Part shown: in pieces, positions 1-64,000 of the stretch
How the letters are laid out: each line of letters begins with the position of its first letter
How positions within the stretch are numbered: position 1 is the first letter of the stretch
NCBI GenBank assembly: GCA_963776895.1
Contig: CAVZOL010000001.1
Span: forward strand, 89,321 to 153,320
Source: Ignavibacteriota bacterium
GTDB taxonomy: Bacteria > Bacteroidota > Ignavibacteria > Palsa-1295
DNA length: 64,000 bases
Reading direction: 5' to 3'
Position numbers and translations under genes: made by a program
Notes under the pieces: generated by a model
The model's database searches: none
The model's input: only the letters and a program-made list of their open reading frames with translations
What the model was told of the DNA's origin: nothing

Positions 1-62
1 CGCAGGGTTACTTCCTCGCCGACGTGCTTGTTTAAGTCTGTAATGTAATCTTTTTGTATCAT
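1..62 (-). CDS. 5' end (runs off window) of a class IIb aminoacyl-tRNA ligase-like gene (Asp/Asn/Lys type)
   Basis: Minus-strand ATG at 60-62 opens MIQKDYITDLNKHVGEEVTL, like the xHVGxEVTLxGW lead-in of AspS/AsnS OB-fold N-termini. Only 20 codons are visible. Confidence 0.3.
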   Translation of the reverse strand, partial: MIQKDYITDLNKHVGEEVTL

Positions 63-174
63 GAGTGCATCCTAACACCAAAAGGACAAAAATATTTGCC
101 TAATGAATCTTTTGGCTGAGAATTTGGTACTCAAGATAGACATTTTAGGCCTTATTTAATCTTCAGGAGTCATT

Positions 175-1014
175 ATGAAATACAAAGCTATAATTCTTGG
201 TCTTTTAGCAGTGAGTTCGATCATGTCTTGCCGAGTTCAAACTGCTCCGCCCGAAACGGCGGATGTTATGGGTCTGGTAGTGCTCGATAGCAGCGGAATA
301 TCACCTACTCCGAGCGGCGTCACCGTCTCGCTCGAAGGAACGAATTTTTCAACAATAACGGACGATAGCGGACGTTTCGAATTAAAGGATGTCCCCGGCG
401 GGACCTACACGGTGAGATGGTCAAAGCCCGGATATGGTGACATGAGGTATATCGGAGCGGCCATTCAAGGGGGTGGGAACTCTCCGGTTTATATTGCACA
501 ACCGATTTATGACCAATGGCCAGCTCAGAATATCACGACGTACTTGCATGCTTTTTCTCACGTAGTTGCGAATGTTCAAAGTGCTTCTTTTTCGGCCAGC
601 AACTACTATGGCACATGTTTGGTCCTTGACGGATCCTATACCGATGATGAATATTTGCAACCCGACCATGTTGACTTTATTACAGCTTTTTTCTCACACA
701 AATCCGACGTCTCCCCAATTGAGGGGCATTATGACAGCTATTATAGCGAGTCGGGAAATATTTCTGAATTAGACGGCACAAACGCATACGTATTTGATAC
801 TACAAATAATACTTTTCATTACGTTCTCTCTCAATCTGAATCGATTCTCACGCAGTCCAATTTTCATTCTGGCGATTCACTCTATATCGCTGTTTATGGC
901 ACAGTCGCCGCACCCGGCTATCCTGGAGATTATTTCGATCCAACGTACAATGAGGAGGTTATTACCTCCTATAACCAAACGCCATCGCGAGTTATTGGGC
1001 TGAAGATTCCTTAG
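175..1014 (+). CDS. Lipoprotein with carboxypeptidase-regulatory-like (CarboxypepD_reg) beta-sandwich domain, function unknown
   Basis: 279-aa ORF. Signal peptide plus lipobox (LAVSSIMSC). GRFELKDVPGGTYTV motif typical of CarboxypepD_reg domains. Confidence 0.6.
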   Translation: MKYKAIILGLLAVSSIMSCRVQTAPPETADVMGLVVLDSSGISPTPSGVTVSLEGTNFSTITDDSGRFELKDVPGGTYTVRWSKPGYGDMRYIGAAIQGGGNSPVYIAQPIYDQWPAQNITTYLHAFSHVVANVQSASFSASNYYGTCLVLDGSYTDDEYLQPDHVDFITAFFSHKSDVSPIEGHYDSYYSESGNISELDGTNAYVFDTTNNTFHYVLSQSESILTQSNFHSGDSLYIAVYGTVAAPGYPGDYFDPTYNEEVITSYNQTPSRVIGLKIP

Positions 1015-1094
1015 TGGCTCTAAAAAAGCCAGAATTCCTCAATAATCCGAAGTCCAGGGAAACGTAGGCATCCCAACGCACGTTTCGGTGCCGC

Positions 1095-1123
1095 TTGACA
1101 GTACGAATTTCATAATTCATACT
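1095..1123 (+). promoter_or_regulatory. Sigma70-like promoter for tRNA-Lys
   Basis: TTGACA (1095-1100), a 17-nt spacer, then CATACT (1118-1123), 13 nt before the tRNA 5' end. The spacer and -10 lie in heptamer-type repeat cataatt/catactt/cataatt. Confidence 0.4.
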
Positions 1124-1136
1124 TCATAATTGTCAA

Positions 1137-1208
1137 GATCCCGTAGCTCAGTGGTAGAGCATCTGACTTTTAATCAGAGGGTCGTCGGTTCGAGCCCGCC
1201 CGGGGTCA
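1137..1208 (+). tRNA. tRNA-Lys (anticodon UUU)
   Basis: Hand-folded cloverleaf of 72 nt. Acceptor GATCCCG/CGGGGTC. D arm GCTC-AGTGGTA-GAGC. Anticodon arm TCTGA-CTTTTAA-TCAGA. T arm with TTCGAGC loop. Discriminator A, no encoded CCA. Confidence 0.93.
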
Positions 1209-1215
1209 CTAAAAA

Positions 1216-1240
1216 CGGCACTTTCGAGTGCCGTTTTTTA
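1216..1240 (+). terminator. Rho-independent terminator after tRNA-Lys
   Basis: CGGCAC-tttcga-GTGCCG stem-loop followed by a T6 run. Confidence 0.8.
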
Positions 1241-1457
1241 TTTTCATGTGTAAAACTGAAAATCGGGTCTTTCGTTTTTTTGTTATACTTCACATACCTA
1301 AAAAGTACAAATTGCTTCGATTCACTTCAGCAATAGCGTCAGGAATAAACGAAAAATATTTAAGATTGGGAACCGCTATTGGACTGAATTATTACACCGA
1401 ATCCTTGTTTAAAGAATGAAGCGTTGACGCTGTATGCGCTTCTATTTATTATACCTC

Positions 1458-1640
1458 ATGCCTAAATACATGATTGGCGCTCAAGCCACATTACGAACAG
1501 ACCCATCCATTATCGGGATTATAATAGAAATCCAGTCCACCGGATACCTCTTTGAATATACCGATAAAGACGGGGAAATTCACCGGGAGTTTTTCTTAGA
1601 AAAAGATTTACGACCATATAACGAGGGAATCGGGCGGTAA
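1458..1640 (+). CDS. Small hypothetical protein (60 aa)
   Basis: ORF MPKYMIGAQATL... directly after a TTGACG...TTATAC promoter-like sequence. No recognisable motif. Confidence 0.25.
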   Translation: MPKYMIGAQATLRTDPSIIGIIIEIQSTGYLFEYTDKDGEIHREFFLEKDLRPYNEGIGR

Positions 1641-1704
1641 TTCCTCCTGAACAATTCCTCTTTTTTTAGAAACTGGACTTGCCCTAAATTAATTGGAAGT
1701 GGAT

Positions 1705-2526
1705 TTATTTGCTGGGACGTCGGAGAATTGCCCATAAACTATCGAGCGCAACTCGGTGCTCATTTAGTTTATTTAAAAGAAATCGCGCGGACGTCGTCCA
1801 TTTTGACCAAGACACTGTATCTTTGAGAAGTTTGTTCCCAGAAATATAATGAGCGTTTGTCAGCCAAAGAGAATCCTCGGTGATTGATTCAGATAGATCA
1901 AGCAATCGGTTATGATCTATGGGCCTTGATTCGGATACATGAGCCGTTGTGGTATTTTGTGGTTTCGAAGTTGAAGTCGATTCCGAATTGTGTGCAGGCA
2001 ATAATTTTAATCGTTGAGTTTCAGCTTCTTCATGTTGCCGCGCCATCCGCTCTTCAAATTGTCGTTGTTTCTCTGCTTCCGCCGCTTGAAATTGTCGTTG
2101 CTTCTCTGCTTCCGCAGCTTGAAATTTCCGTTGATCTTCTGCTTCAACAGCTTGCGCTCCGTCATTTGCTCCTTGTTCAAATGCATTATTTATTGCATTA
2201 TTATTTTGTGAACTTACATTCGTAGATTGATGGAATCCATAGTTATCGTTCTCACTCACAAGTTTGACTTCAACCGTTTCATTCGTTTCGGGATTTGTAA
2301 TCTTCTCCCCGTCAATAAGCAAAACATCTGCGTCCTTAGACCAATATTTGACAGTAAGGAAATCTAAGCTGTACCTAACATTCCAAGCTGTTCCGTCTTC
2401 GAGAACAATTACCTCGCCTCCGCTCGAAATGCTTCGGATCGTATGCCTCTCAGTCTGGGCGTTGGCTGTTTCGGTAGTAAATAAGATTACCAATACGAAC
2501 CAAGTAATAATTCGCCATTTTGCCAT
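1705..2526 (-). CDS. Secreted hypothetical protein with tandem Q/E/A-rich coiled-coil repeats
   Basis: 273-aa ORF with signal peptide (ILFTTETANA-Q). Three tandem copies of FQAAEAEKQRQ, also visible as about 33-nt DNA repeats at roughly 2040-2140. Confidence 0.6.
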   Translation of the reverse strand: MAKWRIITWFVLVILFTTETANAQTERHTIRSISSGGEVIVLEDGTAWNVRYSLDFLTVKYWSKDADVLLIDGEKITNPETNETVEVKLVSENDNYGFHQSTNVSSQNNNAINNAFEQGANDGAQAVEAEDQRKFQAAEAEKQRQFQAAEAEKQRQFEERMARQHEEAETQRLKLLPAHNSESTSTSKPQNTTTAHVSESRPIDHNRLLDLSESITEDSLWLTNAHYISGNKLLKDTVSWSKWTTSARFLLNKLNEHRVALDSLWAILRRPSK

Positions 2527-2724
2527 AAAATAAAAACAATTGATTCAATAGCATTCGTTCTAATAAAAAACCTGCCCAAGCAAAGCGTGAGCGGGTTAAT
2601 TTAAACACCCCTGGCGCCGACCTACTTTCACATATGTTATCTCAATGGAATTGCCTCTGGATGATGCACGCGAGCAAACCGTCGGCCCCTAACCATTTCG
2701 CCTTTCCTATTGTTATTGAATGCG

Positions 2725-3686
2725 ATGATCGTTACCGTCGATAAAAATTCGGGATTTTGCTGGGGCGTGGTTCGCGCCGTAAACTTTGCCGAGGCCGAGC
2801 TTGCGGGCCAATCCGGCAACGGGCGCGCGCCGCGGCTGTATTCGCTTGGCGATATTATCCATAATCCGGTGGAAGTGGATCGTTTGCGCTCGGAGGGTCT
2901 CGAAACCATCACCCATGCCGATTTCGAACGGATTGCCGAAGAGAACCGCGCGCTCGGTATTGAATCGAAGATCCTGATTCGCGCACACGGCGAGCCGCCA
3001 TCTACGTTTGCAAGGATGGAAGAACTTGGGTTTGGGAATGGTCGATGCCACCTGTCCTGTCGTGGCGAAAGTGCAGGAACGCATTTATAAGTTCTACGAA
3101 AAAGGTTACCAGATCGTTATCTTCGGAAAAAAAGATCACGCGGAAGTGATTGGGCTTCGCGGCGTGGTGAATGACGAAGCCATTGTCATCAAATCTGTCG
3201 AAGAGGCATTATCGAAGATCAAATTTGACCGCCCAACCGTCATGTTCTCGCAAACGACGATGGATCGCCCTACTTTCCGCGAGATCCGCGACCGATTGAA
3301 AGAACGCATTGCCGATCTCGTGGTCGATACGATGGAGGAAACCGCAATAGAATTTCAGGCGAAAGATACCATCTGCGGACAAGTATCGGGACGCGAGACA
3401 AAGCTTGTCGAGCTTGTGAAAACGCAGGATGTAATAATTTTCGTCGCGGGACGCAATAGCTCGAACGGCGTTGTGCTCTATCAATATCGCGCGCGAAGCA
3501 AACCCGCGCACGCATTTCATTGAGGACGAGCAGGAACTGGATATGGCGTGGTTCGATAATGCCGAAACCGTTGCCATCACCGGCGCAACGAGCACACCAC
3601 AATGGCTGATGCAGCGCGTAGCCGACGCGATCTACAAAATGTGTGGGGAACCGGAGAAAGCGGAGTTGTTGCCGGTCATTGGGTAG
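2725..3686 (+). pseudogene. ispH: 4-hydroxy-3-methylbut-2-enyl diphosphate reductase (IspH/LytB), interrupted by two +1 frameshifts
   Basis: Three consecutive ORF pieces in frames 1, 2 and 3: SGFCWGVVRAV... / ...VDATCPVVAKV...FAGRNSSNG / ...NIAREANPRTHFIE...ITGATSTPQWL. Together they give a full-length IspH. The shifts lie near 3028-3036 (ggg ttt ggg) and near 3470-3485. Confidence 0.85.
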
Positions 3687-4278
3687 CCGCTTTCAACGCC
3701 GCCTTTATTAGCTTCTCGACATTCGCAAGCATTTTCGGCTGATCTCGCACAACATCTCGAATCGCTTTCTCTGCTGCATTGCGTTGATAGCCTAATGCCA
3801 GCAATGCTTGCAGCGCATCGTTACGAACTTTCGAACCCGCGTGGTTGTCAGCGAGCCCGCCGACCACAAATTCTTCCTTCAATAATTTATCGCGCAATTC
3901 TACGATAAGCCGCTCGGCGGTTTTGCGGCCAATGCCGGGAATCCCGATAAGGCGATGAACATCGCTGGCTCGGATGGCTTCGCGCAACGGCGCTTCGCCG
4001 ATGCCGGAGAGAATGGCTATCGCACTCTTTGGGCCAATGCCACTAATTGCTACAAGCTGATCGAACAGCGCGCGCTCCGCTGGCGAGGCAAAACCGAAGA
4101 GCGTCATCGAATCCTCGCGGACGACAAGGCGCGTCCAGATCTCGTATTCTTCGCCGATCACGGCAGCGCGGTCGTAGGCTTCCTGCGTGCAGAGCACCTC
4201 ATAGCCCACCCCACCTGCCTCAATAACAAGCGTGTAAGGAGCACGAAAATGGAGCTTTCCGCGTAAGAGAGAAATCAT
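3676..4278 (-). CDS. ruvA: Holliday junction branch-migration complex subunit RuvA
   Basis: 200 aa. MISLLRGKL...GGVGYEV N-terminus, HhH motifs (ISGIGPKSA, IPGIGRKTAERL) and a C-terminal domain III. Confidence 0.92.
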   Translation of the reverse strand: MISLLRGKLHFRAPYTLVIEAGGVGYEVLCTQEAYDRAAVIGEEYEIWTRLVVREDSMTLFGFASPAERALFDQLVAISGIGPKSAIAILSGIGEAPLREAIRASDVHRLIGIPGIGRKTAERLIVELRDKLLKEEFVVGGLADNHAGSKVRNDALQALLALGYQRNAAEKAIRDVVRDQPKMLANVEKLIKAALKAATQ

Positions 4279-4284
4279 TTAGCG

Positions 4285-4312
4285 TATATTAGGAGATTGG
4301 ATGATGGGCACC
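4285..4312 (+). promoter_or_regulatory. TATATT -10 box plus conserved TGATGGGCACC box upstream of recQ
   Basis: TATATT, 11 nt, then TGATGGGCACC. The same arrangement occurs at 11051-11077, 43103-43130 and 58536-58563 (minus). The -35 is poor here because it overlaps the ruvA start. Confidence 0.3.
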
Positions 4313-4348
4313 CAACAAATGCTCTTAAATAAGAGTTAAAGAGAAGAT

Positions 4349-4496
4349 GTCATCCTGAGCGGAGTTTTTCTCGACGAAGGAGAGAAAAACGAAGTCGAAG
4401 GATCTCATGTAGTTTGGCTCATTGGTAAACGACCGGAGATCCTTCGACTCCGCAAAAACTCTGCTGGCGCTCCGTTTTTGCTCCGCTCAGGATGAC
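4349..4496. repeat. Imperfect palindromic REP/MITE-like element of about 150 nt (GTCATCCTGAGCGG type)
   Basis: Outer arms gtcatcctgagcggag / ctccgctcaggatgac. Inner arms gtcgaaggatctc / gagatccttcgac. Lies in the ruvA-recQ divergent intergenic region. Confidence 0.75.
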
Positions 4497-4516
4497 ACGA
4501 TAAAATAAATACTATC

Positions 4517-6652
4517 TTGCAAGACGCACTCAAAAAATATTTCGGATTCGATTCATTTCGTCCGCTTCAGCGCGAGATCGTGGAGGCGGTGCTCGGCGGG
4601 AACGATGTTTTCGCGCTCATGCCGACGGGCGCGGGCAAATCGCTGTGCTTTCAACTTCCGGCGGTGCTGTTGCCGGGAATTACCATCGTTATTAGTCCGC
4701 TGATCGCGCTGATGAAAGATCAGGTGGATGGGCTGAACGCCGCCGGAATCCCTGCAACATTTCTTAATAGCTCGCTGAGTGGTCAAGAACTATATGCAAG
4801 AATACGAGATCTGAAAGAAGGGAAATATAAATTGCTTTATATCGCGCCGGAGCGATTTCCAACCACAGGTTTTCTAGAATTTCTTGAAGAGTTGACGATC
4901 TCGCTCTGCGTGGTAGATGAAGCGCATTGCATATCGGAGTGGGGCCATGATTTCCGCGCTGACTATCGCAATCTCCACGTTTTGCGTGAGCAGTTTCCGA
5001 ATGCGCCGATCATGGCGGTTACTGCGACAGCAACCGAGCAAGTTCTCACCGATATTCTCGAACAATTACACTTACGTGCGGATACAAGGATCTTTCGCGC
5101 GAGCTTCGACCGCAAGAATTTGATCTATCAGGTATGGCCCAAGCGTGGACCGCTTTCGCAGCTTACCGGCTATCTGGAACGCAAAAAAGGCGAATCGGGA
5201 ATTGTCTATTGCCTCAGCCGCGATGGAACGGAACGATTGGCCGCATCGCTCAAAGCGCATGGGCACAATGCGCTCCCCTATCATGCTGGATTGGAACGCA
5301 ATGTGCGCGCTAAAACGCAGGAACTCTTCGATCGCGATAAAGTAGATATTATCTGCGCGACCATTGCATTCGGTATGGGCATCGATAAGCCGAACGTGCG
5401 ATTCGTCGTGCATTACGATATTCCGAAGAACATTCCCAGCTATTATCAGGAAACCGGCCGCGCAGGACGCGATGGCCTTTCGAGCGATTGCATTCTGTTC
5501 TATGCCAGCGGCGACCGGCAGAAATACATGATGTTCTTCGAAGACAAAACGCCCGAAGAACGCGCGCGCGCCATTTCTGAACTGGATAAAGTCGTCGATC
5601 TTGCGGAACTAACTACGTGCCGGCGCAGAGCATTGCTCGGATATTTCGGCGAAGATTACCCAAGCGCGAATTGTGGAACCTGCGATAATTGTCTCTCCAA
5701 ACAAAATGCGGAATCCTTCGATGGCACGCGGCTGGCGCAGATGTTTCTTTCATGCGTAGTACGATTGAAGGAAAATTTCGGTCAGGCGCACGTTATCGAT
5801 GTGCTGAAAGGTTCTCGCGGGCAGAAGATTCAGGATTTCCGTCACCACGAACTGCCGACGTATGGCGTGGGCCACGAATATAAGAAAGAAGAATGGCGGC
5901 ATTTTGCCAATGAATTTCGGCGGCAGGGACTCATCGTGCAAGATCACGATCATTTTAGCGTGGTAAAAGTTACCCGCAAAGGGTGGGATGTGCTGAAGAA
6001 CGGATTACAGGTCACGCTATCGCGACCGAAGGAAATTGAGGGCGTTTCGCGCGAGGCAGTGGAACTTCCCGCGCCGAACATGAAGCTATTCGAGGAACTT
6101 CGCCAACTGCGCCGCACCATTGCCGAGCAGCAATCTGTGCCACCGTATGTTATCTTTAATGATTACACACTGAAGGAGATCGCGGCGCGGCTGCCGGTGG
6201 ATGGGCAGGAGTTCCTTGCCATTTCCGGCGTTGGCGAGGTGAAGGCACGGCAGTATGGAATGCAATTCTTAAGCGTGGTGAGAACGTTCCGAAAGGAAAA
6301 TCCCTCTATTGTGGGAACGGATGTTGTGCATCACGCGCCGCGCGAAGAAAAGGTTACAGATAGCGCGATCGATACGCTCGCATACTTCCGTAAAGGCTAC
6401 TCGCTCGCAAAAATTGCCGGCTTGCGAGGATTTTCCGTTAGCACCATCAGCAGTCATTTAGCCGCGCTGATCCAGAATGGGGATATTACATCTATTGATT
6501 CGTTAGTCGAGCCAACGAAGCTCGCACCCATTCGCGCTGCATTTCAGAAGGCTGGCTATGCCGCTCTGGGACCAGTGAAGGAGCAGTTAGGGGACGGTTT
6601 CACTTATGAGGAATTGCGTTTTGTGCGCGCGTTCGATGAACGCAAGAAGTGA
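4517..6652 (+). CDS. recQ: ATP-dependent DNA helicase RecQ (with HRDC and extra C-terminal HTH-like region)
   Basis: 711 aa with TTG start. FGFDSFRPLQ, PTGAGKSLCFQLPA (motif I), VVDEAHCISEWGHDFR (DEAH), zinc-binding CRRRxxLxYFGE...CGTCDNC, and an HRDC-like segment (LFEELRQLRRTIAEQQSVPPYVIF). Confidence 0.93.
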   Translation: MQDALKKYFGFDSFRPLQREIVEAVLGGNDVFALMPTGAGKSLCFQLPAVLLPGITIVISPLIALMKDQVDGLNAAGIPATFLNSSLSGQELYARIRDLKEGKYKLLYIAPERFPTTGFLEFLEELTISLCVVDEAHCISEWGHDFRADYRNLHVLREQFPNAPIMAVTATATEQVLTDILEQLHLRADTRIFRASFDRKNLIYQVWPKRGPLSQLTGYLERKKGESGIVYCLSRDGTERLAASLKAHGHNALPYHAGLERNVRAKTQELFDRDKVDIICATIAFGMGIDKPNVRFVVHYDIPKNIPSYYQETGRAGRDGLSSDCILFYASGDRQKYMMFFEDKTPEERARAISELDKVVDLAELTTCRRRALLGYFGEDYPSANCGTCDNCLSKQNAESFDGTRLAQMFLSCVVRLKENFGQAHVIDVLKGSRGQKIQDFRHHELPTYGVGHEYKKEEWRHFANEFRRQGLIVQDHDHFSVVKVTRKGWDVLKNGLQVTLSRPKEIEGVSREAVELPAPNMKLFEELRQLRRTIAEQQSVPPYVIFNDYTLKEIAARLPVDGQEFLAISGVGEVKARQYGMQFLSVVRTFRKENPSIVGTDVVHHAPREEKVTDSAIDTLAYFRKGYSLAKIAGLRGFSVSTISSHLAALIQNGDITSIDSLVEPTKLAPIRAAFQKAGYAALGPVKEQLGDGFTYEELRFVRAFDERKK

Positions 6653-6767
6653 TCTTATCTTTATTTCCTAAGATCTTTATCAGGAATGAACTCATTTATT
6701 TCTGACTGTTGTTTATTTTCTTTCCTTATTGTTGTTAATTCCCCTATTTTTCATTTCTGTGTAGCGT

Positions 6768-7199
6768 ATGCAAAATCATGTCCTTTTTATTTGTGCCCAT
6801 AACAGCGCCCGAAGCCAGATCGCGGAGGAACTTATGCGCAGATCCTACGGCGATACCGTTCGCGTTGAAAGCGCGGGATTGAAAGAGGGAACCATCAGTC
6901 CGCTGGCGATCGAAGTGCTGAGAGAGGTGGGCATCGATATTGCGGAAAAAGAAACGCAGGATGCGTTCGAGCTATATCGACACGGCAGGTTGTTTTCTCA
7001 CGTCATTACGGTGTGCGATGACAGCAATAACGAGCACTGCCCCGTCTTTCCGGGCGGCGTGATCCGCCTGCATTGGAGCCTGCACGATCCCGCAACCTTC
7101 GAGGGAACCTGGGAGGAAAAACTGGAACGCACCCGTGAAGTGCGCGAAGAGATCCAACGAATGGTCGATGAATGGTATGTGGAGTATGGCGAAGGATAG
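6768..7199 (+). CDS. arsC: Arsenate reductase, low-molecular-weight phosphatase (thioredoxin-coupled) type
   Basis: 143 aa. CX5R P-loop (LFICAHNSARSQ) plus downstream Cys pair (VITVCDDSNNEHCP), typical of LMW-PTP-family ArsC. Confidence 0.75.
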   Translation: MQNHVLFICAHNSARSQIAEELMRRSYGDTVRVESAGLKEGTISPLAIEVLREVGIDIAEKETQDAFELYRHGRLFSHVITVCDDSNNEHCPVFPGGVIRLHWSLHDPATFEGTWEEKLERTREVREEIQRMVDEWYVEYGEG

Positions 7200-7262
7200 G
7201 ACGCATCGCCGACGATGCTTCTTCCATTGTGCGCGATGGGGCCAATCCGACAGACCCAGCCA
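7191..7262. repeat. Left copy of an approximately 70-nt direct repeat (REP-like, contains two small hairpins)
   Basis: gaaggataggacgcatcgccgacgatgcttcttccattgtgcgcgatgg... matches 7913-7984 at roughly 85% by eye. Overlaps the last codons of arsC. The window's final bases (ggacgcatcgg) begin the same motif. Confidence 0.7.
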
Positions 7263-7266
7263 CGAA

Positions 7267-7466
7267 GTGGCGAGGTACCCGCAGCCCAGGGTGGAGTGAA
7301 ACGGAACCCTGGGTTGTGATCGGCTTTTAAATTCCCAGCCCTGAAAAGGGCGATGTTTTTCCGCCGGGTTGACTCCGCCCTTTCAGGGCTATGAAAGTAA
7401 GTGTCCCACGTTTACCCAGGGTTCCACTTCGTTACACCCTGGGCTGCGGGTACCACGTCGCTCCGC
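7267..7466. repeat. Nested palindromic REP/MITE-like element of about 200 nt
   Basis: Outer arms gcgaggtacccgcagcccagggtg / caccctgggctgcgggtaccacgtcgc. Inner arms agccctgaaaagggcg / cgccctttcagggct. Confidence 0.75.
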
Positions 7467-7600
7467 GACTGAGAGGCCTTTCTACTATCACAATTACTTA
7501 TCAAGTTGGAGCAATTTAGTGCTTGCCTCAGAGACTGGCAACTGGTCACAATTTTGTGACCACATCTGATGAGGAAACTATGAGGTCGCAAATTTCGACC

Positions 7601-7792
7601 TCAAAAACCGAAGGCAAGCGAGGCCCGAATATCCTCTTCCGACAGTTCTGGAAAATCGCTGAGGATCTCCTCGTGCGACATACCGGCAGCAAGCCAGCCC
7701 AGCACATCCGCTACAGCAATACGCAGACCTCGAATGCACGGACGGCCTCCGCGCTTGCCGGGCTGAATAGTTACAATTGAATGGTAATCCAT
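7601..7792 (-). CDS. DUF433-family antitoxin-like protein (orphan)
   Basis: MDYHSIVTIQPGKRGGRPCIRGLRIAVADVLGWLAAGMSHEEILSDFPELSEEDIRASLAFGF matches the DUF433 pattern (GKPxIRGTRIxV...EILxxYPxLxxEDI). No intact PIN/DUF5615 partner lies downstream. Confidence 0.75.
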   Translation of the reverse strand: MDYHSIVTIQPGKRGGRPCIRGLRIAVADVLGWLAAGMSHEEILSDFPELSEEDIRASLAFGF

Positions 7793-7912
7793 GCCAAGAG
7801 AACACACATTACGAGACTCTTATTCCTTACCCCAAAACGAAAGATCGGGTTCCGTACCCATGACGATGAGGAAAGCTGACTTTCCCCCGTAGAGCCTGTC
7901 CTGAGTTTGCCG

Positions 7913-7984
7913 AAGGATCGGACGCATCGCCGACGATGCTTCTTCCATCGTGGGCGATGGAGCCAGCCCGACACCACCCGGAAG
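7913..7984. repeat. Right copy of the approximately 70-nt direct repeat
   Basis: gaaggatcggacgcatcgccgacgatgcttcttccatcgtgggcgatgg..., see 7191-7262. Confidence 0.7.
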
Positions 7985-8045
7985 GACGAAAGAAATCGTT
8001 GGAAGAATGGAACCCGAATGGGTGTCGTATATTTGATGTGAAATA

Positions 8046-10316
8046 TTAGAGTTTTAATGGCCAATCACTTAGCAGTCGTTCAAGTTTTGGCCTATCAATT
8101 AATTCGATCCGTTTGTTCATCGCGTAAGCCTGACTTGGAGGAGAAAAGCGACCTGATGTAACTAAAACTCCTCTTGTAACAGAATGGTCGTTTGTGATAA
8201 CACCCCATAATTCCCTTACCTTATCTTCACCTACGACCCGTTGTGGATAATGCTTGCATTGAATAACGATTATCTCAGTTGCACCAGTTGATGTTTGTCT
8301 GCTTGCTAAAATATCGATACCATGATCATGACTACGTGGTGTTGCCCGAACCCTATACCCCATCCGCTCATACAGACCTTCTATCAAGTCCTCAAACTCT
8401 TTCGGGTCTAAGGCATCTATGTTCTGTGCTTGTCCAGAGTTTACCTTATTTGTCTTTTTTGCCGGTCGCTTCAAGCCAAAAAGGCCAAGCATTTCATCTT
8501 CTGTCAGGCGAGCCTCCAATCCCTCATCACTCAAGTCTCCAATCACACGATCAAATAATGCTTGCTTCTTTTGAAGTATATCCTGAATTTTTTCTTCAAT
8601 TGTATTTCTGATGATGAGGCTACGAACGAACACTGTTGGTTCAGCTTGGCCTACGCGAGCTACACGACCAGTTGCCTGATTAGTTACTGCCGGATTCCAC
8701 CAATGGTCAAAATGAAATACATAATTAGCCCTCGTTAAAGTGAGTCCAACCCCTCCGGCTCGCAATGACATTAGCAGAATTTTGTTTTTCTCATTAGCTT
8801 GGAAATCAGCGATAATTCGATCCCGCTCATTTGATGAGAGTCTTCCGTCAAATACTTGAGGTTTGAAACTATTTAGTCTTGGTTCAATTTTTCTTAACGT
8901 TGCGTTAGGATACTGCGAAAATACAAGAGCTTTATGCTCTTGGTCTGTAACCTCTTTCAAGGCTGTCTCAAGATAATCCAATTTGCTGCTTTCACCGCTA
9001 AGATCGTCAAAATTGCAAATTTTCTTGAGAGAAGTTATCAATTGAAGTACATGGACAAGACTTACTTCGTCTTCAAAATCCTTAAGACGAATAATTCCCT
9101 CTTTTTCCGCCCTTTCATATGCTTCTTGCTGTTTTGGTAGGAGGTCTAAGAAGGTTTCGTCATATTGAATTGCGGGTAAACCTGGAAGACCCTCAGCCTT
9201 TCGACGGAGGAAATAAGGTTCAATTTTGGACATTAAGCCTTTCTCACTTTCAGCATCTTTGCGACTAAGAAGTCCGGGTTTTATAAAGCCGTAAATGCTC
9301 ACAATGTCGCCCAAATGATTCTCAACGGGCGTTCCAGAAAGACCCCACCGAAATTTAGATGTTATCTGGCGACAAGCTTTAGAAACCTCTGCATTGGCAT
9401 TCTTTATCCTCTGAATCTCATCCAAAATTGTTACGTCAAACTTGGTTGTTAACCACGGGTATGTTTCGGCATCTCGACTGAAAGACTCAAAATTTGTTAA
9501 ATACACATGTGCGCGAGTTTCCCAAAATGCTTGGCGGCCAGAGCCAGTACTTCGAATGACAATAGTTCTTAGCTCAGGAGCCCATTTTTGTAAATGATCA
9601 TCCCATGTCGCAATAAGTGACTTTGGGCAAAGTATTAGGGTAGTATTAGCAGAGCCTTGCTGGAATAAAATTTTTAGAGCGACGATTGTTTGAACGGTTT
9701 TCCCAAGCCCCATATCGTCAGCCAGAAGCGCCGCTCCATTCTTAACTAAGAACTCAATTCCATTATACTGCCAAGGTTTTAGCTCATGTGGAAGAAATGG
9801 ATTCTTCTGTGGCCCTCCAAGAAATTTGGGCTGAAGGAGTGGAAAAATCAAATCGAATACATTGAAGGGTATAGCTCGCCCATCCTTCGGTTGAGGACGA
9901 TTAGCCTTAGGCGTAGAGGGAATACTCGCACGAGCCTCGCCACCAGTAGTTTTGTCAAAAATTGCTAAAGGGATCTGCCCGGTCTTAGCGGAATAATTCT
10001 TTCCTTCTAATTCCGGTCGACCAATTGTTAAGTTTATACTTTCTATAGGTGGCGGACACAACACCGAAAGTAGGTCGAGAAAAATGTCTTCTGTTGGCGT
10101 AACCTCATTTAAAAGCTGAATCTCATCTAATAAAAAACATGCGAGCATTGGCAAAGGCTCGGCAAGTGGTAACTGAAGTTTTTCGACTACTATTGAGCTC
10201 GTTCGGGTTAGTTGATTGAGAAGTCCAGCGCTCGAATGGTCCGGCATAGCGATGGCAGAGAGCCTAATCGCTGTATTGTATCGAAAACCTCGAAGAAGGT
10301 AATTAGAAGTTCTCAT
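8046..10316 (-). CDS. SNF2-family helicase fused to a C-terminal Mrr-type (PD-(D/E)xK) restriction endonuclease domain; N-terminal ~190 aa unassigned
   Basis: Helicase motifs LADDMGLGKT (I), ILDEIQRIKN (II), LSGTPVEN (III), QATGRVARVGQ (VI). C-terminus HDHGIDILA...EIIVIQCKHY...VLVTSGRFS is Mrr_cat-like. The ATG at 10314-10316 overlaps the upstream stop by 1 nt (TGATG). Confidence 0.85.
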   Translation of the reverse strand: MRTSNYLLRGFRYNTAIRLSAIAMPDHSSAGLLNQLTRTSSIVVEKLQLPLAEPLPMLACFLLDEIQLLNEVTPTEDIFLDLLSVLCPPPIESINLTIGRPELEGKNYSAKTGQIPLAIFDKTTGGEARASIPSTPKANRPQPKDGRAIPFNVFDLIFPLLQPKFLGGPQKNPFLPHELKPWQYNGIEFLVKNGAALLADDMGLGKTVQTIVALKILFQQGSANTTLILCPKSLIATWDDHLQKWAPELRTIVIRSTGSGRQAFWETRAHVYLTNFESFSRDAETYPWLTTKFDVTILDEIQRIKNANAEVSKACRQITSKFRWGLSGTPVENHLGDIVSIYGFIKPGLLSRKDAESEKGLMSKIEPYFLRRKAEGLPGLPAIQYDETFLDLLPKQQEAYERAEKEGIIRLKDFEDEVSLVHVLQLITSLKKICNFDDLSGESSKLDYLETALKEVTDQEHKALVFSQYPNATLRKIEPRLNSFKPQVFDGRLSSNERDRIIADFQANEKNKILLMSLRAGGVGLTLTRANYVFHFDHWWNPAVTNQATGRVARVGQAEPTVFVRSLIIRNTIEEKIQDILQKKQALFDRVIGDLSDEGLEARLTEDEMLGLFGLKRPAKKTNKVNSGQAQNIDALDPKEFEDLIEGLYERMGYRVRATPRSHDHGIDILASRQTSTGATEIIVIQCKHYPQRVVGEDKVRELWGVITNDHSVTRGVLVTSGRFSPPSQAYAMNKRIELIDRPKLERLLSDWPLKL

Positions 10317-10846
10317 CAACGATATTTCGCATCAGCTTCAGCAAGTGATTTGAGCGCGGTTTGCACACGAGCAAATGGTTCGAGGGGATCGAAGCTGAGG
10401 CTTCGGAGAATTTCCATAGCAATCGGAAGGTCTGGATTATTACCGATTTGAGGCTTTACTACCATTGGCTCATATTCACCGCCCTGACTTTCGAGCTTTT
10501 CTGAGTTGGTTGTCGCATCACCACGCTCAATCACACCGGAAGCTTGCCCAATCCACACCACAGGCTTGTCCAAGTTCCCACGAATCGCTAGCATAAAAGT
10601 TTCCTTTACAAGAATAATTGCGGGCTTGGTCTTGATTTCTCTTAGGAGTGGCCTACCGCATAACTCTACTCCGATGTGAGGTTGAAGCATTCCGCCATAA
10701 AGTTGGCGTTGAATCCCGGTAGGCTTAACACTGTGTGTACAGCGAAACTCTTGCGGAACGCCTGTTGAGTCAGTTACTAAAATAGCTCCTATAAAACCAT
10801 CGGTAGAGGTTTGCTCAAGCGTCAAAAAACCAATATTACATTCCAT
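10316..10846 (-). CDS. Hypothetical 176-aa protein, first gene of the SNF2-Mrr cassette
   Basis: Intact ORF MECNIGFLTLEQTSTDGFIGAILVTD...; I recognise no motif. Its stop overlaps the SNF2-Mrr start, which implies translational coupling. Confidence 0.6.
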   Translation of the reverse strand: MECNIGFLTLEQTSTDGFIGAILVTDSTGVPQEFRCTHSVKPTGIQRQLYGGMLQPHIGVELCGRPLLREIKTKPAIILVKETFMLAIRGNLDKPVVWIGQASGVIERGDATTNSEKLESQGGEYEPMVVKPQIGNNPDLPIAMEILRSLSFDPLEPFARVQTALKSLAEADAKYR

Positions 10847-11027
10847 GAGTACGTAAGTAATTTAAGGGATAATGAATTAGCCTCGAACTTCTGCAACTCT
10901 AAGCAGGTTCCCCCTTCGTCACTCTTCTAAATTCGATATTTCCTAAAGGATCGCCACTGTTAGGTAACTCAAATTCGCCATAGGCACCAATTTCTCAAAG
11001 AAATTTTCATCTATTTTCACGAAAGGC

Positions 11028-11318
11028 TTGCTTTCCTCATTTTTATGTCGTATCTTGTGGTTGCTTTGATGGGCACCTATATCAATTAAGAATTAAAAAG
11101 TAAGAATTAAGAATGGGGGAAATAAGTAAGAAGTGAGAGTTAAGAAGTAAGAAATACGGGGCGTGGAGAGTTCATTGACAATTGATGCGGCGCTGGTTTT
11201 CGGAGTGAACCAGTTCTTTGGGAAAGCAAAATGTGAATAACTTTTGCGACAAATGGCGAAAATGGCTCGGAATCGAGGGTGGGTCGGGAACTCACAAGAA
11301 AGAAAAACGGCACCTATT
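11028..11318 (+). ncRNA. Copy A of a promoter-bearing conserved non-coding element (candidate sRNA/leader-like RNA)
   Basis: TTGCTT, 17 nt, TATCTT, 10 nt, TGATGGGCACC, then heptamer repeats (taagaat, gtaagaa) and a roughly 160-nt core about 90% identical to copy C (58294-58586, minus). The 9-nt GGCACCTAT occurs at both ends (11072 and 11309). No same-strand CDS lies downstream. Confidence 0.45.
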
Positions 11319-11375
11319 GCTGGAAGACAACAAAAGGGGGCAGGCACATCTCCAGCAATGCTGATGAGCTTCAGC

Positions 11376-11583
11376 TTACTTGGCTTCTGCGATGGGTTTT
11401 CCGCTGGGGTATGCAAGCCCCAACTCGAGATAAATATCGGCAAGATTGCGGGTATTATAATCTTTGCGGGAAATTTGCTTGCCGGTGACCGAAGAGGCGG
11501 TTCAGTTCGCGTACTTTTTCTTCTTGCGCACGCTCAAAACCATTGGTTAAGGCGTGCTCCATTTTTTCTTTTAGTGATTCCAT
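11376..11583 (-). pseudogene. Small hypothetical gene (~70 aa) apparently split by a 1-nt indel
   Basis: MESLKEKMEHALTNGFERAQEEKVRELNRLFGH (stops at 11455) continues in another frame as GKQISRKDYNTRNLADIYLELGLAYPSGKPIAEAK*. The junction is at ggtcaccggc. Confidence 0.25.
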
Positions 11584-11656
11584 GTTAGAGAGTCAGGATA
11601 ACGCCGGGAGGCGAGTGTTCGTTCGATTTTAAGAGATGATGCTCGAAATGTTATAA

Positions 11657-13267
11657 CTAAATATCATCGTCATCATCGTCGATCATATCGGTATCTTGTT
11701 CGCTCGGCGGAATATCTTGAGCGCGGCCATCTTTCATCAATCCAAATTTTCGCATTTTGGTGTAGAGGTGAGATCGCTGGATGTCGAGCGCGTCAGCAGT
11801 GCGGCTGATATTCCAATTTTGCTCGCGCAATTTTTCTTCGATGAACGCTTTTTCGGCACGATCTTTAAATTCCTGGAATGTTGGCGCTTGCATGGCCTGA
11901 TCGAGAGGATTTTCCTTTCCGCTCTGGTACACATAAGCTTCCTGATCGGTGCCATCCTGCGAACCATCCATTTTTGAGAATTCGGTATCGATGAGATTGA
12001 TGTTCTTGGCAGGCTCATCTATTGCTTGACCATTTGATGCTGCCTCTTGAGAAATATCTCCATTCGTGGCTTTCGGATGTTGCTCCTGCATAGAAAATGC
12101 AAGGCCAAGATGTTCGACATCCTGCACATGAACGACCTCGTGCGGTACGAGAATAACGATGCGCTCGATGATATTTCGCAGTTCGCGAATATTGCCGGAA
12201 AAGGGTAGCGAGGTAAGCATCCGCATGGCGGCGTCATCGAAACGAATGGGCTTGCGGTTCATCTCGGCTGTGAATTCCTTGCTGAATTCACGGACGAGCA
12301 TGGGAATATCCTCTCTTCGTTCGCTGAGTGGCGGAACGAAAATTGGAATGACGTTCAAGCGATGATATAAATCCTCGCGAAAGCGGCCATAATGAATTTC
12401 CTCCGCTAAATTTTTATTCGTGGCAGCGAGAATTCGGACGTTAACAGGAATCGGACGGCCAGTGGAACTGCCGACACGTTCGAGGCGGCCTTCTTCGATG
12501 ACGCGCAGCATTTTGGCTTGCGCATCGAGTGACATATCGCCGACTTCATCCAAAAAGAGCGTACCGAGATCGGCTTGCTCGAATTTCCCAATCCGCTGTG
12601 AATGCGCGCCGGTGAACGACCCTTTTTCATGGCCGAACAGCTCGCTTTCGATCATATCTTTCGGAATAGCAGCGCAGTTGACCTCGACAAAAGGCTTATC
12701 TGACCGCTTTGAAGCTCGGTGGATAGCGCGAGCGACAAGTTCTTTACCAGAACCATTGGCTCCTGTGACCAGCACTCTGGCATCGGTTGGAGCAACGCGT
12801 TCGATGATGGCTCGGATGTTTCGCATTGCGGTTGAGGTGCCGAGCATGCGCTCTTTGCCTTTGAGCCGCTCGCGCATCTGCCGGTTTTCGCTGACGAGCT
12901 GCTTCTTTTCCGTCGCATTGCGAACGAGGAGGAGCAATCGCTGGCGATCGGGAGGCTTTTCGACAAAATCGAAGGCGCCGCGCTTGGTTGCTTCGACGGC
13001 CGTTTCGATCGTGCCGTGGCCGGAGATCATGATGACAGGTACTTCGGGCCTTATTTCCTTCAGTTTTTCGAGCGTTTCGAGGCCATCCATTCCAGGCATT
13101 TTGACGTCGAGAAGGACACAATCGATTGGTTTATCTGAGTCCTGAGCAAGCTTCAAGCCTTCGATACCGCTTTCGGCGGTCGTGACTTGATGCTGCTCGT
13201 ACTCGAAGATCATCGCGAGCGTATCGCGAATCCCGGCTTCATCATCGACAATAAGTATATGTGCCAT
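11657..13267 (-). CDS. Sigma54-dependent two-component response regulator (NtrC/AtoC family)
   Basis: Receiver domain (ILIVDDE...DVKMPGMDG). AAA+ sigma54-interaction domain (GANGSGKELVARAIH, GSFTGA, RVIEEGRLERVG). C-terminal Fis-type HTH (NISRTADALDIQRSHLYTKM), then an acidic tail DDDDDDI. Confidence 0.9.
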   Translation of the reverse strand: MAHILIVDDEAGIRDTLAMIFEYEQHQVTTAESGIEGLKLAQDSDKPIDCVLLDVKMPGMDGLETLEKLKEIRPEVPVIMISGHGTIETAVEATKRGAFDFVEKPPDRQRLLLLVRNATEKKQLVSENRQMRERLKGKERMLGTSTAMRNIRAIIERVAPTDARVLVTGANGSGKELVARAIHRASKRSDKPFVEVNCAAIPKDMIESELFGHEKGSFTGAHSQRIGKFEQADLGTLFLDEVGDMSLDAQAKMLRVIEEGRLERVGSSTGRPIPVNVRILAATNKNLAEEIHYGRFREDLYHRLNVIPIFVPPLSERREDIPMLVREFSKEFTAEMNRKPIRFDDAAMRMLTSLPFSGNIRELRNIIERIVILVPHEVVHVQDVEHLGLAFSMQEQHPKATNGDISQEAASNGQAIDEPAKNINLIDTEFSKMDGSQDGTDQEAYVYQSGKENPLDQAMQAPTFQEFKDRAEKAFIEEKLREQNWNISRTADALDIQRSHLYTKMRKFGLMKDGRAQDIPPSEQDTDMIDDDDDDI

Positions 13268-13408
13268 CTAAGAACGCACCTGTGGTGTGCAAATGTACTA
13301 ATTCGTGAACAGTCAGGAAGGTTCACGGTAATAACATGCCAGATAGAACCTTGTACAATCGCAAGGTCTCTTGGCATAAGATGGCACGACGGAAAGAAGG
13401 AGCGCCGG

Positions 13409-13786
13409 TTATTCGCTTACCAGCGCGAGGATATTTCCATCGGGGTCTTTGAACCACGCGGCTTTCATATTTCCTTCGCCGTGAATATCGCCATTTCGTG
13501 TCATTCCCGGCATGTCGTAATGCTCGAAAGTAACGCCTTTCGCTTTGAGCGATTGCACGGTCTTTTCGAGTTCGTTACCGACCTTAATGGTCAGTGCAGT
13601 AGCCTGATTCGTTCCGGCGAATTGCGAGCGATACACAAAGATGGTCGAGTTCCCGCTTTGGAAGCTGACACCTTCCTCGCCACCCTTATCGACTTTTTTC
13701 CAGCCGAGCGTTCCTTCATAGAATTTCCCGGCGGCATCAACATCTTTCACTGCAATGGTTGCAATAGCATCTTTATTTCCTAACAT
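13409..13786 (-). CDS. VOC (glyoxalase/bleomycin-resistance) family protein
   Basis: 125 aa. IAVKDVDAAGKFYEGTLGW...AAWFKDPDGNILAL is the typical VOC pattern. Confidence 0.75.
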   Translation of the reverse strand: MLGNKDAIATIAVKDVDAAGKFYEGTLGWKKVDKGGEEGVSFQSGNSTIFVYRSQFAGTNQATALTIKVGNELEKTVQSLKAKGVTFEHYDMPGMTRNGDIHGEGNMKAAWFKDPDGNILALVSE

Positions 13787-13816
13787 ATTTTTCCTCCTGT
13801 TACCAATGTGAGATTT

Positions 13817-14245
13817 TTATTTTTTTGGATAGGTATAGTTCACCATCCATTGAACGTCAAATTTATCGGTGAGCATCCCCCAGTATGCACCCCAGGGAGC
13901 ATCCGCGATCGGCGCGCCAATCTTTCCACCGGCAGAGAGAGCATTGAAAAGCTTGTCCGCTTCTTCTTTGCTATCAGCTTCGAGCGAAAGTGTGAGATTA
14001 TTTCCCAGCCTCAGTGTGTGCCCTTGCGACTCCAGCATGTCGGTCGCCATCATCGTATTTCCGCCGATAGGCAGCGCGATGTGCATAATCTTCGTGGCTT
14101 CAACAGGAGACATTTTATCGGCAATTCCAGGAAGGTCTTTGAATCGCATGATGGTCGAGAAATCACCACCGAATACAGATTTGTAGAAGTTGAACGCTTC
14201 TTCGGTGTTGCCCTGATAGTTAATATATGGATTGAGTTTTGCCAT
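13817..14245 (-). CDS. PhnB/YjdN-like VOC-fold protein
   Basis: 142 aa. PYINYQGNTEEAFNFYKSVFGG...HIALPIGG...WGAYWGMLTDKFDVQWMVN is the PhnB-like signature. Confidence 0.7.
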   Translation of the reverse strand: MAKLNPYINYQGNTEEAFNFYKSVFGGDFSTIMRFKDLPGIADKMSPVEATKIMHIALPIGGNTMMATDMLESQGHTLRLGNNLTLSLEADSKEEADKLFNALSAGGKIGAPIADAPWGAYWGMLTDKFDVQWMVNYTYPKK

Positions 14246-14294
14246 GGTTATTGTAATGAGTTAATTAATGGAAAGTCCGATAATCATTCTATGA

Positions 14295-15158
14295 TTATCC
14301 TTGATTATATGCTTGTTCTAAACCAGCAATGTCGAGTTTATTCATTTTCAGCATCGCATTCATAACTTGCCCAGCTTTCTTGCGGTCTTTGTCGCCTAAT
14401 AGTCTGCCGAGCGCGGTGGGAACGATCTGCCACGAAACACCGAATTTATCTTGCAGCCAGCCACAGCGGTCGGTGCGGCCGCCTTCGGAAAGTTTGTCCC
14501 AAAAGTTATCGACCTCCGCTTGCGAATCGCAATTTACGAACATGGAAATTCCGGGCGTGAAAGGATAATCCATTGGAGTTCCGCTATCCATTGCGACGAA
14601 GGGTTGTCCATTGAGTGAGAAGGTTAAAAATTTTATTTGGCCTTCAGGTCCGGTTTCGCCAGGCTCATAACGAGCGATAAAAGCAACGCTCGAATTTGGA
14701 AAATGTGAGGTATAGAATGTTATCGCTTCTTCTGCTTTTCCTTGCTGTGCTCCGCAAAAAAGGAAAGAAGGGGTGACCAGGCTCGGCTCTTTAGAAAGCG
14801 AAAGCTGCCAATTCACGCCAAATTTATCTTCGATCCATCCATATTTTTCGTTCCATGGATATTTTTGTAGTTCCATACGAACCGTGCCGCCATCCGAAAG
14901 CTTCTTCCACGCATCATCTATTTCTGATTCCGTCTGGAAGTAAGCCGTAAAGGAAATTGCAAGCGTTGGATGATATTGTGGACCGCCATTGAATAAAATA
15001 AACTCACTGCCGGCAAGATCGACCGTTACACCCATTGGCTTTCCGCCGGGGCCGGGCATTGTGCTGAGTGTTTTCGAATTCTTGAAAACGGAGGTATAGA
15101 GATTGGCAGCTTCCTCAGCCTGATCGTTAAACCAGATGAATGTTTGAATTTTTTGCAT
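14295..15158 (-). CDS. Tandem double-domain protein of the PF06983-type (3-demethylubiquinone-9 3-methyltransferase-domain / VOC-like) family
   Basis: Two internal repeats, each ending ...GWxxDKFGVxWQ. Start chosen at MQKIQTFIWFNDQAEEAANLY by analogy with the neighbouring paralog. Confidence 0.7.
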   Translation of the reverse strand: MQKIQTFIWFNDQAEEAANLYTSVFKNSKTLSTMPGPGGKPMGVTVDLAGSEFILFNGGPQYHPTLAISFTAYFQTESEIDDAWKKLSDGGTVRMELQKYPWNEKYGWIEDKFGVNWQLSLSKEPSLVTPSFLFCGAQQGKAEEAITFYTSHFPNSSVAFIARYEPGETGPEGQIKFLTFSLNGQPFVAMDSGTPMDYPFTPGISMFVNCDSQAEVDNFWDKLSEGGRTDRCGWLQDKFGVSWQIVPTALGRLLGDKDRKKAGQVMNAMLKMNKLDIAGLEQAYNQG

Positions 15159-15211
15159 ACGTTTTATTTGTATTTTAGATAATTTGTCGGTCAAGGTGAA
15201 AAGATAATATC

Positions 15212-15700
15212 TCAGCCATTATTGAATGCATTTTCGAGTGCCTTGATATCGAGCTTTTTCATTCCAAGCATCGCTTTCATGACCCGCCCGGCTTTTACGG
15301 AGTCCTTATCACGCTGCATCTCGAGAAGCTGTTTCGGCGTGACCTGCCACGACACGCCGAACTTATCCTTGAGCCATCCACATTGGCTCTCCTCACCGCC
15401 GTTTGCAGTAAGGCCATACCAGTAATGGTCGATCTCCTCCTGCGTGCTGCACTCGATCATGAGTGAGACCGATTCATTGAACTTGAATATCGGCCCTCCG
15501 TTGAGGGCCGAGAACCGTTCCCCATCAAGCTCGAATTCGACGAAGAGTACGCTGCCTTCTGGCTGGCCGGACGCCTGTGCGGCTGCCGCATCGGTCAGGA
15601 GCACGCTCGTTATCTTCGAATTCTTGAAGAGGCTGACGTAAAAGTTTGCAGCCTCTTCAGCTTGTGTGTCTAACCACAGACATGGTGTGATTTTTTGCAT
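15212..15700 (-). CDS. PF06983-type VOC-like protein (single domain paralog)
   Basis: MQKITPCLWLDTQAEEAANFYVSLFKNSKI...CGWLKDKFGVSWQV. Confidence 0.7.
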   Translation of the reverse strand: MQKITPCLWLDTQAEEAANFYVSLFKNSKITSVLLTDAAAAQASGQPEGSVLFVEFELDGERFSALNGGPIFKFNESVSLMIECSTQEEIDHYWYGLTANGGEESQCGWLKDKFGVSWQVTPKQLLEMQRDKDSVKAGRVMKAMLGMKKLDIKALENAFNNG

Positions 15701-15712
15701 CGCCTTTTTTGG

Positions 15713-16108
15713 TTACCCCATTGGGTTTGGCTGCAACATGCTGACGCGGTTGCCTTCCGTATCGAGGAAGGATACCCACAATCCTACGCCTGGAATTGGC
15801 ATCGGCTCGCCGATGATCTTTCCACCTGCGGCTGTAACCTTTTTAATATGATCATGCAGATCATCCACCGCGATCACGACCGATGGAGCGTTGGAAACGG
15901 GGTCTTCCGTGCGCGGGTAAAAACCTCCGTTGATCGCACCCGGATCCTTCGGGCGTCCGTTTGCATCAGCCTCGGTGGTCGTTGCCAGCACGTAATTGCC
16001 CATCTCTGCGCCTAACTGCTGTGTTTGCCAGCCGAATGTGTTCGAATAAAAATCGCTCATGCGTTTGGTATCTTTTGCCGGCATTTCGAAATGTACTACT
16101 GAGTTCAT
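15713..16108 (-). CDS. VOC (glyoxalase) family protein
   Basis: 131 aa. VVHFEMPAKDTKRMSDFYSNTFGW...GLWVSFLDTEGNRVSMLQ. Confidence 0.7.
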   Translation of the reverse strand: MNSVVHFEMPAKDTKRMSDFYSNTFGWQTQQLGAEMGNYVLATTTEADANGRPKDPGAINGGFYPRTEDPVSNAPSVVIAVDDLHDHIKKVTAAGGKIIGEPMPIPGVGLWVSFLDTEGNRVSMLQPNPMG

Positions 16109-16154
16109 TGTGTTTCTCCTTGAGTAAAATGAAGTTGTTTTTAAAAAATGCGGC

Positions 16155-16619
16155 TTATTTCTTTCTTGTGAATGTCACACTTAAGTCCGTTTCCCACGTT
16201 GAGCCATCGCGCGACAACTCGCCATGCCAAGCGATGGTATTGCCATCATCGCTGAACGAGCCAGTCATACGCTGTGAAAAATCGAGCGATTCTCGCCACA
16301 TCTTCCAAACGCCGCGCGCTAAATTCATCTGATATATTCTGGCAATACCCCGCTCATCTGTGTAAAGCATGGAACATGGTTCGACCGCGTCATCATGGCC
16401 GATGATACTGAAACCGGTGGGAATTCCCTGACCGGGATTCCAAACAAAATGCCAGACCAGCAGCGCGCCTTCCCTCAGCCATTCGAAAGACGAATGCCCA
16501 TGCAGAGTGGATGGAAGAGCGGGGTGGGTTCCCACCATAGTCCACTCACCAACCAAGACATCAAACTGTTTGAGAGTGCGAGCCGGTTGTGGCGTCTGTC
16601 GTTCGGAATCTTTAATCAT
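16155..16619 (-). CDS. Hypothetical small beta-rich protein (DUF1579/lipocalin-like suspected)
   Basis: Intact ORF in operon context. Start at MIKDSERQ is a guess. The family assignment is weak. Confidence 0.4.
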   Translation of the reverse strand: MIKDSERQTPQPARTLKQFDVLVGEWTMVGTHPALPSTLHGHSSFEWLREGALLVWHFVWNPGQGIPTGFSIIGHDDAVEPCSMLYTDERGIARIYQMNLARGVWKMWRESLDFSQRMTGSFSDDGNTIAWHGELSRDGSTWETDLSVTFTRKK

Positions 16620-16711
16620 CTTTATTTTCCTTTTATTATTGATTGCTGAGTTACGATGCAAACGAGTTCAAAAAAAAATCATTAGCATCATCATGCTTTC
16701 CTTCGCTATTC

Positions 16712-17321
16712 TCACAACGTTCCGGTTTTGACATCACCGGCCCGCTTGTAGCTTGCTACGACGATTCCCGTTGGTGAAGTCTTACTCTCAATAAGCTCGA
16801 ACCCGGCAGCAATGGTGCCATCGCCAAAGAGCTTCTTACCCGATCCGAGCGTAACGGGAAAAGTTTTGAGCCAGAGTTCATCCACCAGATCGTGTTTCAG
16901 GAGCGTTTGTATTAAGTTACCGCTTCCATGCACTTGTAGCTCTGGCCCATCACCGGACTTGAGTTTTTTGATCTCCTCAACTACGTTGTCACCTAAACGC
17001 ACCGTCTTTTCCCAATAGGAATTGAGCGGCCGATGCGTGGCCACGTATTTCGTCGCGCTATTGAGGCTTGCGGCGATCGGGCCGATATTATTTTCGGGAA
17101 GCGGCCAGTATGCGGCGAAAATATCGTACGTCTTTTCGGCCAAGCAGCAGGTCGAAACCACTGCTCATCTGTGTAACCATCGTTTCATGCGCAAATTCAT
17201 CCCAGTGCGGCGCGGTCCATCCGCCATATTTAAAGTCGCCGCTTGTGTCTTCTTCCTGCCCGCCCGGAGCCTGCATGACTCCATCCAGCGATACAAACGA
17301 TAAAACGATCAGTTTTCTCAT
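16712..17321 (-). pseudogene. RibD_C-type dihydrofolate-reductase-like protein, split by a 1-nt homopolymer indel
   Basis: MRKLIVLSFVSLDGVMQAPGG...FDLLLGRK (frame a) continues as TYDIFAAYWP...LQVHGSGNLIQTLL (frame b). Removing one T from the T4 run at 17133-17136 restores LLLGRKTYDIFAAYWP. Confidence 0.8.
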
Positions 17322-17366
17322 GGTTTTTGTATTATTTTTTAATGTTTTTTTCGTGACTTCTTGCTA

Positions 17367-17855
17367 TTACTCCTTCACGATCGGCACCCAAATTTCGATA
17401 TGGACATTATTCATATCCATCTTCGATGCAAAATAATGTTCGAAGTCGAGTGATAATTTTGGATCCATCGAGTAACCTGACTTTGGCATCCACTCGCCAT
17501 AAATAAATCCGAAAAAAGCGTGAATGCCACCAACGGCGCCATTGTATGTGAATACAGCGTAGTTTGCAGCAGCAATCTCCTTGCCAACCATACCAGCCGG
17601 AATGTTTGAAAGATCGCTCACTTGGTAGCCGGCAATGTAATAATATTTAGGAAAGCCGCCTTTGTTCATATCGAAATCGCGTGAGTAATCCTCAATACCG
17701 TATGCATCGGGTAGAATCGCGTTCGGAATCTCTGTGTTTCGCTTCGAGAATTCGGCCCATGCCTCGCGGATGGCAGGAATGCCGCTGCCCGTGTATCGTT
17801 CGATCCCGACGATCTTAAATGCTTCTTTTGTGCGAAAAGATGGTTCGTTGCTCAT
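17367..17855 (-). CDS. GyrI-like small-molecule-binding domain protein (AraC effector-binding fold)
   Basis: 162 aa. AFKIVGIERYTG...AWAEFSKR...YAVFTYNG...FEHY is the pattern of GyrI-like/SbmC-type domains. Confidence 0.6.
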   Translation of the reverse strand: MSNEPSFRTKEAFKIVGIERYTGSGIPAIREAWAEFSKRNTEIPNAILPDAYGIEDYSRDFDMNKGGFPKYYYIAGYQVSDLSNIPAGMVGKEIAAANYAVFTYNGAVGGIHAFFGFIYGEWMPKSGYSMDPKLSLDFEHYFASKMDMNNVHIEIWVPIVKE

Positions 17856-17863
17856 TTAAAATA

Positions 17864-18172
17864 TTAAAAAATAGTAGTGGAGGAGCCTACTAACGTAAGC
17901 AGTTCTGTTTTTGGTGGTGCTTCAGGCCCACTGGCTTTAAGCTCCTGCTGAAATTGGATGAAGGCTGGTAATTGTAAGAGCACTTTCTCATCCTCATCGG
18001 AATTAAAAAATGCGGTGTGAATGAATGTTTTGCCGTCCGCTCCGAGGCAAGAATTATAGTTAATGCCTGGATTATTGATGGCTTGCAGATCAGCCATGAC
18101 TTTCTTAATGTTGCCCTGATTGTGTTCAGAGTACTCTGGCTTCGTCGTATACGTTACCTTGACTATTTTCAT
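17864..18172 (-). CDS. Small hypothetical protein (ABM/ferredoxin-like fold suspected)
   Basis: 102-aa ORF packed between paralog genes. The family call is weak. Confidence 0.35.
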   Translation of the reverse strand: MKIVKVTYTTKPEYSEHNQGNIKKVMADLQAINNPGINYNSCLGADGKTFIHTAFFNSDEDEKVLLQLPAFIQFQQELKASGPEAPPKTELLTLVGSSTTIF

Positions 18173-18203
18173 TTTGTTTGATGTTTAGTGATGAATTGTC
18201 TTT

Positions 18204-18770
18204 TTAATCGTTTTTTGGTTTGTAACTTAAAACAATTTTGCCGCCAGAATATAACTTTGCTTGTATGGGAGAAAATTTCCGTATTCCGTTAAGTGAATTA
18301 AAAATAGTCATACCGTTACTGATAGCTGTTGGATTTACAATAAGATGATACTCATCAATAAGCCCTTCCTTTATTAGTGATGAAACAAAACCTGCGCCGC
18401 CAAAAACAAGAATATCGTTACCGTTCTGTTTTTTTAAGTTACCGATCTCTTCAGCAAGATCTCCTTTTGCCAGAGTGGTGTTGTTCCACGATGACTTGTC
18501 AAGTGTTTTAGAAAAAACAACTTTTGGAATGTCAACTATTTTTTTTGCGAATGGATGAGTAGGATTTTCGTCAGCTGTATTCTCCCAATATTTTATAATG
18601 CTTTCTGCCGTTTTTCTGCCAAGTAAAAGAGTGTCAGAGGTATCAAGCATAGAACTCATAAATGCTATCAATTCGTCATCTGGATTCCAGGTCATCCAGT
18701 CACTTTTTCCATTTGGCTGTGCAACATACCCGTTAATGGTCATTTGCATTTGTAACTTTAATTTTCTCAT
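18204..18770 (-). CDS. RibD_C-type dihydrofolate-reductase-like protein
   Basis: MRKLKLQMQMTINGYVAQPNGKSDWM...LLLGRKTAES...ILVFGGAGFVSSLIKEGLIDEYHLIVNP. Confidence 0.75.
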   Translation of the reverse strand: MRKLKLQMQMTINGYVAQPNGKSDWMTWNPDDELIAFMSSMLDTSDTLLLGRKTAESIIKYWENTADENPTHPFAKKIVDIPKVVFSKTLDKSSWNNTTLAKGDLAEEIGNLKKQNGNDILVFGGAGFVSSLIKEGLIDEYHLIVNPTAISNGMTIFNSLNGIRKFSPIQAKLYSGGKIVLSYKPKND

Positions 18771-18803
18771 GGTCTATTGTGCTTTTTACGTAGTGACTCA
18801 GTT

Positions 18804-19361
18804 CTATCTTATGGGCTGATAGTTTAAAACAACGATGCCACATTCGAAGGGCTGCGACTTGACCAGTTTCAGATTTGTGCGCCCATTGAAAATTCTCAGT
18901 CCGCTTCCGATTGCTGAGGGGTTAACAAAAAGGTGAAAGTCGTCAACGAGACCTGCCTCGATCAGATTCGAAACAAATGTCGCGCCTCCGTACGCAATAA
19001 TGTCTTTGCCCGGTTGAGCTTTGAGTTTAGCAATCTCATCGACCATCTTTCCGTTATTTACATCGGTATTAGCCCATTCGGATTTTTTCAGCGAGTGTGA
19101 AAAAACAATTTTGGATGTGTCGCGCATTTTGTGGGCGAACCAATCTGCGGTTTCAGGATTTGCGACGCGCGACTCCCACGCAGGAATGAATCCTTCCGCG
19201 AGTTCACGACCGAGTACGATCAAGTCAACCGGCTCGGTCAATCGAGTAATATAATTCTTGGCTTCATCGTCGATGTTCCACACCATCCAGTCCATTTCTC
19301 CATTCGGTCCACTTACGAATCCATCGAGCGATACCTGCATTTGTAATTTTAATTTTCTCAT
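18804..19361 (-). CDS. RibD_C-type dihydrofolate-reductase-like protein (paralog)
   Basis: MRKLKLQMQVSLDGFVSGPNGEMDWM...IVLGRELAEG...IIAYGGATFVSNLIEAGLVDDFHLFVNP. Confidence 0.75.
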   Translation of the reverse strand: MRKLKLQMQVSLDGFVSGPNGEMDWMVWNIDDEAKNYITRLTEPVDLIVLGRELAEGFIPAWESRVANPETADWFAHKMRDTSKIVFSHSLKKSEWANTDVNNGKMVDEIAKLKAQPGKDIIAYGGATFVSNLIEAGLVDDFHLFVNPSAIGSGLRIFNGRTNLKLVKSQPFECGIVVLNYQPIR

Positions 19362-19509
19362 GGTCTTTGATTTTATCCTTTTTGATTGTTATGACAAGTG
19401 ATTCAGTTAATGAGTACAAAACTACAGAAATAATTAATGGCCGCGTGAGGCGTAAAAACGGCATTCCAAGGGGTTGATTATGACAGATTTATTTCGTATT
19501 TTTGTATTT

Positions 19510-20475
19510 ATGAAAAAAATAGCAATTCTTGTACCTCGCGGAGCGGCCTCGGTGGGATGTATCGAAGGTTCATTCATAGGCTTTTCCCGCTCAAATGAAG
19601 TTTTGGCTAATATGGGCAAGGAGCCTATTTTTGAGATGAGAATGGTCGGCATCGATAACGAACTTCAAACATACAACCGATTCATCACCATTCGCCCCGA
19701 TTTGACGATCGCGGATTCTTACAAACCAGATCTTATTATCATTCCAGCAGTCAATGGAGAGATGAATGAGGTTGTCGCTATAAACAGCGAATTCTTCCCA
19801 TGGATCGTAGACCACTACAAGAATGGAGCAGAAGTTGCCAGCCTCTGTGTCGGCTCGTTCTTGCTTGCGGCCACGGGACTCGTCGATGGGAAAAGATGTG
19901 CGACGCATTGGCTGTCCCAAAACGAGTTCCGCAAAATGTTCCCAGAGGTAAATCTCGTGTCCGAAAAAATCATTACTGATGAAAAGGGAATTTATTCCAG
20001 CGGCGGTGCTAATTCCTTCTGGAACCTGGTGATCTATTTGATAGATAAATATGCCGGAAGGGAAGTGGCAATTGCCTGTGCTAAAATTTATGAAATAGAA
20101 ATAGACCGCGATTCGCAGTCGCCATTCATCATGTTTACTGGCCAAAAAGATCATGAAGATGAACAGATCAAGGATGCTCAGTCTTTCATCGAAAGCAATT
20201 TCCATAAGAAGATAACCATTGAGGAATTAGCTGCAATGTCCGCAATGGGCCGCCGGACATTCGAACGCCGTTTCAAAAAGGCAACATCGAATACCGTTGT
20301 GGAGTATATGCAACGCGTGAAAATCGAAGCGGCGAAAAAAAGCCTCGAACATAATCGCAAGAATGTTGCCGAAGTGATGTATGATGTCGGCTATACCGAT
20401 ACGAAAGCATTCCGAACGACATTTAAGAGGATTACGGGTTTATCGCCGATCGATTATCGGAATAAGTATGCGTAG
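19510..20475 (+). CDS. GlxA-family transcriptional regulator (DJ-1/PfpI-like N-domain + AraC HTH)
   Basis: MKKIAILVPRGA...ASLCVGSFLLAATGLVDGKRCATHW (DJ-1-like), then the C-terminal AraC HTH (TIEELAAMSAMGRRTFERRFKK...VGYTDTKAFRTTFKRITGLSP). It is the only plus-strand gene in the block. Confidence 0.8.
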   Translation: MKKIAILVPRGAASVGCIEGSFIGFSRSNEVLANMGKEPIFEMRMVGIDNELQTYNRFITIRPDLTIADSYKPDLIIIPAVNGEMNEVVAINSEFFPWIVDHYKNGAEVASLCVGSFLLAATGLVDGKRCATHWLSQNEFRKMFPEVNLVSEKIITDEKGIYSSGGANSFWNLVIYLIDKYAGREVAIACAKIYEIEIDRDSQSPFIMFTGQKDHEDEQIKDAQSFIESNFHKKITIEELAAMSAMGRRTFERRFKKATSNTVVEYMQRVKIEAAKKSLEHNRKNVAEVMYDVGYTDTKAFRTTFKRITGLSPIDYRNKYA

Positions 20476-21027
20476 TTATAAAATTACTGGAATAATAAGA
20501 TCTGCCCGTTTCCACGGTTCGGTTTTTCCGTATTCTATTTCCTCCGGTATCCATATTTCGTTCCACATTCGGTCGTGGTCAACTTTATAGACATTTTTAT
20601 CACGCTCCATACCGCGCTTAGACGCGAGTTCATGCGGGCAATCGATCCAAATTCTAAAATCGAAAAAGGGATTAAAATCATCACCGAGCACGGAAACCCC
20701 TTCGATTATTATAAGACCCTCCGGCTTGACCTTTCTCCATTCCGTGAGCGATTGCTGCTCCCAATCGAATCGCTGGTAATGAGCCGGTATGCCATTCGAA
20801 AGGGGATCGAGGACTTGCGATACGATCCGTTTTCTGTCCGAGCCGCCACCAGGGATTGCGAAATCATCGAGTGTGACGATTTCCGAACCAGGAAATTCGC
20901 TCTGGATAGCTCTTGCAAGTGTTGTCTTGCCAGAGCCACCATATCCGCCAATCGCGAGCAAAACCGGCTGCTTTTGCATAAGCAGTTCCCGAAGGATTGT
21001 TACGATTTGGTCATGCTCGCTAAGCAT
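20476..21027 (-). CDS. P-loop kinase of the uridine kinase/PRK-like family
   Basis: Walker A AIGGYGGSGKTTLA, with the remainder uridine-kinase-like (IIIEGVSVLG...RIWIDCP). Confidence 0.6.
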   Translation of the reverse strand: MLSEHDQIVTILRELLMQKQPVLLAIGGYGGSGKTTLARAIQSEFPGSEIVTLDDFAIPGGGSDRKRIVSQVLDPLSNGIPAHYQRFDWEQQSLTEWRKVKPEGLIIIEGVSVLGDDFNPFFDFRIWIDCPHELASKRGMERDKNVYKVDHDRMWNEIWIPEEIEYGKTEPWKRADLIIPVIL

Positions 21028-21495
21028 TTATTTATATGATGCCAGCAGCGCTTCCAGCCGGTCGTGGGCTTCTCCGGCGTACTTCCCAAACCCATATTGA
21101 AGCACTGTGTCGCGGTCGGCAACGGACTGGTGAATACTTTGATTTGTCAGCTTTGTCCTGCCGCCCAGGTCTTCCAGAGTGTACGTTTCGAGCACGGTCT
21201 TTCCCGGCTGCATTTCGAAGGTGCGGACAATTCGTTCCGGCGCAACGACATCATGATATACGCCGTGAAACCGGGTTTCCCATCCGTTCTCTGCGCGAAC
21301 TGTGAACGCCCAGGAGCCTCCGGGTCGAGCATCATACTGCTCGACTTTTGCGTTTTCGTTATAATATTTAGGCACGGCATTGGCATCGGTTAAGACTTTG
21401 AAAACGAGTTCGCGTGGCGCATCGAACTCGCGTGTGAGTACGGTATCGAGCTGGCCGGGTTCGGCTTTGAGTGTTGTTGGATTTTTTTGTGACAT
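21028..21495 (-). CDS. SRPBCC/AHSA1 (Aha1-like) domain protein
   Basis: MSQKNPTTLKAEPGQLDTVLTREFDAPRELVFKVLTD... is a typical AHSA1 N-terminus. Confidence 0.75.
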   Translation of the reverse strand: MSQKNPTTLKAEPGQLDTVLTREFDAPRELVFKVLTDANAVPKYYNENAKVEQYDARPGGSWAFTVRAENGWETRFHGVYHDVVAPERIVRTFEMQPGKTVLETYTLEDLGGRTKLTNQSIHQSVADRDTVLQYGFGKYAGEAHDRLEALLASYK

Positions 21496-21583
21496 GATTT
21501 ATTTGTTAAAAAATGGAATGAAAAATGAAAAAGAAAAGTGAGTTATTACGAATCAATTTTATCTAAAAGTCTTTCAGTTGCTA

Positions 21584-22069
21584 TCAACCCACAGCTTTCT
21601 TCAAGAGCGCGACGATCTTTGCCTCTGCGGCGGATGTCAACTCTTTCAGTGCGAAGGCGACGGGCCACAGATCGCCTTCGTCGAGCGTTGCCGCATCGCT
21701 GAAGCCGAACGTGCAATACCTCGTTTTGAACTTCCCCGCGTTTTGGAAGAAGCAGATGACTTTGCCATCCCTGGCATAGGCAGGCATTCCGTACCAGGTT
21801 TTCGGTGAGAGCGCAGGCGCGCTCTCTTTAATGATACCATGAAGCCGTTCAGCCATGCCGCGATCCGGTTCCTGCATCCCTGCGATCGCCGCAAGCACGT
21901 CTTTTTCTCCGGCATCCTTGTCCTTGTTCGCGCGGGCCTCCGCCTTTAGTTCCTTAGCGCGAGCCTTCATCGCGGCTCGTTCGTCGTCGGTGAATCGTTG
22001 GGATTTTTTATCCATTGCGGTACTCTTGGTGGATTTGGCCTTGAGGGCAGTTGAATTTTTCTGTGCCAT
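21584..22069 (-). CDS. DUF1801 (YdhG-like) domain protein with Lys/Ala-rich N-terminal region
   Basis: ...[41 protein letters not shown] is a DUF1801-type core. Confidence 0.6.
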
Positions 22070-22075
22070 GACTTT

Positions 22076-22567
22076 TTAATGTTTGTTAAAGTTGCTAAGA
22101 TATTCTGAAAGCCGACTGATGGTCTGCTGTTGTCCCTCAACAGCGTGGAAGACTTCCACGGCCTGCTTAAACTCTTCGTCGTTCTCGAAGACGTTTTTCC
22201 AGTGCAGCTCCGTTTTATTCCCAAGTTCAAGAAGCTGAATGAACATCTTAAATTTTGGGGTAGGGCCGTGTGAATAGACGATTCGTTCCTTCGGAACGAG
22301 TTCATCGAAAATCATCTCGTTTCGGAATTCGGTGCCATCGGGCCCGTGCATGGTGAAGTTCCATTGGCCACCGGTTCGCATTTCGTATTTGTGGGTCGTT
22401 AGTGAAAAGCCGTTCGGCCCCCACCAGTTTGTGATGTGTTCCGGATCGGTAAATACTTTCCATACGAGATCGCGTGGAGCATTAAGGATGCGCGTTGCAG
22501 CCATGGTACGACTCATTTCGCTTTTGCGCGGTTCGTCTTCGAGTATTGTTGGATTGTTCTGTGACAT
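22076..22567 (-). CDS. SRPBCC/AHSA1 domain protein
   Basis: Start at MSQNNPTILEDE (ATG 22565-22567). ILNAPRDLVWKVFTDPEHITNWWGPNGF. Confidence 0.75.
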   Translation of the reverse strand: MSQNNPTILEDEPRKSEMSRTMAATRILNAPRDLVWKVFTDPEHITNWWGPNGFSLTTHKYEMRTGGQWNFTMHGPDGTEFRNEMIFDELVPKERIVYSHGPTPKFKMFIQLLELGNKTELHWKNVFENDEEFKQAVEVFHAVEGQQQTISRLSEYLSNFNKH

Positions 22568-22649
22568 GATTGTATTTCTTTCTAATTCATAAATTATTTC
22601 CGAACTGGAATAAGTTCGCAAAGCCGAGTTTGATATTCTCCTCATAAGC

Positions 22650-23588
22650 TTAATTATTAGTCGAAATTTCCACTTGATCGAATCGTCTTGCAAGTAGCGG
22701 TGCATTGAGGAATTGAAGAATGCTTACCGGCAGAGAGGGGGATGAAAGCAACGTATAGTGTGTAAAACCCGGCAGAATGGCAAGCTGATTCAGAGATCTG
22801 CCAGAGCCGTCCAATCCTGCATCCTTTTGCCCGCCACCAAGAAGCCCGAAAAATTCCACTATATGCGATGGCGTTATCGCATCGGCATCGGCATAGATGA
22901 TCAAAGTCGGCGTTTTGATTTCCGCTACATCGCTTGACCAATCGTAATCACGTTTAAGCAGGTCGCCCAGCTTTGTAAAAAGCAGGATCCAGTCTGCATT
23001 CGGATAGACCTGACTGAGCGGCGACTTCTTCATCCCTGCGCCGAAGGTTGGAGCTTGCGCCGACATTCCTGCGAACGAAGTCAAAACTTCCGGGTACCAA
23101 CCATTATGACTAAATGGCGTCGACATAAGTAGGAGATTGCGAACCAATTCAGGATGTTGAATCGTGAGCCTTAGTGCAACGCCACCACCGAGAGAGTATC
23201 CAAGAACATCGGCATTCCTGAAACCCAGATATTCGATGAGGGCGGCTATGTCATCAGCCATTGACTCGAAGCGGATCGGGCGGTCTATGTCGGCTGTTTT
23301 GCCATGAGCCTGCAGATCGACTGTGATGACCTGGCGGTCTTTAGCAAGCTGCGGCAGAACCGGAGCGAACATTATGCTCCCGGCTACTCCCCCGTGTAAG
23401 AGAATCAGCGGCTCACCAGAGCCATGAATTTCGTAATAGAGTTTGAGTCCGTTTACTGGAGCGTAGCCGCTTTTCGCATCGTATAACGCGTTGAACACGA
23501 GTTCGCGTGGGGCATCGAATTCGCGCGTAAGGGTAATATTGAGCTGATCGTGTTCGGCCTCGAGTATTGCTGGATTATTCTGTGACAT
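22650..23588 (-). CDS. Alpha/beta hydrolase with a captured SRPBCC-type N-terminal ~37 aa (chimeric 5' end)
   Basis: MSQNNPAILEAEHDQLNITLTREFDAPRELVFNALYDAK is followed by a canonical hydrolase start VNGLKLYYEIHGSGEPLILLHGG, nucleophile elbow GYSLGG, and ...GFTHY. Confidence 0.8.
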   Translation of the reverse strand: MSQNNPAILEAEHDQLNITLTREFDAPRELVFNALYDAKSGYAPVNGLKLYYEIHGSGEPLILLHGGVAGSIMFAPVLPQLAKDRQVITVDLQAHGKTADIDRPIRFESMADDIAALIEYLGFRNADVLGYSLGGGVALRLTIQHPELVRNLLLMSTPFSHNGWYPEVLTSFAGMSAQAPTFGAGMKKSPLSQVYPNADWILLFTKLGDLLKRDYDWSSDVAEIKTPTLIIYADADAITPSHIVEFFGLLGGGQKDAGLDGSGRSLNQLAILPGFTHYTLLSSPSLPVSILQFLNAPLLARRFDQVEISTNN

Positions 23589-23615
23589 GATTATCAGTTC
23601 CTGAATTAATGAGTA

Positions 23616-24164
23616 CTATACGCTACGGTCAGGTCGGAAGTATAGCATAACGTGACCGGATTGAAATGTTTGTGTTTTATCAAGTTTGAGCTTATAACGA
23701 TCGTTCAAGCCATGAAAGAGTGGTTTCCCATTGCCCAAAACGATTGGCGTTACTACGATACGGAAATCGTCGATCAGGTTTTCTTTCATGAGAGAAACAG
23801 CGAGATCCGAGCTGCCGAAGATCACCATATTCTTTCCTGGTTCTTGCTTGAGCGTTCTTAGCTCAGCCGCCGCATCCTTAGAAATTCTTGAATTTGTCCA
23901 ATCCGCAGATTGCAGCGTTTTAGAAAAAACGATTTTTGGAAACGAATTCATTTTTACCGCGATCGGATCGCGCGTTGCCGTTGGCCAATACGCAGCCATC
24001 ATTTCGTAGGTGCGGCGGCCAAACAGGAACGTGTCCACTTCTTCGAAAAGCTCGAATACATGCGGATTCCAATCCGCGCCGACATTATGCCAATTGAGCT
24101 CGTGGTTCGGCCCTTCGAAGTAACCATCCAGCGATGTCAGCATTTGGAATATGACGTTCCTCAT
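23616..24164 (-). CDS. RibD_C-type dihydrofolate-reductase-like protein (paralog)
   Basis: MRNVIFQMLTSLDGYFEGPN...FLFGRRTYEMMAAYWP...MVIFGSSDLAVSLMKENLIDDFRIVVTP. Confidence 0.75.
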   Translation of the reverse strand: MRNVIFQMLTSLDGYFEGPNHELNWHNVGADWNPHVFELFEEVDTFLFGRRTYEMMAAYWPTATRDPIAVKMNSFPKIVFSKTLQSADWTNSRISKDAAAELRTLKQEPGKNMVIFGSSDLAVSLMKENLIDDFRIVVTPIVLGNGKPLFHGLNDRYKLKLDKTQTFQSGHVMLYFRPDRSV

Positions 24165-25141
24165 CGCGTTACCTCCATCTTGGCTGTCTCAACAAATTCT
24201 TTCAGCGATCTGCCAAGAATATCCGACCATCCCGCCACAAAATTGTGCGCATCGAGATCGGGATTGTTATTGATGGCGAAGGAATCAAGCCCGGAATGGG
24301 TCAGCCGAAGCTTCGTCTGCTTTCCTTCCGGGGATAATTCAAACGTGACGGTGGAGATGCCTTTCCATCCTTCGTAGCGCCAAGTGTAGGCTAATTTTTT
24401 TCCAGGAATAACTTCGGTTATTTTGCATTTATGGTGATAGGGTTCTTTTCCGGGAGGGCCACCTTGAAATTCAAACTCGAATCCGACCTCAGGTCTGAAT
24501 TCGGGAAGGTTGAAATACCATTGTTTTAAGGAGTCATTGTTGGATATTGCATCCCAAACTTTTTCGACGGGCGCATCGAATGTACGCTCGATAACGACAA
24601 CGCCGGTAAGCATTTCTTCGAGCTTATTGAGGCTTTCGCTCCAGCCTTCGCCCATTTGGAACTTAATGTATCCATCGCGGACGGCATCGGAATCGAAACG
24701 GGTGCGGATAACTAATTTCGTCTTGCCACCAAGATCATCGAATGTGATTGTAACAAGTGACGATAAGAAGTTTGCGGTTTCTCCATTCTCGATCCCACTT
24801 TGAATCGTGCTCTTCCAGCTATCCGGATGCTCATGAAGATCGTTCGTATAGACGATTCGTTCCGGTTGCACGAACTCGAGGTATTCGCCCGTCATCGGAT
24901 AATGCTCATTGGCAAATGGCTGAGGAAGCGCATCGATGCCATGCATCGTGATATGAAATTTGCCTCCAACGCGCGGCTCGGTTTCTGCGGTGGTGCGAAA
25001 TGCGCGAGGCCCGAACCACTTCGCTAAATGCTCGGCTTTCGTAAACGCATCGAAGACAAGCTCGCGCGGAGCGTTGATAGTGCGGGTGATAATAACTTCT
25101 CGCGGAGCTGTCGAAACGGCGAGATCAGATCTTGTTTCCAT
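24161..25141 (-). CDS. Tandem double SRPBCC/AHSA1 domain protein
   Basis: Two AHSA1-like halves (ITRTINAPRELVFDAFTKAEHLAKWFGP... and IERTFDAPVEKVWDAISNNDSLKQWYF...). Overlaps both neighbouring genes by a few nt. Confidence 0.75.
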   Translation of the reverse strand: METRSDLAVSTAPREVIITRTINAPRELVFDAFTKAEHLAKWFGPRAFRTTAETEPRVGGKFHITMHGIDALPQPFANEHYPMTGEYLEFVQPERIVYTNDLHEHPDSWKSTIQSGIENGETANFLSSLVTITFDDLGGKTKLVIRTRFDSDAVRDGYIKFQMGEGWSESLNKLEEMLTGVVVIERTFDAPVEKVWDAISNNDSLKQWYFNLPEFRPEVGFEFEFQGGPPGKEPYHHKCKITEVIPGKKLAYTWRYEGWKGISTVTFELSPEGKQTKLRLTHSGLDSFAINNNPDLDAHNFVAGWSDILGRSLKEFVETAKMEVTR

Positions 25142-25472
25142 GTTCTTTTTCTTTGGATTGTAATTCTTTCAGGTATTCTTCCAGCCGGTCGAGCCGTTCA
25201 TCCCACATTTTGCGGTAGCGTTCGACCCAGTCGGATACTTCGTCTAATTTATTCATGCTTGCCTCGCAATACCGTTCGCGGCCTTGCTGCGTGATGCTTA
25301 CCAGACCGCATTCCTCCAGTATCTTTACGTGCTTCGAGATCGCAGGCCGCGACACCTTAAAGTGATCGGCGATGCTCGTCATCGTCAATGTTTGCACGGC
25401 GAGCAAACTAAGGATCGCCCGCCGCGTCGGATCTGCTATGGCCTGAAATACGTCTCGTCTCACAACCCTCAT
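25125..25472 (-). CDS. ArsR/SmtB-family HTH transcriptional regulator
   Basis: FQAIADPTRRAILSLLA...MTSIADHFKVSRPAISKHVKILEECGLV. It is the first gene of the minus-strand run and overlaps the next gene. Confidence 0.85.
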   Translation of the reverse strand: MRVVRRDVFQAIADPTRRAILSLLAVQTLTMTSIADHFKVSRPAISKHVKILEECGLVSITQQGRERYCEASMNKLDEVSDWVERYRKMWDERLDRLEEYLKELQSKEKEHGNKI

Positions 25473-25572
25473 AACCGAATGCGTAACCGTTCGGTTTCCT
25501 AATTTTTAGGAAAAAATAAAAGGCCGAAAAGTCGGCCTTAAATTATAAGTGAAATTAGGGGAAAAAATAGAG

Positions 25573-25803
25573 CTAATCCCGTTTGCTCGCATGCAAAACG
25601 GTGAGGCCAATCAACTCATCGCCCTCATAACGCATGATAATATCATCGTCGGTCAACTCGCTGTCGGTTGCGAAGCTGGGTTTCTTGAAATTGACATAAA
25701 GGACATCCGCTTCTTCGTCATAAGAAGTCCATAAATATCCAGCGGGCGCATGGAGAGCAGCCGGTAGAATCTTCAGATAGTCATTAACATTCACTATGGC
25801 CAT
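25573..25803 (-). CDS. DUF2283-family antitoxin-like protein
   Basis: YDEEADVLYVNFKKPS...DELIGLTVLHAS matches the DUF2283 pattern. Confidence 0.65.
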   Translation of the reverse strand: MAIVNVNDYLKILPAALHAPAGYLWTSYDEEADVLYVNFKKPSFATDSELTDDDIIMRYEGDELIGLTVLHASKRD

Positions 25804-26096
25804 AGTTGCTTTCGTTTTTCGAGTGATTTTCTACGTCGCGTAAGAAATGCCGTTATGATGAACCCATCAACGGCGAGTTCTTTGTACACGACCACGATGT
25901 CTTTACCAGTATCAATCTCTTTTACCGCAAGAAGTTCGTTTGCGTTCCCTTGGAGTATTCTATCAGGTGCTGCGATGGCGTCCAAAACATCTACTCTGCG
26001 GCCGGCGACCTCGGAGTGCTCCTCGGTGATGTGTGCCCATCGTTCGTCTGTCAGACGAACAGGTTTCCCAAATTTCGAGGTGATAATTTGAAGCAT
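25794..26096 (-). CDS. Small toxin-like protein (DUF4258/BrnT- or PBECR-type fold suspected), partner of DUF2283
   Basis: Start MLQIITSKFGKPVRLTDERWAHITEEHSE...GFIITAFLTRR. Overlaps the DUF2283 gene by 10 nt, and its ATG overlaps the stop of the upstream oxidoreductase (TAATG). Confidence 0.45.
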   Translation of the reverse strand: MLQIITSKFGKPVRLTDERWAHITEEHSEVAGRRVDVLDAIAAPDRILQGNANELLAVKEIDTGKDIVVVYKELAVDGFIITAFLTRRRKSLEKRKQLWP

Positions 26097-27955
26097 TACG
26101 CCATCACCAATTCCCGCATATCGATCGCTTTGGGTATGATCGCATCGAATTTCTGCATATCCCATGCGAAGGTAGGGCAGCGTTCGGCGCAGAGGCCGCA
26201 GTGAACGCAGAGGTCTTCGTCCTTTGCCATGATGCGTCCGGTTTGCTTCAATGGTTCCGAAACGAAGAGTGCTTGCGAGAGATTGAGCGCCGGCGCGGAG
26301 AGGCGGGAGCGAAGTTCCATCTCATCATCTGAATCGCGCGTGATCGTCAGGCATTGTACTGGACATACATCTATACAGGCGTCGCACTCGATACACTTCG
26401 GCGCGAAGAAGACGGTCTCCATGTCGCAATTCAGGCAGCGCTGAACTTCATTCGCAGTTTGCTCGGCGGTAAAGCCAAGCTCGACTTCTGTTGTGAGATT
26501 CTTGAAGCGTTCGACAAGATCGACATGCTTCATCTTCTGCCGCGTCTCGGGATCGTAATTATTATTATACGACCATTCCGAAAGTCCCATCTTGGCAGAG
26601 ACGAGATTCATCCCGCGCTTCATGCGCTCAGTGACGGGAATGCCGAAGCAGTAATTATTGATCGAAATTGCAGCTTGATGCCCGTGCTCGACAGCCCAAA
26701 TGATATTCTTCGGCCCCCACGCAGCATCGCCGCCGAAAAACACGCCGGGCAGCGTTGACATATACGTCGTTTCGTCAACTTTGGGCATATCCCACTTGCC
26801 GAATTCCATACCGAGATCTTTTTCGATCCATGGGAATGCATTATCCTGACCGATAGCGAGAATAACGTCATCACATGGAAGGATCACGGTGTCGATGGTG
26901 CGCGATTCCGTTGCGCCTTCGTTCCATTCGAGACGTTCGAACTCCATTCCGACGAGCTTGCCATTTTCCATCACGAACCGTTTCGGTGCGTGATTGATAA
27001 CGATCTCGATCCCTTCTTCCTCAGCATCTTCCAGTTCCCACGGCGATGCTTTGAAATACTTTCGCGGACGGCGAGCCATTACCTTAATATCTTTTCCGCC
27101 AAGTCTGCGGGAGGAGCGGCAGCAATCCATTGCGGTATTGCCAACGCCGATAATGAGCACTTTCTCGCCAATGGATTTGATATGCTCAAAGGCAATGGAG
27201 AACAGCCAGTCAATTCCGATGTGAATATTCGCAGCAGCTTCCTGGCGACCGGGAATCTGCAGATCCTTCCCACGCGGTGCGCCGGAACCAATAAAGACGG
27301 CATCGAAATTTTCTTCGAGCATTGCTCTCATGCTCTTGATGGGAGTATTGTATTTCACATCCACGCCCATATCTACGATCATCGCGATCTCTTCATCGAG
27401 CACACCGGCGGGAAGGCGGAAGGAGGGGATATTCGAGCGCATGAGTCCACCCGGTTTATCCATTGCTTCGAAAATGGTTACTTCATATCCGAGCGGCATG
27501 AGGTCGTTCGCAACGGTGAGCGATGCAGGCCCCGCGCCGATGCAGGCAATGCGCTTGCCATTCTTTGCGGTCGGAATTTTCGGGAGCAGCATCGAAATGT
27601 CCTCGTCGCGGAGATCGGATGCGACGCGCTTTAAGCGGCAGATAGCGACGGGCTTTCCATCGACGCGGTCGCGGCGGCAGGCCGGCTCGCACGGGCGGTC
27701 GCAGGTGCGCCCGAGAATGCCGGGAAACACGTTCGACTCGCGGTTCAACATGTACGACTCGGTGTACTTGCCTTGCGCGATAAGGCGAATGTACTCCGGT
27801 ACATTCGTATGCGCGGGGCACGCCCATTGGCAATCAACTACTTTATGAAAATAATCCGGATTTTGCTGGTCGGTTGGCTTCACTTTAAAATTTTGTTCGT
27901 TATTGTGAGAACGAAGCGGAAAACAGCAGGGGGAGCGGGGACGTTCGCAAACCAA
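26096..27955 (-). CDS. GltD-like NAD(P)H-dependent oxidoreductase (glutamate synthase small-chain family) with C-terminal 2x[4Fe-4S] ferredoxin domain
   Basis: CPAHTNVPEYIRLIAQGKY, Rossmann motifs IACIGAGPASL and VLIIGVGNTAMDC, and C-terminal CIECDACIDVCP / CVHCGLCAERCP. The exact start is uncertain. Confidence 0.8.
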   Translation of the reverse strand: MVCERPRSPCCFPLRSHNNEQNFKVKPTDQQNPDYFHKVVDCQWACPAHTNVPEYIRLIAQGKYTESYMLNRESNVFPGILGRTCDRPCEPACRRDRVDGKPVAICRLKRVASDLRDEDISMLLPKIPTAKNGKRIACIGAGPASLTVANDLMPLGYEVTIFEAMDKPGGLMRSNIPSFRLPAGVLDEEIAMIVDMGVDVKYNTPIKSMRAMLEENFDAVFIGSGAPRGKDLQIPGRQEAAANIHIGIDWLFSIAFEHIKSIGEKVLIIGVGNTAMDCCRSSRRLGGKDIKVMARRPRKYFKASPWELEDAEEEGIEIVINHAPKRFVMENGKLVGMEFERLEWNEGATESRTIDTVILPCDDVILAIGQDNAFPWIEKDLGMEFGKWDMPKVDETTYMSTLPGVFFGGDAAWGPKNIIWAVEHGHQAAISINNYCFGIPVTERMKRGMNLVSAKMGLSEWSYNNNYDPETRQKMKHVDLVERFKNLTTEVELGFTAEQTANEVQRCLNCDMETVFFAPKCIECDACIDVCPVQCLTITRDSDDEMELRSRLSAPALNLSQALFVSEPLKQTGRIMAKDEDLCVHCGLCAERCPTFAWDMQKFDAIIPKAIDMRELVMA

Positions 27956-27986
27956 TTTATATTCAGATGAGGCGAAAATCCCGACA

Positions 27987-30107
27987 CTATCTTTGTAGTA
28001 CGATCTTGCTTATCCGCTTCACGCTCCCACCCTGAAGTTCGAGCCGATATGCACCATTCGCAATACCTGTAAGATCAAGCTGAAACCGCTGCCCATTCGT
28101 GGTTATCGTTCGATGCCAGACGGTTGCGCCTGTTTCGGAAATAAGGCTTGCTTCGGTCACGCCAGAGAGATCGGGACAAGAGACGGTGATAATATTCGAT
28201 GATGGGTTGGGATAAACGGAGATTGAGTCGGATGGTTGATTTGTGCTTGCTACGCTTAACGAAGGTATCATCTCCGCAAGCGAGCGGCGCCAAACGCCGG
28301 AAGATGCCGTGCCAGCAAGTAGCTCATTTCCTTGTACCGCAAGAGAGACAACCATCGAATCGCCTAAACCCAAGTTCTCACGCGTCCAACTGGTACCGTA
28401 GTCGGTAGTGAGGAAAATTCCATCGCTGTCAGTTGCTACAAAAAGATTGTCCCCAACCGAGGCAAAAGTTTCGATTTCCCCTCGGGGGGGAACGGATGTA
28501 TCTATAGTGCGATGCCACGAGACAGAAGTGTCATCGGACATAAAAAGGGCACCTTTGTCAAGGTTTGTCCTGCCTAAGCGATTTGAAAATAATTTAGTTC
28601 CGGCTGACCCAATAGTATTAATTGCGAGTTGTTGAATAAATGGTATGCCTGAATCCGATTCATTCCATGTGATTCCATCGTTATTAGAAACAAAAATACC
28701 GATATTCGTTGAAGCGAAGATGCTGGAACCGAAATTCAAGAAATTATAAATATAAGCTTTAAGCGAAAGATTCCAAGATTCTCCTTGATTCAGTGACCAA
28801 TAGACATTATCTTCTCCGCCTGCGAGTAAATTATTCCCTGATCGAATCAGTGTATAGACGGAGTAGTCTGTCATCGGCTCGCCTATCACATCCCAATAAT
28901 TCCCAAGATCAGAGGAAACAAGCAAAGAGGAAAATGGAGACCAGTTGGATGCTCCTGCGAATAGATTTCCTCCGTCAAGCAGTAGAGAGGTAAAATTGGA
29001 TAAGAGGAAAGGATTATCCTTCATTTGCCAAGATACGCCGTTATCGACACTTACGAAGATTCCCTCATTCGTTGCAACTACCGTTGTATCATTGACGGAC
29101 GTAATACAATTCACAGATGTATTAAGAAGTCCTTGATTACATTGGGACCATGTTACTCCACTATCGGAAGATCGATAAATGCCATAGCCAGTGAACCCAG
29201 CAAGAAGTTCGGTGTCGACGGACGCAATGGTATTCACTTTCACTCCATTTGGAAGTCCATACGATGCAAGCTGCCATGATTGGGCAGTATCGATCGAACA
29301 ATAAATTGATCCATCGGATCCTATTGTAAAAATTTCATTTCCAAGCGTAGCGAAGATGCCACCAAAGTAGTAATTATTCTTTGGTTCTGGAAGTCCGTTG
29401 TTAGCGGATTCCCAGCTAAAACCTTCGTCAAATGACCGACGAATACCCAAATTCTCATCGTATGCAATAAGTACATTCCCGATGTTGGCTAATGCAGTAA
29501 TGCTCCAAGCAGTATCGGAAGGAGATATTCCTGTTACGGTCCATGTGGAACCGTCGTTCGTTGTTGTCGTAACCCACCTCCCTGCAGCATAGGTAGTGGA
29601 ATCGATAGTTATAAAACATCCGGGATTACTAAAATTAGTGAGATCGGTATCGGCCTTGATCCATTTAGTTCCATTCTCCGTTCCTAAAAAAAGATAACCC
29701 GCTGCGGGTACGAAAACCGCATCTCTACTGGCTCCTAATGAAGTAATGGAGAACTCAAGATCGGCTGGAAAACCAAGTGAAATATGAGTCCAAGTGGACC
29801 CACTATCAGTGGAACAAAATATTTTATACCACTCCGTTCCAGCAAACAAGTTTGAACCCTGAGACTGCAAGGCAAGAACATAAGGATTCTCTGGCAACTC
29901 CGATGTTCTGCGATTCCAGCTTGAACCCCCGTCTGTCGATTCGAAGACGCCTCCATAGGTACCAATGAATATTGCGTTGCCAATATGAGTAATACTATAA
30001 ACCGACGCCCCATACGGCCCATTTGTTTGCACCCACTGTGCTCGCGCCACGCTCGTGTGGAGCGCGGCGGAAAGCACGATCATCGAGAGGTAGAAGAGAC
30101 GTTTCAT
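27987..30107 (-). CDS. Secreted BNR/Asp-box multi-repeat (double beta-propeller, sortilin/GH74-like) protein with T9SS C-terminal sorting domain (BNR1)
   Basis: Signal peptide MKRLFYLSMIVLSAALHTSVARAQW. At least 12 SxDxGxxW-type boxes (STDGGSSW, STDSGSTW, SSDSGVTW, TTDYGTSW...). C-terminus VYPNPSSNIITV...GAYRLEL...IVLQR is Por_Secre_tail-like. Confidence 0.8.
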   Translation of the reverse strand: MKRLFYLSMIVLSAALHTSVARAQWVQTNGPYGASVYSITHIGNAIFIGTYGGVFESTDGGSSWNRRTSELPENPYVLALQSQGSNLFAGTEWYKIFCSTDSGSTWTHISLGFPADLEFSITSLGASRDAVFVPAAGYLFLGTENGTKWIKADTDLTNFSNPGCFITIDSTTYAAGRWVTTTTNDGSTWTVTGISPSDTAWSITALANIGNVLIAYDENLGIRRSFDEGFSWESANNGLPEPKNNYYFGGIFATLGNEIFTIGSDGSIYCSIDTAQSWQLASYGLPNGVKVNTIASVDTELLAGFTGYGIYRSSDSGVTWSQCNQGLLNTSVNCITSVNDTTVVATNEGIFVSVDNGVSWQMKDNPFLLSNFTSLLLDGGNLFAGASNWSPFSSLLVSSDLGNYWDVIGEPMTDYSVYTLIRSGNNLLAGGEDNVYWSLNQGESWNLSLKAYIYNFLNFGSSIFASTNIGIFVSNNDGITWNESDSGIPFIQQLAINTIGSAGTKLFSNRLGRTNLDKGALFMSDDTSVSWHRTIDTSVPPRGEIETFASVGDNLFVATDSDGIFLTTDYGTSWTRENLGLGDSMVVSLAVQGNELLAGTASSGVWRRSLAEMIPSLSVASTNQPSDSISVYPNPSSNIITVSCPDLSGVTEASLISETGATVWHRTITTNGQRFQLDLTGIANGAYRLELQGGSVKRISKIVLQR

Positions 30108-30129
30108 CCGAAACATTCTCAGCAGATTC

Positions 30130-31632
30130 CTAACGTTGCAGCACGATCGGTATCGTTTGCTGCATATTACCCGAACGAAGCGCCAGGCGATACGAGCCGT
30201 TGCTTATGCCAGAGAAATTGAGCTGCAGTTTGCCATCGGAGTTCAGTGTTTGCTTCCAAACCGTTACTCCGTTTTCCGAGATCAGGCTTGCATCGGTCGA
30301 GCCGGTAAAATCAGGACATACAATGTTGACATTGCCGGAAGCGGGATTCGGATATGCCGAAACATTACCCGAGATCACGTAGCCATCCTCGACGATCGCA
30401 GGTGGGCCGGGATCTTGAAACGCCGAATCAGAAACGAAAGAAACGTCAGTCAGGCTGTTGAGAAACGCTTCGAGATCTGTCATTTCTGAACTGGTCAGGC
30501 CGAGCGGTTTAATTCGGGGATCTTGATTCGTTACGATGTCGCCACGTCCGGCATTGCCACCCATATTATAATTTGCGATCACCTGCGACAAAGAAGCGAC
30601 AGTTCCGTCGGCTCCATACGGGGCATGGAGCGCAACGTTACGGAGCGAGGGAGTGCGGAATTTTCCAATGTCGCTCGAATCGCCGGTGACCGCTGCGCGT
30701 CCGGGATCGACACCCTCCCGGAGCGTATCGGCCACCGTATCGAACCCGTATCCACCATTTGGTACACCGGGTACCGTGGATTCAAAGGTTCCCGTCCGGT
30801 AATAATTATTATCGGTAAAGATATTAGCTGCCGCAAACGAGGCTTTGGAACCGAGATTATTATGGCACTCGGAGCAATTCGTTTTCGTGGTGTCGAAAAA
30901 GAGATTCATCCCGCGAATGGACGAGGAATCCATCGCGGCAGTGTATCCATTCACATATTGATCGTAAGGACTGTTGCCGCTGATAAGGCACCGCTCGAAC
31001 GTTGCAATAGCCATTGCGATGCGGTCGAGCGTGATCGTGGGATCGCCAAAGGCCTGCGTGAACATGGCGGTGTAAACCGGATTGCTTGCAAGGATGGGGA
31101 AGATCACGGTCGTATCTCCTTGCAAATCGCCTTTTTTCTGAACGGCAATTTCCACTTGATCTTCAAGTGTTTGAATGTGGCCGTCCCAGGTGAGCACGGT
31201 ATCGTAGCCGACATTCATCAGTCGCGGGACATCTCGCACGGGCTGCGACTGGACACCAAATGCCCCGCTATGGGAACCAATGCCCTGAGCATTACCGGAA
31301 GCGAAACTGACATAAACATCATGGCACGAGCTGCACGATGTTTGACCATCGCCACTGAGCGCCGTTTCATAAAAAAGCTGACGGCCCAGCACGAATTTTT
31401 CCTGCGTGATCGGATTATTTGCCGGAGTAGGCGGCGCAGGCCATCCTGGCGGAAGCACCAGCGGAGTGCTCAAGGTATGGGCAGGCAGCGAAAGCGGGGC
31501 TGGCTGCCGAAAGGCAACCAAGCTAACGACTGCAAGAACCGCAGCAGGAAGAAGTAAAAACCTTCCCGTACGGAGCGACCGCGCAAGAATGCGAGAAGAA
31601 GAAAACGACTGACCGACACTGACCTTAGACAT
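30130..31632 (-). CDS. Di-haem cytochrome c peroxidase/MauG-family protein with T9SS C-terminal sorting domain (CCP1)
   Basis: Two CXXCH motifs (CSSCH, CSECH). Family motifs [45 protein letters not shown]-terminus AYPNPASGNVNIV...GSYRLAL...IVLQR. Confidence 0.85.
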   Translation of the reverse strand: MSKVSVGQSFSSSRILARSLRTGRFLLLPAAVLAVVSLVAFRQPAPLSLPAHTLSTPLVLPPGWPAPPTPANNPITQEKFVLGRQLFYETALSGDGQTSCSSCHDVYVSFASGNAQGIGSHSGAFGVQSQPVRDVPRLMNVGYDTVLTWDGHIQTLEDQVEIAVQKKGDLQGDTTVIFPILASNPVYTAMFTQAFGDPTITLDRIAMAIATFERCLISGNSPYDQYVNGYTAAMDSSSIRGMNLFFDTTKTNCSECHNNLGSKASFAAANIFTDNNYYRTGTFESTVPGVPNGGYGFDTVADTLREGVDPGRAAVTGDSSDIGKFRTPSLRNVALHAPYGADGTVASLSQVIANYNMGGNAGRGDIVTNQDPRIKPLGLTSSEMTDLEAFLNSLTDVSFVSDSAFQDPGPPAIVEDGYVISGNVSAYPNPASGNVNIVCPDFTGSTDASLISENGVTVWKQTLNSDGKLQLNFSGISNGSYRLALRSGNMQQTIPIVLQR

Positions 31633-31732
31633 AAATTGCTCTCTTTCTAAAAAAGTTTTTGAAAACCTATGCTTATCCGAATACTTATGCTAATCCGAAA
31701 ATCTATGAAAACCTTTCTTGATCCGTTTACTC

Positions 31733-33880
31733 TCAATGTTGAATAACGATGTTACGTGCAACCTGGTTCTGCCCCTCGGCAACAAATTCGAGTTGATATG
31801 CCCCATTGGCAACACCGGTTAAATCCACTTTGAATGGCTGCCCGTTCGTGACAAGCGTTCGGCGCCAAACGACTTCACCCGTTTCAGAAATGAGGCTTGC
31901 TTCGGTCGCTCCATTGAGATCGGGGCAGGAAACAGTTAAAATACTCGATGCCGGGTCGGGATAAACAGAGATCACTTCCGATGGTTGATTTGTGCTTGCT
32001 ACGCTTAACGAAGGTATCATCTCCGCGAGCGGGCGGCGCCACACGCCGGAAGAGGCAGTGCCTGCAAGAAGTTCATTTCCTTGCACGGTAAGAGAGATAA
32101 CGTTTGTATCGCTTAATCCTAAATTTTCGCTTGCCCAGGTTGCACCGCTATCGCTGGTGAGAAAAATTCCGGCGCTATCGGTCGCAACGAATAATGTCGT
32201 TCCGTACGATGCAAAACACGTAACATATCCCTTCGGCGGAATGGAGGTATCTTCGGCAGGGTGCCACGTCATTCCGGCATCGTCAGAAAAGAATATGGAT
32301 CCTGTATAGTGAGGGTACGATCCGCTTGTGCCTACCCAAAATCGGGTTCCAGCTATCCCAACACATTGAACGGAAGGCTGGTACTTATAGGAAGTTCCAT
32401 TTTGCGTCAAAAACTCGTTCGATAAGGCCCAAGTATTTCCATTAGAATAGGAAGTATAGATGCCCACGCTTGTCGCAGCGATAAGTGTGGACTGTAGGCT
32501 CTCCATTCCAAGGACAACAATTTCCGTATCGGCGGAGACCTTTGGCTGGGTCCATTCCGTCCCTTCGTTTGTCGATTCGAAAAATCCAGCAGTGTAGTTA
32601 AAAGGATAGCCTCCCGCAATCAGATTAGGTCCGCTTCGAGTAAGGGCGTTAATGTCAAACCCATTGATCAACGTGTCTGCATTCCAGGTTTCTCCCCAGT
32701 CTGTCGATGAAAAAAGAGATGGGGAATTTTGCCCTCCCAGTGTGCCTACAAAAAGAGTGTTGCCATCGATCAAAAGGGATCGAATATTATAATTTGTCAT
32801 TCCATTTAGTTTGGACTGCCACGTAGCACCATTATCCACACTAAAGAATAGACCCGTATTCGCTCCGGCCATTATTGTGTCACCGGTGCTCGCAATAACA
32901 TTAACGCTGGTATTACTAAGTCCCTGACTGCATTGCGACCATGTCTGTCCGCTATCGAAAGAGCAAAACATGCCTAAGCTATACATGCCTGCGAAAATCA
33001 CGTTATTATTGAAAGCAAGCGAACTGATTTCGACGCCGTTTGACAATCCGGATTCAGAAATTTGCCATGTTGTTCCGCTGTCTGTACTTTTATAAATGAG
33101 ACCACCATTAGTACCGGCGAAGAGTTCAGAGCCGACTGAAGCTAAGCATTGAATAGAAGCGAATGACGAAACGGGCGGGCTTGAGGTAGTCCATGTTGCG
33201 CCAGAGTTTGTTGAGCGCAACACACCGGTGGCACCGTCATCGACAAAAAGTATATTGTTGATGTTGGTCATTGCAAGAATATCCCATGAGTTGTTGCCAT
33301 TCGATGTGGAGATTACATTCCAGGTCAAGCCATGATCGGTCGTTTGAGTAATCCAATTGCCAGTGAAGTACGTGGCGGAGTCGACGGTTAAGACTGCATG
33401 AGGATTTGAAAATTTCGTGAGATTAGTATCGAGAAGTGTCCATGTATTACCATCATTTGAGCTGATATAACTATCGGAACCATTAGGAATGAAAAGTGTG
33501 TGATCATCCGATCCTAATGCTTGAACACTAAACGAATGTGGCAATCCCGTCGAAACGGAACTCCATGTTGCTCCACTATCGGTTGATTTATAAACACCAT
33601 TCCCATACGTTCCAGCAAAGATATTGGAACCGCGAGTAGTAAGTGGTTCAAAGTAGGAACTTGCTGGTAATCCATTACTTTTTCTCTGCCAACTCGTACC
33701 CGAATCCGTCGATTCGAATACTCCACGACCCGTTCCAATGAAAATATTATTTCCAAATGGTGTAATACAATAAACCCACCCCCCATACGGCCCATTCGTT
33801 TGCACCCACTGCGCTGGCGCCGCGCTCGTGTGGAGCGCGGCGGAGCATAGGATCATCGAGAGGCAGAAAAAGCGTTTCAT
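31733..33880 (-). CDS. BNR/Asp-box double-propeller protein with T9SS sorting domain (BNR2, paralog of BNR1)
   Basis: MKRFFCLSMILCSAALHTSAAPAQW, many SxDxGxTW boxes, C-terminus VYPDPASSILTV...IVIQH. A 47-nt run (31980-32026) is identical to 28231-28277. Confidence 0.8.
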   Translation of the reverse strand: MKRFFCLSMILCSAALHTSAAPAQWVQTNGPYGGWVYCITPFGNNIFIGTGRGVFESTDSGTSWQRKSNGLPASSYFEPLTTRGSNIFAGTYGNGVYKSTDSGATWSSVSTGLPHSFSVQALGSDDHTLFIPNGSDSYISSNDGNTWTLLDTNLTKFSNPHAVLTVDSATYFTGNWITQTTDHGLTWNVISTSNGNNSWDILAMTNINNILFVDDGATGVLRSTNSGATWTTSSPPVSSFASIQCLASVGSELFAGTNGGLIYKSTDSGTTWQISESGLSNGVEISSLAFNNNVIFAGMYSLGMFCSFDSGQTWSQCSQGLSNTSVNVIASTGDTIMAGANTGLFFSVDNGATWQSKLNGMTNYNIRSLLIDGNTLFVGTLGGQNSPSLFSSTDWGETWNADTLINGFDINALTRSGPNLIAGGYPFNYTAGFFESTNEGTEWTQPKVSADTEIVVLGMESLQSTLIAATSVGIYTSYSNGNTWALSNEFLTQNGTSYKYQPSVQCVGIAGTRFWVGTSGSYPHYTGSIFFSDDAGMTWHPAEDTSIPPKGYVTCFASYGTTLFVATDSAGIFLTSDSGATWASENLGLSDTNVISLTVQGNELLAGTASSGVWRRPLAEMIPSLSVASTNQPSEVISVYPDPASSILTVSCPDLNGATEASLISETGEVVWRRTLVTNGQPFKVDLTGVANGAYQLEFVAEGQNQVARNIVIQH

Positions 33881-33891
33881 ACGAAAATTTC

Positions 33892-35316
33892 TTATCGCTG
33901 GAGCACGATCGGTATTGATTGTTGTATATTGCTCGAACGAAGTACAAGGCGATAGGAGCCATTGCTTATGCCGGAGAAATTAAGCTGCAGTTTGCCATCG
34001 GAGTTAAGCGATTGGTGCCAAATCGTTGCTCCGTTTTCGGAAACAAGCGTTGCATCGGCCGAGCCGCTGAAATCAGGGCATTCAATGTTGACGGTGCCGG
34101 AAGCGGGATTCGGATATGCCGAAAGATCACCGGAGACCACGTAACCATCTTCGACAATAGCAGGCGGTCCCGGATCCTGGAAGTTCGGATTATTGATAAA
34201 CGATGAATCTGTCAGGCTTTGCAGAAACGCAAGAAGGTCGGTTTCGTTTTGCGACGTCAAATGGAGGGGAGTGAGTCGAGGATCGACATTGGAACCTCGG
34301 GCAGCAGCGCCATTATTATAGTTCTCTATCACGTCTTCGAGAGAACCCACAGACCCATCTGCTCCGTAAGGGCCATAGATCCCAACATTGCGGAGTGTTG
34401 GAGTGCGGAATTTCCCAAAGTCAAGGGAATCCAAGGTAACATCTTCGCGTCCGGAATCGATTTTCCCATGTTGGTAATAGAGCAGCACGGAACCGGTAGC
34501 GTAGAAGTCATTATCCGAAAAAAGGTTACCGACAGCATTCGTGCTAATTCCATTCACGCCGCCATGACATTGGGAACAATGATTATTCGTATCGAAGAAC
34601 AAGGTCATTCCGCGAATGGCGGAAGCCGAGAGCGCGGACGTATTTCCATTTAGATACTGGTCGTAGTAACTATTACCGCTGACGAGGCAGCGCACAAAGG
34701 TTGCGATGGCCATGGTGATACGATCCACGTTGATCGTGGGATCCCCAAACGCATTAGTGAACATCGCCACATAAGCCGGGTTGCTCGAAAGCTTGGTAAA
34801 GACTTCATTCGTATCGGCTTGGAGATCGCCCACTCGGAGGAGTGCCATCTGAGCCTGTTCTTCCAGCGTGTGCGCATGCCCATCCCAAAAGAGCACGGTG
34901 TCGTATCCAACGTTGACGAGCCGGGGTGCATGACGTATCGTGCTGGAAACCCCGAACGCTCCCGGCATCCCCGGAATAGTGTCGGAAAAACTTAGCGCTT
35001 GCTGATGGCAGGTTCCACACGATGTTTTTCCGTCCCCGCTCAACGCCACTTCATAAAAAAGTTGACGGCCAAGCGTGAATTTTTCCCGCGTGATCGGATT
35101 ATCTGCCGGAGTGGGCGGCGCAGACCATCCCGACGGAAGCACCAGCGGATCGCTTAGTGTATGGGCCGGCAATGAAAGCACGGCTGGTTGTCGAAAGGCA
35201 ACCAAGCTAACTATCGCAAGTAATGCGACGGGTAGAAGTAAGAATGGCGCGCTGCGGCGAGAATGAAGCAATAGACGGGAAGATACACGAGAAAGACCGA
35301 CCGAAAAACTGGACAT
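33892..35316 (-). CDS. Di-haem cytochrome c peroxidase/MauG-family protein with T9SS sorting domain (CCP2, paralog of CCP1)
   Basis: CGTCH and CSQCH. Start set at MSSFSVGLSR by alignment with CCP1 (MSKVSVGQSF). C-terminus AYPNPASGTVNIE...IVLQR. Confidence 0.85.
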   Translation of the reverse strand: MSSFSVGLSRVSSRLLLHSRRSAPFLLLPVALLAIVSLVAFRQPAVLSLPAHTLSDPLVLPSGWSAPPTPADNPITREKFTLGRQLFYEVALSGDGKTSCGTCHQQALSFSDTIPGMPGAFGVSSTIRHAPRLVNVGYDTVLFWDGHAHTLEEQAQMALLRVGDLQADTNEVFTKLSSNPAYVAMFTNAFGDPTINVDRITMAIATFVRCLVSGNSYYDQYLNGNTSALSASAIRGMTLFFDTNNHCSQCHGGVNGISTNAVGNLFSDNDFYATGSVLLYYQHGKIDSGREDVTLDSLDFGKFRTPTLRNVGIYGPYGADGSVGSLEDVIENYNNGAAARGSNVDPRLTPLHLTSQNETDLLAFLQSLTDSSFINNPNFQDPGPPAIVEDGYVVSGDLSAYPNPASGTVNIECPDFSGSADATLVSENGATIWHQSLNSDGKLQLNFSGISNGSYRLVLRSSNIQQSIPIVLQR

Positions 35317-35420
35317 AATACGCTCCTGGTAAAAAATATGAAGAAAGTAAATCCTCTCAGTAGTTAAAACGCACAGGGTCGCTTGGGTTACAAAAAAATA
35401 TAATGAATAATTCAACATTC

Positions 35421-35485
35421 TTTTCAGAGTTTTCATGAACTCTGAAAATCTCATCCAATAATTTATCCAGATTATCTATCCAGAT
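35421..35485. promoter_or_regulatory. Operator-like repeats in the divergent CCP2 / lipoprotein intergenic region
   Basis: Perfect 11-bp inverted repeat TTTTCAGAGTT-6 nt-AACTCTGAAAA (35421-35448), plus a direct repeat TATCCAGAT x2 with 13-nt period (35464-35485). Confidence 0.4.
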
Positions 35486-35552
35486 TTCAGATAAGAATTT
35501 TCTCATCATATTCTCATTGTATTCTTATCTTTTCTGCCGTATGTTTGTGGTG

Positions 35553-36272
35553 ATGCGCTCTCTGTCACTTCCTTCGGGAATTTTTGGAATCATCAAAACC
35601 TGCCCCGCGTTACCGAATAACTATTTCATAAAGCACACGTTAAATTACAAACTCCATTTCAGTTATCTCTGCTTCGTTGCGGTACTATTTTCTGCTTGCA
35701 GCAAGAGCACCAGCCCACCAAATGTTACATCCACCGCTGTACCTGTTTTTGACTCCACCTCGTTCCCGAATAACGAGAATTTTGAGGTGAATGGACTGCC
35801 CTCTTTAGATGGCTGGGTTTTTCATCCATCTATCCCAGGTGACACGATCACGTTTTACGATGTCAGTGAAGGGGATTATGTTCCTCCCGGCGATACTGCC
35901 TCCTGGTCCATATCGTTGCGTAAAAGCGATGTGCCACCGATCACGAATAACGTTACCAAGAGTTTTATTCATTGCTCTAGTGGCATTTATTCGCTTACAG
36001 TATGGCTGAGAATGAAGAAAGTTCTCGATTCCGCGCAGGGATATAACCCCGTGGGGTGGGTTGGGATCGTAAAGCACAGTGGAGGCGTATTAGATACGAC
36101 CAGTGTCTCCGCCGGCGATAGCACAGGTTGGAACCCCGTTACGGTGCTTGATACGCTTTCTCTTCTGCCAACCGATACGGTTGCGCTGATGATCGCGTCG
36201 GGTATGTGCGACAGTAGTTGTCATGGTAACCCCTATTGGTACGACGAGATCACTTTTAAAAAGCTCCCTTAA
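35553..36272 (+). CDS. Lipoprotein with CBM/galactose-binding-like jelly-roll domain (paralog 1)
   Basis: Lipobox AVLFSAC. C-terminus ...HGNPYWYDEITFKKLP is shared with the next gene. The start codon is uncertain (35517 or 35553). Confidence 0.55.
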   Translation: MRSLSLPSGIFGIIKTCPALPNNYFIKHTLNYKLHFSYLCFVAVLFSACSKSTSPPNVTSTAVPVFDSTSFPNNENFEVNGLPSLDGWVFHPSIPGDTITFYDVSEGDYVPPGDTASWSISLRKSDVPPITNNVTKSFIHCSSGIYSLTVWLRMKKVLDSAQGYNPVGWVGIVKHSGGVLDTTSVSAGDSTGWNPVTVLDTLSLLPTDTVALMIASGMCDSSCHGNPYWYDEITFKKLP

Positions 36273-36297
36273 TATTATTCAGCAAAGAATAGAGACT

Positions 36298-36870
36298 ATG
36301 AATAAATTACTATTTGCTATCGTTTGCATTGGTAGCCTTGGGTTATTTTCTTGCAAGAGCACCACCACTTCAGCACCAACCTCACCTACCCGTTTTCCGC
36401 TGATAAATACGAATTTCGATTCGGGCGGAACACATGGTTGGAATGGCTGGACCTTTCGCCATACGTTCGATACCACCGATTTTGAGCAGGATGCCCCTCC
36501 TGGTGGTGGAACATGGGGGTTCAAGCTTCACTCTGTCGATTTACCTACTCAATCCAATAACATTATTCAAGGCTTCACAAATCTGTCGTCCGGCGTGTAC
36601 GAGTTCACGCTCTGGTCTCATACCAAGTATGTGTTTCCTGACAGCATTTTTCACCCGGCGTGGATGTCAATCATAAAAGAAAGTGGAGGTGTGACGACTA
36701 CTGTAACGGATTCTCTCACCGATAGTCTTGACTGGTTTCCTCAGACCATGGTGGACACGTTAACGTTGCTTCCTACTGACTCTGTTACGCTTGAAGTTTC
36801 CAGCGGATTAGCGATCATACATGGGAACCCCACCACAGTCGATGATTTTACCTTTGCGAAACTTCCGTAA
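36298..36870 (+). CDS. Lipoprotein with CBM/galactose-binding-like domain (paralog 2)
   Basis: MNKLLFAIVCIGSLGLFSC lipobox. Shares motifs with the upstream gene: GxYxxTxW, LLPTDxVxL and ...HGNPTTVDDFTFAKLP. Confidence 0.6.
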   Translation: MNKLLFAIVCIGSLGLFSCKSTTTSAPTSPTRFPLINTNFDSGGTHGWNGWTFRHTFDTTDFEQDAPPGGGTWGFKLHSVDLPTQSNNIIQGFTNLSSGVYEFTLWSHTKYVFPDSIFHPAWMSIIKESGGVTTTVTDSLTDSLDWFPQTMVDTLTLLPTDSVTLEVSSGLAIIHGNPTTVDDFTFAKLP

Positions 36871-36897
36871 AGGCAAATGGAGAAGTTGATGGAGGAA

Positions 36898-38148
36898 TTA
36901 TTCCTTCACGAATCGCTTCACGAACGAACTTCCATCCGAAAGTTGGAACGAAAGAACATAGCTGCCCGGTGCAAACTTCGCTAACGCCAGCTTTGTGTTT
37001 TGTCCGACGTTGTTAGCTGCATAGAGAACGGCCCCACGTTCGTCGGTTATCTCAATTCTGGCAATGTAATTGCCGGTGGAAGAATAATCTATCGAGATAT
37101 AGTCCTGTGCCGGATTCGGATAGATCGAACAGGTAGTTGCTGCGGGCGATTCACCAACTCGGGAGAGTGGGGAGTATGTTTGAACTGGTTCTGAGATCGT
37201 GATATGTCCAGAGGTGGGGCCAATATCATCTGTTGCAACGATGCCATAATAATTGGGGCCAACTGTATAAGGATATACTGCTGTCAAGGTACTATCAATG
37301 GTAACGAAATAGGCATACGTGCCTTTGGGATAATCCGGCGTTACGCAAAAGCGGCCATTGCTTTGATCGAGATCGCCAAGGCCGGCGACGTACTCGAAAT
37401 CTTCGATATAATACCCCAGCGGATATTGCGTGGATACCGGAGGGCCATACTGAGAAGCGTTTAGGACCGTTCCATTGGGCAAGGTTGTGCGCGTTGTTAT
37501 GGAACGTTTTTGATAGCTCGACTTCATTCTGCGAATGCCGCCGGAGCCATCGGTATTGGAATAACCATACGCTCCGTAGATGGGAAACCCATCGAAGGCA
37601 TATCCAATGATCGGGGAATGATGAAGGGAATCTTTATCATCGTAGATGCAAACAGGATTCAGATGATGATGGTACTCTCCGTTCGGCGCGGGATGCCCGA
37701 GACAGGAATCGAAACTCGAACCCTCCACAACGATCGCATTCTGGTCCCAGACGCCGGCATTTTGGTACGAATTGGCATCTTTGGCGTTAAACATGCTGAC
37801 ACCATTCGACCAAATGCCGATATGGCCAAGTGGAGTAGCCGTCGGGGTGCCGGTATTCGCGATTGGGAACCTGGTGATCTTAAAAAGGAAATTTTGATTC
37901 ACCGGTGTATTCGGATCGCCGGGCCACGGGCCAATATCATACGAGGGAATGCCTGTGCACGTGAGATACACATTGCTATCCGAATACTTCACCGATTGCA
38001 CATCGGTGGGATAACTGCCGTAGCCCGTCGCGCCGGTGGTGTTAACGACCCAGCTCACAATGCTGGGCGAAGTGGGTTGCGCCATAACCGGAATGGCAGA
38101 AAGAATGATCGAGCACAGAAGGATCAACAAGAAGAAGCGATTTTGCAT
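36898..38148 (-). CDS. YHYH-domain protein with T9SS C-terminal sorting domain
   Basis: GHPAPNGEYHHHLNP plus IIGYAFDGFPIYG (YHYH family). Signal peptide present. C-terminus [12 protein letters not shown]...GSYVLSF...FVKE. Confidence 0.75.
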   Translation of the reverse strand: MQNRFFLLILLCSIILSAIPVMAQPTSPSIVSWVVNTTGATGYGSYPTDVQSVKYSDSNVYLTCTGIPSYDIGPWPGDPNTPVNQNFLFKITRFPIANTGTPTATPLGHIGIWSNGVSMFNAKDANSYQNAGVWDQNAIVVEGSSFDSCLGHPAPNGEYHHHLNPVCIYDDKDSLHHSPIIGYAFDGFPIYGAYGYSNTDGSGGIRRMKSSYQKRSITTRTTLPNGTVLNASQYGPPVSTQYPLGYYIEDFEYVAGLGDLDQSNGRFCVTPDYPKGTYAYFVTIDSTLTAVYPYTVGPNYYGIVATDDIGPTSGHITISEPVQTYSPLSRVGESPAATTCSIYPNPAQDYISIDYSSTGNYIARIEITDERGAVLYAANNVGQNTKLALAKFAPGSYVLSFQLSDGSSFVKRFVKE

Positions 38149-38228
38149 AATTCAATAATAGAATATCTGTTAGTTTAACACCTCTTGGGAAATTTCATAA
38201 CGCCGGAAATCGCTGTATCCGTTTCGTA

Positions 38229-39128
38229 CTATTTCACGCCAATTCCGAGCATTCGGTCGCCAAAAATGCCGAATGTCTTGGTTATAAAATAATTGGGATA
38301 TTGGAGCGATTTCTTTATTGCTTTATCGAACGCACTGCCTCGCAGAGTAATGGTCGATGGCGGTTTTATGCGCTGAATGATCTTGATATCGGAATATCCT
38401 GCATTTTCCAGAATCTTTCGAAGTGTTGCGGGCGTGAATTCGTTAACATGATACGGTGGCATCTGCATTTTGCGAGGTTTGCCGAGCAGTTGTAGTCCGA
38501 TCGCGGCGGCGCGGCCGATCAGGGAATTAAACACGGCTGGAACTTCCACCGCAACCACGCCCGATGGCTTCAGCATCGTGTGCGCTTTTTTCAGCATGGG
38601 CAGCGGATCGACGAAATGTTCGAGCACATCGCCCATGAAGATCACATCGTAGGTATTTGGTGAGGCATTCCAATCTTCGAACGAGCTTTGTGTAACATCC
38701 AGCCCGAATTTTGTGCGGCATGTTTCTGTGCCGAGAGCAGCGAACTCAATTCCGCTGGCATCATACCCATGCGTCTTAGCATAGTTCAGGAAATACCCCA
38801 TGCCGCAGCCGATCTCAAAGAACTTTCCGTTCGGCTTGAATTTTTGTATTGCGCCGAGGATCGCTGGGAATTTTACAGAGCCTTTGATCGCGGCGGTCTC
38901 GTAATCGGTGGAGGCATGTGCGCCGAAATCCGCGCCATCGAAAAGAAAATATTCATCACTGTACATGAGGCGCAGATCGTCCTCGGTTGGGCGCGGATCG
39001 AGAAAAATAAATCCGCAGCGCGTGCATTTCCGCGCATCGAAGCGCTTGTTTTGGAGGAAATAGTACATCGGAAATGGCTTAGAGCCGGCATTTCCGCAGA
39101 CAGGGCAGTTACTGGTGGTTAATGTCAC
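38229..39128 (-). CDS. Class I SAM-dependent methyltransferase with N-terminal Cys4 zinc-ribbon
   Basis: CPVCGN...CTRCGF, then FFEIGCGMGYF (motif I) and VIFMGDVLEH. Confidence 0.75.
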   Translation of the reverse strand: MTLTTSNCPVCGNAGSKPFPMYYFLQNKRFDARKCTRCGFIFLDPRPTEDDLRLMYSDEYFLFDGADFGAHASTDYETAAIKGSVKFPAILGAIQKFKPNGKFFEIGCGMGYFLNYAKTHGYDASGIEFAALGTETCRTKFGLDVTQSSFEDWNASPNTYDVIFMGDVLEHFVDPLPMLKKAHTMLKPSGVVAVEVPAVFNSLIGRAAAIGLQLLGKPRKMQMPPYHVNEFTPATLRKILENAGYSDIKIIQRIKPPSTITLRGSAFDKAIKKSLQYPNYFITKTFGIFGDRMLGIGVK

Positions 39129-39160
39129 GCACGGTTAACCACAATTTTTGCAGAACGGGT

Positions 39161-39652
39161 TCACTTTCGCGAATTGACCATCGAAAGGACGAACCCACCT
39201 AAGATCAGAACCATATTCGCGCTGACGAGCGCGGTGTATCTATGATGCAGCGAATCGAACTCGCTTTTTGCTTCGATGTATTGTGCGGTTTGCTGTGGAT
39301 GGTCGAAATCGCCGATAGTGGAACGCAGGGCGTTCATGCGGTCTGTGGTTTGGATGGAATAGATCCAAAGAAGGATCATCGCAACGAAAATAGCGGCTGA
39401 TTCAGTCAGGCGAAGCGCACGCGCACCATCATTCCAGTTCAATGCAAGCAGAATGAGAGAAGAAGCAAGCGCAACGATCGCGCACACCCATTCGATGTGG
39501 TTCATTCTGGTAAGGATGACGCCATTAACCGTTCCCGCCAGCGTCTTCGATGGAAGCTGCTGAAAGATCGGTCCCGCAACGGCATAGCCAAGCATGATAA
39601 GCGCCCCGAGCCAAAGCCCAAGAGAGAGCGATTTGAGGATGGAAAGCAACAT
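39161..39652 (-). CDS. DUF4149-like integral membrane protein
   Basis: 163 aa with four predicted TM helices and a TMEM205/DUF4149-like layout. Confidence 0.5.
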   Translation of the reverse strand: MLLSILKSLSLGLWLGALIMLGYAVAGPIFQQLPSKTLAGTVNGVILTRMNHIEWVCAIVALASSLILLALNWNDGARALRLTESAAIFVAMILLWIYSIQTTDRMNALRSTIGDFDHPQQTAQYIEAKSEFDSLHHRYTALVSANMVLILGGFVLSMVNSRK

Positions 39653-39655
39653 GCT

Positions 39656-39907
39656 TTAATATTCGTCCTTTCGATCCATTATTTTTGTGATCCAAATGGT
39701 TTTCGATGCATCCTCGATCTCGTAGATTACCCTATAATCACCGGTGCGGATTCGGTACAGGTTTTGGAATCCCTTCAATTTCTTTACGCCAGGCGGACGG
39801 GGATCGGAGGAAAGCCCATCGAGATGGGGTGCAATCTGTTGCTGAACAAGAATCGGAAACTTGCGCCAATTTCGTATGGCGGCAGGCGTGAATTTAAGCT
39901 CGTACAC
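39656..39907 (-). CDS. RelE/ParE-family type II toxin
   Basis: LKGFQNLYRIRTGDYRVIYEIEDASKTIWITKIMDRKDEY is a canonical RelE/ParE C-terminal pattern. Confidence 0.8.
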   Translation of the reverse strand: MYELKFTPAAIRNWRKFPILVQQQIAPHLDGLSSDPRPPGVKKLKGFQNLYRIRTGDYRVIYEIEDASKTIWITKIMDRKDEY

Positions 39908-40088
39908 GGCGAGAGGCTTCTTCCATTTCGGCCTTTAGCTCGCGCCATGGTACACTTGGCTCTTTCGGTTCATTTTCTGCTTCAAGCCCATCCAAAAAGT
40001 CCCGCCATTCTTCGCCCCATTGAGCTAGATCGACCTGAGCTGCTACCCGAGCGCCCGTATCATCGGTGACGTATTTAATGCCTTTCAT
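39894..40088 (-). CDS. Antitoxin partner of RelE/ParE
   Basis: 64-aa ORF overlapping the toxin start by 14 nt. MKGIKYVTDDTGARVAAQVDLAQW is Phd/RelB-like. Confidence 0.6.
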   Translation of the reverse strand: MKGIKYVTDDTGARVAAQVDLAQWGEEWRDFLDGLEAENEPKEPSVPWRELKAEMEEASRRVRA

Positions 40089-40121
40089 ACCTACAATAAC
40101 CCCGAAGCTAATGAAAAATTC

Positions 40122-42266
40122 CTACGGTTGCAGCACAATGGGAATTTGCTGCGAGGCGCCATTCATGCGGACAATGGCCCAATACGCTCCCGGAGGCATG
40201 TTGGCGGCGTTCCAGGTGAAGGTATGCTCGCCGGCAGATAACTCACCCAACCCCGCGGAGGCGGGGAACAGCCGCGCAACCTCTGTGCCGAGAAGGTTTA
40301 CGATCGTTACTTCCGCCGCTCCGCTTTCGTGCGAGGTGAAGGAAATGGTGGTGGATTGGGTGAAAGGGTTGGGGTAGGAGGTAAGCGAAGTTTGTACCGG
40401 TGCTTGTGTCTCAACGGCGCTCGTGTTTAACATTTCGGATAGGGGGCGACGCCAGACACCGCTATAAGACGTACCCACAAACAAATTATTACCGCAAACT
40501 GCGAGAGAAAGAACATTAGAATCTCTCAAACCAGTACTGACGGAATTCCATTTTGTGCCATTATCAGTGCTAAGAAAAACGCCGCTGTCATTTCCCACAA
40601 AGACATTCGTTCCAGCCACCGCGAATCCATTTATAGAAGCAATCTCCGGCAAACCTGCATTCGCCAAAGTCCAGCTTGTGCCATTGTTGGTCGAAATAAA
40701 GACACCACTGTCTGATACAGCAAAGAGATTCATTTCGCTCGCCCCAAATAATAAATAAGGCAACGCTGTCAAGCCGGAATCGTCAGATGCACTCCAACTT
40801 AACCCATTATTGGTCGAGAGATAAACGCCACGATAGCCGTAGGTACCAATTACAGCAAAGATATTATCTCCACTAACTGCAATTGGACCGACAGTCGCTC
40901 CGTATGAGCTGGCGATCACCGAGTCAACTGCGGTCCAGCTTGATCCATCGTTACTAGATCGAAAAATGTATGCACCTGTAAATCCCTCAGTTCCCGCAAA
41001 TAAATTATCTCCGCTCGCCACAAGCGCAGTGACATCATCATTCGTCAAGCCATTACTGACCGAAAAAAAACTTACGCCGTTGTCGGTTGAAAGAAACACG
41101 CCTTGGTCGTTCCCCGCGAAAATATTCGTGCCGATCACTGCAAGGGATGCAGCAGCAGTCAGGCCGAGGCTAGGGGCTACCCAACTTGCGCCATTGTCTG
41201 TCGTTGAAGAAATGCCGCCGGAGTATGCCGCAAAAAGATTAGTGCCGCTTACTGCAAAGGCATTTACATCAGTGCTTGCCAAGCCTTTACTTGGTGCCTC
41301 AGACCAGCTTGCGCCATTATTGGTTGATAAAAAAACGGCTCCGCTTTTATACACAAAAAGATTCGTGCCCCACACCAAAGGAAGACCGGGAAAATTTGAG
41401 CACAATGTCCAGCTTTCGCCTAAGTCCGAAGATGAAAAAACGCGGTTTGCAGTACCTGCAAAAAGAACCGAATCAATGGCCGCAAGACCACCGATCGAAG
41501 AGCTATTCAAGCCAGCGGGCACCCAGCTAAACCCGTTATTCGTTGATAGATATACTCCACTGTCCCCGGTTCCTGCGAAGAGATTCGCGCCAATCTCCAC
41601 AAAGGAATTTGCAAACCCGCCGGGCAGGCCGCTACTCGCTGCAATCCAGCTTTCGCCGATGTTAGAAGAGAAAAAAACGTTAACCCCACTACCGTATTCT
41701 GTCTCTGCAAAGAGACCCGTACCAATCGACGTGAGGGCAATGACGATTGCTGTGGTGTTCAATCCATAATCTGCCTCAATCCAGCTTCCACCATTATCTG
41801 TAGAGACAAACACACCATTGCCAACTGCTACAAAGAGGTTCGTTCCGCTTACCGCGAGGGCTGTAACAGTAATGCCATAAGTATCTGTTAAACCGTTATT
41901 GACAGCCGTCCAGCTCTTGCCACTGTCAGTTGATCGAAAAACGCCCCCACCGTAATACTGCTCATAGCCGGGAGACGTGCCCGCGAAGAGATTCGTTCCA
42001 ACCACTGCAATCGCTGTCACACCACTATAACTGGTGTTCGGCAAGCCGTTACCCGCCCAAGTCCAGGTTGTCCCACTATCGGTCGAGCGGTAAACTCCAT
42101 CTTGAGTTCCTGAAAAGAGACTGGTTCCCATCGCAGCGAAACACGTAATACCAACTCCATATGGTCCACTACCTCCATAAGGCCCATTCGTCTGCACCCA
42201 CTGCGCGCTTACGTTCGGTGCGAAAGAGAGCGCAATTAAAAATATGAAAATTAGTTTCGTTATCAT
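40122..42266 (-). CDS. BNR/Asp-box multi-repeat propeller protein with T9SS sorting domain (BNR3)
   Basis: Signal peptide ...PNVSAQW. Boxes STDSGTTW, STDSGKSW, STDNGGSW, SSDLGESW, STNNGASW, TTDNGASW, STDNGTKW. C-terminus SYPNPFTQSTTISF...GAYWAIV...IVLQP. Confidence 0.8.
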   Translation of the reverse strand: MITKLIFIFLIALSFAPNVSAQWVQTNGPYGGSGPYGVGITCFAAMGTSLFSGTQDGVYRSTDSGTTWTWAGNGLPNTSYSGVTAIAVVGTNLFAGTSPGYEQYYGGGVFRSTDSGKSWTAVNNGLTDTYGITVTALAVSGTNLFVAVGNGVFVSTDNGGSWIEADYGLNTTAIVIALTSIGTGLFAETEYGSGVNVFFSSNIGESWIAASSGLPGGFANSFVEIGANLFAGTGDSGVYLSTNNGFSWVPAGLNSSSIGGLAAIDSVLFAGTANRVFSSSDLGESWTLCSNFPGLPLVWGTNLFVYKSGAVFLSTNNGASWSEAPSKGLASTDVNAFAVSGTNLFAAYSGGISSTTDNGASWVAPSLGLTAAASLAVIGTNIFAGNDQGVFLSTDNGVSFFSVSNGLTNDDVTALVASGDNLFAGTEGFTGAYIFRSSNDGSSWTAVDSVIASSYGATVGPIAVSGDNIFAVIGTYGYRGVYLSTNNGLSWSASDDSGLTALPYLLFGASEMNLFAVSDSGVFISTNNGTSWTLANAGLPEIASINGFAVAGTNVFVGNDSGVFLSTDNGTKWNSVSTGLRDSNVLSLAVCGNNLFVGTSYSGVWRRPLSEMLNTSAVETQAPVQTSLTSYPNPFTQSTTISFTSHESGAAEVTIVNLLGTEVARLFPASAGLGELSAGEHTFTWNAANMPPGAYWAIVRMNGASQQIPIVLQP

Positions 42267-42377
42267 GGTAGCGTTGCATTATTACATGAAAAACAATGGA
42301 TTTATCTCCTTGCGCACGGAACGGCTGCATTTCTGGTGCCGTTATATCTCTAAGAGAAAATTTTAAATCGTTTATTT

Positions 42378-42644
42378 ATGAAACGCACATTTGTGATATA
42401 TAATCCCTACCCCGGCAGGGAGCTTCTTCCTCTTGAGCGCAGCCACGGAGATCAAATGCACATGTACCTAGCTAATAATTTCACGGACGGTAATCAGCCA
42501 CCGATTTTCGAGGGGGTGTATGAAATCATGACTGATGAGAAGCGTAGTATCTACGATATTCTCGAAGAGCTCAAGTCTCCCTCGCTAATTGACACGCGTG
42601 ACATATTAAAAATTGTGCGTGGGGAAATAGTGAGTTCCATGTAG
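42378..42644 (+). CDS. Hypothetical protein (88 aa) in an AT-rich patch
   Basis: Intact ORF with no recognisable motif. Confidence 0.35.
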   Translation: MKRTFVIYNPYPGRELLPLERSHGDQMHMYLANNFTDGNQPPIFEGVYEIMTDEKRSIYDILEELKSPSLIDTRDILKIVRGEIVSSM

Positions 42645-42726
42645 GATCCTTTATCGGCTTTACTAAAGCTTTTTGAATTTTTTCGGTTGAAGAACGTGTT
42701 TTTTTAAATTATAAACTCGCTTAACT

Positions 42727-43035
42727 ATGGAAGATTTGATATTCGGTTATGAAGTCTCTTTTCGAAGAGAAGGCGGATTAAGTAAAGAAGATAATCAATT
42801 TATAACCTTCATAACTGAAAGGATCAAAAAATCTGACCCACTCAAATTAGTAGGGAAGGATTTGGCCAATTCCTATATGCTCTATCTTCTCTATAGTAAT
42901 CCAATCGGGATTGTTAATGCTGCCATTCGTGCTAGAATGGAGATAGAATACTATGGAAGTGACGCACCCGACGGCTTAGAGATTTTGCTCTACAATATTT
43001 GGACTCAAAGCTTCAAGAAGGTCGCTTTGACTTAG
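42727..43035 (+). CDS. Hypothetical protein (102 aa) in an AT-rich patch
   Basis: Intact ORF with no recognisable motif. Confidence 0.35.
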   Translation: MEDLIFGYEVSFRREGGLSKEDNQFITFITERIKKSDPLKLVGKDLANSYMLYLLYSNPIGIVNAAIRARMEIEYYGSDAPDGLEILLYNIWTQSFKKVALT

Positions 43036-43079
43036 TAACCCAATAAGTCACGGTTCAGACAATTATTTTTCAGAAACAC

Positions 43080-43300
43080 TTGACATTGCGATTTTTAGTG
43101 CGTATATTAGCATTTGCTTTGATGGGCACCTGTTGGCAATTATGAAGTATGAATTATGAAGTATGAATGGGGGGAAATTAGTAAGAAGTAAGAGTTGAGA
43201 AGTAAGAAAATGAGGGAAGAAGTTCATTGACAATTCACGGCGTTCGTTTTCTTTGCGGAAGCATGCTGTGGATAACTATTTTACGAAATGGTGAATCTGC
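43080..43300 (+). ncRNA. Copy B of the promoter-bearing conserved element; forms the 5' part of the rpsO leader
   Basis: TTGACA (43080-85), 17 nt, TATATT (43103-08), 11 nt, TGATGGGCACC (43120-30). Then tatgaag/tatgaat and gtaagaa heptamers and gttcattgacaatt. Weaker similarity to copies A and C continues to about 43300. Confidence 0.45.
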
Positions 43301-43564
43301 GCTGATTCCGCCAGAGTTCATGAACTCCAAATGCAAAAAAAAATATTTCCATTGTCATTCAGACAAATGGATGCTCAGTTTGACTCTGGGTCACCGCGAA
43401 GGATGGTTGCGGAATTATACACACTCTGGCCTCGTTTTGCGGACTTCAAATTGAAAAACGGTCTCAAACGGGGACGTCGCATGGGCGATCGTGCGACTTG
43501 GCTGCCGGATGCTACTATAGCGCGCGGTATCGGCAGCATCATAATTAGCGCTATTATACATATC

Positions 43565-43834
43565 ATGCCAGTTACGAAAGAAAAGAAGCAGCCATTTGCT
43601 GCGAAATTCGGCAAAGCGCCGAACGATACGGGGAGCGCGGAAGTCCAGATCGCCATCCTCACCGAACACATCAATTCACTCACACCGCATTTCGAGAAGA
43701 ATCCCAAAGATCATCATGGCCGCCGCGGGCTGCTGAAGATGGTCGGCCAGCGCCGCAGTCTGCTCGATTATCTGGCGAAGAAGGACCTCAATAAATACCG
43801 CGCGCTTATCCAGGAATTGGATATTCGTAAGTAG
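43565..43834 (+). CDS. rpsO: 30S ribosomal protein S15
   Basis: [70 protein letters not shown]. Confidence 0.95.
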
Positions 43835-43837
43835 TGG

Positions 43838-43963
43838 ATAATTGAACAGTGGATAGTGGATAGCAAATAGTTACTACTTCAACTCGATAAAACTATTTCA
43901 TCCATCGATGCTATCCACATTCATTTATACACGTTTCGTTATCCACCCTCCACTATCCGTTAT
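43838..43963 (+). promoter_or_regulatory. Long imperfect hairpin of GTGGATA-type heptamers in the rpsO-pnp intergenic region (candidate pnp leader / processing hairpin)
   Basis: agtggatagtggatagc ... gctatccac ... ttatccaccctccactatcc, with inner stem aaatagtt/aactattt. Confidence 0.45.
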
Positions 43964-43974
43964 ACACTAACACA

Positions 43975-46242
43975 ATGAACTACGAAATCGAATACGGTCG
44001 CGGCAAAAAGATAAGCTTCGACATAGGCCGCTTTGCAAAACAATCCAACGGGTCGGTGATGGTCCGTCTGGGAGATACGATGGCGCTGGTCGCTGCTGTC
44101 GCTGCTGAAAAACCGAAAGAGGGAATCGACTTCATGCCCCTGCAAGTCGAGTTCCGGGAACGGGCAGCAGCAGCCGGGAAAATTCCCGGCGGCTATTTCA
44201 AGCGCGAAGGCCGCCCGACGGAGAAGGAAATTCTCTCGGCTCGTCTGATCGACCGTCCTATTCGCCCAATGTTTCCCGAAGGCTGGCGGGTGGAGACGCA
44301 AGTCGTAGCCACGATTTTCAGTTCCGATCAGGAGCATGACGCCGATACGATCTCTGCAACCGGTGCGTCGCTTGCCCTTTTGCTGTCGGATATACCATTC
44401 GAAGAAGCCGTAGCCGAGGTTCGCGTTTCGAGGGTTAATGGCGAGATCATTATCGATCCCACTTTTTCGGAACTCGAAACGGCCGATTACGAATTTGTTG
44501 TTGCCGGCACGAAGGACTCGATCCTGATGGTCGAAGGCGAATGCCACGAGATCAGTGAAGCAGATTTTCTGGATGCGTTGCGTAATGCGGCAAGCGCCGT
44601 TCGGGAACTGTGCATCGGTCAGGAGAAGATCGTTGCCGAAAGCGGCATTGCGAAGAAGAAGCGCGTTCAGGAACCGAAAGTTATCGACGCCGCACTCGTT
44701 GCGCAAATCGTGGAGCATTCCGCCGCGAAATTACGTGAACTTGCACGTACCGTTCTTGCAAAGGAAGAACGGCACGATCAGACCAAGGCGGCATACGAGG
44801 CAGCGCATGTGGCGATCACGGAAAAAGTAGGCGGCGAAGAGCAATTCAAGCTTATTGAAGCCGATGTTGACCATATTTTGCATGACATCGAAAAGCGCGA
44901 AATGCGCGAGATGATCCTGGAGAATAATGTTCGGTTGGATGGACGTAATACGACGACGATCCGTCCCATTGCCTGTGAAGTAGCAGTGCTTCCTCGTGTA
45001 CATGGTTCCAGTTTGTTTACGCGTGGTGAAACACAATCGCTCGCAAGCTGTACGCTCGGCACCAAGCGCGATGAGCAATCCATAGAAGGGTTGCAACCGG
45101 AATCCACGAAGCGGTTCATGCTGCATTACAATTTCCCATCGTATTCCGTTGGTGAGGTTGGCCGCTATTCGGGAACCGGCCGCCGCGAGATCGGTCATGG
45201 AAATTTAGCGGAACGCGCACTCAAAGGGCTTCTTCCAGCCGAAGCAGATTTTCCATATACACTTCGCATCGTCAGTGAAATATTGGAATCGAATGGTTCC
45301 TCTTCGATGGCAAGCGTTTGCGCGGGTTCCCTTGCTATGTTCGATGCCGGCGTTCCGCTGAAGAAGCCGGTGAGCGGTATCGCCATGGGCCTTATCAAAG
45401 AAGGCGATCGCGTGGCTATCCTTTCCGATATTTTGGGCAATGAAGATCATCTCGGCGATATGGATTTCAAGGTCTGCGGCACACGCGATGGAATCACCGC
45501 TTGCCAAATGGATATGAAGATCAAGGGTATTGACTTTGCGCTGCTCGAAAGGGCGCTGATGCAAGCTCGTGACGGACGTATGCATATCCTCGGCAAGATG
45601 GATGAAGCGCTTGCCGCGCCGAAATCAGAACTTTCTAAATATGCTCCACGCCTTACGACTGTTAAGGTTCCTGTTGATGCCATCGGACTGGTCATTGGGC
45701 CTGGTGGCAAGACCATTCGTCAGATCCAGGCGGATGCCGGGGTCGAGATCAATATCGAAGAGGATGGAACGGTTACCATTGCCGCGCTTTCAGGCGAAGC
45801 AAGTGATCGCGCCAAGCAATTTATTCTCGGACTTGTTGCAGAACCGGAAGAAGGCGCGACGTACACAGGCCGTGTTACGCAGGTACGCGAAGGTTTGGGA
45901 GCGATTGTTGAGTTCCTACCGAAGAAAGAAGGTTTACTCCACATTTCGGAGATCGATTACCAGCGCGTGGAGAACGTTTCGGATGTCATTCAGGTCGGTG
46001 ATGTATTCGATGTGAAGCTTATTGCCGTCAAGCCGGATGGGAAGTTCTCGCTCTCGCGTAAAGCGCTATTGCCGGTTCCAGAGGGCTACGAAGAGCGCCC
46101 ACGCCGCGAATACGGCGGCGATCGCGATGGCGACCGTGGCGGCGATCGTCGCGGCGGAGATCGCCGTGGTGGTGGGGATCGCAGAGGCGGCGGAGATCGC
46201 CGCGGTGGCGGTGGTTATGGCGGTGGGGATCGAAGGAGATAA
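43975..46242 (+). CDS. pnp: Polyribonucleotide nucleotidyltransferase (PNPase) with C-terminal GDRR/RGG-repeat tail
   Basis: 755 aa with two RNase PH domains, KH (VIGPGGKTIRQIQ) and S1 (GRVTQVREGLGAIVEF). Ends GGDRDGDRGGDRRGGDRRGGGDRRGGGDRRGGGGYGGGDRRR. Confidence 0.95.
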   Translation: MNYEIEYGRGKKISFDIGRFAKQSNGSVMVRLGDTMALVAAVAAEKPKEGIDFMPLQVEFRERAAAAGKIPGGYFKREGRPTEKEILSARLIDRPIRPMFPEGWRVETQVVATIFSSDQEHDADTISATGASLALLLSDIPFEEAVAEVRVSRVNGEIIIDPTFSELETADYEFVVAGTKDSILMVEGECHEISEADFLDALRNAASAVRELCIGQEKIVAESGIAKKKRVQEPKVIDAALVAQIVEHSAAKLRELARTVLAKEERHDQTKAAYEAAHVAITEKVGGEEQFKLIEADVDHILHDIEKREMREMILENNVRLDGRNTTTIRPIACEVAVLPRVHGSSLFTRGETQSLASCTLGTKRDEQSIEGLQPESTKRFMLHYNFPSYSVGEVGRYSGTGRREIGHGNLAERALKGLLPAEADFPYTLRIVSEILESNGSSSMASVCAGSLAMFDAGVPLKKPVSGIAMGLIKEGDRVAILSDILGNEDHLGDMDFKVCGTRDGITACQMDMKIKGIDFALLERALMQARDGRMHILGKMDEALAAPKSELSKYAPRLTTVKVPVDAIGLVIGPGGKTIRQIQADAGVEINIEEDGTVTIAALSGEASDRAKQFILGLVAEPEEGATYTGRVTQVREGLGAIVEFLPKKEGLLHISEIDYQRVENVSDVIQVGDVFDVKLIAVKPDGKFSLSRKALLPVPEGYEERPRREYGGDRDGDRGGDRRGGDRRGGGDRRGGGDRRGGGGYGGGDRRR

Positions 46243-46282
46243 GGCTACAGAATTTGAGCCTTTTCTAAAAGAGGAGGCTCTT

Positions 46283-46768
46283 TTATTTTATCCCTACCCA
46301 AACATCCACCACCGCATTCTGCGGATCGGCGGCGCGCTCATCATAAATTTCAAAATCAGCGAGGAACGCTCGTTCCCCGCCCATTTCGGATGCTGTTGTT
46401 GACCAGATCATCTGCCATGTTTCCGGCACAACTTTCCAAACTGGGCCGCTTTCAGAAGTGAAGATCGCATAACGGGCAGATGGAACTTGTTTTGCGACCA
46501 TTCCCTCTGGAATTGAATCAATGGAAGTTACATTTGCGCCAATCAGAAAGGTGTATTCGCCATTGGCATCCGATTCGTAATCGGTGTACATTGCAATCAC
46601 GCTCGTATCGGCGCGATTTGGAATTTGCTCAATAATACCACCAGCCATTACGCGCTCCCATTGGTCAGCAATAACGCCTTCGCCGGACATTTCCTTCGCA
46701 TTCGTAGTACGCGCAGCAATGCCGATAAATGAAAATCCCGGATGATCGACTAATTTTGGAATAGGCAT
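46283..46768 (-). CDS. GyrI-like small-molecule-binding domain protein
   Basis: FSFIGIAARTTN...QWERV...YAIFTSESG...ADFEIYDER is the GyrI-like pattern. Confidence 0.6.
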   Translation of the reverse strand: MPIPKLVDHPGFSFIGIAARTTNAKEMSGEGVIADQWERVMAGGIIEQIPNRADTSVIAMYTDYESDANGEYTFLIGANVTSIDSIPEGMVAKQVPSARYAIFTSESGPVWKVVPETWQMIWSTTASEMGGERAFLADFEIYDERAADPQNAVVDVWVGIK

Positions 46769-46788
46769 ATTATATCGTTATTTGGCTA

Positions 46789-47523
46789 TTACTCCTCATG
46801 AACTATATCGGCATAGACGGCCGCTGCGCCAATAATGAGGGTATATAAATGTGGATTTGACTCGACAAGCTCTCTGGCTTCGGAATCAAATTCACACAGA
46901 GAAGTAAGATCTGAAATCTCTATTCGGCGAGATGTTGATAGGGAACCAAGATCGAGAGCAAGAAAATGATCGAGATCGGAGCCGCTCAATAGGATTTCCA
47001 GGGCATGAAAATCTGGGAAGATACGCTCGCGTTCTTCGATGCTCAGATCGAGGAATTCTTTCAAGGAATGCGGGCTGGCTCCGGCATGAAATTCCAATCC
47101 TGCATTGTGAACAAATAGAATCCCGCCGTTATCTGCCTGAAGAATTGCCGAGTTTATACTGCCCGTTGCCCGAAGTATTTTTTCCAATGCGGCTAACGCA
47201 GGGATGGATGGACGTGTAGAAGTAATGAGTTGCATGAGCACAAGTCCATCTAAAGTTCCTGGCGTCACGCGACCATCTATTCTTTGCTGTAATGGTTTAG
47301 GGACATGTATCTCGGCTTCTTCCGCTAATTCATCAGGAGTTAATGATTCGGGCGCGCGGTAAAAAATATCGCGTGTAGGATCGAAACTTTGTATGGATAC
47401 ATTCAGCGGGGCATCGGCATGGCCGATTGCCGTTAGCATCTTTCCGTTCGTCTCGAATGTAAGAGAAACATCTATTTCTTGCGGCGATATTTCCGTACTA
47501 TTTTGGCCGATCTTAAATTGCAT
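46789..47523 (-). CDS. Hypothetical protein (244 aa)
   Basis: Intact ORF in a minus-strand operon. No recognisable motif. Confidence 0.45.
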   Translation of the reverse strand: MQFKIGQNSTEISPQEIDVSLTFETNGKMLTAIGHADAPLNVSIQSFDPTRDIFYRAPESLTPDELAEEAEIHVPKPLQQRIDGRVTPGTLDGLVLMQLITSTRPSIPALAALEKILRATGSINSAILQADNGGILFVHNAGLEFHAGASPHSLKEFLDLSIEERERIFPDFHALEILLSGSDLDHFLALDLGSLSTSRRIEISDLTSLCEFDSEARELVESNPHLYTLIIGAAAVYADIVHEE

Positions 47524-47529
47524 AGTCGT

Positions 47530-48267
47530 TTAAAATCTCCAGACAAAATTTGCTACCGGCACAAGCAATGGAAGCGTAAAAAACATAAATCCGAAATCGG
47601 AAGAAAAATTTTGGCTTTCGAGACGAAGCGCGCCAAGCAGTGCAAATGCTGTTGGTTCCGTGAGATCGTGGCTCCAGGCTTCGGCGACGAAACGCACGTT
47701 TTTATTTCCTGTTAACGGTGTGTCGAATCCGAGGCCAGCACCAAGTCCGCCGGTATAATTGAAGGTGAATGCGCCATACGGTACCACATCGACTGTGACG
47801 AGCGTCGAATTCGAGCTCGGAGGCCCTCCCAGAGTAGAAGTGTTCGAATAAACTTTATAGAACAAGAGGCCGGTGAAGCGAGTCTGACTGGGCAATTCAT
47901 AGGTCAGTGAGCCGAAGAGATGCAGCAAGGTATTATCCGTCGTGAGCCACAGGCAATTTGCGCCGGTGGCAACCGATAAACTCTGATCGTCGTAAAGCGT
48001 GAACTTGCCCTGTAAATACCCGAACTGCGAATGAACAGAAACGGTGGGTAAAACGGTAAAGCCTCCGCTAAGTGAAAAAACATCGCCAAATCCATATCCT
48101 CCCGTCAGAAATGCAAGTTCCCAAAATCCGAAATAGCCCCCTTCGATCGGCTTGCCGGTGGGCATAATAAAATGCCGGTATCCATCGACGACGGAATCGT
48201 CTTGAGCCATGGATCGAACGGGGGTGAAGAGTGCGAGAAGCGAAAGAATCAAGAAAAGTCGTCTCAT
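47530..48267 (-). CDS. Putative outer-membrane beta-barrel protein
   Basis: Signal peptide (LFTPVRSMAQD), alternating Gly/aromatic beta-strand pattern, C-terminal ...FVWRF. Confidence 0.55.
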   Translation of the reverse strand: MRRLFLILSLLALFTPVRSMAQDDSVVDGYRHFIMPTGKPIEGGYFGFWELAFLTGGYGFGDVFSLSGGFTVLPTVSVHSQFGYLQGKFTLYDDQSLSVATGANCLWLTTDNTLLHLFGSLTYELPSQTRFTGLLFYKVYSNTSTLGGPPSSNSTLVTVDVVPYGAFTFNYTGGLGAGLGFDTPLTGNKNVRFVAEAWSHDLTEPTAFALLGALRLESQNFSSDFGFMFFTLPLLVPVANFVWRF

Positions 48268-48342
48268 AACATGAAAAATTATAACGATTGACGAACGAAG
48301 TTAATGCTTATGAGTGAAAGTTTCCGAAGATTTGAAATATCA

Positions 48343-50592
48343 TTACAGCATTCCGAGCCGTTTGCGAATGAACCACTCGGAACCAAAGCATACGATAGCC
48401 AATGCAAGAAGCGGCCAGCTATTCCAAAGCTCATAGTCACGAGTATTAATGATCTCCCGAGGTTGAAAACGCGGATTTGCATAAATATCTTTCAACAGAT
48501 TTGCAGCAGTTTCCGGTGTGTAAAATTTACCGCCAGTCCGTTCAGCTAAGGCGCGCAAAATATCGCTTCGCATTCGGGGTTCGGAAAGTTCGATATTGAA
48601 ATCCCCAACATTAAATCTGCCATCATCCTTACCAAGTTCAGTACCATTCAGAGATGCCGTTCCAACATAACTGTAATCTCCTTTCGGAAGTCCCTGAGGT
48701 ATGGTTGCTGTGAAACGCCCGTTGCCGACCGCTTCGAGCGAAAGATCCAGAGGTTTTGGCAGAGCGCCCCCGGTGATATGAACGGTAACATCCGCCTGTT
48801 CGACGGGTTCCATGCTTTCGTTATACACTTGTCCCAGAAAATCAATACGTTCACCCGCCTGATAGAATTTTCGATTTGGCACTATCTGTACCCGTTTATT
48901 CTCTTCTTGAGTTGTAAGCCAACGGACAGCATTTGCTAAAAAAAGATCGAGTGCGCTTATGCCAAGTTTCGAAGAATCTGTTGTTCCCGCATACGCAGCT
49001 TCACGACCGAATGTGGTGAGTTTCCATTGCCAAATCCCGTATCCGGTAAGCGCGATCTGCCGCGCCGTGCCGATGGAGCGAGTAATGAGTAGCGGCTCAT
49101 TCATTTTTACTCCTTGTACTATTGTAGTAGCAAGTGTCCGGCTTTCTGGTAACGCCTCAAAATGCGTTTCTGTCTTAAATAGAGGAGCGAGACCATCCCA
49201 GCTTACTGCACCTTGTTCCTCTGGCGGAATATGGAGTATCGGATCCTCGGCTCCCGATGGAGTAAGAGCCAGACTGGCCTTCATCTCTACCTGAGAGGCG
49301 GTTCGAGAATCGGCACGAAATGGCATTGCATCGCCAAGCTCCGCAAGTTTTGTGAGGTCGAGCTGGCGGGATGGAATAAATAGCAGGGATCGGCCTTCAC
49401 GCGTCAAAAGTTCACGTACGAGCGCAATGGATTCTTCCGAAGTGGATGCAATTGGAAATCCTGACAACATGACAAGATCGACTTGTCCCAATTTTTCACG
49501 CGTTGGGGTTCCTTCATAAAAGGCGGCGCCTTCTTTCTGAATATACGTGGATAGTTGCAGCGCCGGGGTTGCTGCAAAAAATTGCTGCAAAAAACCCACA
49601 TCACTCGATGGCGCGCCGGCAAACAGCACAATATGGAATTTATTCTTGAGTACCTTCACATACGTGATACGAAGATTATTTTTATCCGTTGCTTCGCCTG
49701 CCAAAACGGAGACTCGTGCTGTCAGCTTTTTCGTTCCTTCCGACCTGGGAGTGTATTGGAAGCTGACATCCTCATCGCCAGTCTGTTGTGAAAGTTCAAT
49801 TGTTTTTTCGTCTAATTTTTGATCTTCTTCGAACAGTTGAATTGTCAGATGCTCTCCGGGCTTTATGCCGCCATAATGCAGTGTAACATCTACGGGCTGT
49901 GCGGCGCCAACCGTAGCGACTTCATTTGTAAAAAGCTCTGTCACAGCTACGTCACGCGGTTCGGTCGAATCGCCTAATCCCACCGCGTAAACAGGCACTC
50001 CAAGTTCTTGTGCTGGATAGATCGGGTTTTCACCGGCAGTAAATGCACCATCGGTATAGAGGACGATGGCTTCGGTGTTAGATGTTTTTCGCACGTCGCG
50101 TATGGAACGAAATGCGCTTGAAAGGTCGGTGGCTCCAGATTCAGGACGAATGCTATCGACCGGTGTTCGGTTCGGAAAAGGGATTGTCTGATCGCCAACA
50201 GTGAATAATTTAATTCTGTCCTGGTCGCGAAGAATATCTTTAGAAAATGTTTGATGGATGCTGCGAACCATTGCTTCGCTGCGTGTCTCAGTGCCGGGTT
50301 GCATCGAAAATCCCTTTTCCGGAAGCGTCATGGACTGCGAATTATCCATAACCAGAGCGATGGATGGAGTGATCGTATCGGTGCTGATCGAACTAACAAT
50401 TGGCTGGAAGATCGCAAAAAGCAAGGCGGCAATTCCCATCGAACGCAAAGCGATGAGTGTGTTCCTTCGCGAGCGTGTTGTTCGCGGAATCGTGTTCCGG
50501 TAGGACCAGATGGCCAGCAGTATGCTCGCAAGAAGAATTCCGGCGTAAAGCCAGAAAGAACCTGCGGCTAGATCGAGAGAAATTCTGAGCAA
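48343..50592 (-). CDS. Membrane protein with N-terminal double-TM (BatA-type) region, vWA-like domain and C-terminal TM anchor
   Basis: 749 aa with TTG start. N-terminus LYAGILLASILLAIWSYRN...RRNTLIALRSMGIAALLFAIFQP. vWA-like IALVMDNSQSM. C-terminal TM WPLLALAIVCFGSEWFIRKR. Confidence 0.6.
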   Translation of the reverse strand: MLRISLDLAAGSFWLYAGILLASILLAIWSYRNTIPRTTRSRRNTLIALRSMGIAALLFAIFQPIVSSISTDTITPSIALVMDNSQSMTLPEKGFSMQPGTETRSEAMVRSIHQTFSKDILRDQDRIKLFTVGDQTIPFPNRTPVDSIRPESGATDLSSAFRSIRDVRKTSNTEAIVLYTDGAFTAGENPIYPAQELGVPVYAVGLGDSTEPRDVAVTELFTNEVATVGAAQPVDVTLHYGGIKPGEHLTIQLFEEDQKLDEKTIELSQQTGDEDVSFQYTPRSEGTKKLTARVSVLAGEATDKNNLRITYVKVLKNKFHIVLFAGAPSSDVGFLQQFFAATPALQLSTYIQKEGAAFYEGTPTREKLGQVDLVMLSGFPIASTSEESIALVRELLTREGRSLLFIPSRQLDLTKLAELGDAMPFRADSRTASQVEMKASLALTPSGAEDPILHIPPEEQGAVSWDGLAPLFKTETHFEALPESRTLATTIVQGVKMNEPLLITRSIGTARQIALTGYGIWQWKLTTFGREAAYAGTTDSSKLGISALDLFLANAVRWLTTQEENKRVQIVPNRKFYQAGERIDFLGQVYNESMEPVEQADVTVHITGGALPKPLDLSLEAVGNGRFTATIPQGLPKGDYSYVGTASLNGTELGKDDGRFNVGDFNIELSEPRMRSDILRALAERTGGKFYTPETAANLLKDIYANPRFQPREIINTRDYELWNSWPLLALAIVCFGSEWFIRKRLGML

Positions 50593-50725
50593 GTAGTGGA
50601 TTTTGGAGTAGTGGATAGTTGAAAAACGGATAGTGGATAACAGAGAATCGAATGACAGATGGTGCGCATTAGGATGAGTAGCCGATTTACTATCCGTTAT
50701 CCACTATTTCACTATCCACTATTTA
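50592..50725. repeat. Inverted array of GTGGATA-type heptamers (hairpin-forming intergenic element)
   Basis: agtagtggattttggagtagtggatagt...acggatagtggataa // ttactatccgttatccactatttcactatccactat. Confidence 0.6.
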
Positions 50726-51309
50726 AGGAGCCATTCAAGCTTTTTCGAACGGAGTATTTCGGGCGAAAGTTGCGGCGTGTCATACATTCCTCGCTCTTTT
50801 CGCTGACGAAATGCTTCGAACAGGCAAACTGCTGATGCCACTGAGACATTCAAACTCTCTGCCATGCCCATCATAGGAATGTATATTTGTTCGTCTGTTA
50901 ACGCTGCAACTTCGTTGGAAATGCCACGATGCTCATTGCCTAAAACGAATGCCGTAGGCAGTGTAAAATCATGGTCGTAAAGCGGGGTAGCGTTTGGATC
51001 GAGCCGCGTAGCAAGAATATGGAACCCATCGGAATGTAACTGTGAAAAACATGATTGTGCCGAATTATGCCGAATGAGTTCCACCCACTTGTGTGCGCCA
51101 CTCGATGCCGTGTTGGCTGTTTCCGGAAATTCTTCGATGGTATAAAGCAAGTGAACATGTAGAATGCCCACTGCATCGCATGAGCGAAGAATAGCACTTA
51201 CATTATGTGGGTCGTGGATGTTTTCGAGTACGACCGTTAGAGTTGGTTGGCGGTGTATGAGCGCCTTTTCTATCTTTGCTCTGCGCTCCGGTGATTTAAA
51301 TTCATCCAT
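50719..51309 (-). CDS. trmH: SpoU/TrmH-family RNA 2'-O-methyltransferase
   Basis: LTVVLENIHDPHNVSAILRSCDAVG...FVLGNEHRGIS...IPMMGMAESLNVSVASAV. Confidence 0.85.
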   Translation of the reverse strand: MDEFKSPERRAKIEKALIHRQPTLTVVLENIHDPHNVSAILRSCDAVGILHVHLLYTIEEFPETANTASSGAHKWVELIRHNSAQSCFSQLHSDGFHILATRLDPNATPLYDHDFTLPTAFVLGNEHRGISNEVAALTDEQIYIPMMGMAESLNVSVASAVCLFEAFRQRKERGMYDTPQLSPEILRSKKLEWLLK

Positions 51310-51311
51310 TG

Positions 51312-52127
51312 CTAAAGGCGGTCAAGAAAATTAGCGAGTGCCGAGGCCCACTCCTTTGGCTTTTCTACTGCGGAAAGATGTCCAGCATCCTTTATTTCTA
51401 TGAAGGAGGAATTCGTAAGTTCACTTGCCATCTTTCGCATACTTGTGCTTCGTGTCACGCGGTCGCGGTCGCTTCCAATAATGAGAGAAGGAATGAGTAT
51501 TTTGGGAAGCAAGACGCGTGAATCGCGCCGATTAGCCATTGTTTTGAGGGCTGTGGCTATGGCAGTAGGATTTGCTTCGAGCATCCATCTTCGAATATCT
51601 CTTGCGATTTCAGGATCGGTCGTTTCTGTTACGAAATTTGAATAGAGCCGTTCAACAGCTACTTCTGCTCCTCGCTGAAGTGCTTCCTCGGCAAACGCAG
51701 CACGGTTTAGCTTTTCTTTATCCGTGTCTGCTTCAGCACGCGTATTTGAAAGCACGAAGGCACGAACAAGATCAGAATTCACACGGTAAAATTCTAATGC
51801 TGCATAGCCTCCCATACTTAGCCCGGCAATAACAACCGGTTTGCGTGTATGATGTTCTATTATAGTCCGGAGTTCAAGACCGAAGGAAGAGAAATCCCAT
51901 TGCAGACGTCGAGTTGATTCTCCGAAGCCCGGGAAATCTATAAGCAACAAGCCAGTATCATCACGGAGCGATTGAAGATTCCGCGCCATCCGTAGCCACA
52001 TTTCGCTGGAAAACGGAAATGCATGTAACAACACGACAACCTGTTTAGACGCCTTCGTTGCCGGAAGAAACCGCGAGTTGAGGATGATGGAAGGATTATT
52101 GAAATTAAGAATGGGTTGACCACTCAT
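51312..52127 (-). CDS. Alpha/beta hydrolase
   Basis: VVLLHAFPFSSEMW, nucleophile elbow GLSMGG, ...DAGHLS. Confidence 0.75.
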   Translation of the reverse strand: MSGQPILNFNNPSIILNSRFLPATKASKQVVVLLHAFPFSSEMWLRMARNLQSLRDDTGLLLIDFPGFGESTRRLQWDFSSFGLELRTIIEHHTRKPVVIAGLSMGGYAALEFYRVNSDLVRAFVLSNTRAEADTDKEKLNRAAFAEEALQRGAEVAVERLYSNFVTETTDPEIARDIRRWMLEANPTAIATALKTMANRRDSRVLLPKILIPSLIIGSDRDRVTRSTSMRKMASELTNSSFIEIKDAGHLSAVEKPKEWASALANFLDRL

Positions 52128-52169
52128 AATTGACTCCTTCGATTAAAAGTTAGCCACTGTATTTCGTGT

Positions 52170-52808
52170 TTAGCTCCCGAATTGCGTACTAACGATCGTC
52201 AGCTCACTTGGGTAACGAATAGAGCCGATCGGTGTGGACATCGTGGGTTGAGCTTTGAGTTGCACTTGAGAAACGCCACCATTCCCCGAAAGCGCGAGTG
52301 CAAGTTTCACCAATTGGTCATAGCCCTGGTTGACAAAAAATTGTTTGAGATCGACCGTTACGGCCAGCGGAATGATAGTTGTTGTGCCACCCGGTGGGAC
52401 ACCGACGGGAGCGCCGATGTCGCCTGAGATGGTTGTTTGTCCGTTCAATAGCAGCCGCCAGGGAAAATCGGTTACTTTAAATGCGCTGAGCATCGCAGAT
52501 TGAGACGGCGGATTCGGATTTTTCGCTGCTACATCGAGAATAAACGTGAGCGGGAATTTTCCCGATCCGAACGCGCTTGCGAGATTAATGCCATCCATGA
52601 CGCTAAAATCTGAGGCGCTGTGCTTATTCGTAAGATCGATACCGCATAGCCGTACCTGCTGCACATCGTTCAATTTGAATTGAATTCTCGAAAGATTGGT
52701 AAGGGCATTTAGCGTTGCACACGAATTAAGGTTTGCCGAGAGTACGCCCGCTCCAATAAGCAGTGCAGCAATGGCGCCAACGAGTCGGGGTTGTTTGAAA
52801 AATTTCAT
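52170..52808 (-). CDS. LEA14/WHy-like (LEA_2) domain lipoprotein
   Basis: Start at MKFFKQPRLVGAIAALLIGAGVLSANLNSC (lipobox). The LEA_2 assignment from the beta-sandwich-like repeat pattern is tentative. Confidence 0.45.
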   Translation of the reverse strand: MKFFKQPRLVGAIAALLIGAGVLSANLNSCATLNALTNLSRIQFKLNDVQQVRLCGIDLTNKHSASDFSVMDGINLASAFGSGKFPLTFILDVAAKNPNPPSQSAMLSAFKVTDFPWRLLLNGQTTISGDIGAPVGVPPGGTTTIIPLAVTVDLKQFFVNQGYDQLVKLALALSGNGGVSQVQLKAQPTMSTPIGSIRYPSELTIVSTQFGS

Positions 52809-52897
52809 AGATGAATTAGGGTGGATTAAATGGCAACAGAGAATGTCCAGAACGGCAAAAAGATTCACGAAATAAAAACCATAATTACTCTTGAACC

Positions 52898-54202
52898 TTA
52901 GCTTGACATCGAGCGCAAGAATTCTTTGTTGGTCTTCGTTCCCCTCATTCGATCGAGCAGGAATTCCATTGCATCGACGGGCTGCATGTCAGCAAGGAGT
53001 TTACGCAGGATCCATGCACGGTTAAGGTCCTCTGCGCTGAGCAGCAACTCTTCATGTCGCGTTCCGGAAGCATTCACGTTGATGGCAGGAAAAATTCGGC
53101 GATCGGAAAGTTTGCGATCTAATTGAATTTCCATATTTCCAGTGCCTTTGAATTCCTCGAAGATAACTTCGTCCATGCGTGAGCCTGTTTCGACAAGCGC
53201 CGTTGCAATAATGGTGAGCGATCCGCCTTCTTCGATATTGCGGGCAGCACCAAAGAATCGTTTTGGACGATGTAGCGCCAAGGCATCGACACCCCCGGAT
53301 AATATCTTACCAGAATGGGGAATAACAGTATTATGAGCACGAGCAAGGCGTGTGATGGAGTCCAGCAGGATTATTACATCGAGTTTAGATTCGGTCAGTC
53401 GTTTCGCTTTTTCAATGGCCATTTCAGCTACTTGGACATGCCGCTCGGCAGGTTCATCGAATGTCGAGGCCACGACTTCCGCCTTGACCGAACGCTCCAT
53501 ATCGGTCACTTCTTCCGGGCGTTCGTCGATCAGGAGTACGATCAGCTTTGCGTCGGGGTGATTACGAGCGATAGAGTTTGCTATTTTTTGCAGGATGACT
53601 GTTTTTCCAGATTTTGGCGGCGAAACTATCAACCCACGCTGTCCAAATCCGATTGGGCAGATGATATCCATGATGCGCATGCTGTACTCGCCGGGGGATG
53701 TTTCGAGCAACATATGCCTATTCGGGTAGAGGGGCGTCAGATTATCGAAGAGTGCGCGATCTCGCGCCATTTCTACTGGCAGATAATTAAGCTTATCTAC
53801 TTTGGAGAGGGCGAAAAAACGCTCACCGGGTTTTGGTGGGCGGACGGTTCCTTCGATCGTATCGCCGGTTCGAAGTTTTAATTTTTGAACTTGAGACGGA
53901 GAAACATAAACGTCGTCTGGTGAGGGAAGATAGTTATAGTCCGGTGAGCGGAGGAATCCGTATCCGTCGGCGTGCAATTCGAGCGTTCCAGAAGTGGGAG
54001 CGCTCGATTCTTCTTCGACGACTTTTCCATTTGTTGTCGGAGCCGCAGTTGCTTGCAGCTTGGATGCATCGGATTCGAGAATGCGAAAGATGAGTTCCTG
54101 CTTTCGCATATCCGCGTAGCCTTCGATGCCAAGGTTTTTTGCAAGATCGTTCAATTCGACGATCTTTTTTGTTTTTAGTTCTGCTGCGCTAAGTAGTGCC
54201 AT
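52898..54202 (-). CDS. rho: Transcription termination factor Rho
   Basis: Start at [28 protein letters not shown] (Rho_N). RNA-binding domain ([14 protein letters not shown]). Walker [26 protein letters not shown]. Confidence 0.95.
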
Positions 54203-54625
54203 AATATATTGAAGGGATAGCGGTTGAAGCCCGCATGTGCTTATTGCTTCGAAAGTCCGGATGGCAAAAGCCACTCTGACTCACAAAATGTGTGGTTAAA
54301 TCAATTGGGTTGACGTTCTTACAAGCCGGTGGATGGTGCCAAGAGCTTGATTAGGAAGTCGGTAACAGTTGGCGAGTTGCGAATCTGTTGCTGTTTCGGC
54401 AACTACGCTTTCAGACCAATGATCGAAGGAGTTCGTTCAAACTGAGAAATTCAAATAGGCTCCGGTCACCGTGATTGCAATAAAGGAAAATATCAAGTGA
54501 TTCTCACAGAAGACCGTCGGATGTTGGTCTTGGGATCGGAGGGTTTGGGCACGAGCGTTTCGGAGCTTCGGAATGGCTCTAACCATACCTGTAGTCGCAT
54601 TATTCTACTAAAGATCACCATAGTT
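54203..54625 (-). promoter_or_regulatory. Long (~420 nt) untranslated region upstream of rho (candidate autoregulatory leader)
   Basis: No credible ORF. Stretches that are G-rich on the plus strand are C-rich in the rho-sense transcript. Confidence 0.3.
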
Positions 54626-55919
54626 TCAGGTGATAGACTTATTGTCTTTTACGCCCGTCAAACGTCTAAAACTGAGTTTGTTGCTGGAAAGTTCTCTTAG
54701 AAATTCGCCGACGACAAAATGGGAGCCTGAAAGAAGGAGTACGTTTCCTGGAGAAGCATATTCCATTGCCATCTGAATGCCCTGGATAACGCTCCCGCCA
54801 TTTTTAGATGGAATCCCAATGGAGGCAGCAAGAGAAGCAAGCTCGGCACTCGGCAGTGCTCGTGGAGTATTTGCTGAAACAGCTATAAAATCCTCAGAAA
54901 TATCTTTTATTAAATGGAGGACTTCGGCGACATCTTTATCCCGCATAATCCCCAAAATTACTATTGGCCGGACATTCATTTCATCGAAAAATTGCCGAAT
55001 GGACTGAATTGCTTCAGGATTATGACCCACATTGAGGAAAAGGCGGAGATTTCGCTCACGCAATTCTGGCCATTCAATTTCTTCGAGCCGGCCGCGAAGT
55101 CCGGTTAGGTGGGATATATCACGTATTGCCTTTGTAATTATTTCGTCAGAAAAATTGATAGGGCATCAAACTCAACGTTGTGCGAACCGTCTGTAAATTC
55201 TCTATTTGATGTGCTCCGGGGAAGGCCGGTTCCCATACCTCGTTTTCGGATAGACTTGCTTTGACATTGCGCACAAATGTAATGGGTGATCCGACCACCA
55301 TAGCATGATTCATAAAAATCGATTCTAGTTCTGGCAAGCAATTCACTATGGCCGGGACACCTGGTTTGAAAATTCCCGCTTTTTCTCTCGCAATGTCTTC
55401 CAGCGTGGGACCAAGCTGCGCATGATGATCATGCCCGATCGAGGTGATGACCGTAGCGAGCGGTCGTTCAAGCACGTTCGTAGCATCTAATCTGCCTCCC
55501 AGCCCCGTTTCAATGATCGCAATTTCGACTTTGTGTCGAGCAAAATGATCGAACGCCATTGCCGTAGTCACTTCGAAAAAAGTGGCTCGAAGCTCTTCCA
55601 CTCGCGGCCATATTCGTTCGAGGAAGTTCGCCACTTCCTCTTGCGAGATCATTTCGCCATTGATGCGAATGCGTTCCCGAAAATCCACCAGATGTGGCGA
55701 AGTGTAAAGCCCCGTTCGTTTTCCGGCAACTTGATGAACTGCCGCAAGCATAGCAGCCACGCTGCCTTTGCCGTTCGTGCCGGCAATATGGATCGAATCA
55801 AACTTACGCTCCGGATGCCCAAGCTCTTCAAGCAATGCTCGGATATTATCCAGTCCGAGTTTCATGCCGAAGAACTCGAGTTTGTAGAGCGCGTCAAGCC
55901 GTTCCTGATATTCACTCAT
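54626..55919 (-). pseudogene. folC: Bifunctional folylpolyglutamate synthase/dihydrofolate synthase FolC, split by a 1-nt homopolymer indel
   Basis: N-terminal part ...HIAGTNGKGSVAAM...ETGLGGRLDATN...SIGHDHH stops at 55146. The C-terminal part (GRLEEI...LNVGHNPEAI...) is in another frame. Removing one A from the A5 run at 55150-55154 gives ...MPYQFSDEIITKAIRDISHLTGLRGRLEEI. Confidence 0.85.
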
Positions 55920-57670
55920 ACTTCGGCAAGGCGTGATTTCTTCTGCTGATTGGGACCTTTCTTTACAGCTTCCGAGATCAGCGATCGAGCATTCTCCAGC
56001 GCGCCTGTCGTTAAAACATCTCCGGAAATAAGCCGCGCGACTTCTTCAACATGTTCTGCATCAGTCAACCTTCGAAGTCGTGACGAAGTCACTCCTTTCA
56101 CTGCATTTTTCTCTGCTAAATAATGCGAATCGCCGCAAGCAGCGATCTGGGCAAGGTGCGTTATCGCGATAGTCTGGTGGTCTTCCGAAAGTGACTTCAT
56201 TGCTCGGCCCACTCGCTGAGCCACGCGACCTGATATGCCAATATCGATCTCATCGAATATAAGAAGCGGCATCCTGTCAGCTTTGGCGAGAACGGTTTTC
56301 AGTGCGAGCATGATACGAGATACTTCGCCGCCGGAAGCTACCCGCGTTAACGGTTTTGGAGTTTCACCGGCATTGGTCGAAATGAAAAATTCCACATTAT
56401 CAAACCCCCTGGCATTCGAAATGAAGCATCCAGTATCCGCTTCCAGTGCCAGAGGCTCATCATTGCTTGCCGCTTCCTGCGTAATTTCAACTTTGAACTG
56501 CGCATGCTCGATACCCAATTCTTTCAGGATAGCTACGATCTGCGGTTCCAATTTTTTTGCTTGCTCGATACGGGCTTTCGAAAGCTTCACTGCAATTTTC
56601 GATAAGCGCGGACGAATCTCAGCAAGCTCGCTCTCTTTCGATAGGATCCTTTGCTCGAATTCCTCCTCGAACAAAAGCTTTTCTTCGATCTCTCGCTTTT
56701 TTTCCAAAACCGCTTCGAGCGTTCCGCCAAATTTCTTTTTTAATCGTTGGATCCCTTGTGCTCGATCTCTCAGTTCCGCAAGCTCTTTGGAGTCAAGCGA
56801 GATGCGGCCTGCGTAATCGCTGAACCATCGGGAAAGCTCGCTTACTATTGCTAATGCCGATTTCACCTCGCCGAGCGGCTCTTCAAGCGCCGGATCGACG
56901 GACGTGAGCCGTGTTAATTGCTCGCGTACCATTCCTAATTTCTCCGTAGCCGATTCTTCGCCATCGTAAAGTAACTCGTGAATGCTCGATGCAGCACTCT
57001 GAAGTTCCTCAGCATTTTCCAAAACCTTCAGCCGAGCTTCTATTGCTTCATCTTCTCCTTCTACCGGATTGATCGCACTAATTTCTCGAAGCTGAAATGC
57101 GTGAAGTTCCTGCTCTTCGTCGGCTCTCGTCTTGCGCGATCTCATTTCTGAAATCTCTGCAAGCAATCTCGTTAAGGCGCTGCGAAGATTCCTGAATTCG
57201 ATTACCGTCGCTTCTAATCCACCAAATTCATCGAGCATCTGGATATGTGTTCCGGCTCTTAGCAGCGATTGATGCTCGTGTTGTCCATGCAGATCGACCA
57301 AAATCTCACCCAGCGATTTCAACACCTGCGCGCTCACCGGCGAATCGTTCACAAATCCCCGGCTTGTGCCACGCTGGGTCACTTCCCGGCGGATCACCAG
57401 GGCGTCTTGCGATTCTATTTCGTTCTCTGCGAAAAAACTACTGAGTTCCCGATCATTTACGCTATCGAACTCTGCCTCGACGATCGTTTTATCGGCTCCG
57501 GCACGTACCATATCCGATGCAGCCCGATCGCCGAGCAGCAAACCGAACGCTCCGAGAATGATCGACTTACCCGCTCCGGTCTCGCCGGTAATGATATTCA
57601 GCCCAGCAGTGAACTCGACCGAAAACTCGTCGATGAGCGCGTAGTTCTTTATGTAAAGAGAACGTAACAA
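55916..57670 (-). CDS. recN: DNA repair protein RecN
   Basis: 584 aa with TTG start. LRSLYIKNYALIDEFSVEF...ITGETGAGKSI, long coiled coil, ASGGEVSRIMLAL signature, LLIFDEIDIGISG. Confidence 0.93.
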   Translation of the reverse strand: MLRSLYIKNYALIDEFSVEFTAGLNIITGETGAGKSIILGAFGLLLGDRAASDMVRAGADKTIVEAEFDSVNDRELSSFFAENEIESQDALVIRREVTQRGTSRGFVNDSPVSAQVLKSLGEILVDLHGQHEHQSLLRAGTHIQMLDEFGGLEATVIEFRNLRSALTRLLAEISEMRSRKTRADEEQELHAFQLREISAINPVEGEDEAIEARLKVLENAEELQSAASSIHELLYDGEESATEKLGMVREQLTRLTSVDPALEEPLGEVKSALAIVSELSRWFSDYAGRISLDSKELAELRDRAQGIQRLKKKFGGTLEAVLEKKREIEEKLLFEEEFEQRILSKESELAEIRPRLSKIAVKLSKARIEQAKKLEPQIVAILKELGIEHAQFKVEITQEAASNDEPLALEADTGCFISNARGFDNVEFFISTNAGETPKPLTRVASGGEVSRIMLALKTVLAKADRMPLLIFDEIDIGISGRVAQRVGRAMKSLSEDHQTIAITHLAQIAACGDSHYLAEKNAVKGVTSSRLRRLTDAEHVEEVARLISGDVLTTGALENARSLISEAVKKGPNQQKKSRLAEV

Positions 57671-57672
57671 TT

Positions 57673-57803
57673 AAAAATTAAGAATTAAGAATTAATAGGA
57701 AGGCTATTTCGGAGCATTTAGTGTCCGAGTTCCCTTAAAATTGGAATGGGGACAAATACAGCCCCCATTCTTAATTCTTAATTTTTAATTCTTAATTCTT
57801 AAT
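57673..57803. repeat. Inverted TAAGAAT-heptamer arrays flanking the rplS terminator
   Basis: aaaaattaagaattaagaattaat (57673-96) is the reverse complement of atttttaattcttaattcttaat (57781-803). Confidence 0.7.
57744..57770 (-). terminator. Stem-loop terminator candidate downstream of rplS
   Basis: Minus strand reads GAATGGGGG-ctgtatttgt-CCCCATTC followed by caatttta. Confidence 0.5.
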
Positions 57804-57805
57804 TA

Positions 57806-58147
57806 TCAAGTCGTCTTACGGCGTACATCCTTCGAGCCTAAACCGCGGAGGTGGTACAGCTTCGCCCGGCGAACCTGACCGGCCGATACGAAATCTATCT
57901 TCGCGATACGCGGCGAGTGGATAGGGAAGATACGCTCGACGCCCACGCCATTCGAGATCTTGCGGACGGTCACCGTTTCATTCAATCCCGAACCGCGGCG
58001 CGCTATGACGATTCCCTCGAAATGCTGGATGCGCTCCTTATCGCCCTCGACGACGCGCACCGACACGTTAATGATGTCCCCAGACCGGAATTGAGGTATA
58101 TCCTGACGAAGCTGAGCGAGGTTAACGGCGTGTATGATCTGTTCCAT
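57806..58147 (-). CDS. rplS: 50S ribosomal protein L19
   Basis: [65 protein letters not shown]. Confidence 0.95.
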
Positions 58148-58293
58148 GTGGGTAAAGTGAGGAGTATGTTCGTATTACAGGATAATTATGTCCCAATTTT
58201 GGGCGGGCAATAACCGCGATGCCCGCCAAGAAGTTCACGATAACCCACTTGCTGTAATTCACATAAAAATCACGTTTTATAGTGTCTCCAAGA

Positions 58294-58586
58294 AATAGGT
58301 GCCGTTTTTCTTTCTTGTGAGTTCCCGATGCCCCCTCAATTCCAAGCCATTTTCGACATTTGTTGCAAAAGTTATTCACATTTTGCTTTCCCGAAGAACT
58401 CGTTCACTCCGAAAACCACCGCCGCATCAATTGTCAATGAACTCTCCACGCTCCGCATATCTTACTTCTTAACTCTTACTTCTTACTTATCTCCTCCCTT
58501 TCATACTTCATAATTCATACTTCATAATTGTCATAGGTGCCCATCAAAGTAGATACCAATATACGCACTTAAAAACCCAAAGTCAA
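58294..58586 (-). ncRNA. Copy C of the promoter-bearing conserved element; forms the 5' part of the rplS leader
   Basis: Minus strand reads TTGACT (58586-81), 17 nt, TATATT (58563-58), 11 nt, TGATGGGCACC (58546-36), then heptamers and the core. GGCACCTAT occurs at both ends (58541-33 and 58303-295). Confidence 0.45.
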
Positions 58587-58706
58587 GTGTTTTCTGAAAA
58601 TAAATTAAACTAAATGACCCCGTAGCGCAGGCGTCCTCGCCTGTCCCCCGGGTTTCGTGTGTTAAGGAGATTAGGGGACCGGCGGCCCTACATAACCTTT
58701 ATCTCT

Positions 58707-59978
58707 TTACCGCTGTACCACCACACTCCGTGACTCGACATACCCACCCGCCGACACCCGTATAAAATATATTCCGGTTGGCACACCCGAAACATCCACC
58801 GCAACCCCCGACGGTAGGGGCGTGTTACGCACGTCCTGCTCCCGCCCCAACGCATCGTACATCTCGATCTCCGGCTGCGCAGTGCCGGATAGTGTAATGG
58901 TAATTTCATCCTGCGCCGGATTGGGATAAATCCCAATACTCGAATCAACAATAGGCGTTGCCTGAACACCTAAATCCCCAAAATTAAGTTTATATACCGC
59001 ATCGTAACCTCCCACATAAGCCGTATTCGAATCGGGAAATGAAGTAAAACCCCCTCCAGATTCCAAATCGACAGAATCCGTTTGCCAACTTTTGCCACCA
59101 TCAGAAGTGTAGCTTCTTATTAAAGATTTGGAGCTACCATTTGCAGTTGCAATACCATGAATCGAATCGAGGAAGGAGATCGAAGTAAATGAACTAAAAG
59201 TTTCAATTTGTCCCGATACTTGAATCCATGTTGAACCTGTATCAGTGGAATGAAAAATCTCAAAACCATCCGCGAACCATGCATCGCGCAGGTCTGGGAA
59301 GGAAAGGCTAACCGCGGAACCAAATTGCGCCCAATCTTGGGGAGTTGTGAACACCCAAGTCATTCCGCTATCCGTCGTTCGTAGGACAAGGGCAGCATAA
59401 TCATTGCATATTGCCAGACCAATCTTTGGATTGCAAAACTGGATTTGATAGACATCGAAATTGCTGCTATCCCCGCCAGGAACATTGACTGGCTGCCAAT
59501 CTTTTCCGCCATCGGATGTCCTATAAATTTGACCGTAACTTCCCTCAAACCCGACGAGAGTGTCGACAAAACAAATACATTGTACAAGGAAGGCGTCCGT
59601 ATCTTTGTTCGTATTGAGTTCCCAATTCTTGCCGCCATCGCCGGTGTGGTGAACAAGCGCTTCATTGCAAAACCAAATATGGTTTACATTGAGAAAGCTC
59701 GAATTGCTGCCATAATTCGATTTGGGGAAGTTAATTGTCAAGTTGGGATCGTCCACAGTGTCCCACGACATGCCACCATTCAAAGTCAATGCAGATACCC
59801 CACTTCCTTCTTCGCAGACGGCACCACCGCCTGAGTCAAAAAAACCCATTCCAACTAATGGCCATCGCGTGAAAAAGCTACAATGGCAGGAATCGGTTTG
59901 ATAAACTTTCGTCCATTGCGTGGTTGCAATATCGCAAGTCGCAAGCATGAAAATCAGTATAACGGCTAAGTGTTTCAT
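58707..59978 (-). CDS. BNR/Asp-box single-propeller (Ycf48/sortilin-like) protein with T9SS sorting domain
   Basis: Boxes [41 protein letters not shown]-terminus [14 protein letters not shown]...GIYFIRV...VVVQR. Confidence 0.75.
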
Positions 59979-59983
59979 TTCTC

Positions 59984-61966
59984 TTAGAGAACAATATTTT
60001 TAATGATAGAATTGTTTCCCGATTTTATTACGAGAAAATATGCTCCGTTCGCAAAATTTGAAATGGATTGCACGAATTTCTGCTCGCCATCGGGAGAACT
60101 TGTTTCGAATGTCAGCTTTGTCGAGCGGCCATCCTCTGTCACAAGATCAAGCTCGATCGGAGCGCCGACGGCTTGAACATCTAATGTCAAAGTTTTAGAC
60201 GAGTGATCGATCATTAAGTAGTTGACTCGAAGGGAATCTTCTGTTTGTACAACGTCACCCTGGGGCGCAGCTTTCGGTGGAAGAACTTCCATTAATGATG
60301 TCGAAGAATCGAGAACTCCTAATTGGTTCGCAACAAAACCTTTAATATGGATAGTCGGATGACTGACCGGAGAGAGCAACGTATCGATGAACGTTGTGGA
60401 ATCGCTGACGGAACTATCCGCAAACGTAAGAGGCATTAGTTGTTCTGGCCCGTCATTGATGGTATATTCGACAAAACCGAATGGAACCACAGTTGTGTCG
60501 TCAATGCCCGTCAGTTGGATTGCAAGATGAGTGGAATCGACGGGAATTGCTATGAAATTTGTGATAACAGGAGGGGTGGTATCTAATATCATGACGCTTT
60601 GGGCATTATACATGAAAGCGCCGCTATCGTAAAGCGGAGTCGTGGCAGTAGCATAAACCAGACCGTTAAGATTAATCCGTTTGCCGTTTCCTACATTGGA
60701 ACATGAATCCGATGGAAAATAAACGATGAACGTCATGCCGCGATCTAAATATTGCTCTGGAGGTATCTCAAATTGGAACTCGAATTTGAGCGTATCGGAT
60801 TGACAGTCACCTACTGTGTCTGTCCAAACCCAACCGCTATCGATCACAGCCGCACCATGAGAAGTATCTTCCGGCGCGTAAATCATTAGCTCGGAGCCGG
60901 CGGGCGCACCATCAAGTTCTCCGATAAATTCCGCCTGATAGACCGTGTGCGCGTTCGCTGTATCCGCTACTGACGAAGTTGCCTGATTGCCAATGGGGAA
61001 CGACACGATGCCAGTAGGGTAACTTCTACCGTGATAAGCTGTTTCAATTCTCTGCGGGTAATACCATATAGAATTGATGCAGGTTGCATCGTCAATTTGT
61101 AGAGAAACCTCCTGACCAGGTTCATTCCCAAAATCGCAGCCACTCCCCGGAAGGAATTGGCATCCCTTTAAAAAATCCATATAGTATCCATTATAGTTCC
61201 AAGTCGAGATACTCGAATCCTTGATATTTGCCGTATTTGGAGAAAGGATTATCGGTTGTGTCGCTGTATCCAACGTGGGACCACTACCTTCATGAGTAGC
61301 TAAAATAGGCGCATAGACCGTTTGCCAATTGCCGCCGATCCAAATGCTATGGCCGGGAGCGAGATTTACGTCTGTGCATCCGAAATAGTATGACCAATCT
61401 TCTACAAAAGTTGGCGGGAGGGGGGCGCAAGTATAGTTACATCCCGTGCTACATGCACCGCACGAGTTTTGTGTCAATTGCCAGTCCATCAAGGTTGTTC
61501 CAAAAGCATCCGTGTCTAAGTTCATTATGAGACCCACAGAATCGAGCATCGAATCGAGCTTAAGACTGTAATTTGTATCAAGATGATTTTGGGCCATTTC
61601 GGGCGCGGCGTATTCAACCATCGAACAGGTAACGAAATTTTCGGTACAAGAGGTCTTGTTTTTAAACATTTCGGAGCTTGCTATATACGTCGTGTCCCCC
61701 AAGGTTATCACCGTCGAGTATATAGCAAAATGAACACCGAGGTTCCCACTGGTGGATGAGTCATTGCAAGCGGCTTCATCCGCCCCGGAAGAGGTGTTGC
61801 ACTTAATCAGCCCATAGCCTGTGGTATCGTGCTGAGGGGGGACATAATCACAGTCGCATAACACATCAGGATTCACAACCGCAATCCCACCTTGAGCTTC
61901 CGCTTTTTGATTGAAGTTGAAGAATGCTATTATTACGACTGAAAGGAAAAGCAGTCTCGATTTCAT
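59984..61966 (-). CDS. Large secreted hypothetical protein (660 aa) with CTD-like C-terminus
   Basis: Signal peptide [25 protein letters not shown]. Cys-rich N-terminal half. C-terminal ~80 aa (...[23 protein letters not shown]) resembles a T9SS sorting domain but lacks the YPNP box. Confidence 0.55.
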
Positions 61967-63059
61967 ATTTACCTCGAATGTTTAGTGAAGGAATGATGTG
62001 TTTGGTTAGTTTGGAATATTTCGGCTTTTGAAAATCCGGTCGCTCAGTAAAACTTGTATCCGTCAGGCTATTCAAAAAAGCAATGAGATCATTAAAATCC
62101 GACGGCGTCAAATAGAGTGGATGAATCAGCGAGTCCTGCGTCGCATTCTGCCTGCCACCAACGTTGTAATTGTTTATAACTGCCAGGAAATTGCTAAAGC
62201 TGCCATCGTGCATATATGGCGGCGTGAGCATAGCGTTCCTCAAAGATGGTGTGCGGAACTTTCCGTTATCGGCAGGATTATGAGTGACATCTTCACGGCC
62301 TATGTCAGGATATATGACATAAAGACCTGTAGAGTGATATGCGTTGTCGGTAAAATTAATTCCACTATGGCATTTCGAGCAATTTGTTTTGGAACTGTTG
62401 AACAGCGCAAGTCCATTTTTCGCAGAAGCAGAAAGAGCTGTGGAATCGCCTTGCATGTATCGGTCATAGGCACTCTCACCACTAATAAGCGTGCGCTCGA
62501 AGGTAGCAATTGCTTGTTCGATATGCGTGAATGTAATTGGGCTTGTTCCGCCGAATGCTTCCGCAAACATTTCGCGGTAATATGGGATATTATTTAACGT
62601 TGCAACAAGCGTTACACTATCGCTGCCCATTTCGGTGGGATTTAATATTGGCACGCTGGCTTGCATTTCCAGCGAGTTGGCGCGACCATCCCAGAAAAAG
62701 GTGGTATCGTATGCGACGTTCATCAGTCCCGGCACGTTTCGCGTTCCTTGCTGACCATTTACACCCGTGCTAACCGAATTACCCGAGTCCGAAAAACTCG
62801 CCGTAACGGAGTGGCAGCTTGAGCAGGACTTCGTGTTGTTATAGCTAAGTCTGGTTTCGTAAAATAAATCCCTCCCCAACTCGATCTTTGCAGGCGTGAT
62901 CGGATTATCCGCCGGAACGACGGGCTGCGGGAACCCTGGCGGAATAATGAGTTGGTCTTGCGGAAATTGTGGCGCAGAGGAACCCGTCGTGCTTTGCTGA
63001 CACGATGCAAGAAAAAGTGCGAAGATGATTAGCGCGAAGTGTTTCATTATGAAACGCAT
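61866..63059 (-). CDS. Di-haem cytochrome c peroxidase family lipoprotein (CCP3; canonical PYMHDG motif, no T9SS tail)
   Basis: Start at [20 protein letters not shown] (lipobox). CSSCH and [46 protein letters not shown]. The 3' end overlaps the next ORF by 101 nt. Confidence 0.85.
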
Positions 63060-63147
63060 TCCAATCCCTCGACACAAATATACGACATTATTTGGGACTC
63101 TGCGTAGAGTTTGCTCATCCTGCTTTCCTAAAACTGACTTTAAAGGC

Positions 63148-63387
63148 ATGGACATACTCAAAGTGATTGGCAAAAACGTTCGTTTCTTGCGCGAACAGCA
63201 GGGTTATTCGCAGGAAGAACTTGCTGAAAAATCTGGCATTGATCGATCTTACGTAGGCCACGTAGAACGCGGCGAACGCAATTTGAGTGTAGGTAATCTT
63301 TGTCTTATTTCAGCTGCGCTCAAAGTACATCCAAGCACGCTTTTTATTGAGGACGTATTCCGCTGGGAAGGCAAAATTTCGAAATAG
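63148..63387 (+). CDS. XRE-family HTH transcriptional regulator
   Basis: MDILKVIGKNVRFLREQQGYSQEELAEKSGIDRSYVGHVERGERNLSVGNLCLISAAL. Divergent from CCP3. Confidence 0.85.
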   Translation: MDILKVIGKNVRFLREQQGYSQEELAEKSGIDRSYVGHVERGERNLSVGNLCLISAALKVHPSTLFIEDVFRWEGKISK

Positions 63388-63411
63388 CAGTTCCGCTACG
63401 AGCAGTCCCAC

Positions 63412-63954
63412 TCATTCCAACCTATTAGGCCGGTATTTCACGCGCATACGTTCCCACCAATCGATGAACATGCGGAAATAGCGGCGCTGGGGTTCGAGCA
63501 GGAGATTGTAATCGGCGGCGCAGGCATCGAAACTTGCCGAGAGATACGGCAGCGCGGCGAGTGGAAGGATCTTCAGGATATAATGCTCGTCGCCGGCGCA
63601 CTGCTGGTTCAGATCGGCCGAGTCGATGGCATAAAGCTTCCCAGTGCGAAGAAGCATTCGGAGCGTATCCATATCCTTCGGATCGAGCGAGGCCATGGCG
63701 TTAAGGTCGTCAAACTTCCCCTGCGACACGCGCTGCGTAGTATGGATCGTGATCGTTCCATTGGTATCGATCGTCCAGGAGTCCAGCGGCTTATTGTGCA
63801 ACCCGCTCCCGCTGATATACATGCTGAATTTGAAAATTGGTGGCATAGCAGGAGTGGCCGCATGTGTGGTATCCGCTCCGGATTTCGCAGCCTGCTTGCT
63901 CTGGCACGATGCAAGCACTACCGACGATAAAAGAAGAAGAGTTCTGATTTTCAT
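63412..63954 (-). CDS. Hypothetical lipoprotein (180 aa)
   Basis: MKIRTLLLLSSVVLASC lipobox. No recognisable domain. Confidence 0.5.
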   Translation of the reverse strand: MKIRTLLLLSSVVLASCQSKQAAKSGADTTHAATPAMPPIFKFSMYISGSGLHNKPLDSWTIDTNGTITIHTTQRVSQGKFDDLNAMASLDPKDMDTLRMLLRTGKLYAIDSADLNQQCAGDEHYILKILPLAALPYLSASFDACAADYNLLLEPQRRYFRMFIDWWERMRVKYRPNRLE

Positions 63955-64000
63955 TTCTGATGTTGAAGTAATTCCGCCGCAGCCATAATGGACGCATCGG

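Follow-up and report, generated by a model that had tools for sequence, protein, structure and literature searches.

Gene pair and flanking sequence

The window analyzed here, a 64,000-nucleotide stretch of an Ignavibacteriota contig, carries two overlapping genes on its minus strand. The upstream gene (10316..10846) begins with an ATG and encodes a small protein of 176 aa, while the downstream gene (8046..10316, ATG at 10316, stop codon at 8046-8048) encodes a 756-aa fusion of an SNF2 ATPase and an Mrr nuclease, as assigned from its open reading frame, Pfam and PADLOC matches and a structural model. Both ORFs, which an earlier reading of the letters without database searches (the sequence-only reading) had described as overlapping by 1 nt, were recovered on this strand. 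At the junction (10314..10318, minus strand; ...CGT TGA TGA GAA...) the A of the small gene's TGA stop doubles as the A of the next ATG, and this TGATG overlap is consistent with translational coupling. Since each of the two proteins has many homologs, the ORF pair is not due to chance.

Upstream of the small gene lies a non-coding region of 810 nt (10847..11656, minus strand) that presumably bears the promoter and in which an AT-rich 18-nt motif occurs four times, at 11081-11159; just ahead of the small-gene ATG, neither a sigma-70 nor a sigma-54 site could be recognized convincingly. Repeat and gene searches of the downstream flank (7182..7973) revealed two direct-repeat copies of 71 nt (7182-7252 and 7903-7973) that are 89% identical, a DUF433 gene on the minus strand (7601-7792) and an inverted repeat of 58 nt. 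Judged from its sequence, this flank resembles a scar of the att type where the LMW-PTP gene has its 3' end. The genes flanking the pair in the window encode RuvA, RecQ, LMW-PTP, DUF433 and a sigma-54 activator, with GC3 values of 0.55-0.62 for the flanking genes compared with 0.35-0.40 for the pair.

Domain organization of the SNF2-Mrr protein

Pfam searches identified three domains in the large protein: SNF2-rel_dom (PF00176, aa 183-438, E 4.5e-40, 138 bits against a cut-off of 24.9), Helicase_C (PF00271, aa 445-556, E 1.8e-20, 73.7 bits) and Mrr_cat (PF04471, aa 633-749, E 1.5e-30, 106 bits against a cut-off of 21). The intact SNF2 core and C-terminal Mrr-type PD-(D/E)xK module recognized by the sequence-only reading were thus both borne out by Pfam, and all motifs that it had quoted were located.

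The ATPase core (aa 150-593; 8538..9869, minus strand) was delimited by Pfam, conservation and a confident model. It contains Walker A (DDMGLGKT, aa 200-207; 9696-9719, minus strand), the DEIQ box (DEIQRIKN, aa 299-306; 9399-9422, minus strand) and motif VI (QATGRVARVGQ, aa 547-557; 8646-8678, minus strand), and residues G203, G205, K206, D299, E300, Q302, Q547, R551 and R554 were invariant among 34 homologs. With both lobes, Walker A, the DExx box and the motif VI arginines present, the protein belongs to the Swi2/Snf2 ATPase family. Its closest solved structures were the Sulfolobus SWI2/SNF2 protein (1z63) and the cores of ISW1, INO80 and CSB. Directly before the core, alignment A2 revealed the motif FDLIFP(I/L)LQP (aa 154-163; 9828..9857, minus strand), in which P163 was invariant and F154, P159 and L161 were conserved to at least 90%.

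A linker (aa 594-632; 8421..8537, minus strand), partly of low confidence (pLDDT < 50 at aa 594-597 and 612-629), connects the motor to the Mrr_cat PD-(D/E)xK domain (aa 633-749; 8070..8420, minus strand), which was also modeled confidently. Conservation points to D664/D668 (8304-8330, minus strand; within HDHGIDILA, aa 663-671) and Q686-C687-K688 (8253-8276, minus strand; within EIIVIQCK, aa 681-688) as candidate catalytic residues, and the VTSGRFS motif follows at aa 719-725. D664 and C687 were invariant and D668, Q686 and K688 were conserved to at least 90% in the 34 homologs, and the fusion carries the D...(D/E/Q)xK signature of the Mrr_cat family.

The first ~190 aa, left unassigned by the sequence-only reading, indeed gave no domain match over the N-terminal ~180 aa, but this region does not appear to be a folded domain. 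The first 146 aa (9879..10316, minus strand) are predicted from the model to be disordered (pLDDT < 50 at aa 1-10, 20-84 and 86-146), and the alignment revealed short conserved linear motifs, among them GK.Y at aa 105-108 in the 34 homologs. This N-terminal tail may serve as the docking region for the small subunit.

The small protein and its predicted fold

No match to the small protein was found in Pfam, NCBIfam, PADLOC, PHROGs or the PDB sequences, and by its sequence it represents a new, previously undescribed family, with about 1,600 clusters at 50% identity. Conservation is concentrated in a core at aa 17-67 (10646..10798, minus strand), which in the alignments and the secondary structure of the model comprises strand 2, strand 3, a loop and the first helix and follows the motif G..GA.L.TD..G.P.EFR.T.P.KPT..Q..LYG..L., with P31, E33, F34, T37, P42, Q46 and G51 conserved to 96-100% and Y50 to 91% of 146 members. 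A second motif near the C-terminus (D..EPF.R, aa 153-160; 10367..10390, minus strand) was conserved in the same 146 sequences (D153 82%, E156 94%, F158 92% and R160 97%).

The structural comparison suggested by the sequence-only reading was informative. AlphaFold2 yielded a confident model (pLDDT 90.2, pTM 0.88) with the DSSP element order b1-b2-b3-aA-b4-aB-b5. In a Foldseek search of the PDB with this model endonuclease V took each of the first 24 places (E 2e-5, TMq 0.5-0.6); the C-terminal half of UvrC and then the PIWI domain of short pAgo proteins came next, and these groups lead the 33 matches at E <= 1e-3. Endonuclease V was also the best match in a viral structure library, with RuvC, RNase H and terminase weaker (E > 1e-3). 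The model thus confidently predicts an RNase-H-like fold of the endonuclease V / UvrC-C / PIWI branch. By sequence the small protein lies outside the Endonuclease V family PF04493, as both Pfam and a PDB profile search were empty, and hhalign against a true endonuclease V returned a probability of 0.1%, showing no sequence relation.

In the 146 members neither strand 1 nor helix A nor strand 4 contains a conserved D or E, and this absence of acidic conservation where the fold canonically has its catalytic residues suggests that the small protein is non-catalytic. It is acidic (pI 5.5), as is the family (median pI 5.4, with 95% below pI 7), a property that would be unusual for a stand-alone DNA binder and favors a protein-binding role. 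Its most conserved element presumably occupies the position of the DNA-probing wedge of endonuclease V, a placement that we base on topology rather than on superposition.

Linkage and effector variation

The SNF2 gene was located directly downstream, within 28 nt, of 38 of the 39 close homologs of the small gene, and conversely the small gene preceded all ten SNF2 relatives whose contigs were inspected. Among loci with at least 3.2 kb of downstream sequence, SNF2 was present in 26/27 and Mrr in 21/27, and the intergenic spacing did not exceed 28 nt in any of 37 non-redundant loci. The pairwise distances of the two proteins were correlated (r = 0.915, a value reached in none of 2000 permutations), so their sequences co-diverge. 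A third conserved gene was sought across 20 clustered loci and only the pair was retained, in agreement with the self-contained pair proposed by the sequence-only reading.

The C-terminal effector differs among relatives and can be Mrr, HEPN (HEPN_Swt1) or absent. SNF2 partners lacking a nuclease domain were found at loci L019, L020, L024 and L072 and in Thermodesulfovibrio yellowstonii, while one other carries HEPN. Since the effector is swapped or missing in these relatives, the conserved heart of the module is the small protein together with the SNF2 motor.

The sequence-only reading had named housekeeping homologs of the small protein unlinked to SNF2-Mrr genes as a finding that would refute its proposal, and this applies in part. 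As described above close homologs are linked, but remote ones (25-34% identity) are not and instead follow the flagellar sigma factor gene fliA (sigma-28) in a conserved three-gene cluster of Melainabacteria. These homologs retain the same conserved motif as the SNF2-linked family, and the contexts of the two subfamilies never mix. Their presence in the fliA operon implies that the ancestral function of the family was not specific to defense.

Distribution and gene neighborhoods

The pair is distributed patchily over at least nine bacterial phyla or candidate phyla, almost exclusively in MAGs, and searches of phage, plasmid and IMG/VR viral contigs recovered no member of the family. Among 22 inspected loci, a small and partly hand-picked sample with no background rate, about 11 had restriction-modification (RM), CRISPR, Hma, toxin-antitoxin (TA), transposase or ATPase neighbors. 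These included RM genes (HsdM and a type IIG enzyme), a CRISPR-Cas locus in T. yellowstonii (array, cas6, cas2 and cas1), complete or partial Hma systems as separate neighbors in two loci (L017 and L113), TA modules of the MazEF, HigB and HicA types, transposases, stand-alone nucleases, ABC/SMC-type ATPases and a DNA methylase. The remaining loci, roughly half, were flanked by housekeeping or repair genes. Several of the inspected loci lie in defense islands. Repair neighbors comprised a genuine Endonuclease_5, AP_endonuc_2 and a methylguanine methyltransferase (PF01035) in L112, SbcCD in T. yellowstonii, an AGOG glycosylase fusion in L113 and ruvA and recQ in the window. Macro or ADP-ribosylglycohydrolase genes were located directly upstream of the pair in three unrelated loci.

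Comparison with known systems

The sequence-only reading could not place the pair in any named system, and neither could the profile searches: in the PADLOC 2.0.0 run that it had called for, ZorD, DpdE, DrmD and HmaA models matched the large protein only and none matched the small one, while NCBIfam scores were far below every cut-off.

One close likeness was to ZorD of type I Zorya, for which an Mrr-like nuclease domain has been reported (PMC11890865). The PADLOC models of ZorD describe an SWI2/SNF2 helicase with an Mrr-like nuclease. ZorD and the fusion share both catalytic modules and their order, and the ZorD models gave the best PADLOC matches, with PDLC00631 aligning over aa 178-753. The alignments of these models begin only at profile position ~440, in keeping with the ~440-aa structured N-terminal region of ZorD where the fusion has its 146-aa disordered tail. 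The NCBIfam equivalog NF041790 scored 143.8 bits against a cut-off of 1500, and the solved ZorD structure (8qy7) matched aa 264-588 at 4e-35, worse than the archaeal SNF2 protein 1z63. ZorD also differs in its partners, the MotAB-like ZorA/ZorB and ZorC, all of which are absent here; no Zor matches were found in the flanks within the window and no third gene over the 20 loci.

HmaA, an SNF2 protein with a fused PD-(D/E)xK nuclease from the Hma system of Halomonas meridiana, protects E. coli from T4 on its own and requires its nuclease to do so (PMC11232893). It shares with the fusion the SNF2 motor and a C-terminal PD-(D/E)xK nuclease, but is ~1,180 aa long, carries NOV_C/DUF3883 in place of Mrr_cat, and has a DUF1156 methylase and a DUF499 ATPase as partners and no small RNase-H-fold protein. 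The PADLOC match of HmaA to the fusion was partial (E 4e-17), NOV_C did not match the fusion, and no DUF1156 or DUF499 genes were found in the window flanks. DISARM DrmD and Dpd DpdE have a homologous SNF2 ATPase core but lack a fused Mrr nuclease and act with other partners; their NCBIfam scores on the fusion were 78-87 bits against 610-950 for DrmD and 58 against 500 for DpdE.

Among systems that resemble the pair in logic, the two-gene DdmDE system of Vibrio cholerae combines a catalytically inactive pAgo (DdmE) with an SF2 helicase-PD-(D/E)xK nuclease (DdmD). The proposed arrangement is similar, with a putatively non-cutting RNase-H/PIWI-fold sensor next to a helicase-nuclease and PIWI among the structural matches of the small protein. 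DdmE, however, is a pAgo of full length that has both MID and PIWI domains and works with DNA guides, and DdmD is not an SNF2 ATPase; homology of DdmDE to the pair was not detected. The small protein differs in its single RNase-H-like domain, with no Pfam PIWI or MID match, and its 176 aa and lack of a MID domain make guide loading unlikely. Type IV restriction enzymes of the Mrr kind share the Mrr_cat domain and likewise have no cognate methyltransferase in the module, but no Pfam reader domain as in E. coli Mrr was found on the fusion, of which the N-terminus is predicted to be disordered and the middle is the SNF2 motor. McrBC couples an NTP-driven translocase to a PD-(D/E)xK cutter and uses a separate reader, a principle that the pair may share, but its motor is a GTP-specific AAA+ protein, whereas here it is SNF2 and the putative reader, encoded by its own gene, has an RNase-H fold. 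Endonuclease V (Nfi) and UvrC-C, the best structural matches, have the same strand-helix order; compared with endonuclease V the small protein is ~50 aa shorter, acidic and without conserved active-site acidic residues.

Proposed function and alternative explanations

The pair is a real, self-contained and unnamed two-gene module. The reading that we favor, to which we give about an even chance, is that of a horizontally mobile helicase-nuclease module, most likely anti-phage or anti-plasmid, with a non-catalytic sensor/adaptor subunit. Against this reading speak the housekeeping or repair genes beside roughly half of the inspected loci, the lack of family members on the phage, plasmid and viral contigs searched, the acidity of the small protein family and the fliA-linked remote homologs.

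An unlikely but tangible alternative is accessory repair, in which the endonuclease V-like subunit would recognize base lesions or aberrant structures in cellular DNA, which SNF2 and Mrr would then incise or clear. Endonuclease V and the UvrC nuclease domain, the closest folds, belong to repair enzymes, the SNF2 core structurally matches CSB, which like the SNF2 protein Rad54 has a role in repair, and repair genes (window, L112, T. yellowstonii, L113) as well as the Macro and ADP-ribosylglycohydrolase genes adjoin several loci. However, no repair neighbor recurs from locus to locus, TA, RM, CRISPR, Hma and transposase neighbors occur too, and the patchy, HGT-like distribution and atypical GC3 argue against such a role. 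A repair role also fits poorly with the exchange of the DNase for a HEPN RNase, and a free Mrr-type double-strand nuclease borne by a motor would be hazardous for such a function. We regard as less probable still a TA-like pair, in which the small protein would inhibit a toxic SNF2-Mrr nuclease and be released or degraded upon stress or infection. A small acidic protein encoded upstream of and coupled to a nuclease-bearing one follows the classic antitoxin-toxin order, the two proteins co-diverge tightly and TA modules are frequent neighbors. Yet conservation of the small gene is just as strong ahead of SNF2 genes without a nuclease and of one with HEPN, which implies that its partner is the motor or the N-terminus and not the Mrr domain; on these grounds the role as immunity factor against the nuclease, one of the options in the sequence-only reading, is disfavored. 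In addition, the globular 176-aa RNase-H fold is unlike a typical antitoxin with its DNA-binding domain and disordered tail, and the homologs in fliA operons have no accompanying toxin.

Those fliA operons bear on a further reading, which we consider decidedly improbable: the small protein would anchor the SNF2 motor on RNA polymerase or on a sigma factor as a RapA- or Mfd-like transcription remodeler, with defense being secondary. Bacterial RapA is an SNF2 protein that binds RNA polymerase, remote homologs with the same motif come directly after a FliA/WhiG sigma-28 gene within a conserved cluster of three genes, the acidic family suggests protein binding and NCBIfam returned a weak RapA match. 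That match scored only 43 bits against a cut-off of 576, the SNF2- and fliA-linked subfamilies are only 25-34% identical with contexts that are never mixed, and fused Mrr or HEPN domains and defense-island settings would be unexpected for a housekeeping transcription factor. Least probable is that the fusion is an orphaned or decayed remnant of one of the known multi-gene systems (ZorD of Zorya type I, DrmD of DISARM, DpdE of Dpd or HmaA of Hma), its original partners having been lost. The best PADLOC matches were indeed ZorD models (E 1e-77 to 3e-78, one spanning SNF2 and Mrr) and DpdE models, with weaker ones to DrmD and HmaA. Against this stand the equivalog scores of ZorD, DrmD and DpdE far under cut-off, the missing ~440-aa ZorD N-terminal region, the absence of any ZorA/B/C, HmaB/C or Drm partner from the window flanks and of any such recurring partner from the 20 clustered loci, and the dedicated, co-evolving partner of the fusion. 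Sub-cut-off scores, missing partners and the dedicated small protein together largely refute it.

In the favored mobile defense module, the two genes would be co-transcribed and translationally coupled, as their sequence arrangement suggests, yielding both proteins in matched amounts. The small protein, its endonuclease V- and PIWI-like RNase-H fold confidently predicted and its lack of catalysis probable, would bind the N-terminal tail of the SNF2-Mrr protein, with its predicted disorder and conserved motifs, and would serve as a specificity or gating subunit. Its trigger may be an unusual DNA feature such as a modified or damaged base, a nick, a flap or a hybrid, which we favor because the most conserved element presumably sits at the wedge position of endonuclease V; alternatively, it may sense a phage protein. 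Recognition would license ATP-driven translocation of the SNF2 motor on double-stranded DNA, as expected from its family, and the DNA would then be cut by the C-terminal Mrr-type PD-(D/E)xK domain, the candidate catalytic residues of which are intact.

Spread over many phyla and often located beside anti-virus genes, the cassette is a good candidate for a new immune system. As no methyltransferase belongs to the module, discrimination between self and non-self would have to come from the sensor and not from host methylation, and if the sensor does discriminate in this way the system would resemble type IV (modification-dependent) restriction.

Organization of the gene pair in the window

Both ORFs were found on the minus strand where the sequence-only reading had placed them, the small gene at 10316-10846 (176 aa from its ATG) and the large gene encoding 756 aa with its stop codon at 8046-8048. 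The 1-nt overlap proposed between them is real, with the A of the small-gene TGA stop serving as the A of the large-gene ATG, and coupled expression of both genes is shown as a prediction from the ORF layout. The SNF2 motifs DDMGLGKT (aa 200-207), DEIQRIKN (aa 299-306) and QATGRVARVGQ (aa 547-557) as well as the Mrr motifs HDHGIDILA (aa 663-671), EIIVIQCK (aa 681-688) and VTSGRFS (aa 719-725) were all recovered in the translation.

The GC3 of the pair is 0.35-0.40, compared to 0.55-0.62 in the flanking ruvA, recQ, LMW-PTP and sigma-54 activator genes. Downstream, a 71-nt direct repeat that is 89% identical and unique in the window (7182-7252 and 7903-7973) brackets a 58-nt inverted repeat (7257-7314 / 7414-7471) and a DUF433 gene of 63 aa on the minus strand (7601-7792). 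The first copy begins within the final 18 nt of the LMW-PTP gene, overlapping its stop codon, and the repeat resembles an att-type duplication of the sort that an integrated element leaves behind. The low GC3 together with this downstream repeat around the DUF433 gene suggests horizontal acquisition.

The small gene is preceded by an 810-nt non-coding leader, for which Rfam gave only a distant tRNA-Lys as a known RNA. Four copies of an AT-rich motif of ~18 nt (AAGTAAGAA-type) are located inside this leader (window 11081-11159, 235-310 nt upstream of the small-gene start codon) and could be a regulator-binding array. Control by the adjacent sigma-54 activator was rejected, as the small gene has no sigma-54 promoter upstream and matches across the window were at chance level, and scans for sigma-70 promoters and terminators also returned matches at chance level.

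Further along the window, a minus-strand run of at least 10 small genes (13409-20205) encodes glyoxalase, PhnB-like (3-dmu-9_3-mt), RibD_C and GyrI/Cass2 families and includes several paralogs. An integron cassette array at 13.4-20.2 kb was considered for this cassette-like content (Cass2, glyoxalase, RibD_C) but rejected, since only paralogous genes and no attC-like repeats were present. The housekeeping-type RecQ (RQC, HRDC, HTH_40) at 4517-6652 matches the PADLOC DpdF models with an E-value of 1e-219 and PsyrT with 6e-104, so that single-gene PADLOC matches are generic here.

Association of the small gene with SNF2 genes

Conserved peptide patterns were scanned in GTDB species genomes (35 loci) and JGI metagenomes (61 loci). 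Among homologs of the small protein that are full length, at least 35% identical and followed by 1.2 kb or more of sequence, 38 of 39 have an SNF2 gene directly downstream. When the required sequence is raised to 3.2 kb or more, SNF2 was present in 26 of 27 cases and a detectable Mrr domain in 21. Starting from the SNF2 side, a gene of 174-193 aa was located immediately upstream in all ten relatives examined (35-51% identity, including protein P0100 in L001, one of the loci from other genomes or metagenomes designated by L numbers). By tblastn or family profile, eight of these upstream genes correspond to the small protein, while those in L112 and L113 were judged by size and position only. 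The intergenic gap never exceeds 28 nt among 37 non-redundant pairs, the pairwise distances of the small protein and the SNF2 core correlate with r = 0.915, a value reached by none of 2000 permutations, and all-against-all clustering of neighbours in 20 loci gave no third conserved gene. Because of this linkage, the short gap, the co-divergence and the lack of a third gene, the pair is, at the level of gene comparison, an obligate, co-evolving module of two genes, self-contained as the sequence-only reading had proposed. A frameshifted single gene does not fit, the two-ORF layout with varied junctions being kept in 37 non-redundant loci.

Genes for AAA_15/21 and SMC-like ATPases and for an N6_N4 methylase lie beside the pair in L004 and L009; they recur in no other locus and were therefore rejected as components. 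SbcCD as a nuclease acting in trans for nuclease-less variants was likewise dismissed, being present only in Thermodesulfovibrio yellowstonii. The one close homolog that is not followed by SNF2 (39% identity, L018:9971-12168) is followed by two unknown proteins of 282 and 188 aa and, further downstream, by two minus-strand ORFs of 1242 and 1112 aa, one with a weak SNF2-like match.

Features of the SNF2-Mrr protein

Pfam assigned SNF2-rel_dom (183-438, E 4.5e-40), Helicase_C (445-556) and Mrr_cat (633-749, E 1.5e-30) to the large protein. Across 34 aligned homologs, the Walker A residues G203, G205 and K206, D299, E300 and Q302 of the DExx box, Q547, R551 and R554 of motif VI as well as the Mrr residues D664, D668, Q686, C687 and K688 are invariant or nearly so, and the predicted ATPase and nuclease residues are shown to be intact. 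Among sequences with a solved structure, those of the Sulfolobus SWI2/SNF2 core (1z63, 9e-61) and of eukaryotic remodellers come closest, whereas the ZorD structure 8qy7 matched at only 4e-35 in the PDB sequence comparison; structural matches were generic SNF2 cores.

The full-length AlphaFold2 model was confident over the ATPase core (~150-593) and the Mrr domain (~630-756), with a low-confidence linker at 612-629 and pLDDT <50 for nearly all of residues 1-146. A folded N-terminal domain was rejected on the basis of these values, which also make a fold search over this region meaningless. The N-terminal tail holds short family-conserved motifs such as GK.Y at 105-108, and FDLIFP(I/L)LQP is located at 154-163 just ahead of the ATPase core; the tail is thereby shown to be disordered yet motif-bearing. 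In the same alignment, most relatives carry a CxHGLxKxWCxxC zinc-knuckle-like motif in the N-terminal region (equivalent to aa ~110-150 of the window protein) and some SNF2-Mrr relatives an extra CxxC...CxxC insert. Both have been lost from the window protein and from P0015 and P0016, its closest relatives, which have a Pro/Lys/Arg-rich linker in their place.

The nuclease was the variable part. The SNF2 partner in L069 has a Swt1-like HEPN domain at its C-terminus and no Mrr, and those in L019, L020, L024, L072 and T. yellowstonii end shortly after Helicase_C. A SNF2-HEPN fusion was mentioned in passing in 2013 (PMC3710099). What stays constant in the module is thus the small protein together with the SNF2 motor and its N-terminal tail, whereas the nuclease is exchangeable.

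Family and predicted fold of the small protein

The small protein has no match in Pfam, PADLOC, NCBIfam or PHROGs. A first word-indexed search was under-sensitive and yielded only 13 homologs, while an exhaustive profile search covering 1.84 billion representatives retrieved 1,610 clusters at E <= 1e-3 and 1,319 at E <= 1e-10, with lengths of mostly 140-230 aa among the top matches listed. The small protein defines a new family, which numbers about 1,600 clusters at the 50% identity level and is missing from the four collections named.

The AlphaFold2 model built from the 13-sequence alignment (pLDDT 90.2, pTM 0.88) has the element order b1-b2-b3-aA-b4-aB-b5, which is that of the RNase-H-like fold. 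The best Foldseek matches in the PDB were 24 endonuclease V chains (E 2e-5 to 2e-4, query TM 0.44-0.60), followed by the C-terminal half of UvrC and then the PIWI domains of short Argonautes (SPARDA, SPARTA, MpAgo). In the viral library the best match was a giant-virus endonuclease V (E 1.2e-3), with weaker matches (E > 1e-3) to RuvC, RNase H and terminase nuclease domains. Kinship in sequence to endonuclease V or any solved structure was rejected, as a profile built from the small protein matched no PDB sequence and hhalign of the family with the genuine endonuclease V from L112 gave a probability of 0.1%.

The catalytic residues of RNase-H-like nucleases are located in strand 1, helix A and strand 4. 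Among 146 diverse family members, no conserved acidic residue was found in any of these elements, while P31, E33, F34, T37, P42, Q46, G51, L67, E156 and R160 are near-invariant and D26 and D153 are kept in 82%. A predicted RNase-H-like fold lacking the usual catalytic acids is thus shown, from which we infer that cleavage by the small protein at the canonical site is improbable; sequence and catalytic residues alike place it outside the endonuclease V family. The most conserved block spans E33 to G51 (strand 3, the next loop and the start of helix A) and presumably matches the PYIP wedge and a catalytic glutamate of endonuclease V, which we treat as a lead only. The family is acidic (median pI 5.4, 95% below pI 7), which counts against a simple DNA-binding role.

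Remote homologs linked to fliA

Remote homologs (25-34% identity) retain the core motif and the C-terminal D..EP..R motif and never adjoin SNF2. Of the remote or partial matches, 37 had enough sequence upstream, and 23 of these are immediately preceded by a FliA/WhiG sigma-28 gene (237-250 bits, cut-off 189.6). Mainly found in MAGs of Melainabacteria and Gastranaerophilales, most fliA-linked loci carry a conserved protein of 265-285 aa with no family match after the small gene. The order FliA/WhiG sigma-28 gene, ~184-aa small protein and 265-285-aa protein was observed in L034-L045 and L091-L104 (e.g. L044:9159-11352), and a Planctomycetota subgroup of remote homologs is located beside an RlmN-like gene. 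The SNF2 linkage, the lack of which the sequence-only reading had named as evidence against itself, holds for the close homologs and is missing in the remote ones, which speaks in part against that reading. This context suggests a possible flagellar-regulon role for the RNase-H-fold family and shows the predicted fold to be a general-purpose binding module.

Distribution and genomic neighbours

The module was present in MAGs of Chloroflexota, Nitrospirota, Planctomycetota, WOR-3, Acidobacteriota, Firmicutes (Syntrophomonas), delta- and gamma-proteobacteria and others, and nearly all examples found were metagenome-assembled genomes of uncultured phyla. It also occurs in T. yellowstonii (GCA_027925485.1), a genome assembly assigned to a named species, where a 190-aa small gene and a nuclease-less 632-aa SNF2 gene reside inside a CRISPR-Cas locus (L107:1-13899; BSDX01000001.1, 1,668,923-1,682,821). 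One side of this pair carries the CRISPR array (36-nt repeat GTAGGAAACAAGACCTCATTTAAAAGGGATTGCGAC), cas6 and a bAvd gene, the other SbcD/SbcC-like genes, cas2 and cas1.

Defence or mobile element genes neighboured the pair in roughly half of ~22 loci inspected, a small and partly hand-picked set. Besides the CRISPR-Cas locus they included a complete Hma system (L113), HmaA with DUF1156 (L017), restriction-modification genes (HsdM and a type IIG enzyme), MazEF-, HigB- and HicA-type toxin-antitoxin genes, transposases and stand-alone HNH, Mrr and PD-(D/E)xK nucleases. Repair genes were represented by ruvA and recQ in the window, SbcCD and an AGOG fusion, and housekeeping neighbours were found in five loci sampled without regard to content. 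Carriage on mobile elements was rejected, the family being absent from the phage, plasmid and IMG/VR viral collections searched and from PHROGs.

In L112, the genuine endonuclease V gene (PF04493; 7134-7892) lies divergently ~540 nt upstream of the small gene, with an AP endonuclease 2 gene and a methylguanine methyltransferase gene (PF01035) downstream, the only locus so arranged. An ADP-ribose-removing enzyme gene was observed close upstream of the small gene in three unrelated loci, namely an adjacent Macro gene (L022:9353-9880), an adjacent ADP-ribosylglycohydrolase gene (L018:9017-9787) and a Macro gene with one other gene between (L002:5316-5849). The three enzymes share no sequence similarity and may be coincidence or a hint at the DNA mark sensed.

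Possible roles of the module

The partners of Zorya, Hma, DISARM and Dpd are absent and every NCBIfam equivalog score was far below its cut-off, so that the pair is not a member of these systems; an orphan fragment of one of them is a very improbable explanation. Full-text searches found HmaA, ZorD and the 2013 SNF2-HEPN note, and the small partner is undescribed in this literature; the failure of the sequence-only reading to assign the pair to a named system was thus borne out. In its working the pair is most like HmaA, which is experimentally protective in a nuclease-dependent manner (PMC11232893), and it also resembles ZorD, reported with an Mrr-like nuclease domain (PMC11890865). Its design recalls that of DdmDE (inactive Argonaute and helicase-nuclease) and McrBC (reader, NTP motor and PD-(D/E)xK cutter). 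Judged by its sequences, the pair is a genuine, conserved two-gene module of the helicase-nuclease kind that has no name as yet, built around an undescribed protein family, with a predicted role in defence.

A defence module with a sensor subunit is given even odds. The small protein would dock on the N-terminal tail and act as sensor or gate, the SNF2 motor would translocate on dsDNA and Mrr would cut DNA. Since the module includes no methylase, discrimination would have to rest on the target of the sensor, and the choice between self and non-self would follow type IV logic. A DNA feature is favoured as the cue, by a narrow margin over a protein cue, since all close structural relatives bind distorted DNA or RNA; the fliA-linked context and the acidic pI leave room for a protein-sensing or adaptor role. 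An accessory pathway of DNA-damage processing is a considerably weaker candidate. The small protein as a toxin-antitoxin-like inhibitor is less probable again, for the small gene is also paired with SNF2 proteins that have HEPN or no nuclease in place of Mrr; this exchangeability argues against inhibition of the Mrr domain, and the immunity-factor option of the sequence-only reading is disfavoured. An RNA-polymerase-linked remodeller is rated lower still.

A bolder form of the sensor proposal, which we hold only tentatively, is that a new family of dead EndoV/PIWI-like sensors sits on the SNF2 tail, reads a mark on invading DNA (a hypermodified, deaminated or ADP-ribosylated base, a hybrid or a flap) and licenses both translocation and an interchangeable effector, which may be an Mrr DNase, a HEPN RNase or absent. 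This would constitute a new methylase-free, ATP-dependent class of restriction or abortive infection, with the fold re-used in the fliA-linked regulatory operon of Melainabacteria.

What is new here is the family of the partner with its fold, the close co-evolution of the pair and a copy open to testing in T. yellowstonii, which offers an experimental handle because its assembly is assigned to a named species; this novelty is tempered by the steady flow of new candidate systems and the mixed genomic contexts. If the module is a defence system, it adds a widespread and compact two-gene helicase-nuclease system, carried by uncultured phyla that are poorly covered by current catalogues. The new family probably puts a predicted RNase-H-like fold to a use other than cutting and, if it is a dead EndoV/PIWI-like sensor working with a motor-nuclease, would join Argonaute-type sensing (DdmDE, short pAgos) to SNF2-nuclease effectors (ZorD, HmaA).

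Follow-up and report, generated by a model that had tools for sequence, protein, structure and literature searches.

The pairing of a di-haem enzyme gene with a propeller gene directly downstream of it is a conserved module of the Kapaibacteriaceae, and it probably marks an undescribed putative enzyme–partner system. In the stretch of Ignavibacteriota DNA analysed here (64,000 nt, referred to as the window), this pair occurs twice in tandem on the minus strand, in the order CCP2, BNR2, CCP1, BNR1. The preferred explanation, a tentative one with a probability of roughly 0.38, is that the propeller is the substrate of the haem enzyme, which modifies it oxidatively. No description of the CCP-propeller pairing was found in the searched literature, in agreement with an earlier sequence-only reading, which knew of no function for it. 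The genes and the elements between them are as follows.

33892–35316 (likely extent; the ORF runs to 35454, 520 aa), minus strand: CCP2, di-haem enzyme of the MauG/MbnH type that carries a type-A T9SS C-terminal domain
31733–33880, minus strand: BNR2, 715 aa, two seven-bladed Asp-box propellers and a T9SS C-terminal domain
31633–31732, minus strand: AT-rich spacer of 100 nt between unit 2 and unit 1
30130–31632, minus strand: CCP1, 500 aa, MauG/MbnH-type di-haem enzyme, T9SS C-terminal domain at 30133–30375
27987–30116 (likely start 30107), minus strand: BNR1, 709 aa from 30116, double seven-bladed propeller, C-terminal domain at 27990–28229
28231–28277 and 31980–32026: 47-nt run identical between the units

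The duplicated unit, its order and strand and its stop-to-stop period of 3746 nt (31733 − 27987) were reproduced from the ORF coordinates. The CCP2 start at 35316 corresponds to Met47 of the longer ORF and agrees with the starts of CCP1 and the homologues. The gap between CCP2 and BNR2 is 11 nt, while that between CCP1 and BNR1 is 13 nt to the first ATG (30116) or 22 nt to the MKRLF start (30107). BNR2 and P0122 align with the MKRLF start, for which the 22 nt given originally holds. The signal peptide of BNR1 ends at ..VARA/QW. In the spacer 31633–31732, no terminator-like site was found, and two to three direct repeats of TATGCTwATCCGAA (31652–31731) are a possible operator or internal promoter.

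Judged by its synonymous divergence, the tandem duplication is old rather than recent. BNR1 and BNR2 are 47% identical and CCP1 and CCP2 63%, and the proportion of synonymous differences between the units is about 0.62–0.67 overall, which is saturated. It drops to 0.25–0.30 only in BNR codons 1–40 and ~586–625 and in CCP codons 41–80 and 441–480. Since low synonymous divergence is confined to the gene ends, the shared ends are a product of gene conversion and not a sign of youth. The 47-nt run, confirmed as exact and maximal, lies inside one such tract, which spans the last blade and linker of both propellers. Thus, the sharing of signal-peptide and tail sequences noticed earlier stands, with homogenisation of the ends of an old duplication as its cause.

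The key residues of the haem enzymes are located as follows.

35005–35019, minus strand: CCP2 haem motif CGTCH, c-type haem site
34564–34578, minus strand: CCP2 haem motif CSQCH, c-type haem site
34318–34320, minus strand: CCP2 axial-Tyr equivalent of CCP1 Tyr355
31321–31335, minus strand: CCP1 haem motif CSSCH, c-type haem site
31186–31188, minus strand: CCP1 inter-haem Trp149
30862–30876, minus strand: CCP1 haem motif CSECH, c-type haem site
30568–30570, minus strand: CCP1 Tyr355

Both enzymes match PF03150 CCP_MauG (E 1e-41 to 3e-43), and all 24 aligned clade members have both CXXCH motifs, Trp149 and Tyr355. The Tyr355 column corresponds to the MauG axial ligand Tyr294, whereas canonical bacterial peroxidases have a Met one residue past ..AVAV. 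Among solved structures MbnH (6e1c, E 5.6e-63) comes closest, and MbnH is also the top NCBIfam model, at 250–258 bits and under the family cut-off of 362.85. These features place CCP1 and CCP2, by sequence, with the MauG/MbnH type and not with the canonical peroxidases, sharpening the initial assignment to a peroxidase/MauG family that includes oxidisers of partner proteins. Tyr-ligated MauG, MbnH and BthA form a bis-Fe(IV) state with H2O2 as oxidant (PMC6405878, PMC11892367, PMC11951088). The main CCP clade has a specific 20–30-residue loop, TFE..GGYGFD, which CCP2 lacks, and the predicted CCP structure is poor (pLDDT 56.5).

All four proteins had been claimed to carry T9SS tails, and PF18962 Por_Secre_tail matches bear this out at 31.6 bits for CCP1, 30.1 for CCP2 and 31.4 for BNR1 (cut-off 27), with BNR2 marginal at 26.9; three of the C-termini read IVLQR and one IVIQH. 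The C-terminal domains of the CCPs and propellers are 34–48% identical to each other, compared with 19–32% to other nearby C-terminal domains. The CCP N-terminus is atypical: its n-region is long and conserved, the hydrophobic core spans 17 residues, a VAFR is conserved, and there is no clear AXA cleavage site. Because cleavage is itself a prediction, the secretion of the CCPs is likewise only predicted.

The propellers match Sortilin-Vps10, PSII_BNR and BNR domains, and their structure is confidently predicted as two seven-bladed propellers followed by a secretion tail. They belong to a subclade at least 38% identical internally and no more than 31–32% identical to the remaining family, and the residues specific to it concentrate in blade 4.

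33401–33430, minus strand: BNR2 subclade signature DTNLTKFSNP
33353–33355 and 33284–33286, minus strand: Trp residues that accompany the BNR2 signature
29622–29651, minus strand: BNR1 subclade-specific blade-4 patch DTDLTNFSNP
29574–29576, minus strand: BNR1 Trp181, blade-4 patch
29505–29507, minus strand: BNR1 Trp204, blade-4 patch

Trp181 is present in 13/13 subclade members, with Gly at the same position in 62/75 outgroup sequences; Trp204 (12/13 members) sits in an insertion missing from 96% of the outgroup. A conserved His, Met or Cys cluster and an MbnP-like WxW motif are both absent from the propeller subclade, and the blade-4 Trp patch is regarded as a candidate target only. The second propeller is highly variable (mean pairwise identity 0.22–0.42). 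Within the propeller proteins, conservation is highest in the N-terminal strand and in the last blade with its linker, although the last blade and the GVWRR..LAEM motif are common to the whole large BNR family.

The pairing is conserved beyond the source genome. A CCP gene lies immediately upstream of 10/10 subclade propeller genes whose neighbourhood was read (two in the window and one each in L001, L002, L003, L005, L011, L017, L018 and L102), with gaps of −4 to 22 nt and ATGA start/stop overlaps of 4 nt in two lineages. The adjacency is retained in differing contexts, the flanking genes having turned over completely in L002, L003 and L018. Many of the loci are syntenic close relatives, arranged as DUF4149-methyltransferase-LipB-LipA-CCP-BNR-GltD. 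Contrary to the earlier proposal, the pairing is not fixed: roughly a third of the CCP genes in the clade lack a downstream propeller (L003b, L006, L007, L008, L100, the P0033 locus and L101), and therefore the enzyme needs no such partner in cis. Between the CCP and propeller trees the correlation is only weak (r = 0.38, Mantel p ~0.01) and mosaicism is strong; with alleles shuffled in this way among genomes, there is no sign of strict pair-specific co-evolution.

Among more distant relatives, MbnP is encoded directly upstream in 29/80 metagenome relatives and 5/5 Bacteroidota genome relatives, assigned by TIGR04052 at 275–281 bits in the three tested; therefore, the surrounding family consists of dedicated enzyme–partner pairs. 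The Kapaibacteriaceae loci lack MbnP. In MbnH–MbnP, a di-haem MauG-like enzyme converts Trp174 of MbnP to kynurenine (PMC11951088). That system and the present one have in common the pair of c-type haems, the inter-haem Trp, a Tyr in the place of the axial ligand and the adjoining partner gene. Here, by contrast, the partner is a double propeller of 700 aa whose gene lies downstream, not upstream, of the enzyme gene, and the CCP carries a T9SS C-terminal domain and the TFE..GGYGFD loop.

Two further kinds of known system come close. MauG, which acts on preMADH in tryptophan tryptophylquinone biosynthesis, has the same Tyr-His six-coordinate haem type and inter-haem Trp and the same concept of remote Trp oxidation in a partner protein. 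However, the CCPs score only 148–174 bits (cut-off 443.85), mau genes are absent, and a small Cys-rich light subunit is missing from the CCP-BNR pair, although the second module described below does have a Cys-rich protein, X660. In MADH, the heavy subunit too is a seven-bladed propeller. Methanotrophs offer a precedent: SACCP (MCA2590) and CorB are di-haem CCP/MauG-like proteins whose genes are co-transcribed with those of the surface proteins MopE and CorA, in which a Trp is turned into kynurenine, and SACCP and MopE are both located at the cell surface (PMC3912023). Those pairs belong to another phylum, use an export route other than T9SS and have a different partner fold, and the ligand set of their copper site (two His and kynurenine) is not conserved here.

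In the preferred mechanism, the pair is an operon module specific to the Kapaibacteriaceae, and both proteins, bearing N-terminal export signals and type-A T9SS C-terminal domains, would cross the inner membrane, and the CCP would acquire its two c-type haems in the periplasm. With H2O2, its Tyr-His six-coordinate haem could enter a bis-Fe(IV)-type state, as in MauG, MbnH and BthA, and oxidise at least one propeller residue by long-range electron or hole transfer. The best candidate target would be the blade-4 patch (DTNLTxFSxP, Trp181, Trp204), whose loops are placed by inference on the usual binding face of propellers. Modification may occur before or after T9SS delivery of both proteins to the cell surface. 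In favour of the propeller as substrate were counted the enzyme type, linkage, MbnP outgroups, blade-4 residues, related C-terminal domains, a second module and the methanotroph precedent; against it, the incomplete pairing, weak co-evolution, missing partner-type motif, variable propeller 2 and atypical CCP N-terminus.

The second, distinct CCP-propeller module is found elsewhere in the window.

58707–63173, minus strand: whole second module (CCP3, X660 and BNR4)
61866–63173, minus strand: CCP3, MbnH-like di-haem lipoprotein without a C-terminal domain
59984–61966, minus strand: X660, Cys-rich secreted protein with a weak secretion tail
58707–59978, minus strand: BNR4, single propeller with a C-terminal domain
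63025–63387, plus strand: divergent XRE-type HTH gene at the module

This combination of a lipoprotein CCP and a propeller is also conserved in L020, L103 and L105. CCP3 has neither a secretion tail nor an acidic surface-export motif after its lipid-modified Cys. Its probable location is the periplasm, whereas its partners are exported. A tailless enzyme beside tailed partners (weakly so in X660) would accord with an enzyme that acts on periplasmic cargo.

This second module speaks against a less probable alternative, in which the pair is a two-component extracellular oxidative system. Here the propeller would be a scaffold or specificity subunit, binding or positioning a polymer or other compound, and the surface-anchored di-haem enzyme would oxidise it via peroxide or O2. 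The tails would probably place both proteins outside the cell, the variable second propeller would suit varied ligands, alleles interchangeable between genomes are expected without a co-evolved interface, and the source samples are, by their record names, soils, peat and wood. The propellers resemble GH74 xyloglucanases, tandem seven-bladed Asp-box propellers that give the best global structural matches (TM 0.58–0.63) and profile matches (E 2.6e-30). However, the position of the first GH74 catalytic Asp (YARTD*IGG) is taken by FIGT-Tyr54 in BNR1 and by FIGT-Gly in BNR2, the cleft-forming regions have no conserved acidic pair, no GH74 chain appeared in the single-sequence search, and the BNR proteins are shorter (~585 aa for 14 blades). 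Hydrazine synthase does combine, in one complex, a CCP/MauG-like di-haem gamma subunit with a cofactor-free beta-propeller beta subunit (PMC12607021). The CCPs match its NCBIfam gamma-subunit model only very distantly (E 4e-6 to 4e-8, 26–33 bits versus a cut-off of 625), and that enzyme is intracellular, with other chemistry, a three-Cys-bound active-site haem and a bis-His second haem. It is located in the anammoxosome. RoxA, which belongs to the CCP superfamily and acts outside the cell as a di-haem rubber oxygenase, is a precedent for an exported CCP-fold enzyme attacking an external substrate (PMC6311187); in the domain search neither CCP1 nor CCP2, both much smaller proteins, matched the RoxA-like domain PF21419. 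The nearest relatives remain protein-modifying MbnH enzymes adjoining MbnP.

An ordinary peroxide-detoxifying cytochrome c peroxidase, at the surface or in the periplasm and next to the propeller merely through inherited synteny, is improbable. T9SS-tailed BNR cargo is very common (four such proteins in the window), and the syntenic close relatives and propeller-less CCPs accord with it, as does the finding that BthA still reduces H2O2 after mutation of its Tyr ligand (PMC6405878). It is countered by the invariant Tyr in place of Met, by adjacency that outlives flank turnover and includes overlapping genes, by adjacent propellers forming their own subclade with a CCP upstream of each one examined, and by the independent second module. 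Least probable is a PorZ-like secretion or attachment helper, a display scaffold for the haem enzyme, or a surface electron-transfer unit: PorZ shares two propellers and a C-terminal domain (Foldseek 5m11, E 1.6e-21), the C-terminal domains are of related subtype and the conserved N-terminal strand and last blade with linker could be docking surfaces, but the TM-score is only 0.37, no PorZ family match occurs in NCBIfam or Pfam, paralogues are many per genome, the last-blade motifs are not specific to CCP partners, propeller-less CCPs retain their C-terminal domain, and simple electron shuttling does not go well with a Tyr-His haem.

The pair is flanked by the following genes.

26096–27955, minus strand: GltD-like Fe-S flavoenzyme (Fer4_20, Pyr_redox_2, 2x[4Fe-4S] domain)
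35517–36272, plus strand: LipA, lipoprotein gene divergent from CCP2
36223–36870, plus strand: LipB, lipoprotein gene divergent from CCP2

The GltD-like gene does follow BNR1 on the same strand, as noticed earlier, at 31 nt past its stop if a TTG start is used; homologues favour a start about 25 codons later. It is 91–97% identical at the amino acid level among related genomes. Because other genes intervene between it and the CCP-BNR pair in several genomes, it is a syntenic neighbour only and not a demonstrated module member. LipA and LipB, which matched no known family, are paralogous (36% identical) and adjoin the CCP only in L001, L005, L010, L011 and L102.

The locus holds two tandem minus-strand units, unit 1 (CCP1 and BNR1) and unit 2 (CCP2 and BNR2), each pairing a di-haem enzyme gene (CCP) with a double-propeller gene (BNR). 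The four open reading frames that the sequence-only reading had placed here were found at the same positions:

33892-35454, minus strand, CCP2, open reading frame of 520 aa
31733-33880, minus strand, BNR2, 715 aa
30130-31632, minus strand, CCP1, 500 aa
27987-30116, minus strand, BNR1, 709 aa

Alignment to CCP1 and homologues indicates that CCP2 likely starts at 35316. The 3746-nt period claimed for the units, the 11-nt gap between CCP2 and BNR2 and the 31 nt to the GltD-like frame were all reproduced, as were the IVLQR/IVIQH protein ends and the 47-nt identical run. The 22 nt reported between CCP1 and BNR1 holds for one choice of the BNR1 ATG, and another choice gives 13 nt. The Pfam domains are CCP_MauG plus Por_Secre_tail in both CCPs, and Sortilin-Vps10/PSII_BNR/BNR plus Por_Secre_tail in both BNR proteins.

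The class of the haem enzymes is indicated by several features. PF03150 (CCP_MauG) matches CCP1 and CCP2 with E-values of 1e-41 to 3e-43, and the haem motifs C100xxCH and C253xxCH, together with Trp149 and Tyr355, do not vary among 24 clade sequences. Tyr355 corresponds to the axial ligand Tyr294 of MauG in a gap-free alignment (chain 3l4m, residues 258-296), while Geobacter CcpA has AVAV and then Met at this position. BthA and MbnH likewise carry Tyr at the axial position, which is occupied by Met in canonical enzymes (PMC6405878). The invariant Trp149, in a WDGH motif, aligns with the Trp of FWDGR in bacterial cytochrome c peroxidase and of LTW in MbnH. As in the MauG subgroup, Trp149 is thus assigned by alignment as the inter-haem tryptophan, and a distal Tyr on the six-coordinate haem is predicted. 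Among solved structures MbnH (6e1c, E 5.6e-63) comes closest, followed by canonical peroxidases and MauG, and the top NCBIfam model is the MbnH model TIGR04039 (CCP1 249.5, CCP2 257.8 and CCP3, of a second module in the window, 299.7 bits). CCP1 and CCP2 are therefore classified, from their sequences, as MauG-type enzymes, based on the haem motifs, Trp149, the Tyr355 match and MbnH as nearest structure and model. Enzymes of this group use H2O2 as oxidant and form a bis-Fe(IV) state (PMC11892367).

Membership of narrower families was rejected. Scores stay below the cut-offs of the MbnH equivalog (362.85 bits, CCP3 included) and of the MauG equivalog TIGR03791 (147.9-173.9 against 443.85 bits), and hydrazine synthase gamma (NF052341) gives only 25.9-32.6 bits against 625. 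A canonical bacterial cytochrome c peroxidase would need a His-Met haem, but Tyr sits at the ligand position. No methylamine dehydrogenase genes lie near the CCP/BNR pairs.

The CCP clade is narrow and comprises some 34 sequences with 50-80% identity, of which one carries the name Candidatus Kapabacteria. Its genome matches are metagenome-assembled genomes of Kapaibacterium or 'Ignavibacteriota'; NCBI taxonomy assigns Kapaibacterium to the family Kapaibacteriaceae of Bacteroidota. A library clustered at 50% identity contains one full-length sequence and four fragments of the clade, and beyond these none of the top 150 matches extends over the C-terminal domain. For CCP1, AF2 modelling on 24 aligned sequences reached a mean pLDDT of 56.5, with some confidence only in the C-terminal sandwich and the N-terminal helix; the model was set aside as too poor for Foldseek. 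A 'Rosetta stone' fusion of CCP and propeller occurred in none of ten long proteins checked among the top representative-library matches; these have tandem CCP domains, with a CN_hydrolase domain in six. Some distant relatives of about 1100-1200 aa in the representative library (P0318-P0325) combine two tandem CCP_MauG domains with carbon-nitrogen hydrolase and RoxA-like cytochrome c domains.

The wider family provides a context for the pairing. MbnH converts Trp of MbnP to kynurenine (PMC11951088). For CCP relatives at 31-43% identity, an MbnP-profile match lies directly upstream in 29 of 80 metagenome loci and in all five Bacteroidota genome loci, L012-L016; three tested examples score 275-281 bits on TIGR04052 (cut-off 140). 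By HMM search, MbnP (TIGR04052, WxW) is absent from the window and from all Kapaibacteriaceae loci. The CCP clade is therefore nested in a family of dedicated enzyme-partner pairs, with another neighbour in place of MbnP.

That neighbour is the propeller. A clade CCP stands directly upstream of every gene of the propeller subclade whose neighbourhood was read, namely both units of the window and the loci L001, L002/L009, L003/L004, L005, L011, L017, L018/L019 and L102 of other genomes or metagenomes, and three further pairs share a contig to judge by its length alone. The two genes lie between -4 and 22 nt apart and overlap by ATGA in L002 and L018. Since L002, L003 and L018 are flanked by different genes, the pairing amounts to more than shared synteny. 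The propeller that follows the CCP in L102 (7525-9660) is broken into two frames of 381 and 329 aa, either by a frameshift error in the assembly (contig names ending in 'np1212', possibly nanopore) or as a pseudogene.

The converse does not hold, as clade CCPs without a downstream propeller occur in L006, L007, L008, L100, L101, the locus of homologue P0033 and the second CCP of L003. In L006 the CCP directly precedes the GltD-like gene, and in L101 it is followed by another CCP. The propeller-less CCPs are scattered over the clade in a neighbour-joining tree, which suggests that the propeller was lost repeatedly. No propeller gene adjoins any of the 80 distant metagenome relatives; the scan, made with the CCP alignment, returned relatives at no more than 43% identity, which were taken as outgroup and not as clade.

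A second module is present in the same window:

61866-63173, minus strand, CCP3, lipoprotein MbnH-like enzyme without a secretion tail
59984-61966, minus strand, X660, Cys-rich secreted protein of 660 aa, of no known family
58707-59978, minus strand, BNR4, single BNR propeller with T9SS tail
63025-63387, plus strand, XRE-type HTH regulator gene, divergent from the module

CCP3 is 41-42% identical to CCP1 and CCP2 and keeps the Tyr motif. L103 and L105 have the same arrangement; in L020, 9 nt separate CCP and propeller, and L104 has three tandem propellers of this type with no CCP. MauG-type enzymes are thus connected to secreted propellers by two separate operon types, and this favours a functional link. 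As a lipoprotein without a tail, CCP3 is compatible with action on periplasmic cargo.

The propellers themselves have a recognisable architecture. The AF2 model of BNR1 (pLDDT 90.3) has 14 blades of four strands each and, after them, a beta-sandwich C-terminal domain, and Foldseek aligns it with GH74 xyloglucanases of the same two-propeller arrangement at TM 0.58-0.63. Model and matches agree on two tandem seven-bladed propellers forming a cleft, as required of GH74, and a family profile search also finds GH74 chains, whereas a single-sequence search returns only Ycf48 and no GH74. The GH74 motif YARTDIGG (6p2o) aligns with the position after FAGT of a blade. In the first blade, the equivalent of the catalytic Asp is Tyr54 after FIGT in BNR1 and Gly after FIGT in BNR2; placement of the second Asp in the alignment is unreliable. 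GH74 membership was rejected, because the fold fits but the first catalytic Asp and single-sequence similarity are missing. Assignment to the F510_1955 family glycosylhydrolases (NF045728) failed as well, as the scores of 103.4 and 148.4 bits, spread over 4-5 repeated stretches, stay below the cut-off of 175.

BNR1 and BNR2 belong to a very large family of T9SS-tailed BNR proteins of about 700 aa, for which no described function was found. Within it they form a distinct subclade, with 38-85% identity inside and at most 31-32% to the rest. The N-terminal strand and last blade are the most conserved parts and the second propeller the most variable, and subclade-specific residues concentrate near blade 4. 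These include the motif DTNLTxFSxP (residues 156-165), Trp181 (13/13 subclade members; Gly in 62 of 75 outgroup sequences) and Trp204 (12/13 members), which sits in an insertion missing from 96% of the outgroup. From the strand order of the model, we infer that all three lie in B-C and D-A loops. In Asp-box propellers, the face of these loops is opposite the Asp-boxes and is usually used for binding. A third double-propeller protein with a T9SS tail (40122-42266, minus strand, 714 aa) is 31% identical to BNR1 and has no adjoining CCP; a 44% identical relative occupies the equivalent position in L005.

Predicted export signals were examined at both ends of the CCP and BNR proteins. With PF18962 (Por_Secre_tail, cut-off 27 bits), CCP1 scores 31.6, CCP2 30.1, BNR1 31.4 and BNR2 a marginal 26.9, and with TIGR04183 CCP1 and BNR1 pass the cut-off while CCP2 and BNR2 fall under it. 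The AF2 models show a C-terminal beta-sandwich (pLDDT 80-96 in BNR1, 73-87 in CCP1). A type-A T9SS C-terminal domain is thus recognised in the CCP and BNR proteins, and export by this system is predicted. The C-terminal domains of CCPs and propellers are 34-48% identical, unusually alike compared with others nearby, and have the motif CPD[FL]xGxx[DE]A[ST]L[IV]SExG in common. The signal peptide of BNR1 and BNR2 is canonical, with VARA before the cleavage site and QW after it. The CCP N-terminus (31513-31632, residues 1-40 of CCP1, and homologues) is long and conserved without a clear AXA site; a basic n-region of about 22 residues precedes LLLPxAxLAxVSxVAFR, and residues 12-40 of CCP1 are modelled, with low confidence, as a single long helix. 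This segment may serve as a signal anchor that is not cleaved, and T9SS export would then be hard to reconcile with it.

Taken together, the preferred reading, at a probability of a little under two in five, is that a MauG/MbnH-like protein oxidase, the CCP, has the propeller as its partner, with both as T9SS cargo. The CCP would oxidise the propeller, with the tryptophan patch of blade 4 as the candidate site. Comparable cases are MbnH/MbnP, MauG/preMADH and, at the cell surface, SACCP/MopE (PMC11951088, PMC6405878, PMC3912023). The foremost alternative, considered unlikely, has the two proteins acting together as an extracellular oxidative system, with the propeller binding a substrate from outside. 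In hydrazine synthase, a cofactor-free propeller does serve a CCP-like subunit (PMC12607021). A plain detoxifying peroxidase, adjacent to the propeller by chance, is improbable, as it fits poorly with the Tyr ligand, with an adjacency kept across different contexts and with the second module. A PorZ-like helper or scaffold is rated slightly lower still. PorZ appears in Foldseek beside hybrid two-component sensor domains, at lower TM than GH74, and orthology was rejected at TM 0.37 with no family match. The rest of the probability belongs to some explanation not thought of.

Protein oxidation by a CCP acting on its own propeller would add to a small group, as long-range protein oxidation by MauG-type enzymes is rare. 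To our knowledge, the enzyme-partner pairs established or suggested so far are few, namely MauG/preMADH, MbnH/MbnP and probably SACCP/MopE. The CCP-BNR pair is a variation on this MauG/MbnH theme, restricted to a little-studied lineage and with a predicted function. It offers a new partner for experiment, from an MbnH-like enzyme lineage in which MbnP was swapped for a beta-propeller and a T9SS tail was gained. More specifically, the MauG-type enzyme might install a Trp-derived modification (kynurenine, quinone or cross-link) in the secreted double beta-propeller, with the CCP as the first c-type haem protein exported as T9SS cargo; this is doubtful, and if true it would define a new class of Bacteroidota cell-surface protein with a protein-derived cofactor. 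The CCP would also be a test case for passage of a folded, haem-loaded protein through the T9SS. In full-text searches no account of a T9SS-exported CCP/MauG-type enzyme was found, and for pairing of a MauG-like enzyme with a propeller only hydrazine synthase came up. An enzymatic partner for one subclade gives an entry to the large T9SS-tailed BNR family of Bacteroidota-related lineages. Even if synteny alone is involved, 'cytochrome c peroxidase' annotations here still denote MauG-type enzymes and not detoxifying peroxidases.

The history of the locus combines duplication and recombination. CCP1 and CCP2 are 63% identical, BNR1 and BNR2 47%, and synonymous differences are saturated (pS 0.6-0.97) across most of both genes, so the duplication of the unit is old. 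A CCP2-type gene with the identical loop deletion in another genome, L010, agrees with this age. The pS value dips to 0.25-0.30 in only four places, two in the BNR paralogues (signal-peptide end; last blade with linker) and two in the CCPs (residues 41-80; C-terminal domain); the similar gene ends are therefore read as gene-conversion tracts. Tandem arrays also occur as BNR(543)-CCP-BNR(721)-CCP in L003 (8206-15283) and as CCP-CCP in L101 (3035-8194), the latter with a T9SS-tailed BNR protein 1.7 kb upstream, so such duplication is not peculiar to the window.

The correlation between CCP and propeller distances is weak (r = 0.38, Mantel p about 0.01), and tight co-evolution was rejected on this value and on clear mosaicism. 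Between L011 and contig 90083, propellers are 55% and CCPs 89% identical, while unit 1 and L017 show 85% and 69%, respectively. L005 joins a CCP1-like enzyme (CCP at 8001-9500; 81-82%) to a BNR2-like propeller (65%). Compared with L017 (CCP 3-1469), CCP1 has a dS of 1.89, BNR1 one of 0.49 and the GltD-like gene one of 0.60; the CCP allele was therefore replaced by recombination. Alleles of both genes are swapped in this way, probably via the conserved gene ends. Purifying selection acts on the propellers (dN/dS 0.18-0.24), though less strictly than on the CCPs (0.12-0.13) or on the GltD-like gene (0.04). Positive or diversifying selection on the propeller found no support, with no stretch above 0.4.

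Terminator and promoter scans of the locus gave counts no higher than shuffled sequence and no site within the spacers, TAnnTTTG, the -7 motif of Bacteroidota, is as frequent as expected by chance, and Rfam has no RNA family in 25500-37000. The spacer before CCP1 (31652-31731) holds two to three direct repeats of TATGCTwATCCGAA, and that before CCP2 (35458-35483) two of ATwATyTATCCAG. Both include TATCC (GGATA on the coding strand) and could be putative regulator binding sites.

The GltD-like Fe-S flavoenzyme gene downstream of BNR1 (26096-27955, minus strand) has a C-terminal 2x[4Fe-4S] domain, with PRK12771 as best model, below cut-off. It is a very slowly evolving core gene, 91-97% identical at the amino acid level over related genomes, where the adjoining CCPs reach only 56-80%. 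It was rejected as a module member and treated as a syntenic neighbour: Uma2 or other genes intervene in L001, L005 and L017, and it is missing near L003 and L018. Divergent from CCP2 lie the paralogous lipoprotein genes LipA and LipB (35517-36870, plus strand; 251 and 215 aa, 36% identical), with lipoboxes LFSAC and LFSC and C-termini of the form F.KLP. They were rejected as an MbnP partner, as neither Pfam nor NCBIfam gave a match, and they adjoin a CCP only in closer relatives (L001, L005, L010, L011, L102). Between this pair and a methyltransferase gene, 36898-38148 (minus strand) encodes a protein that combines a YHYH domain (PF14240, E 1.5e-52) and a T9SS C-terminal domain and is missing from the syntenic L001 region. 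Further away, a 757-aa frame (8046-10319, minus strand) joins a SNF2-family helicase to a C-terminal Mrr_cat restriction-endonuclease domain and may be a defence or restriction-like gene.
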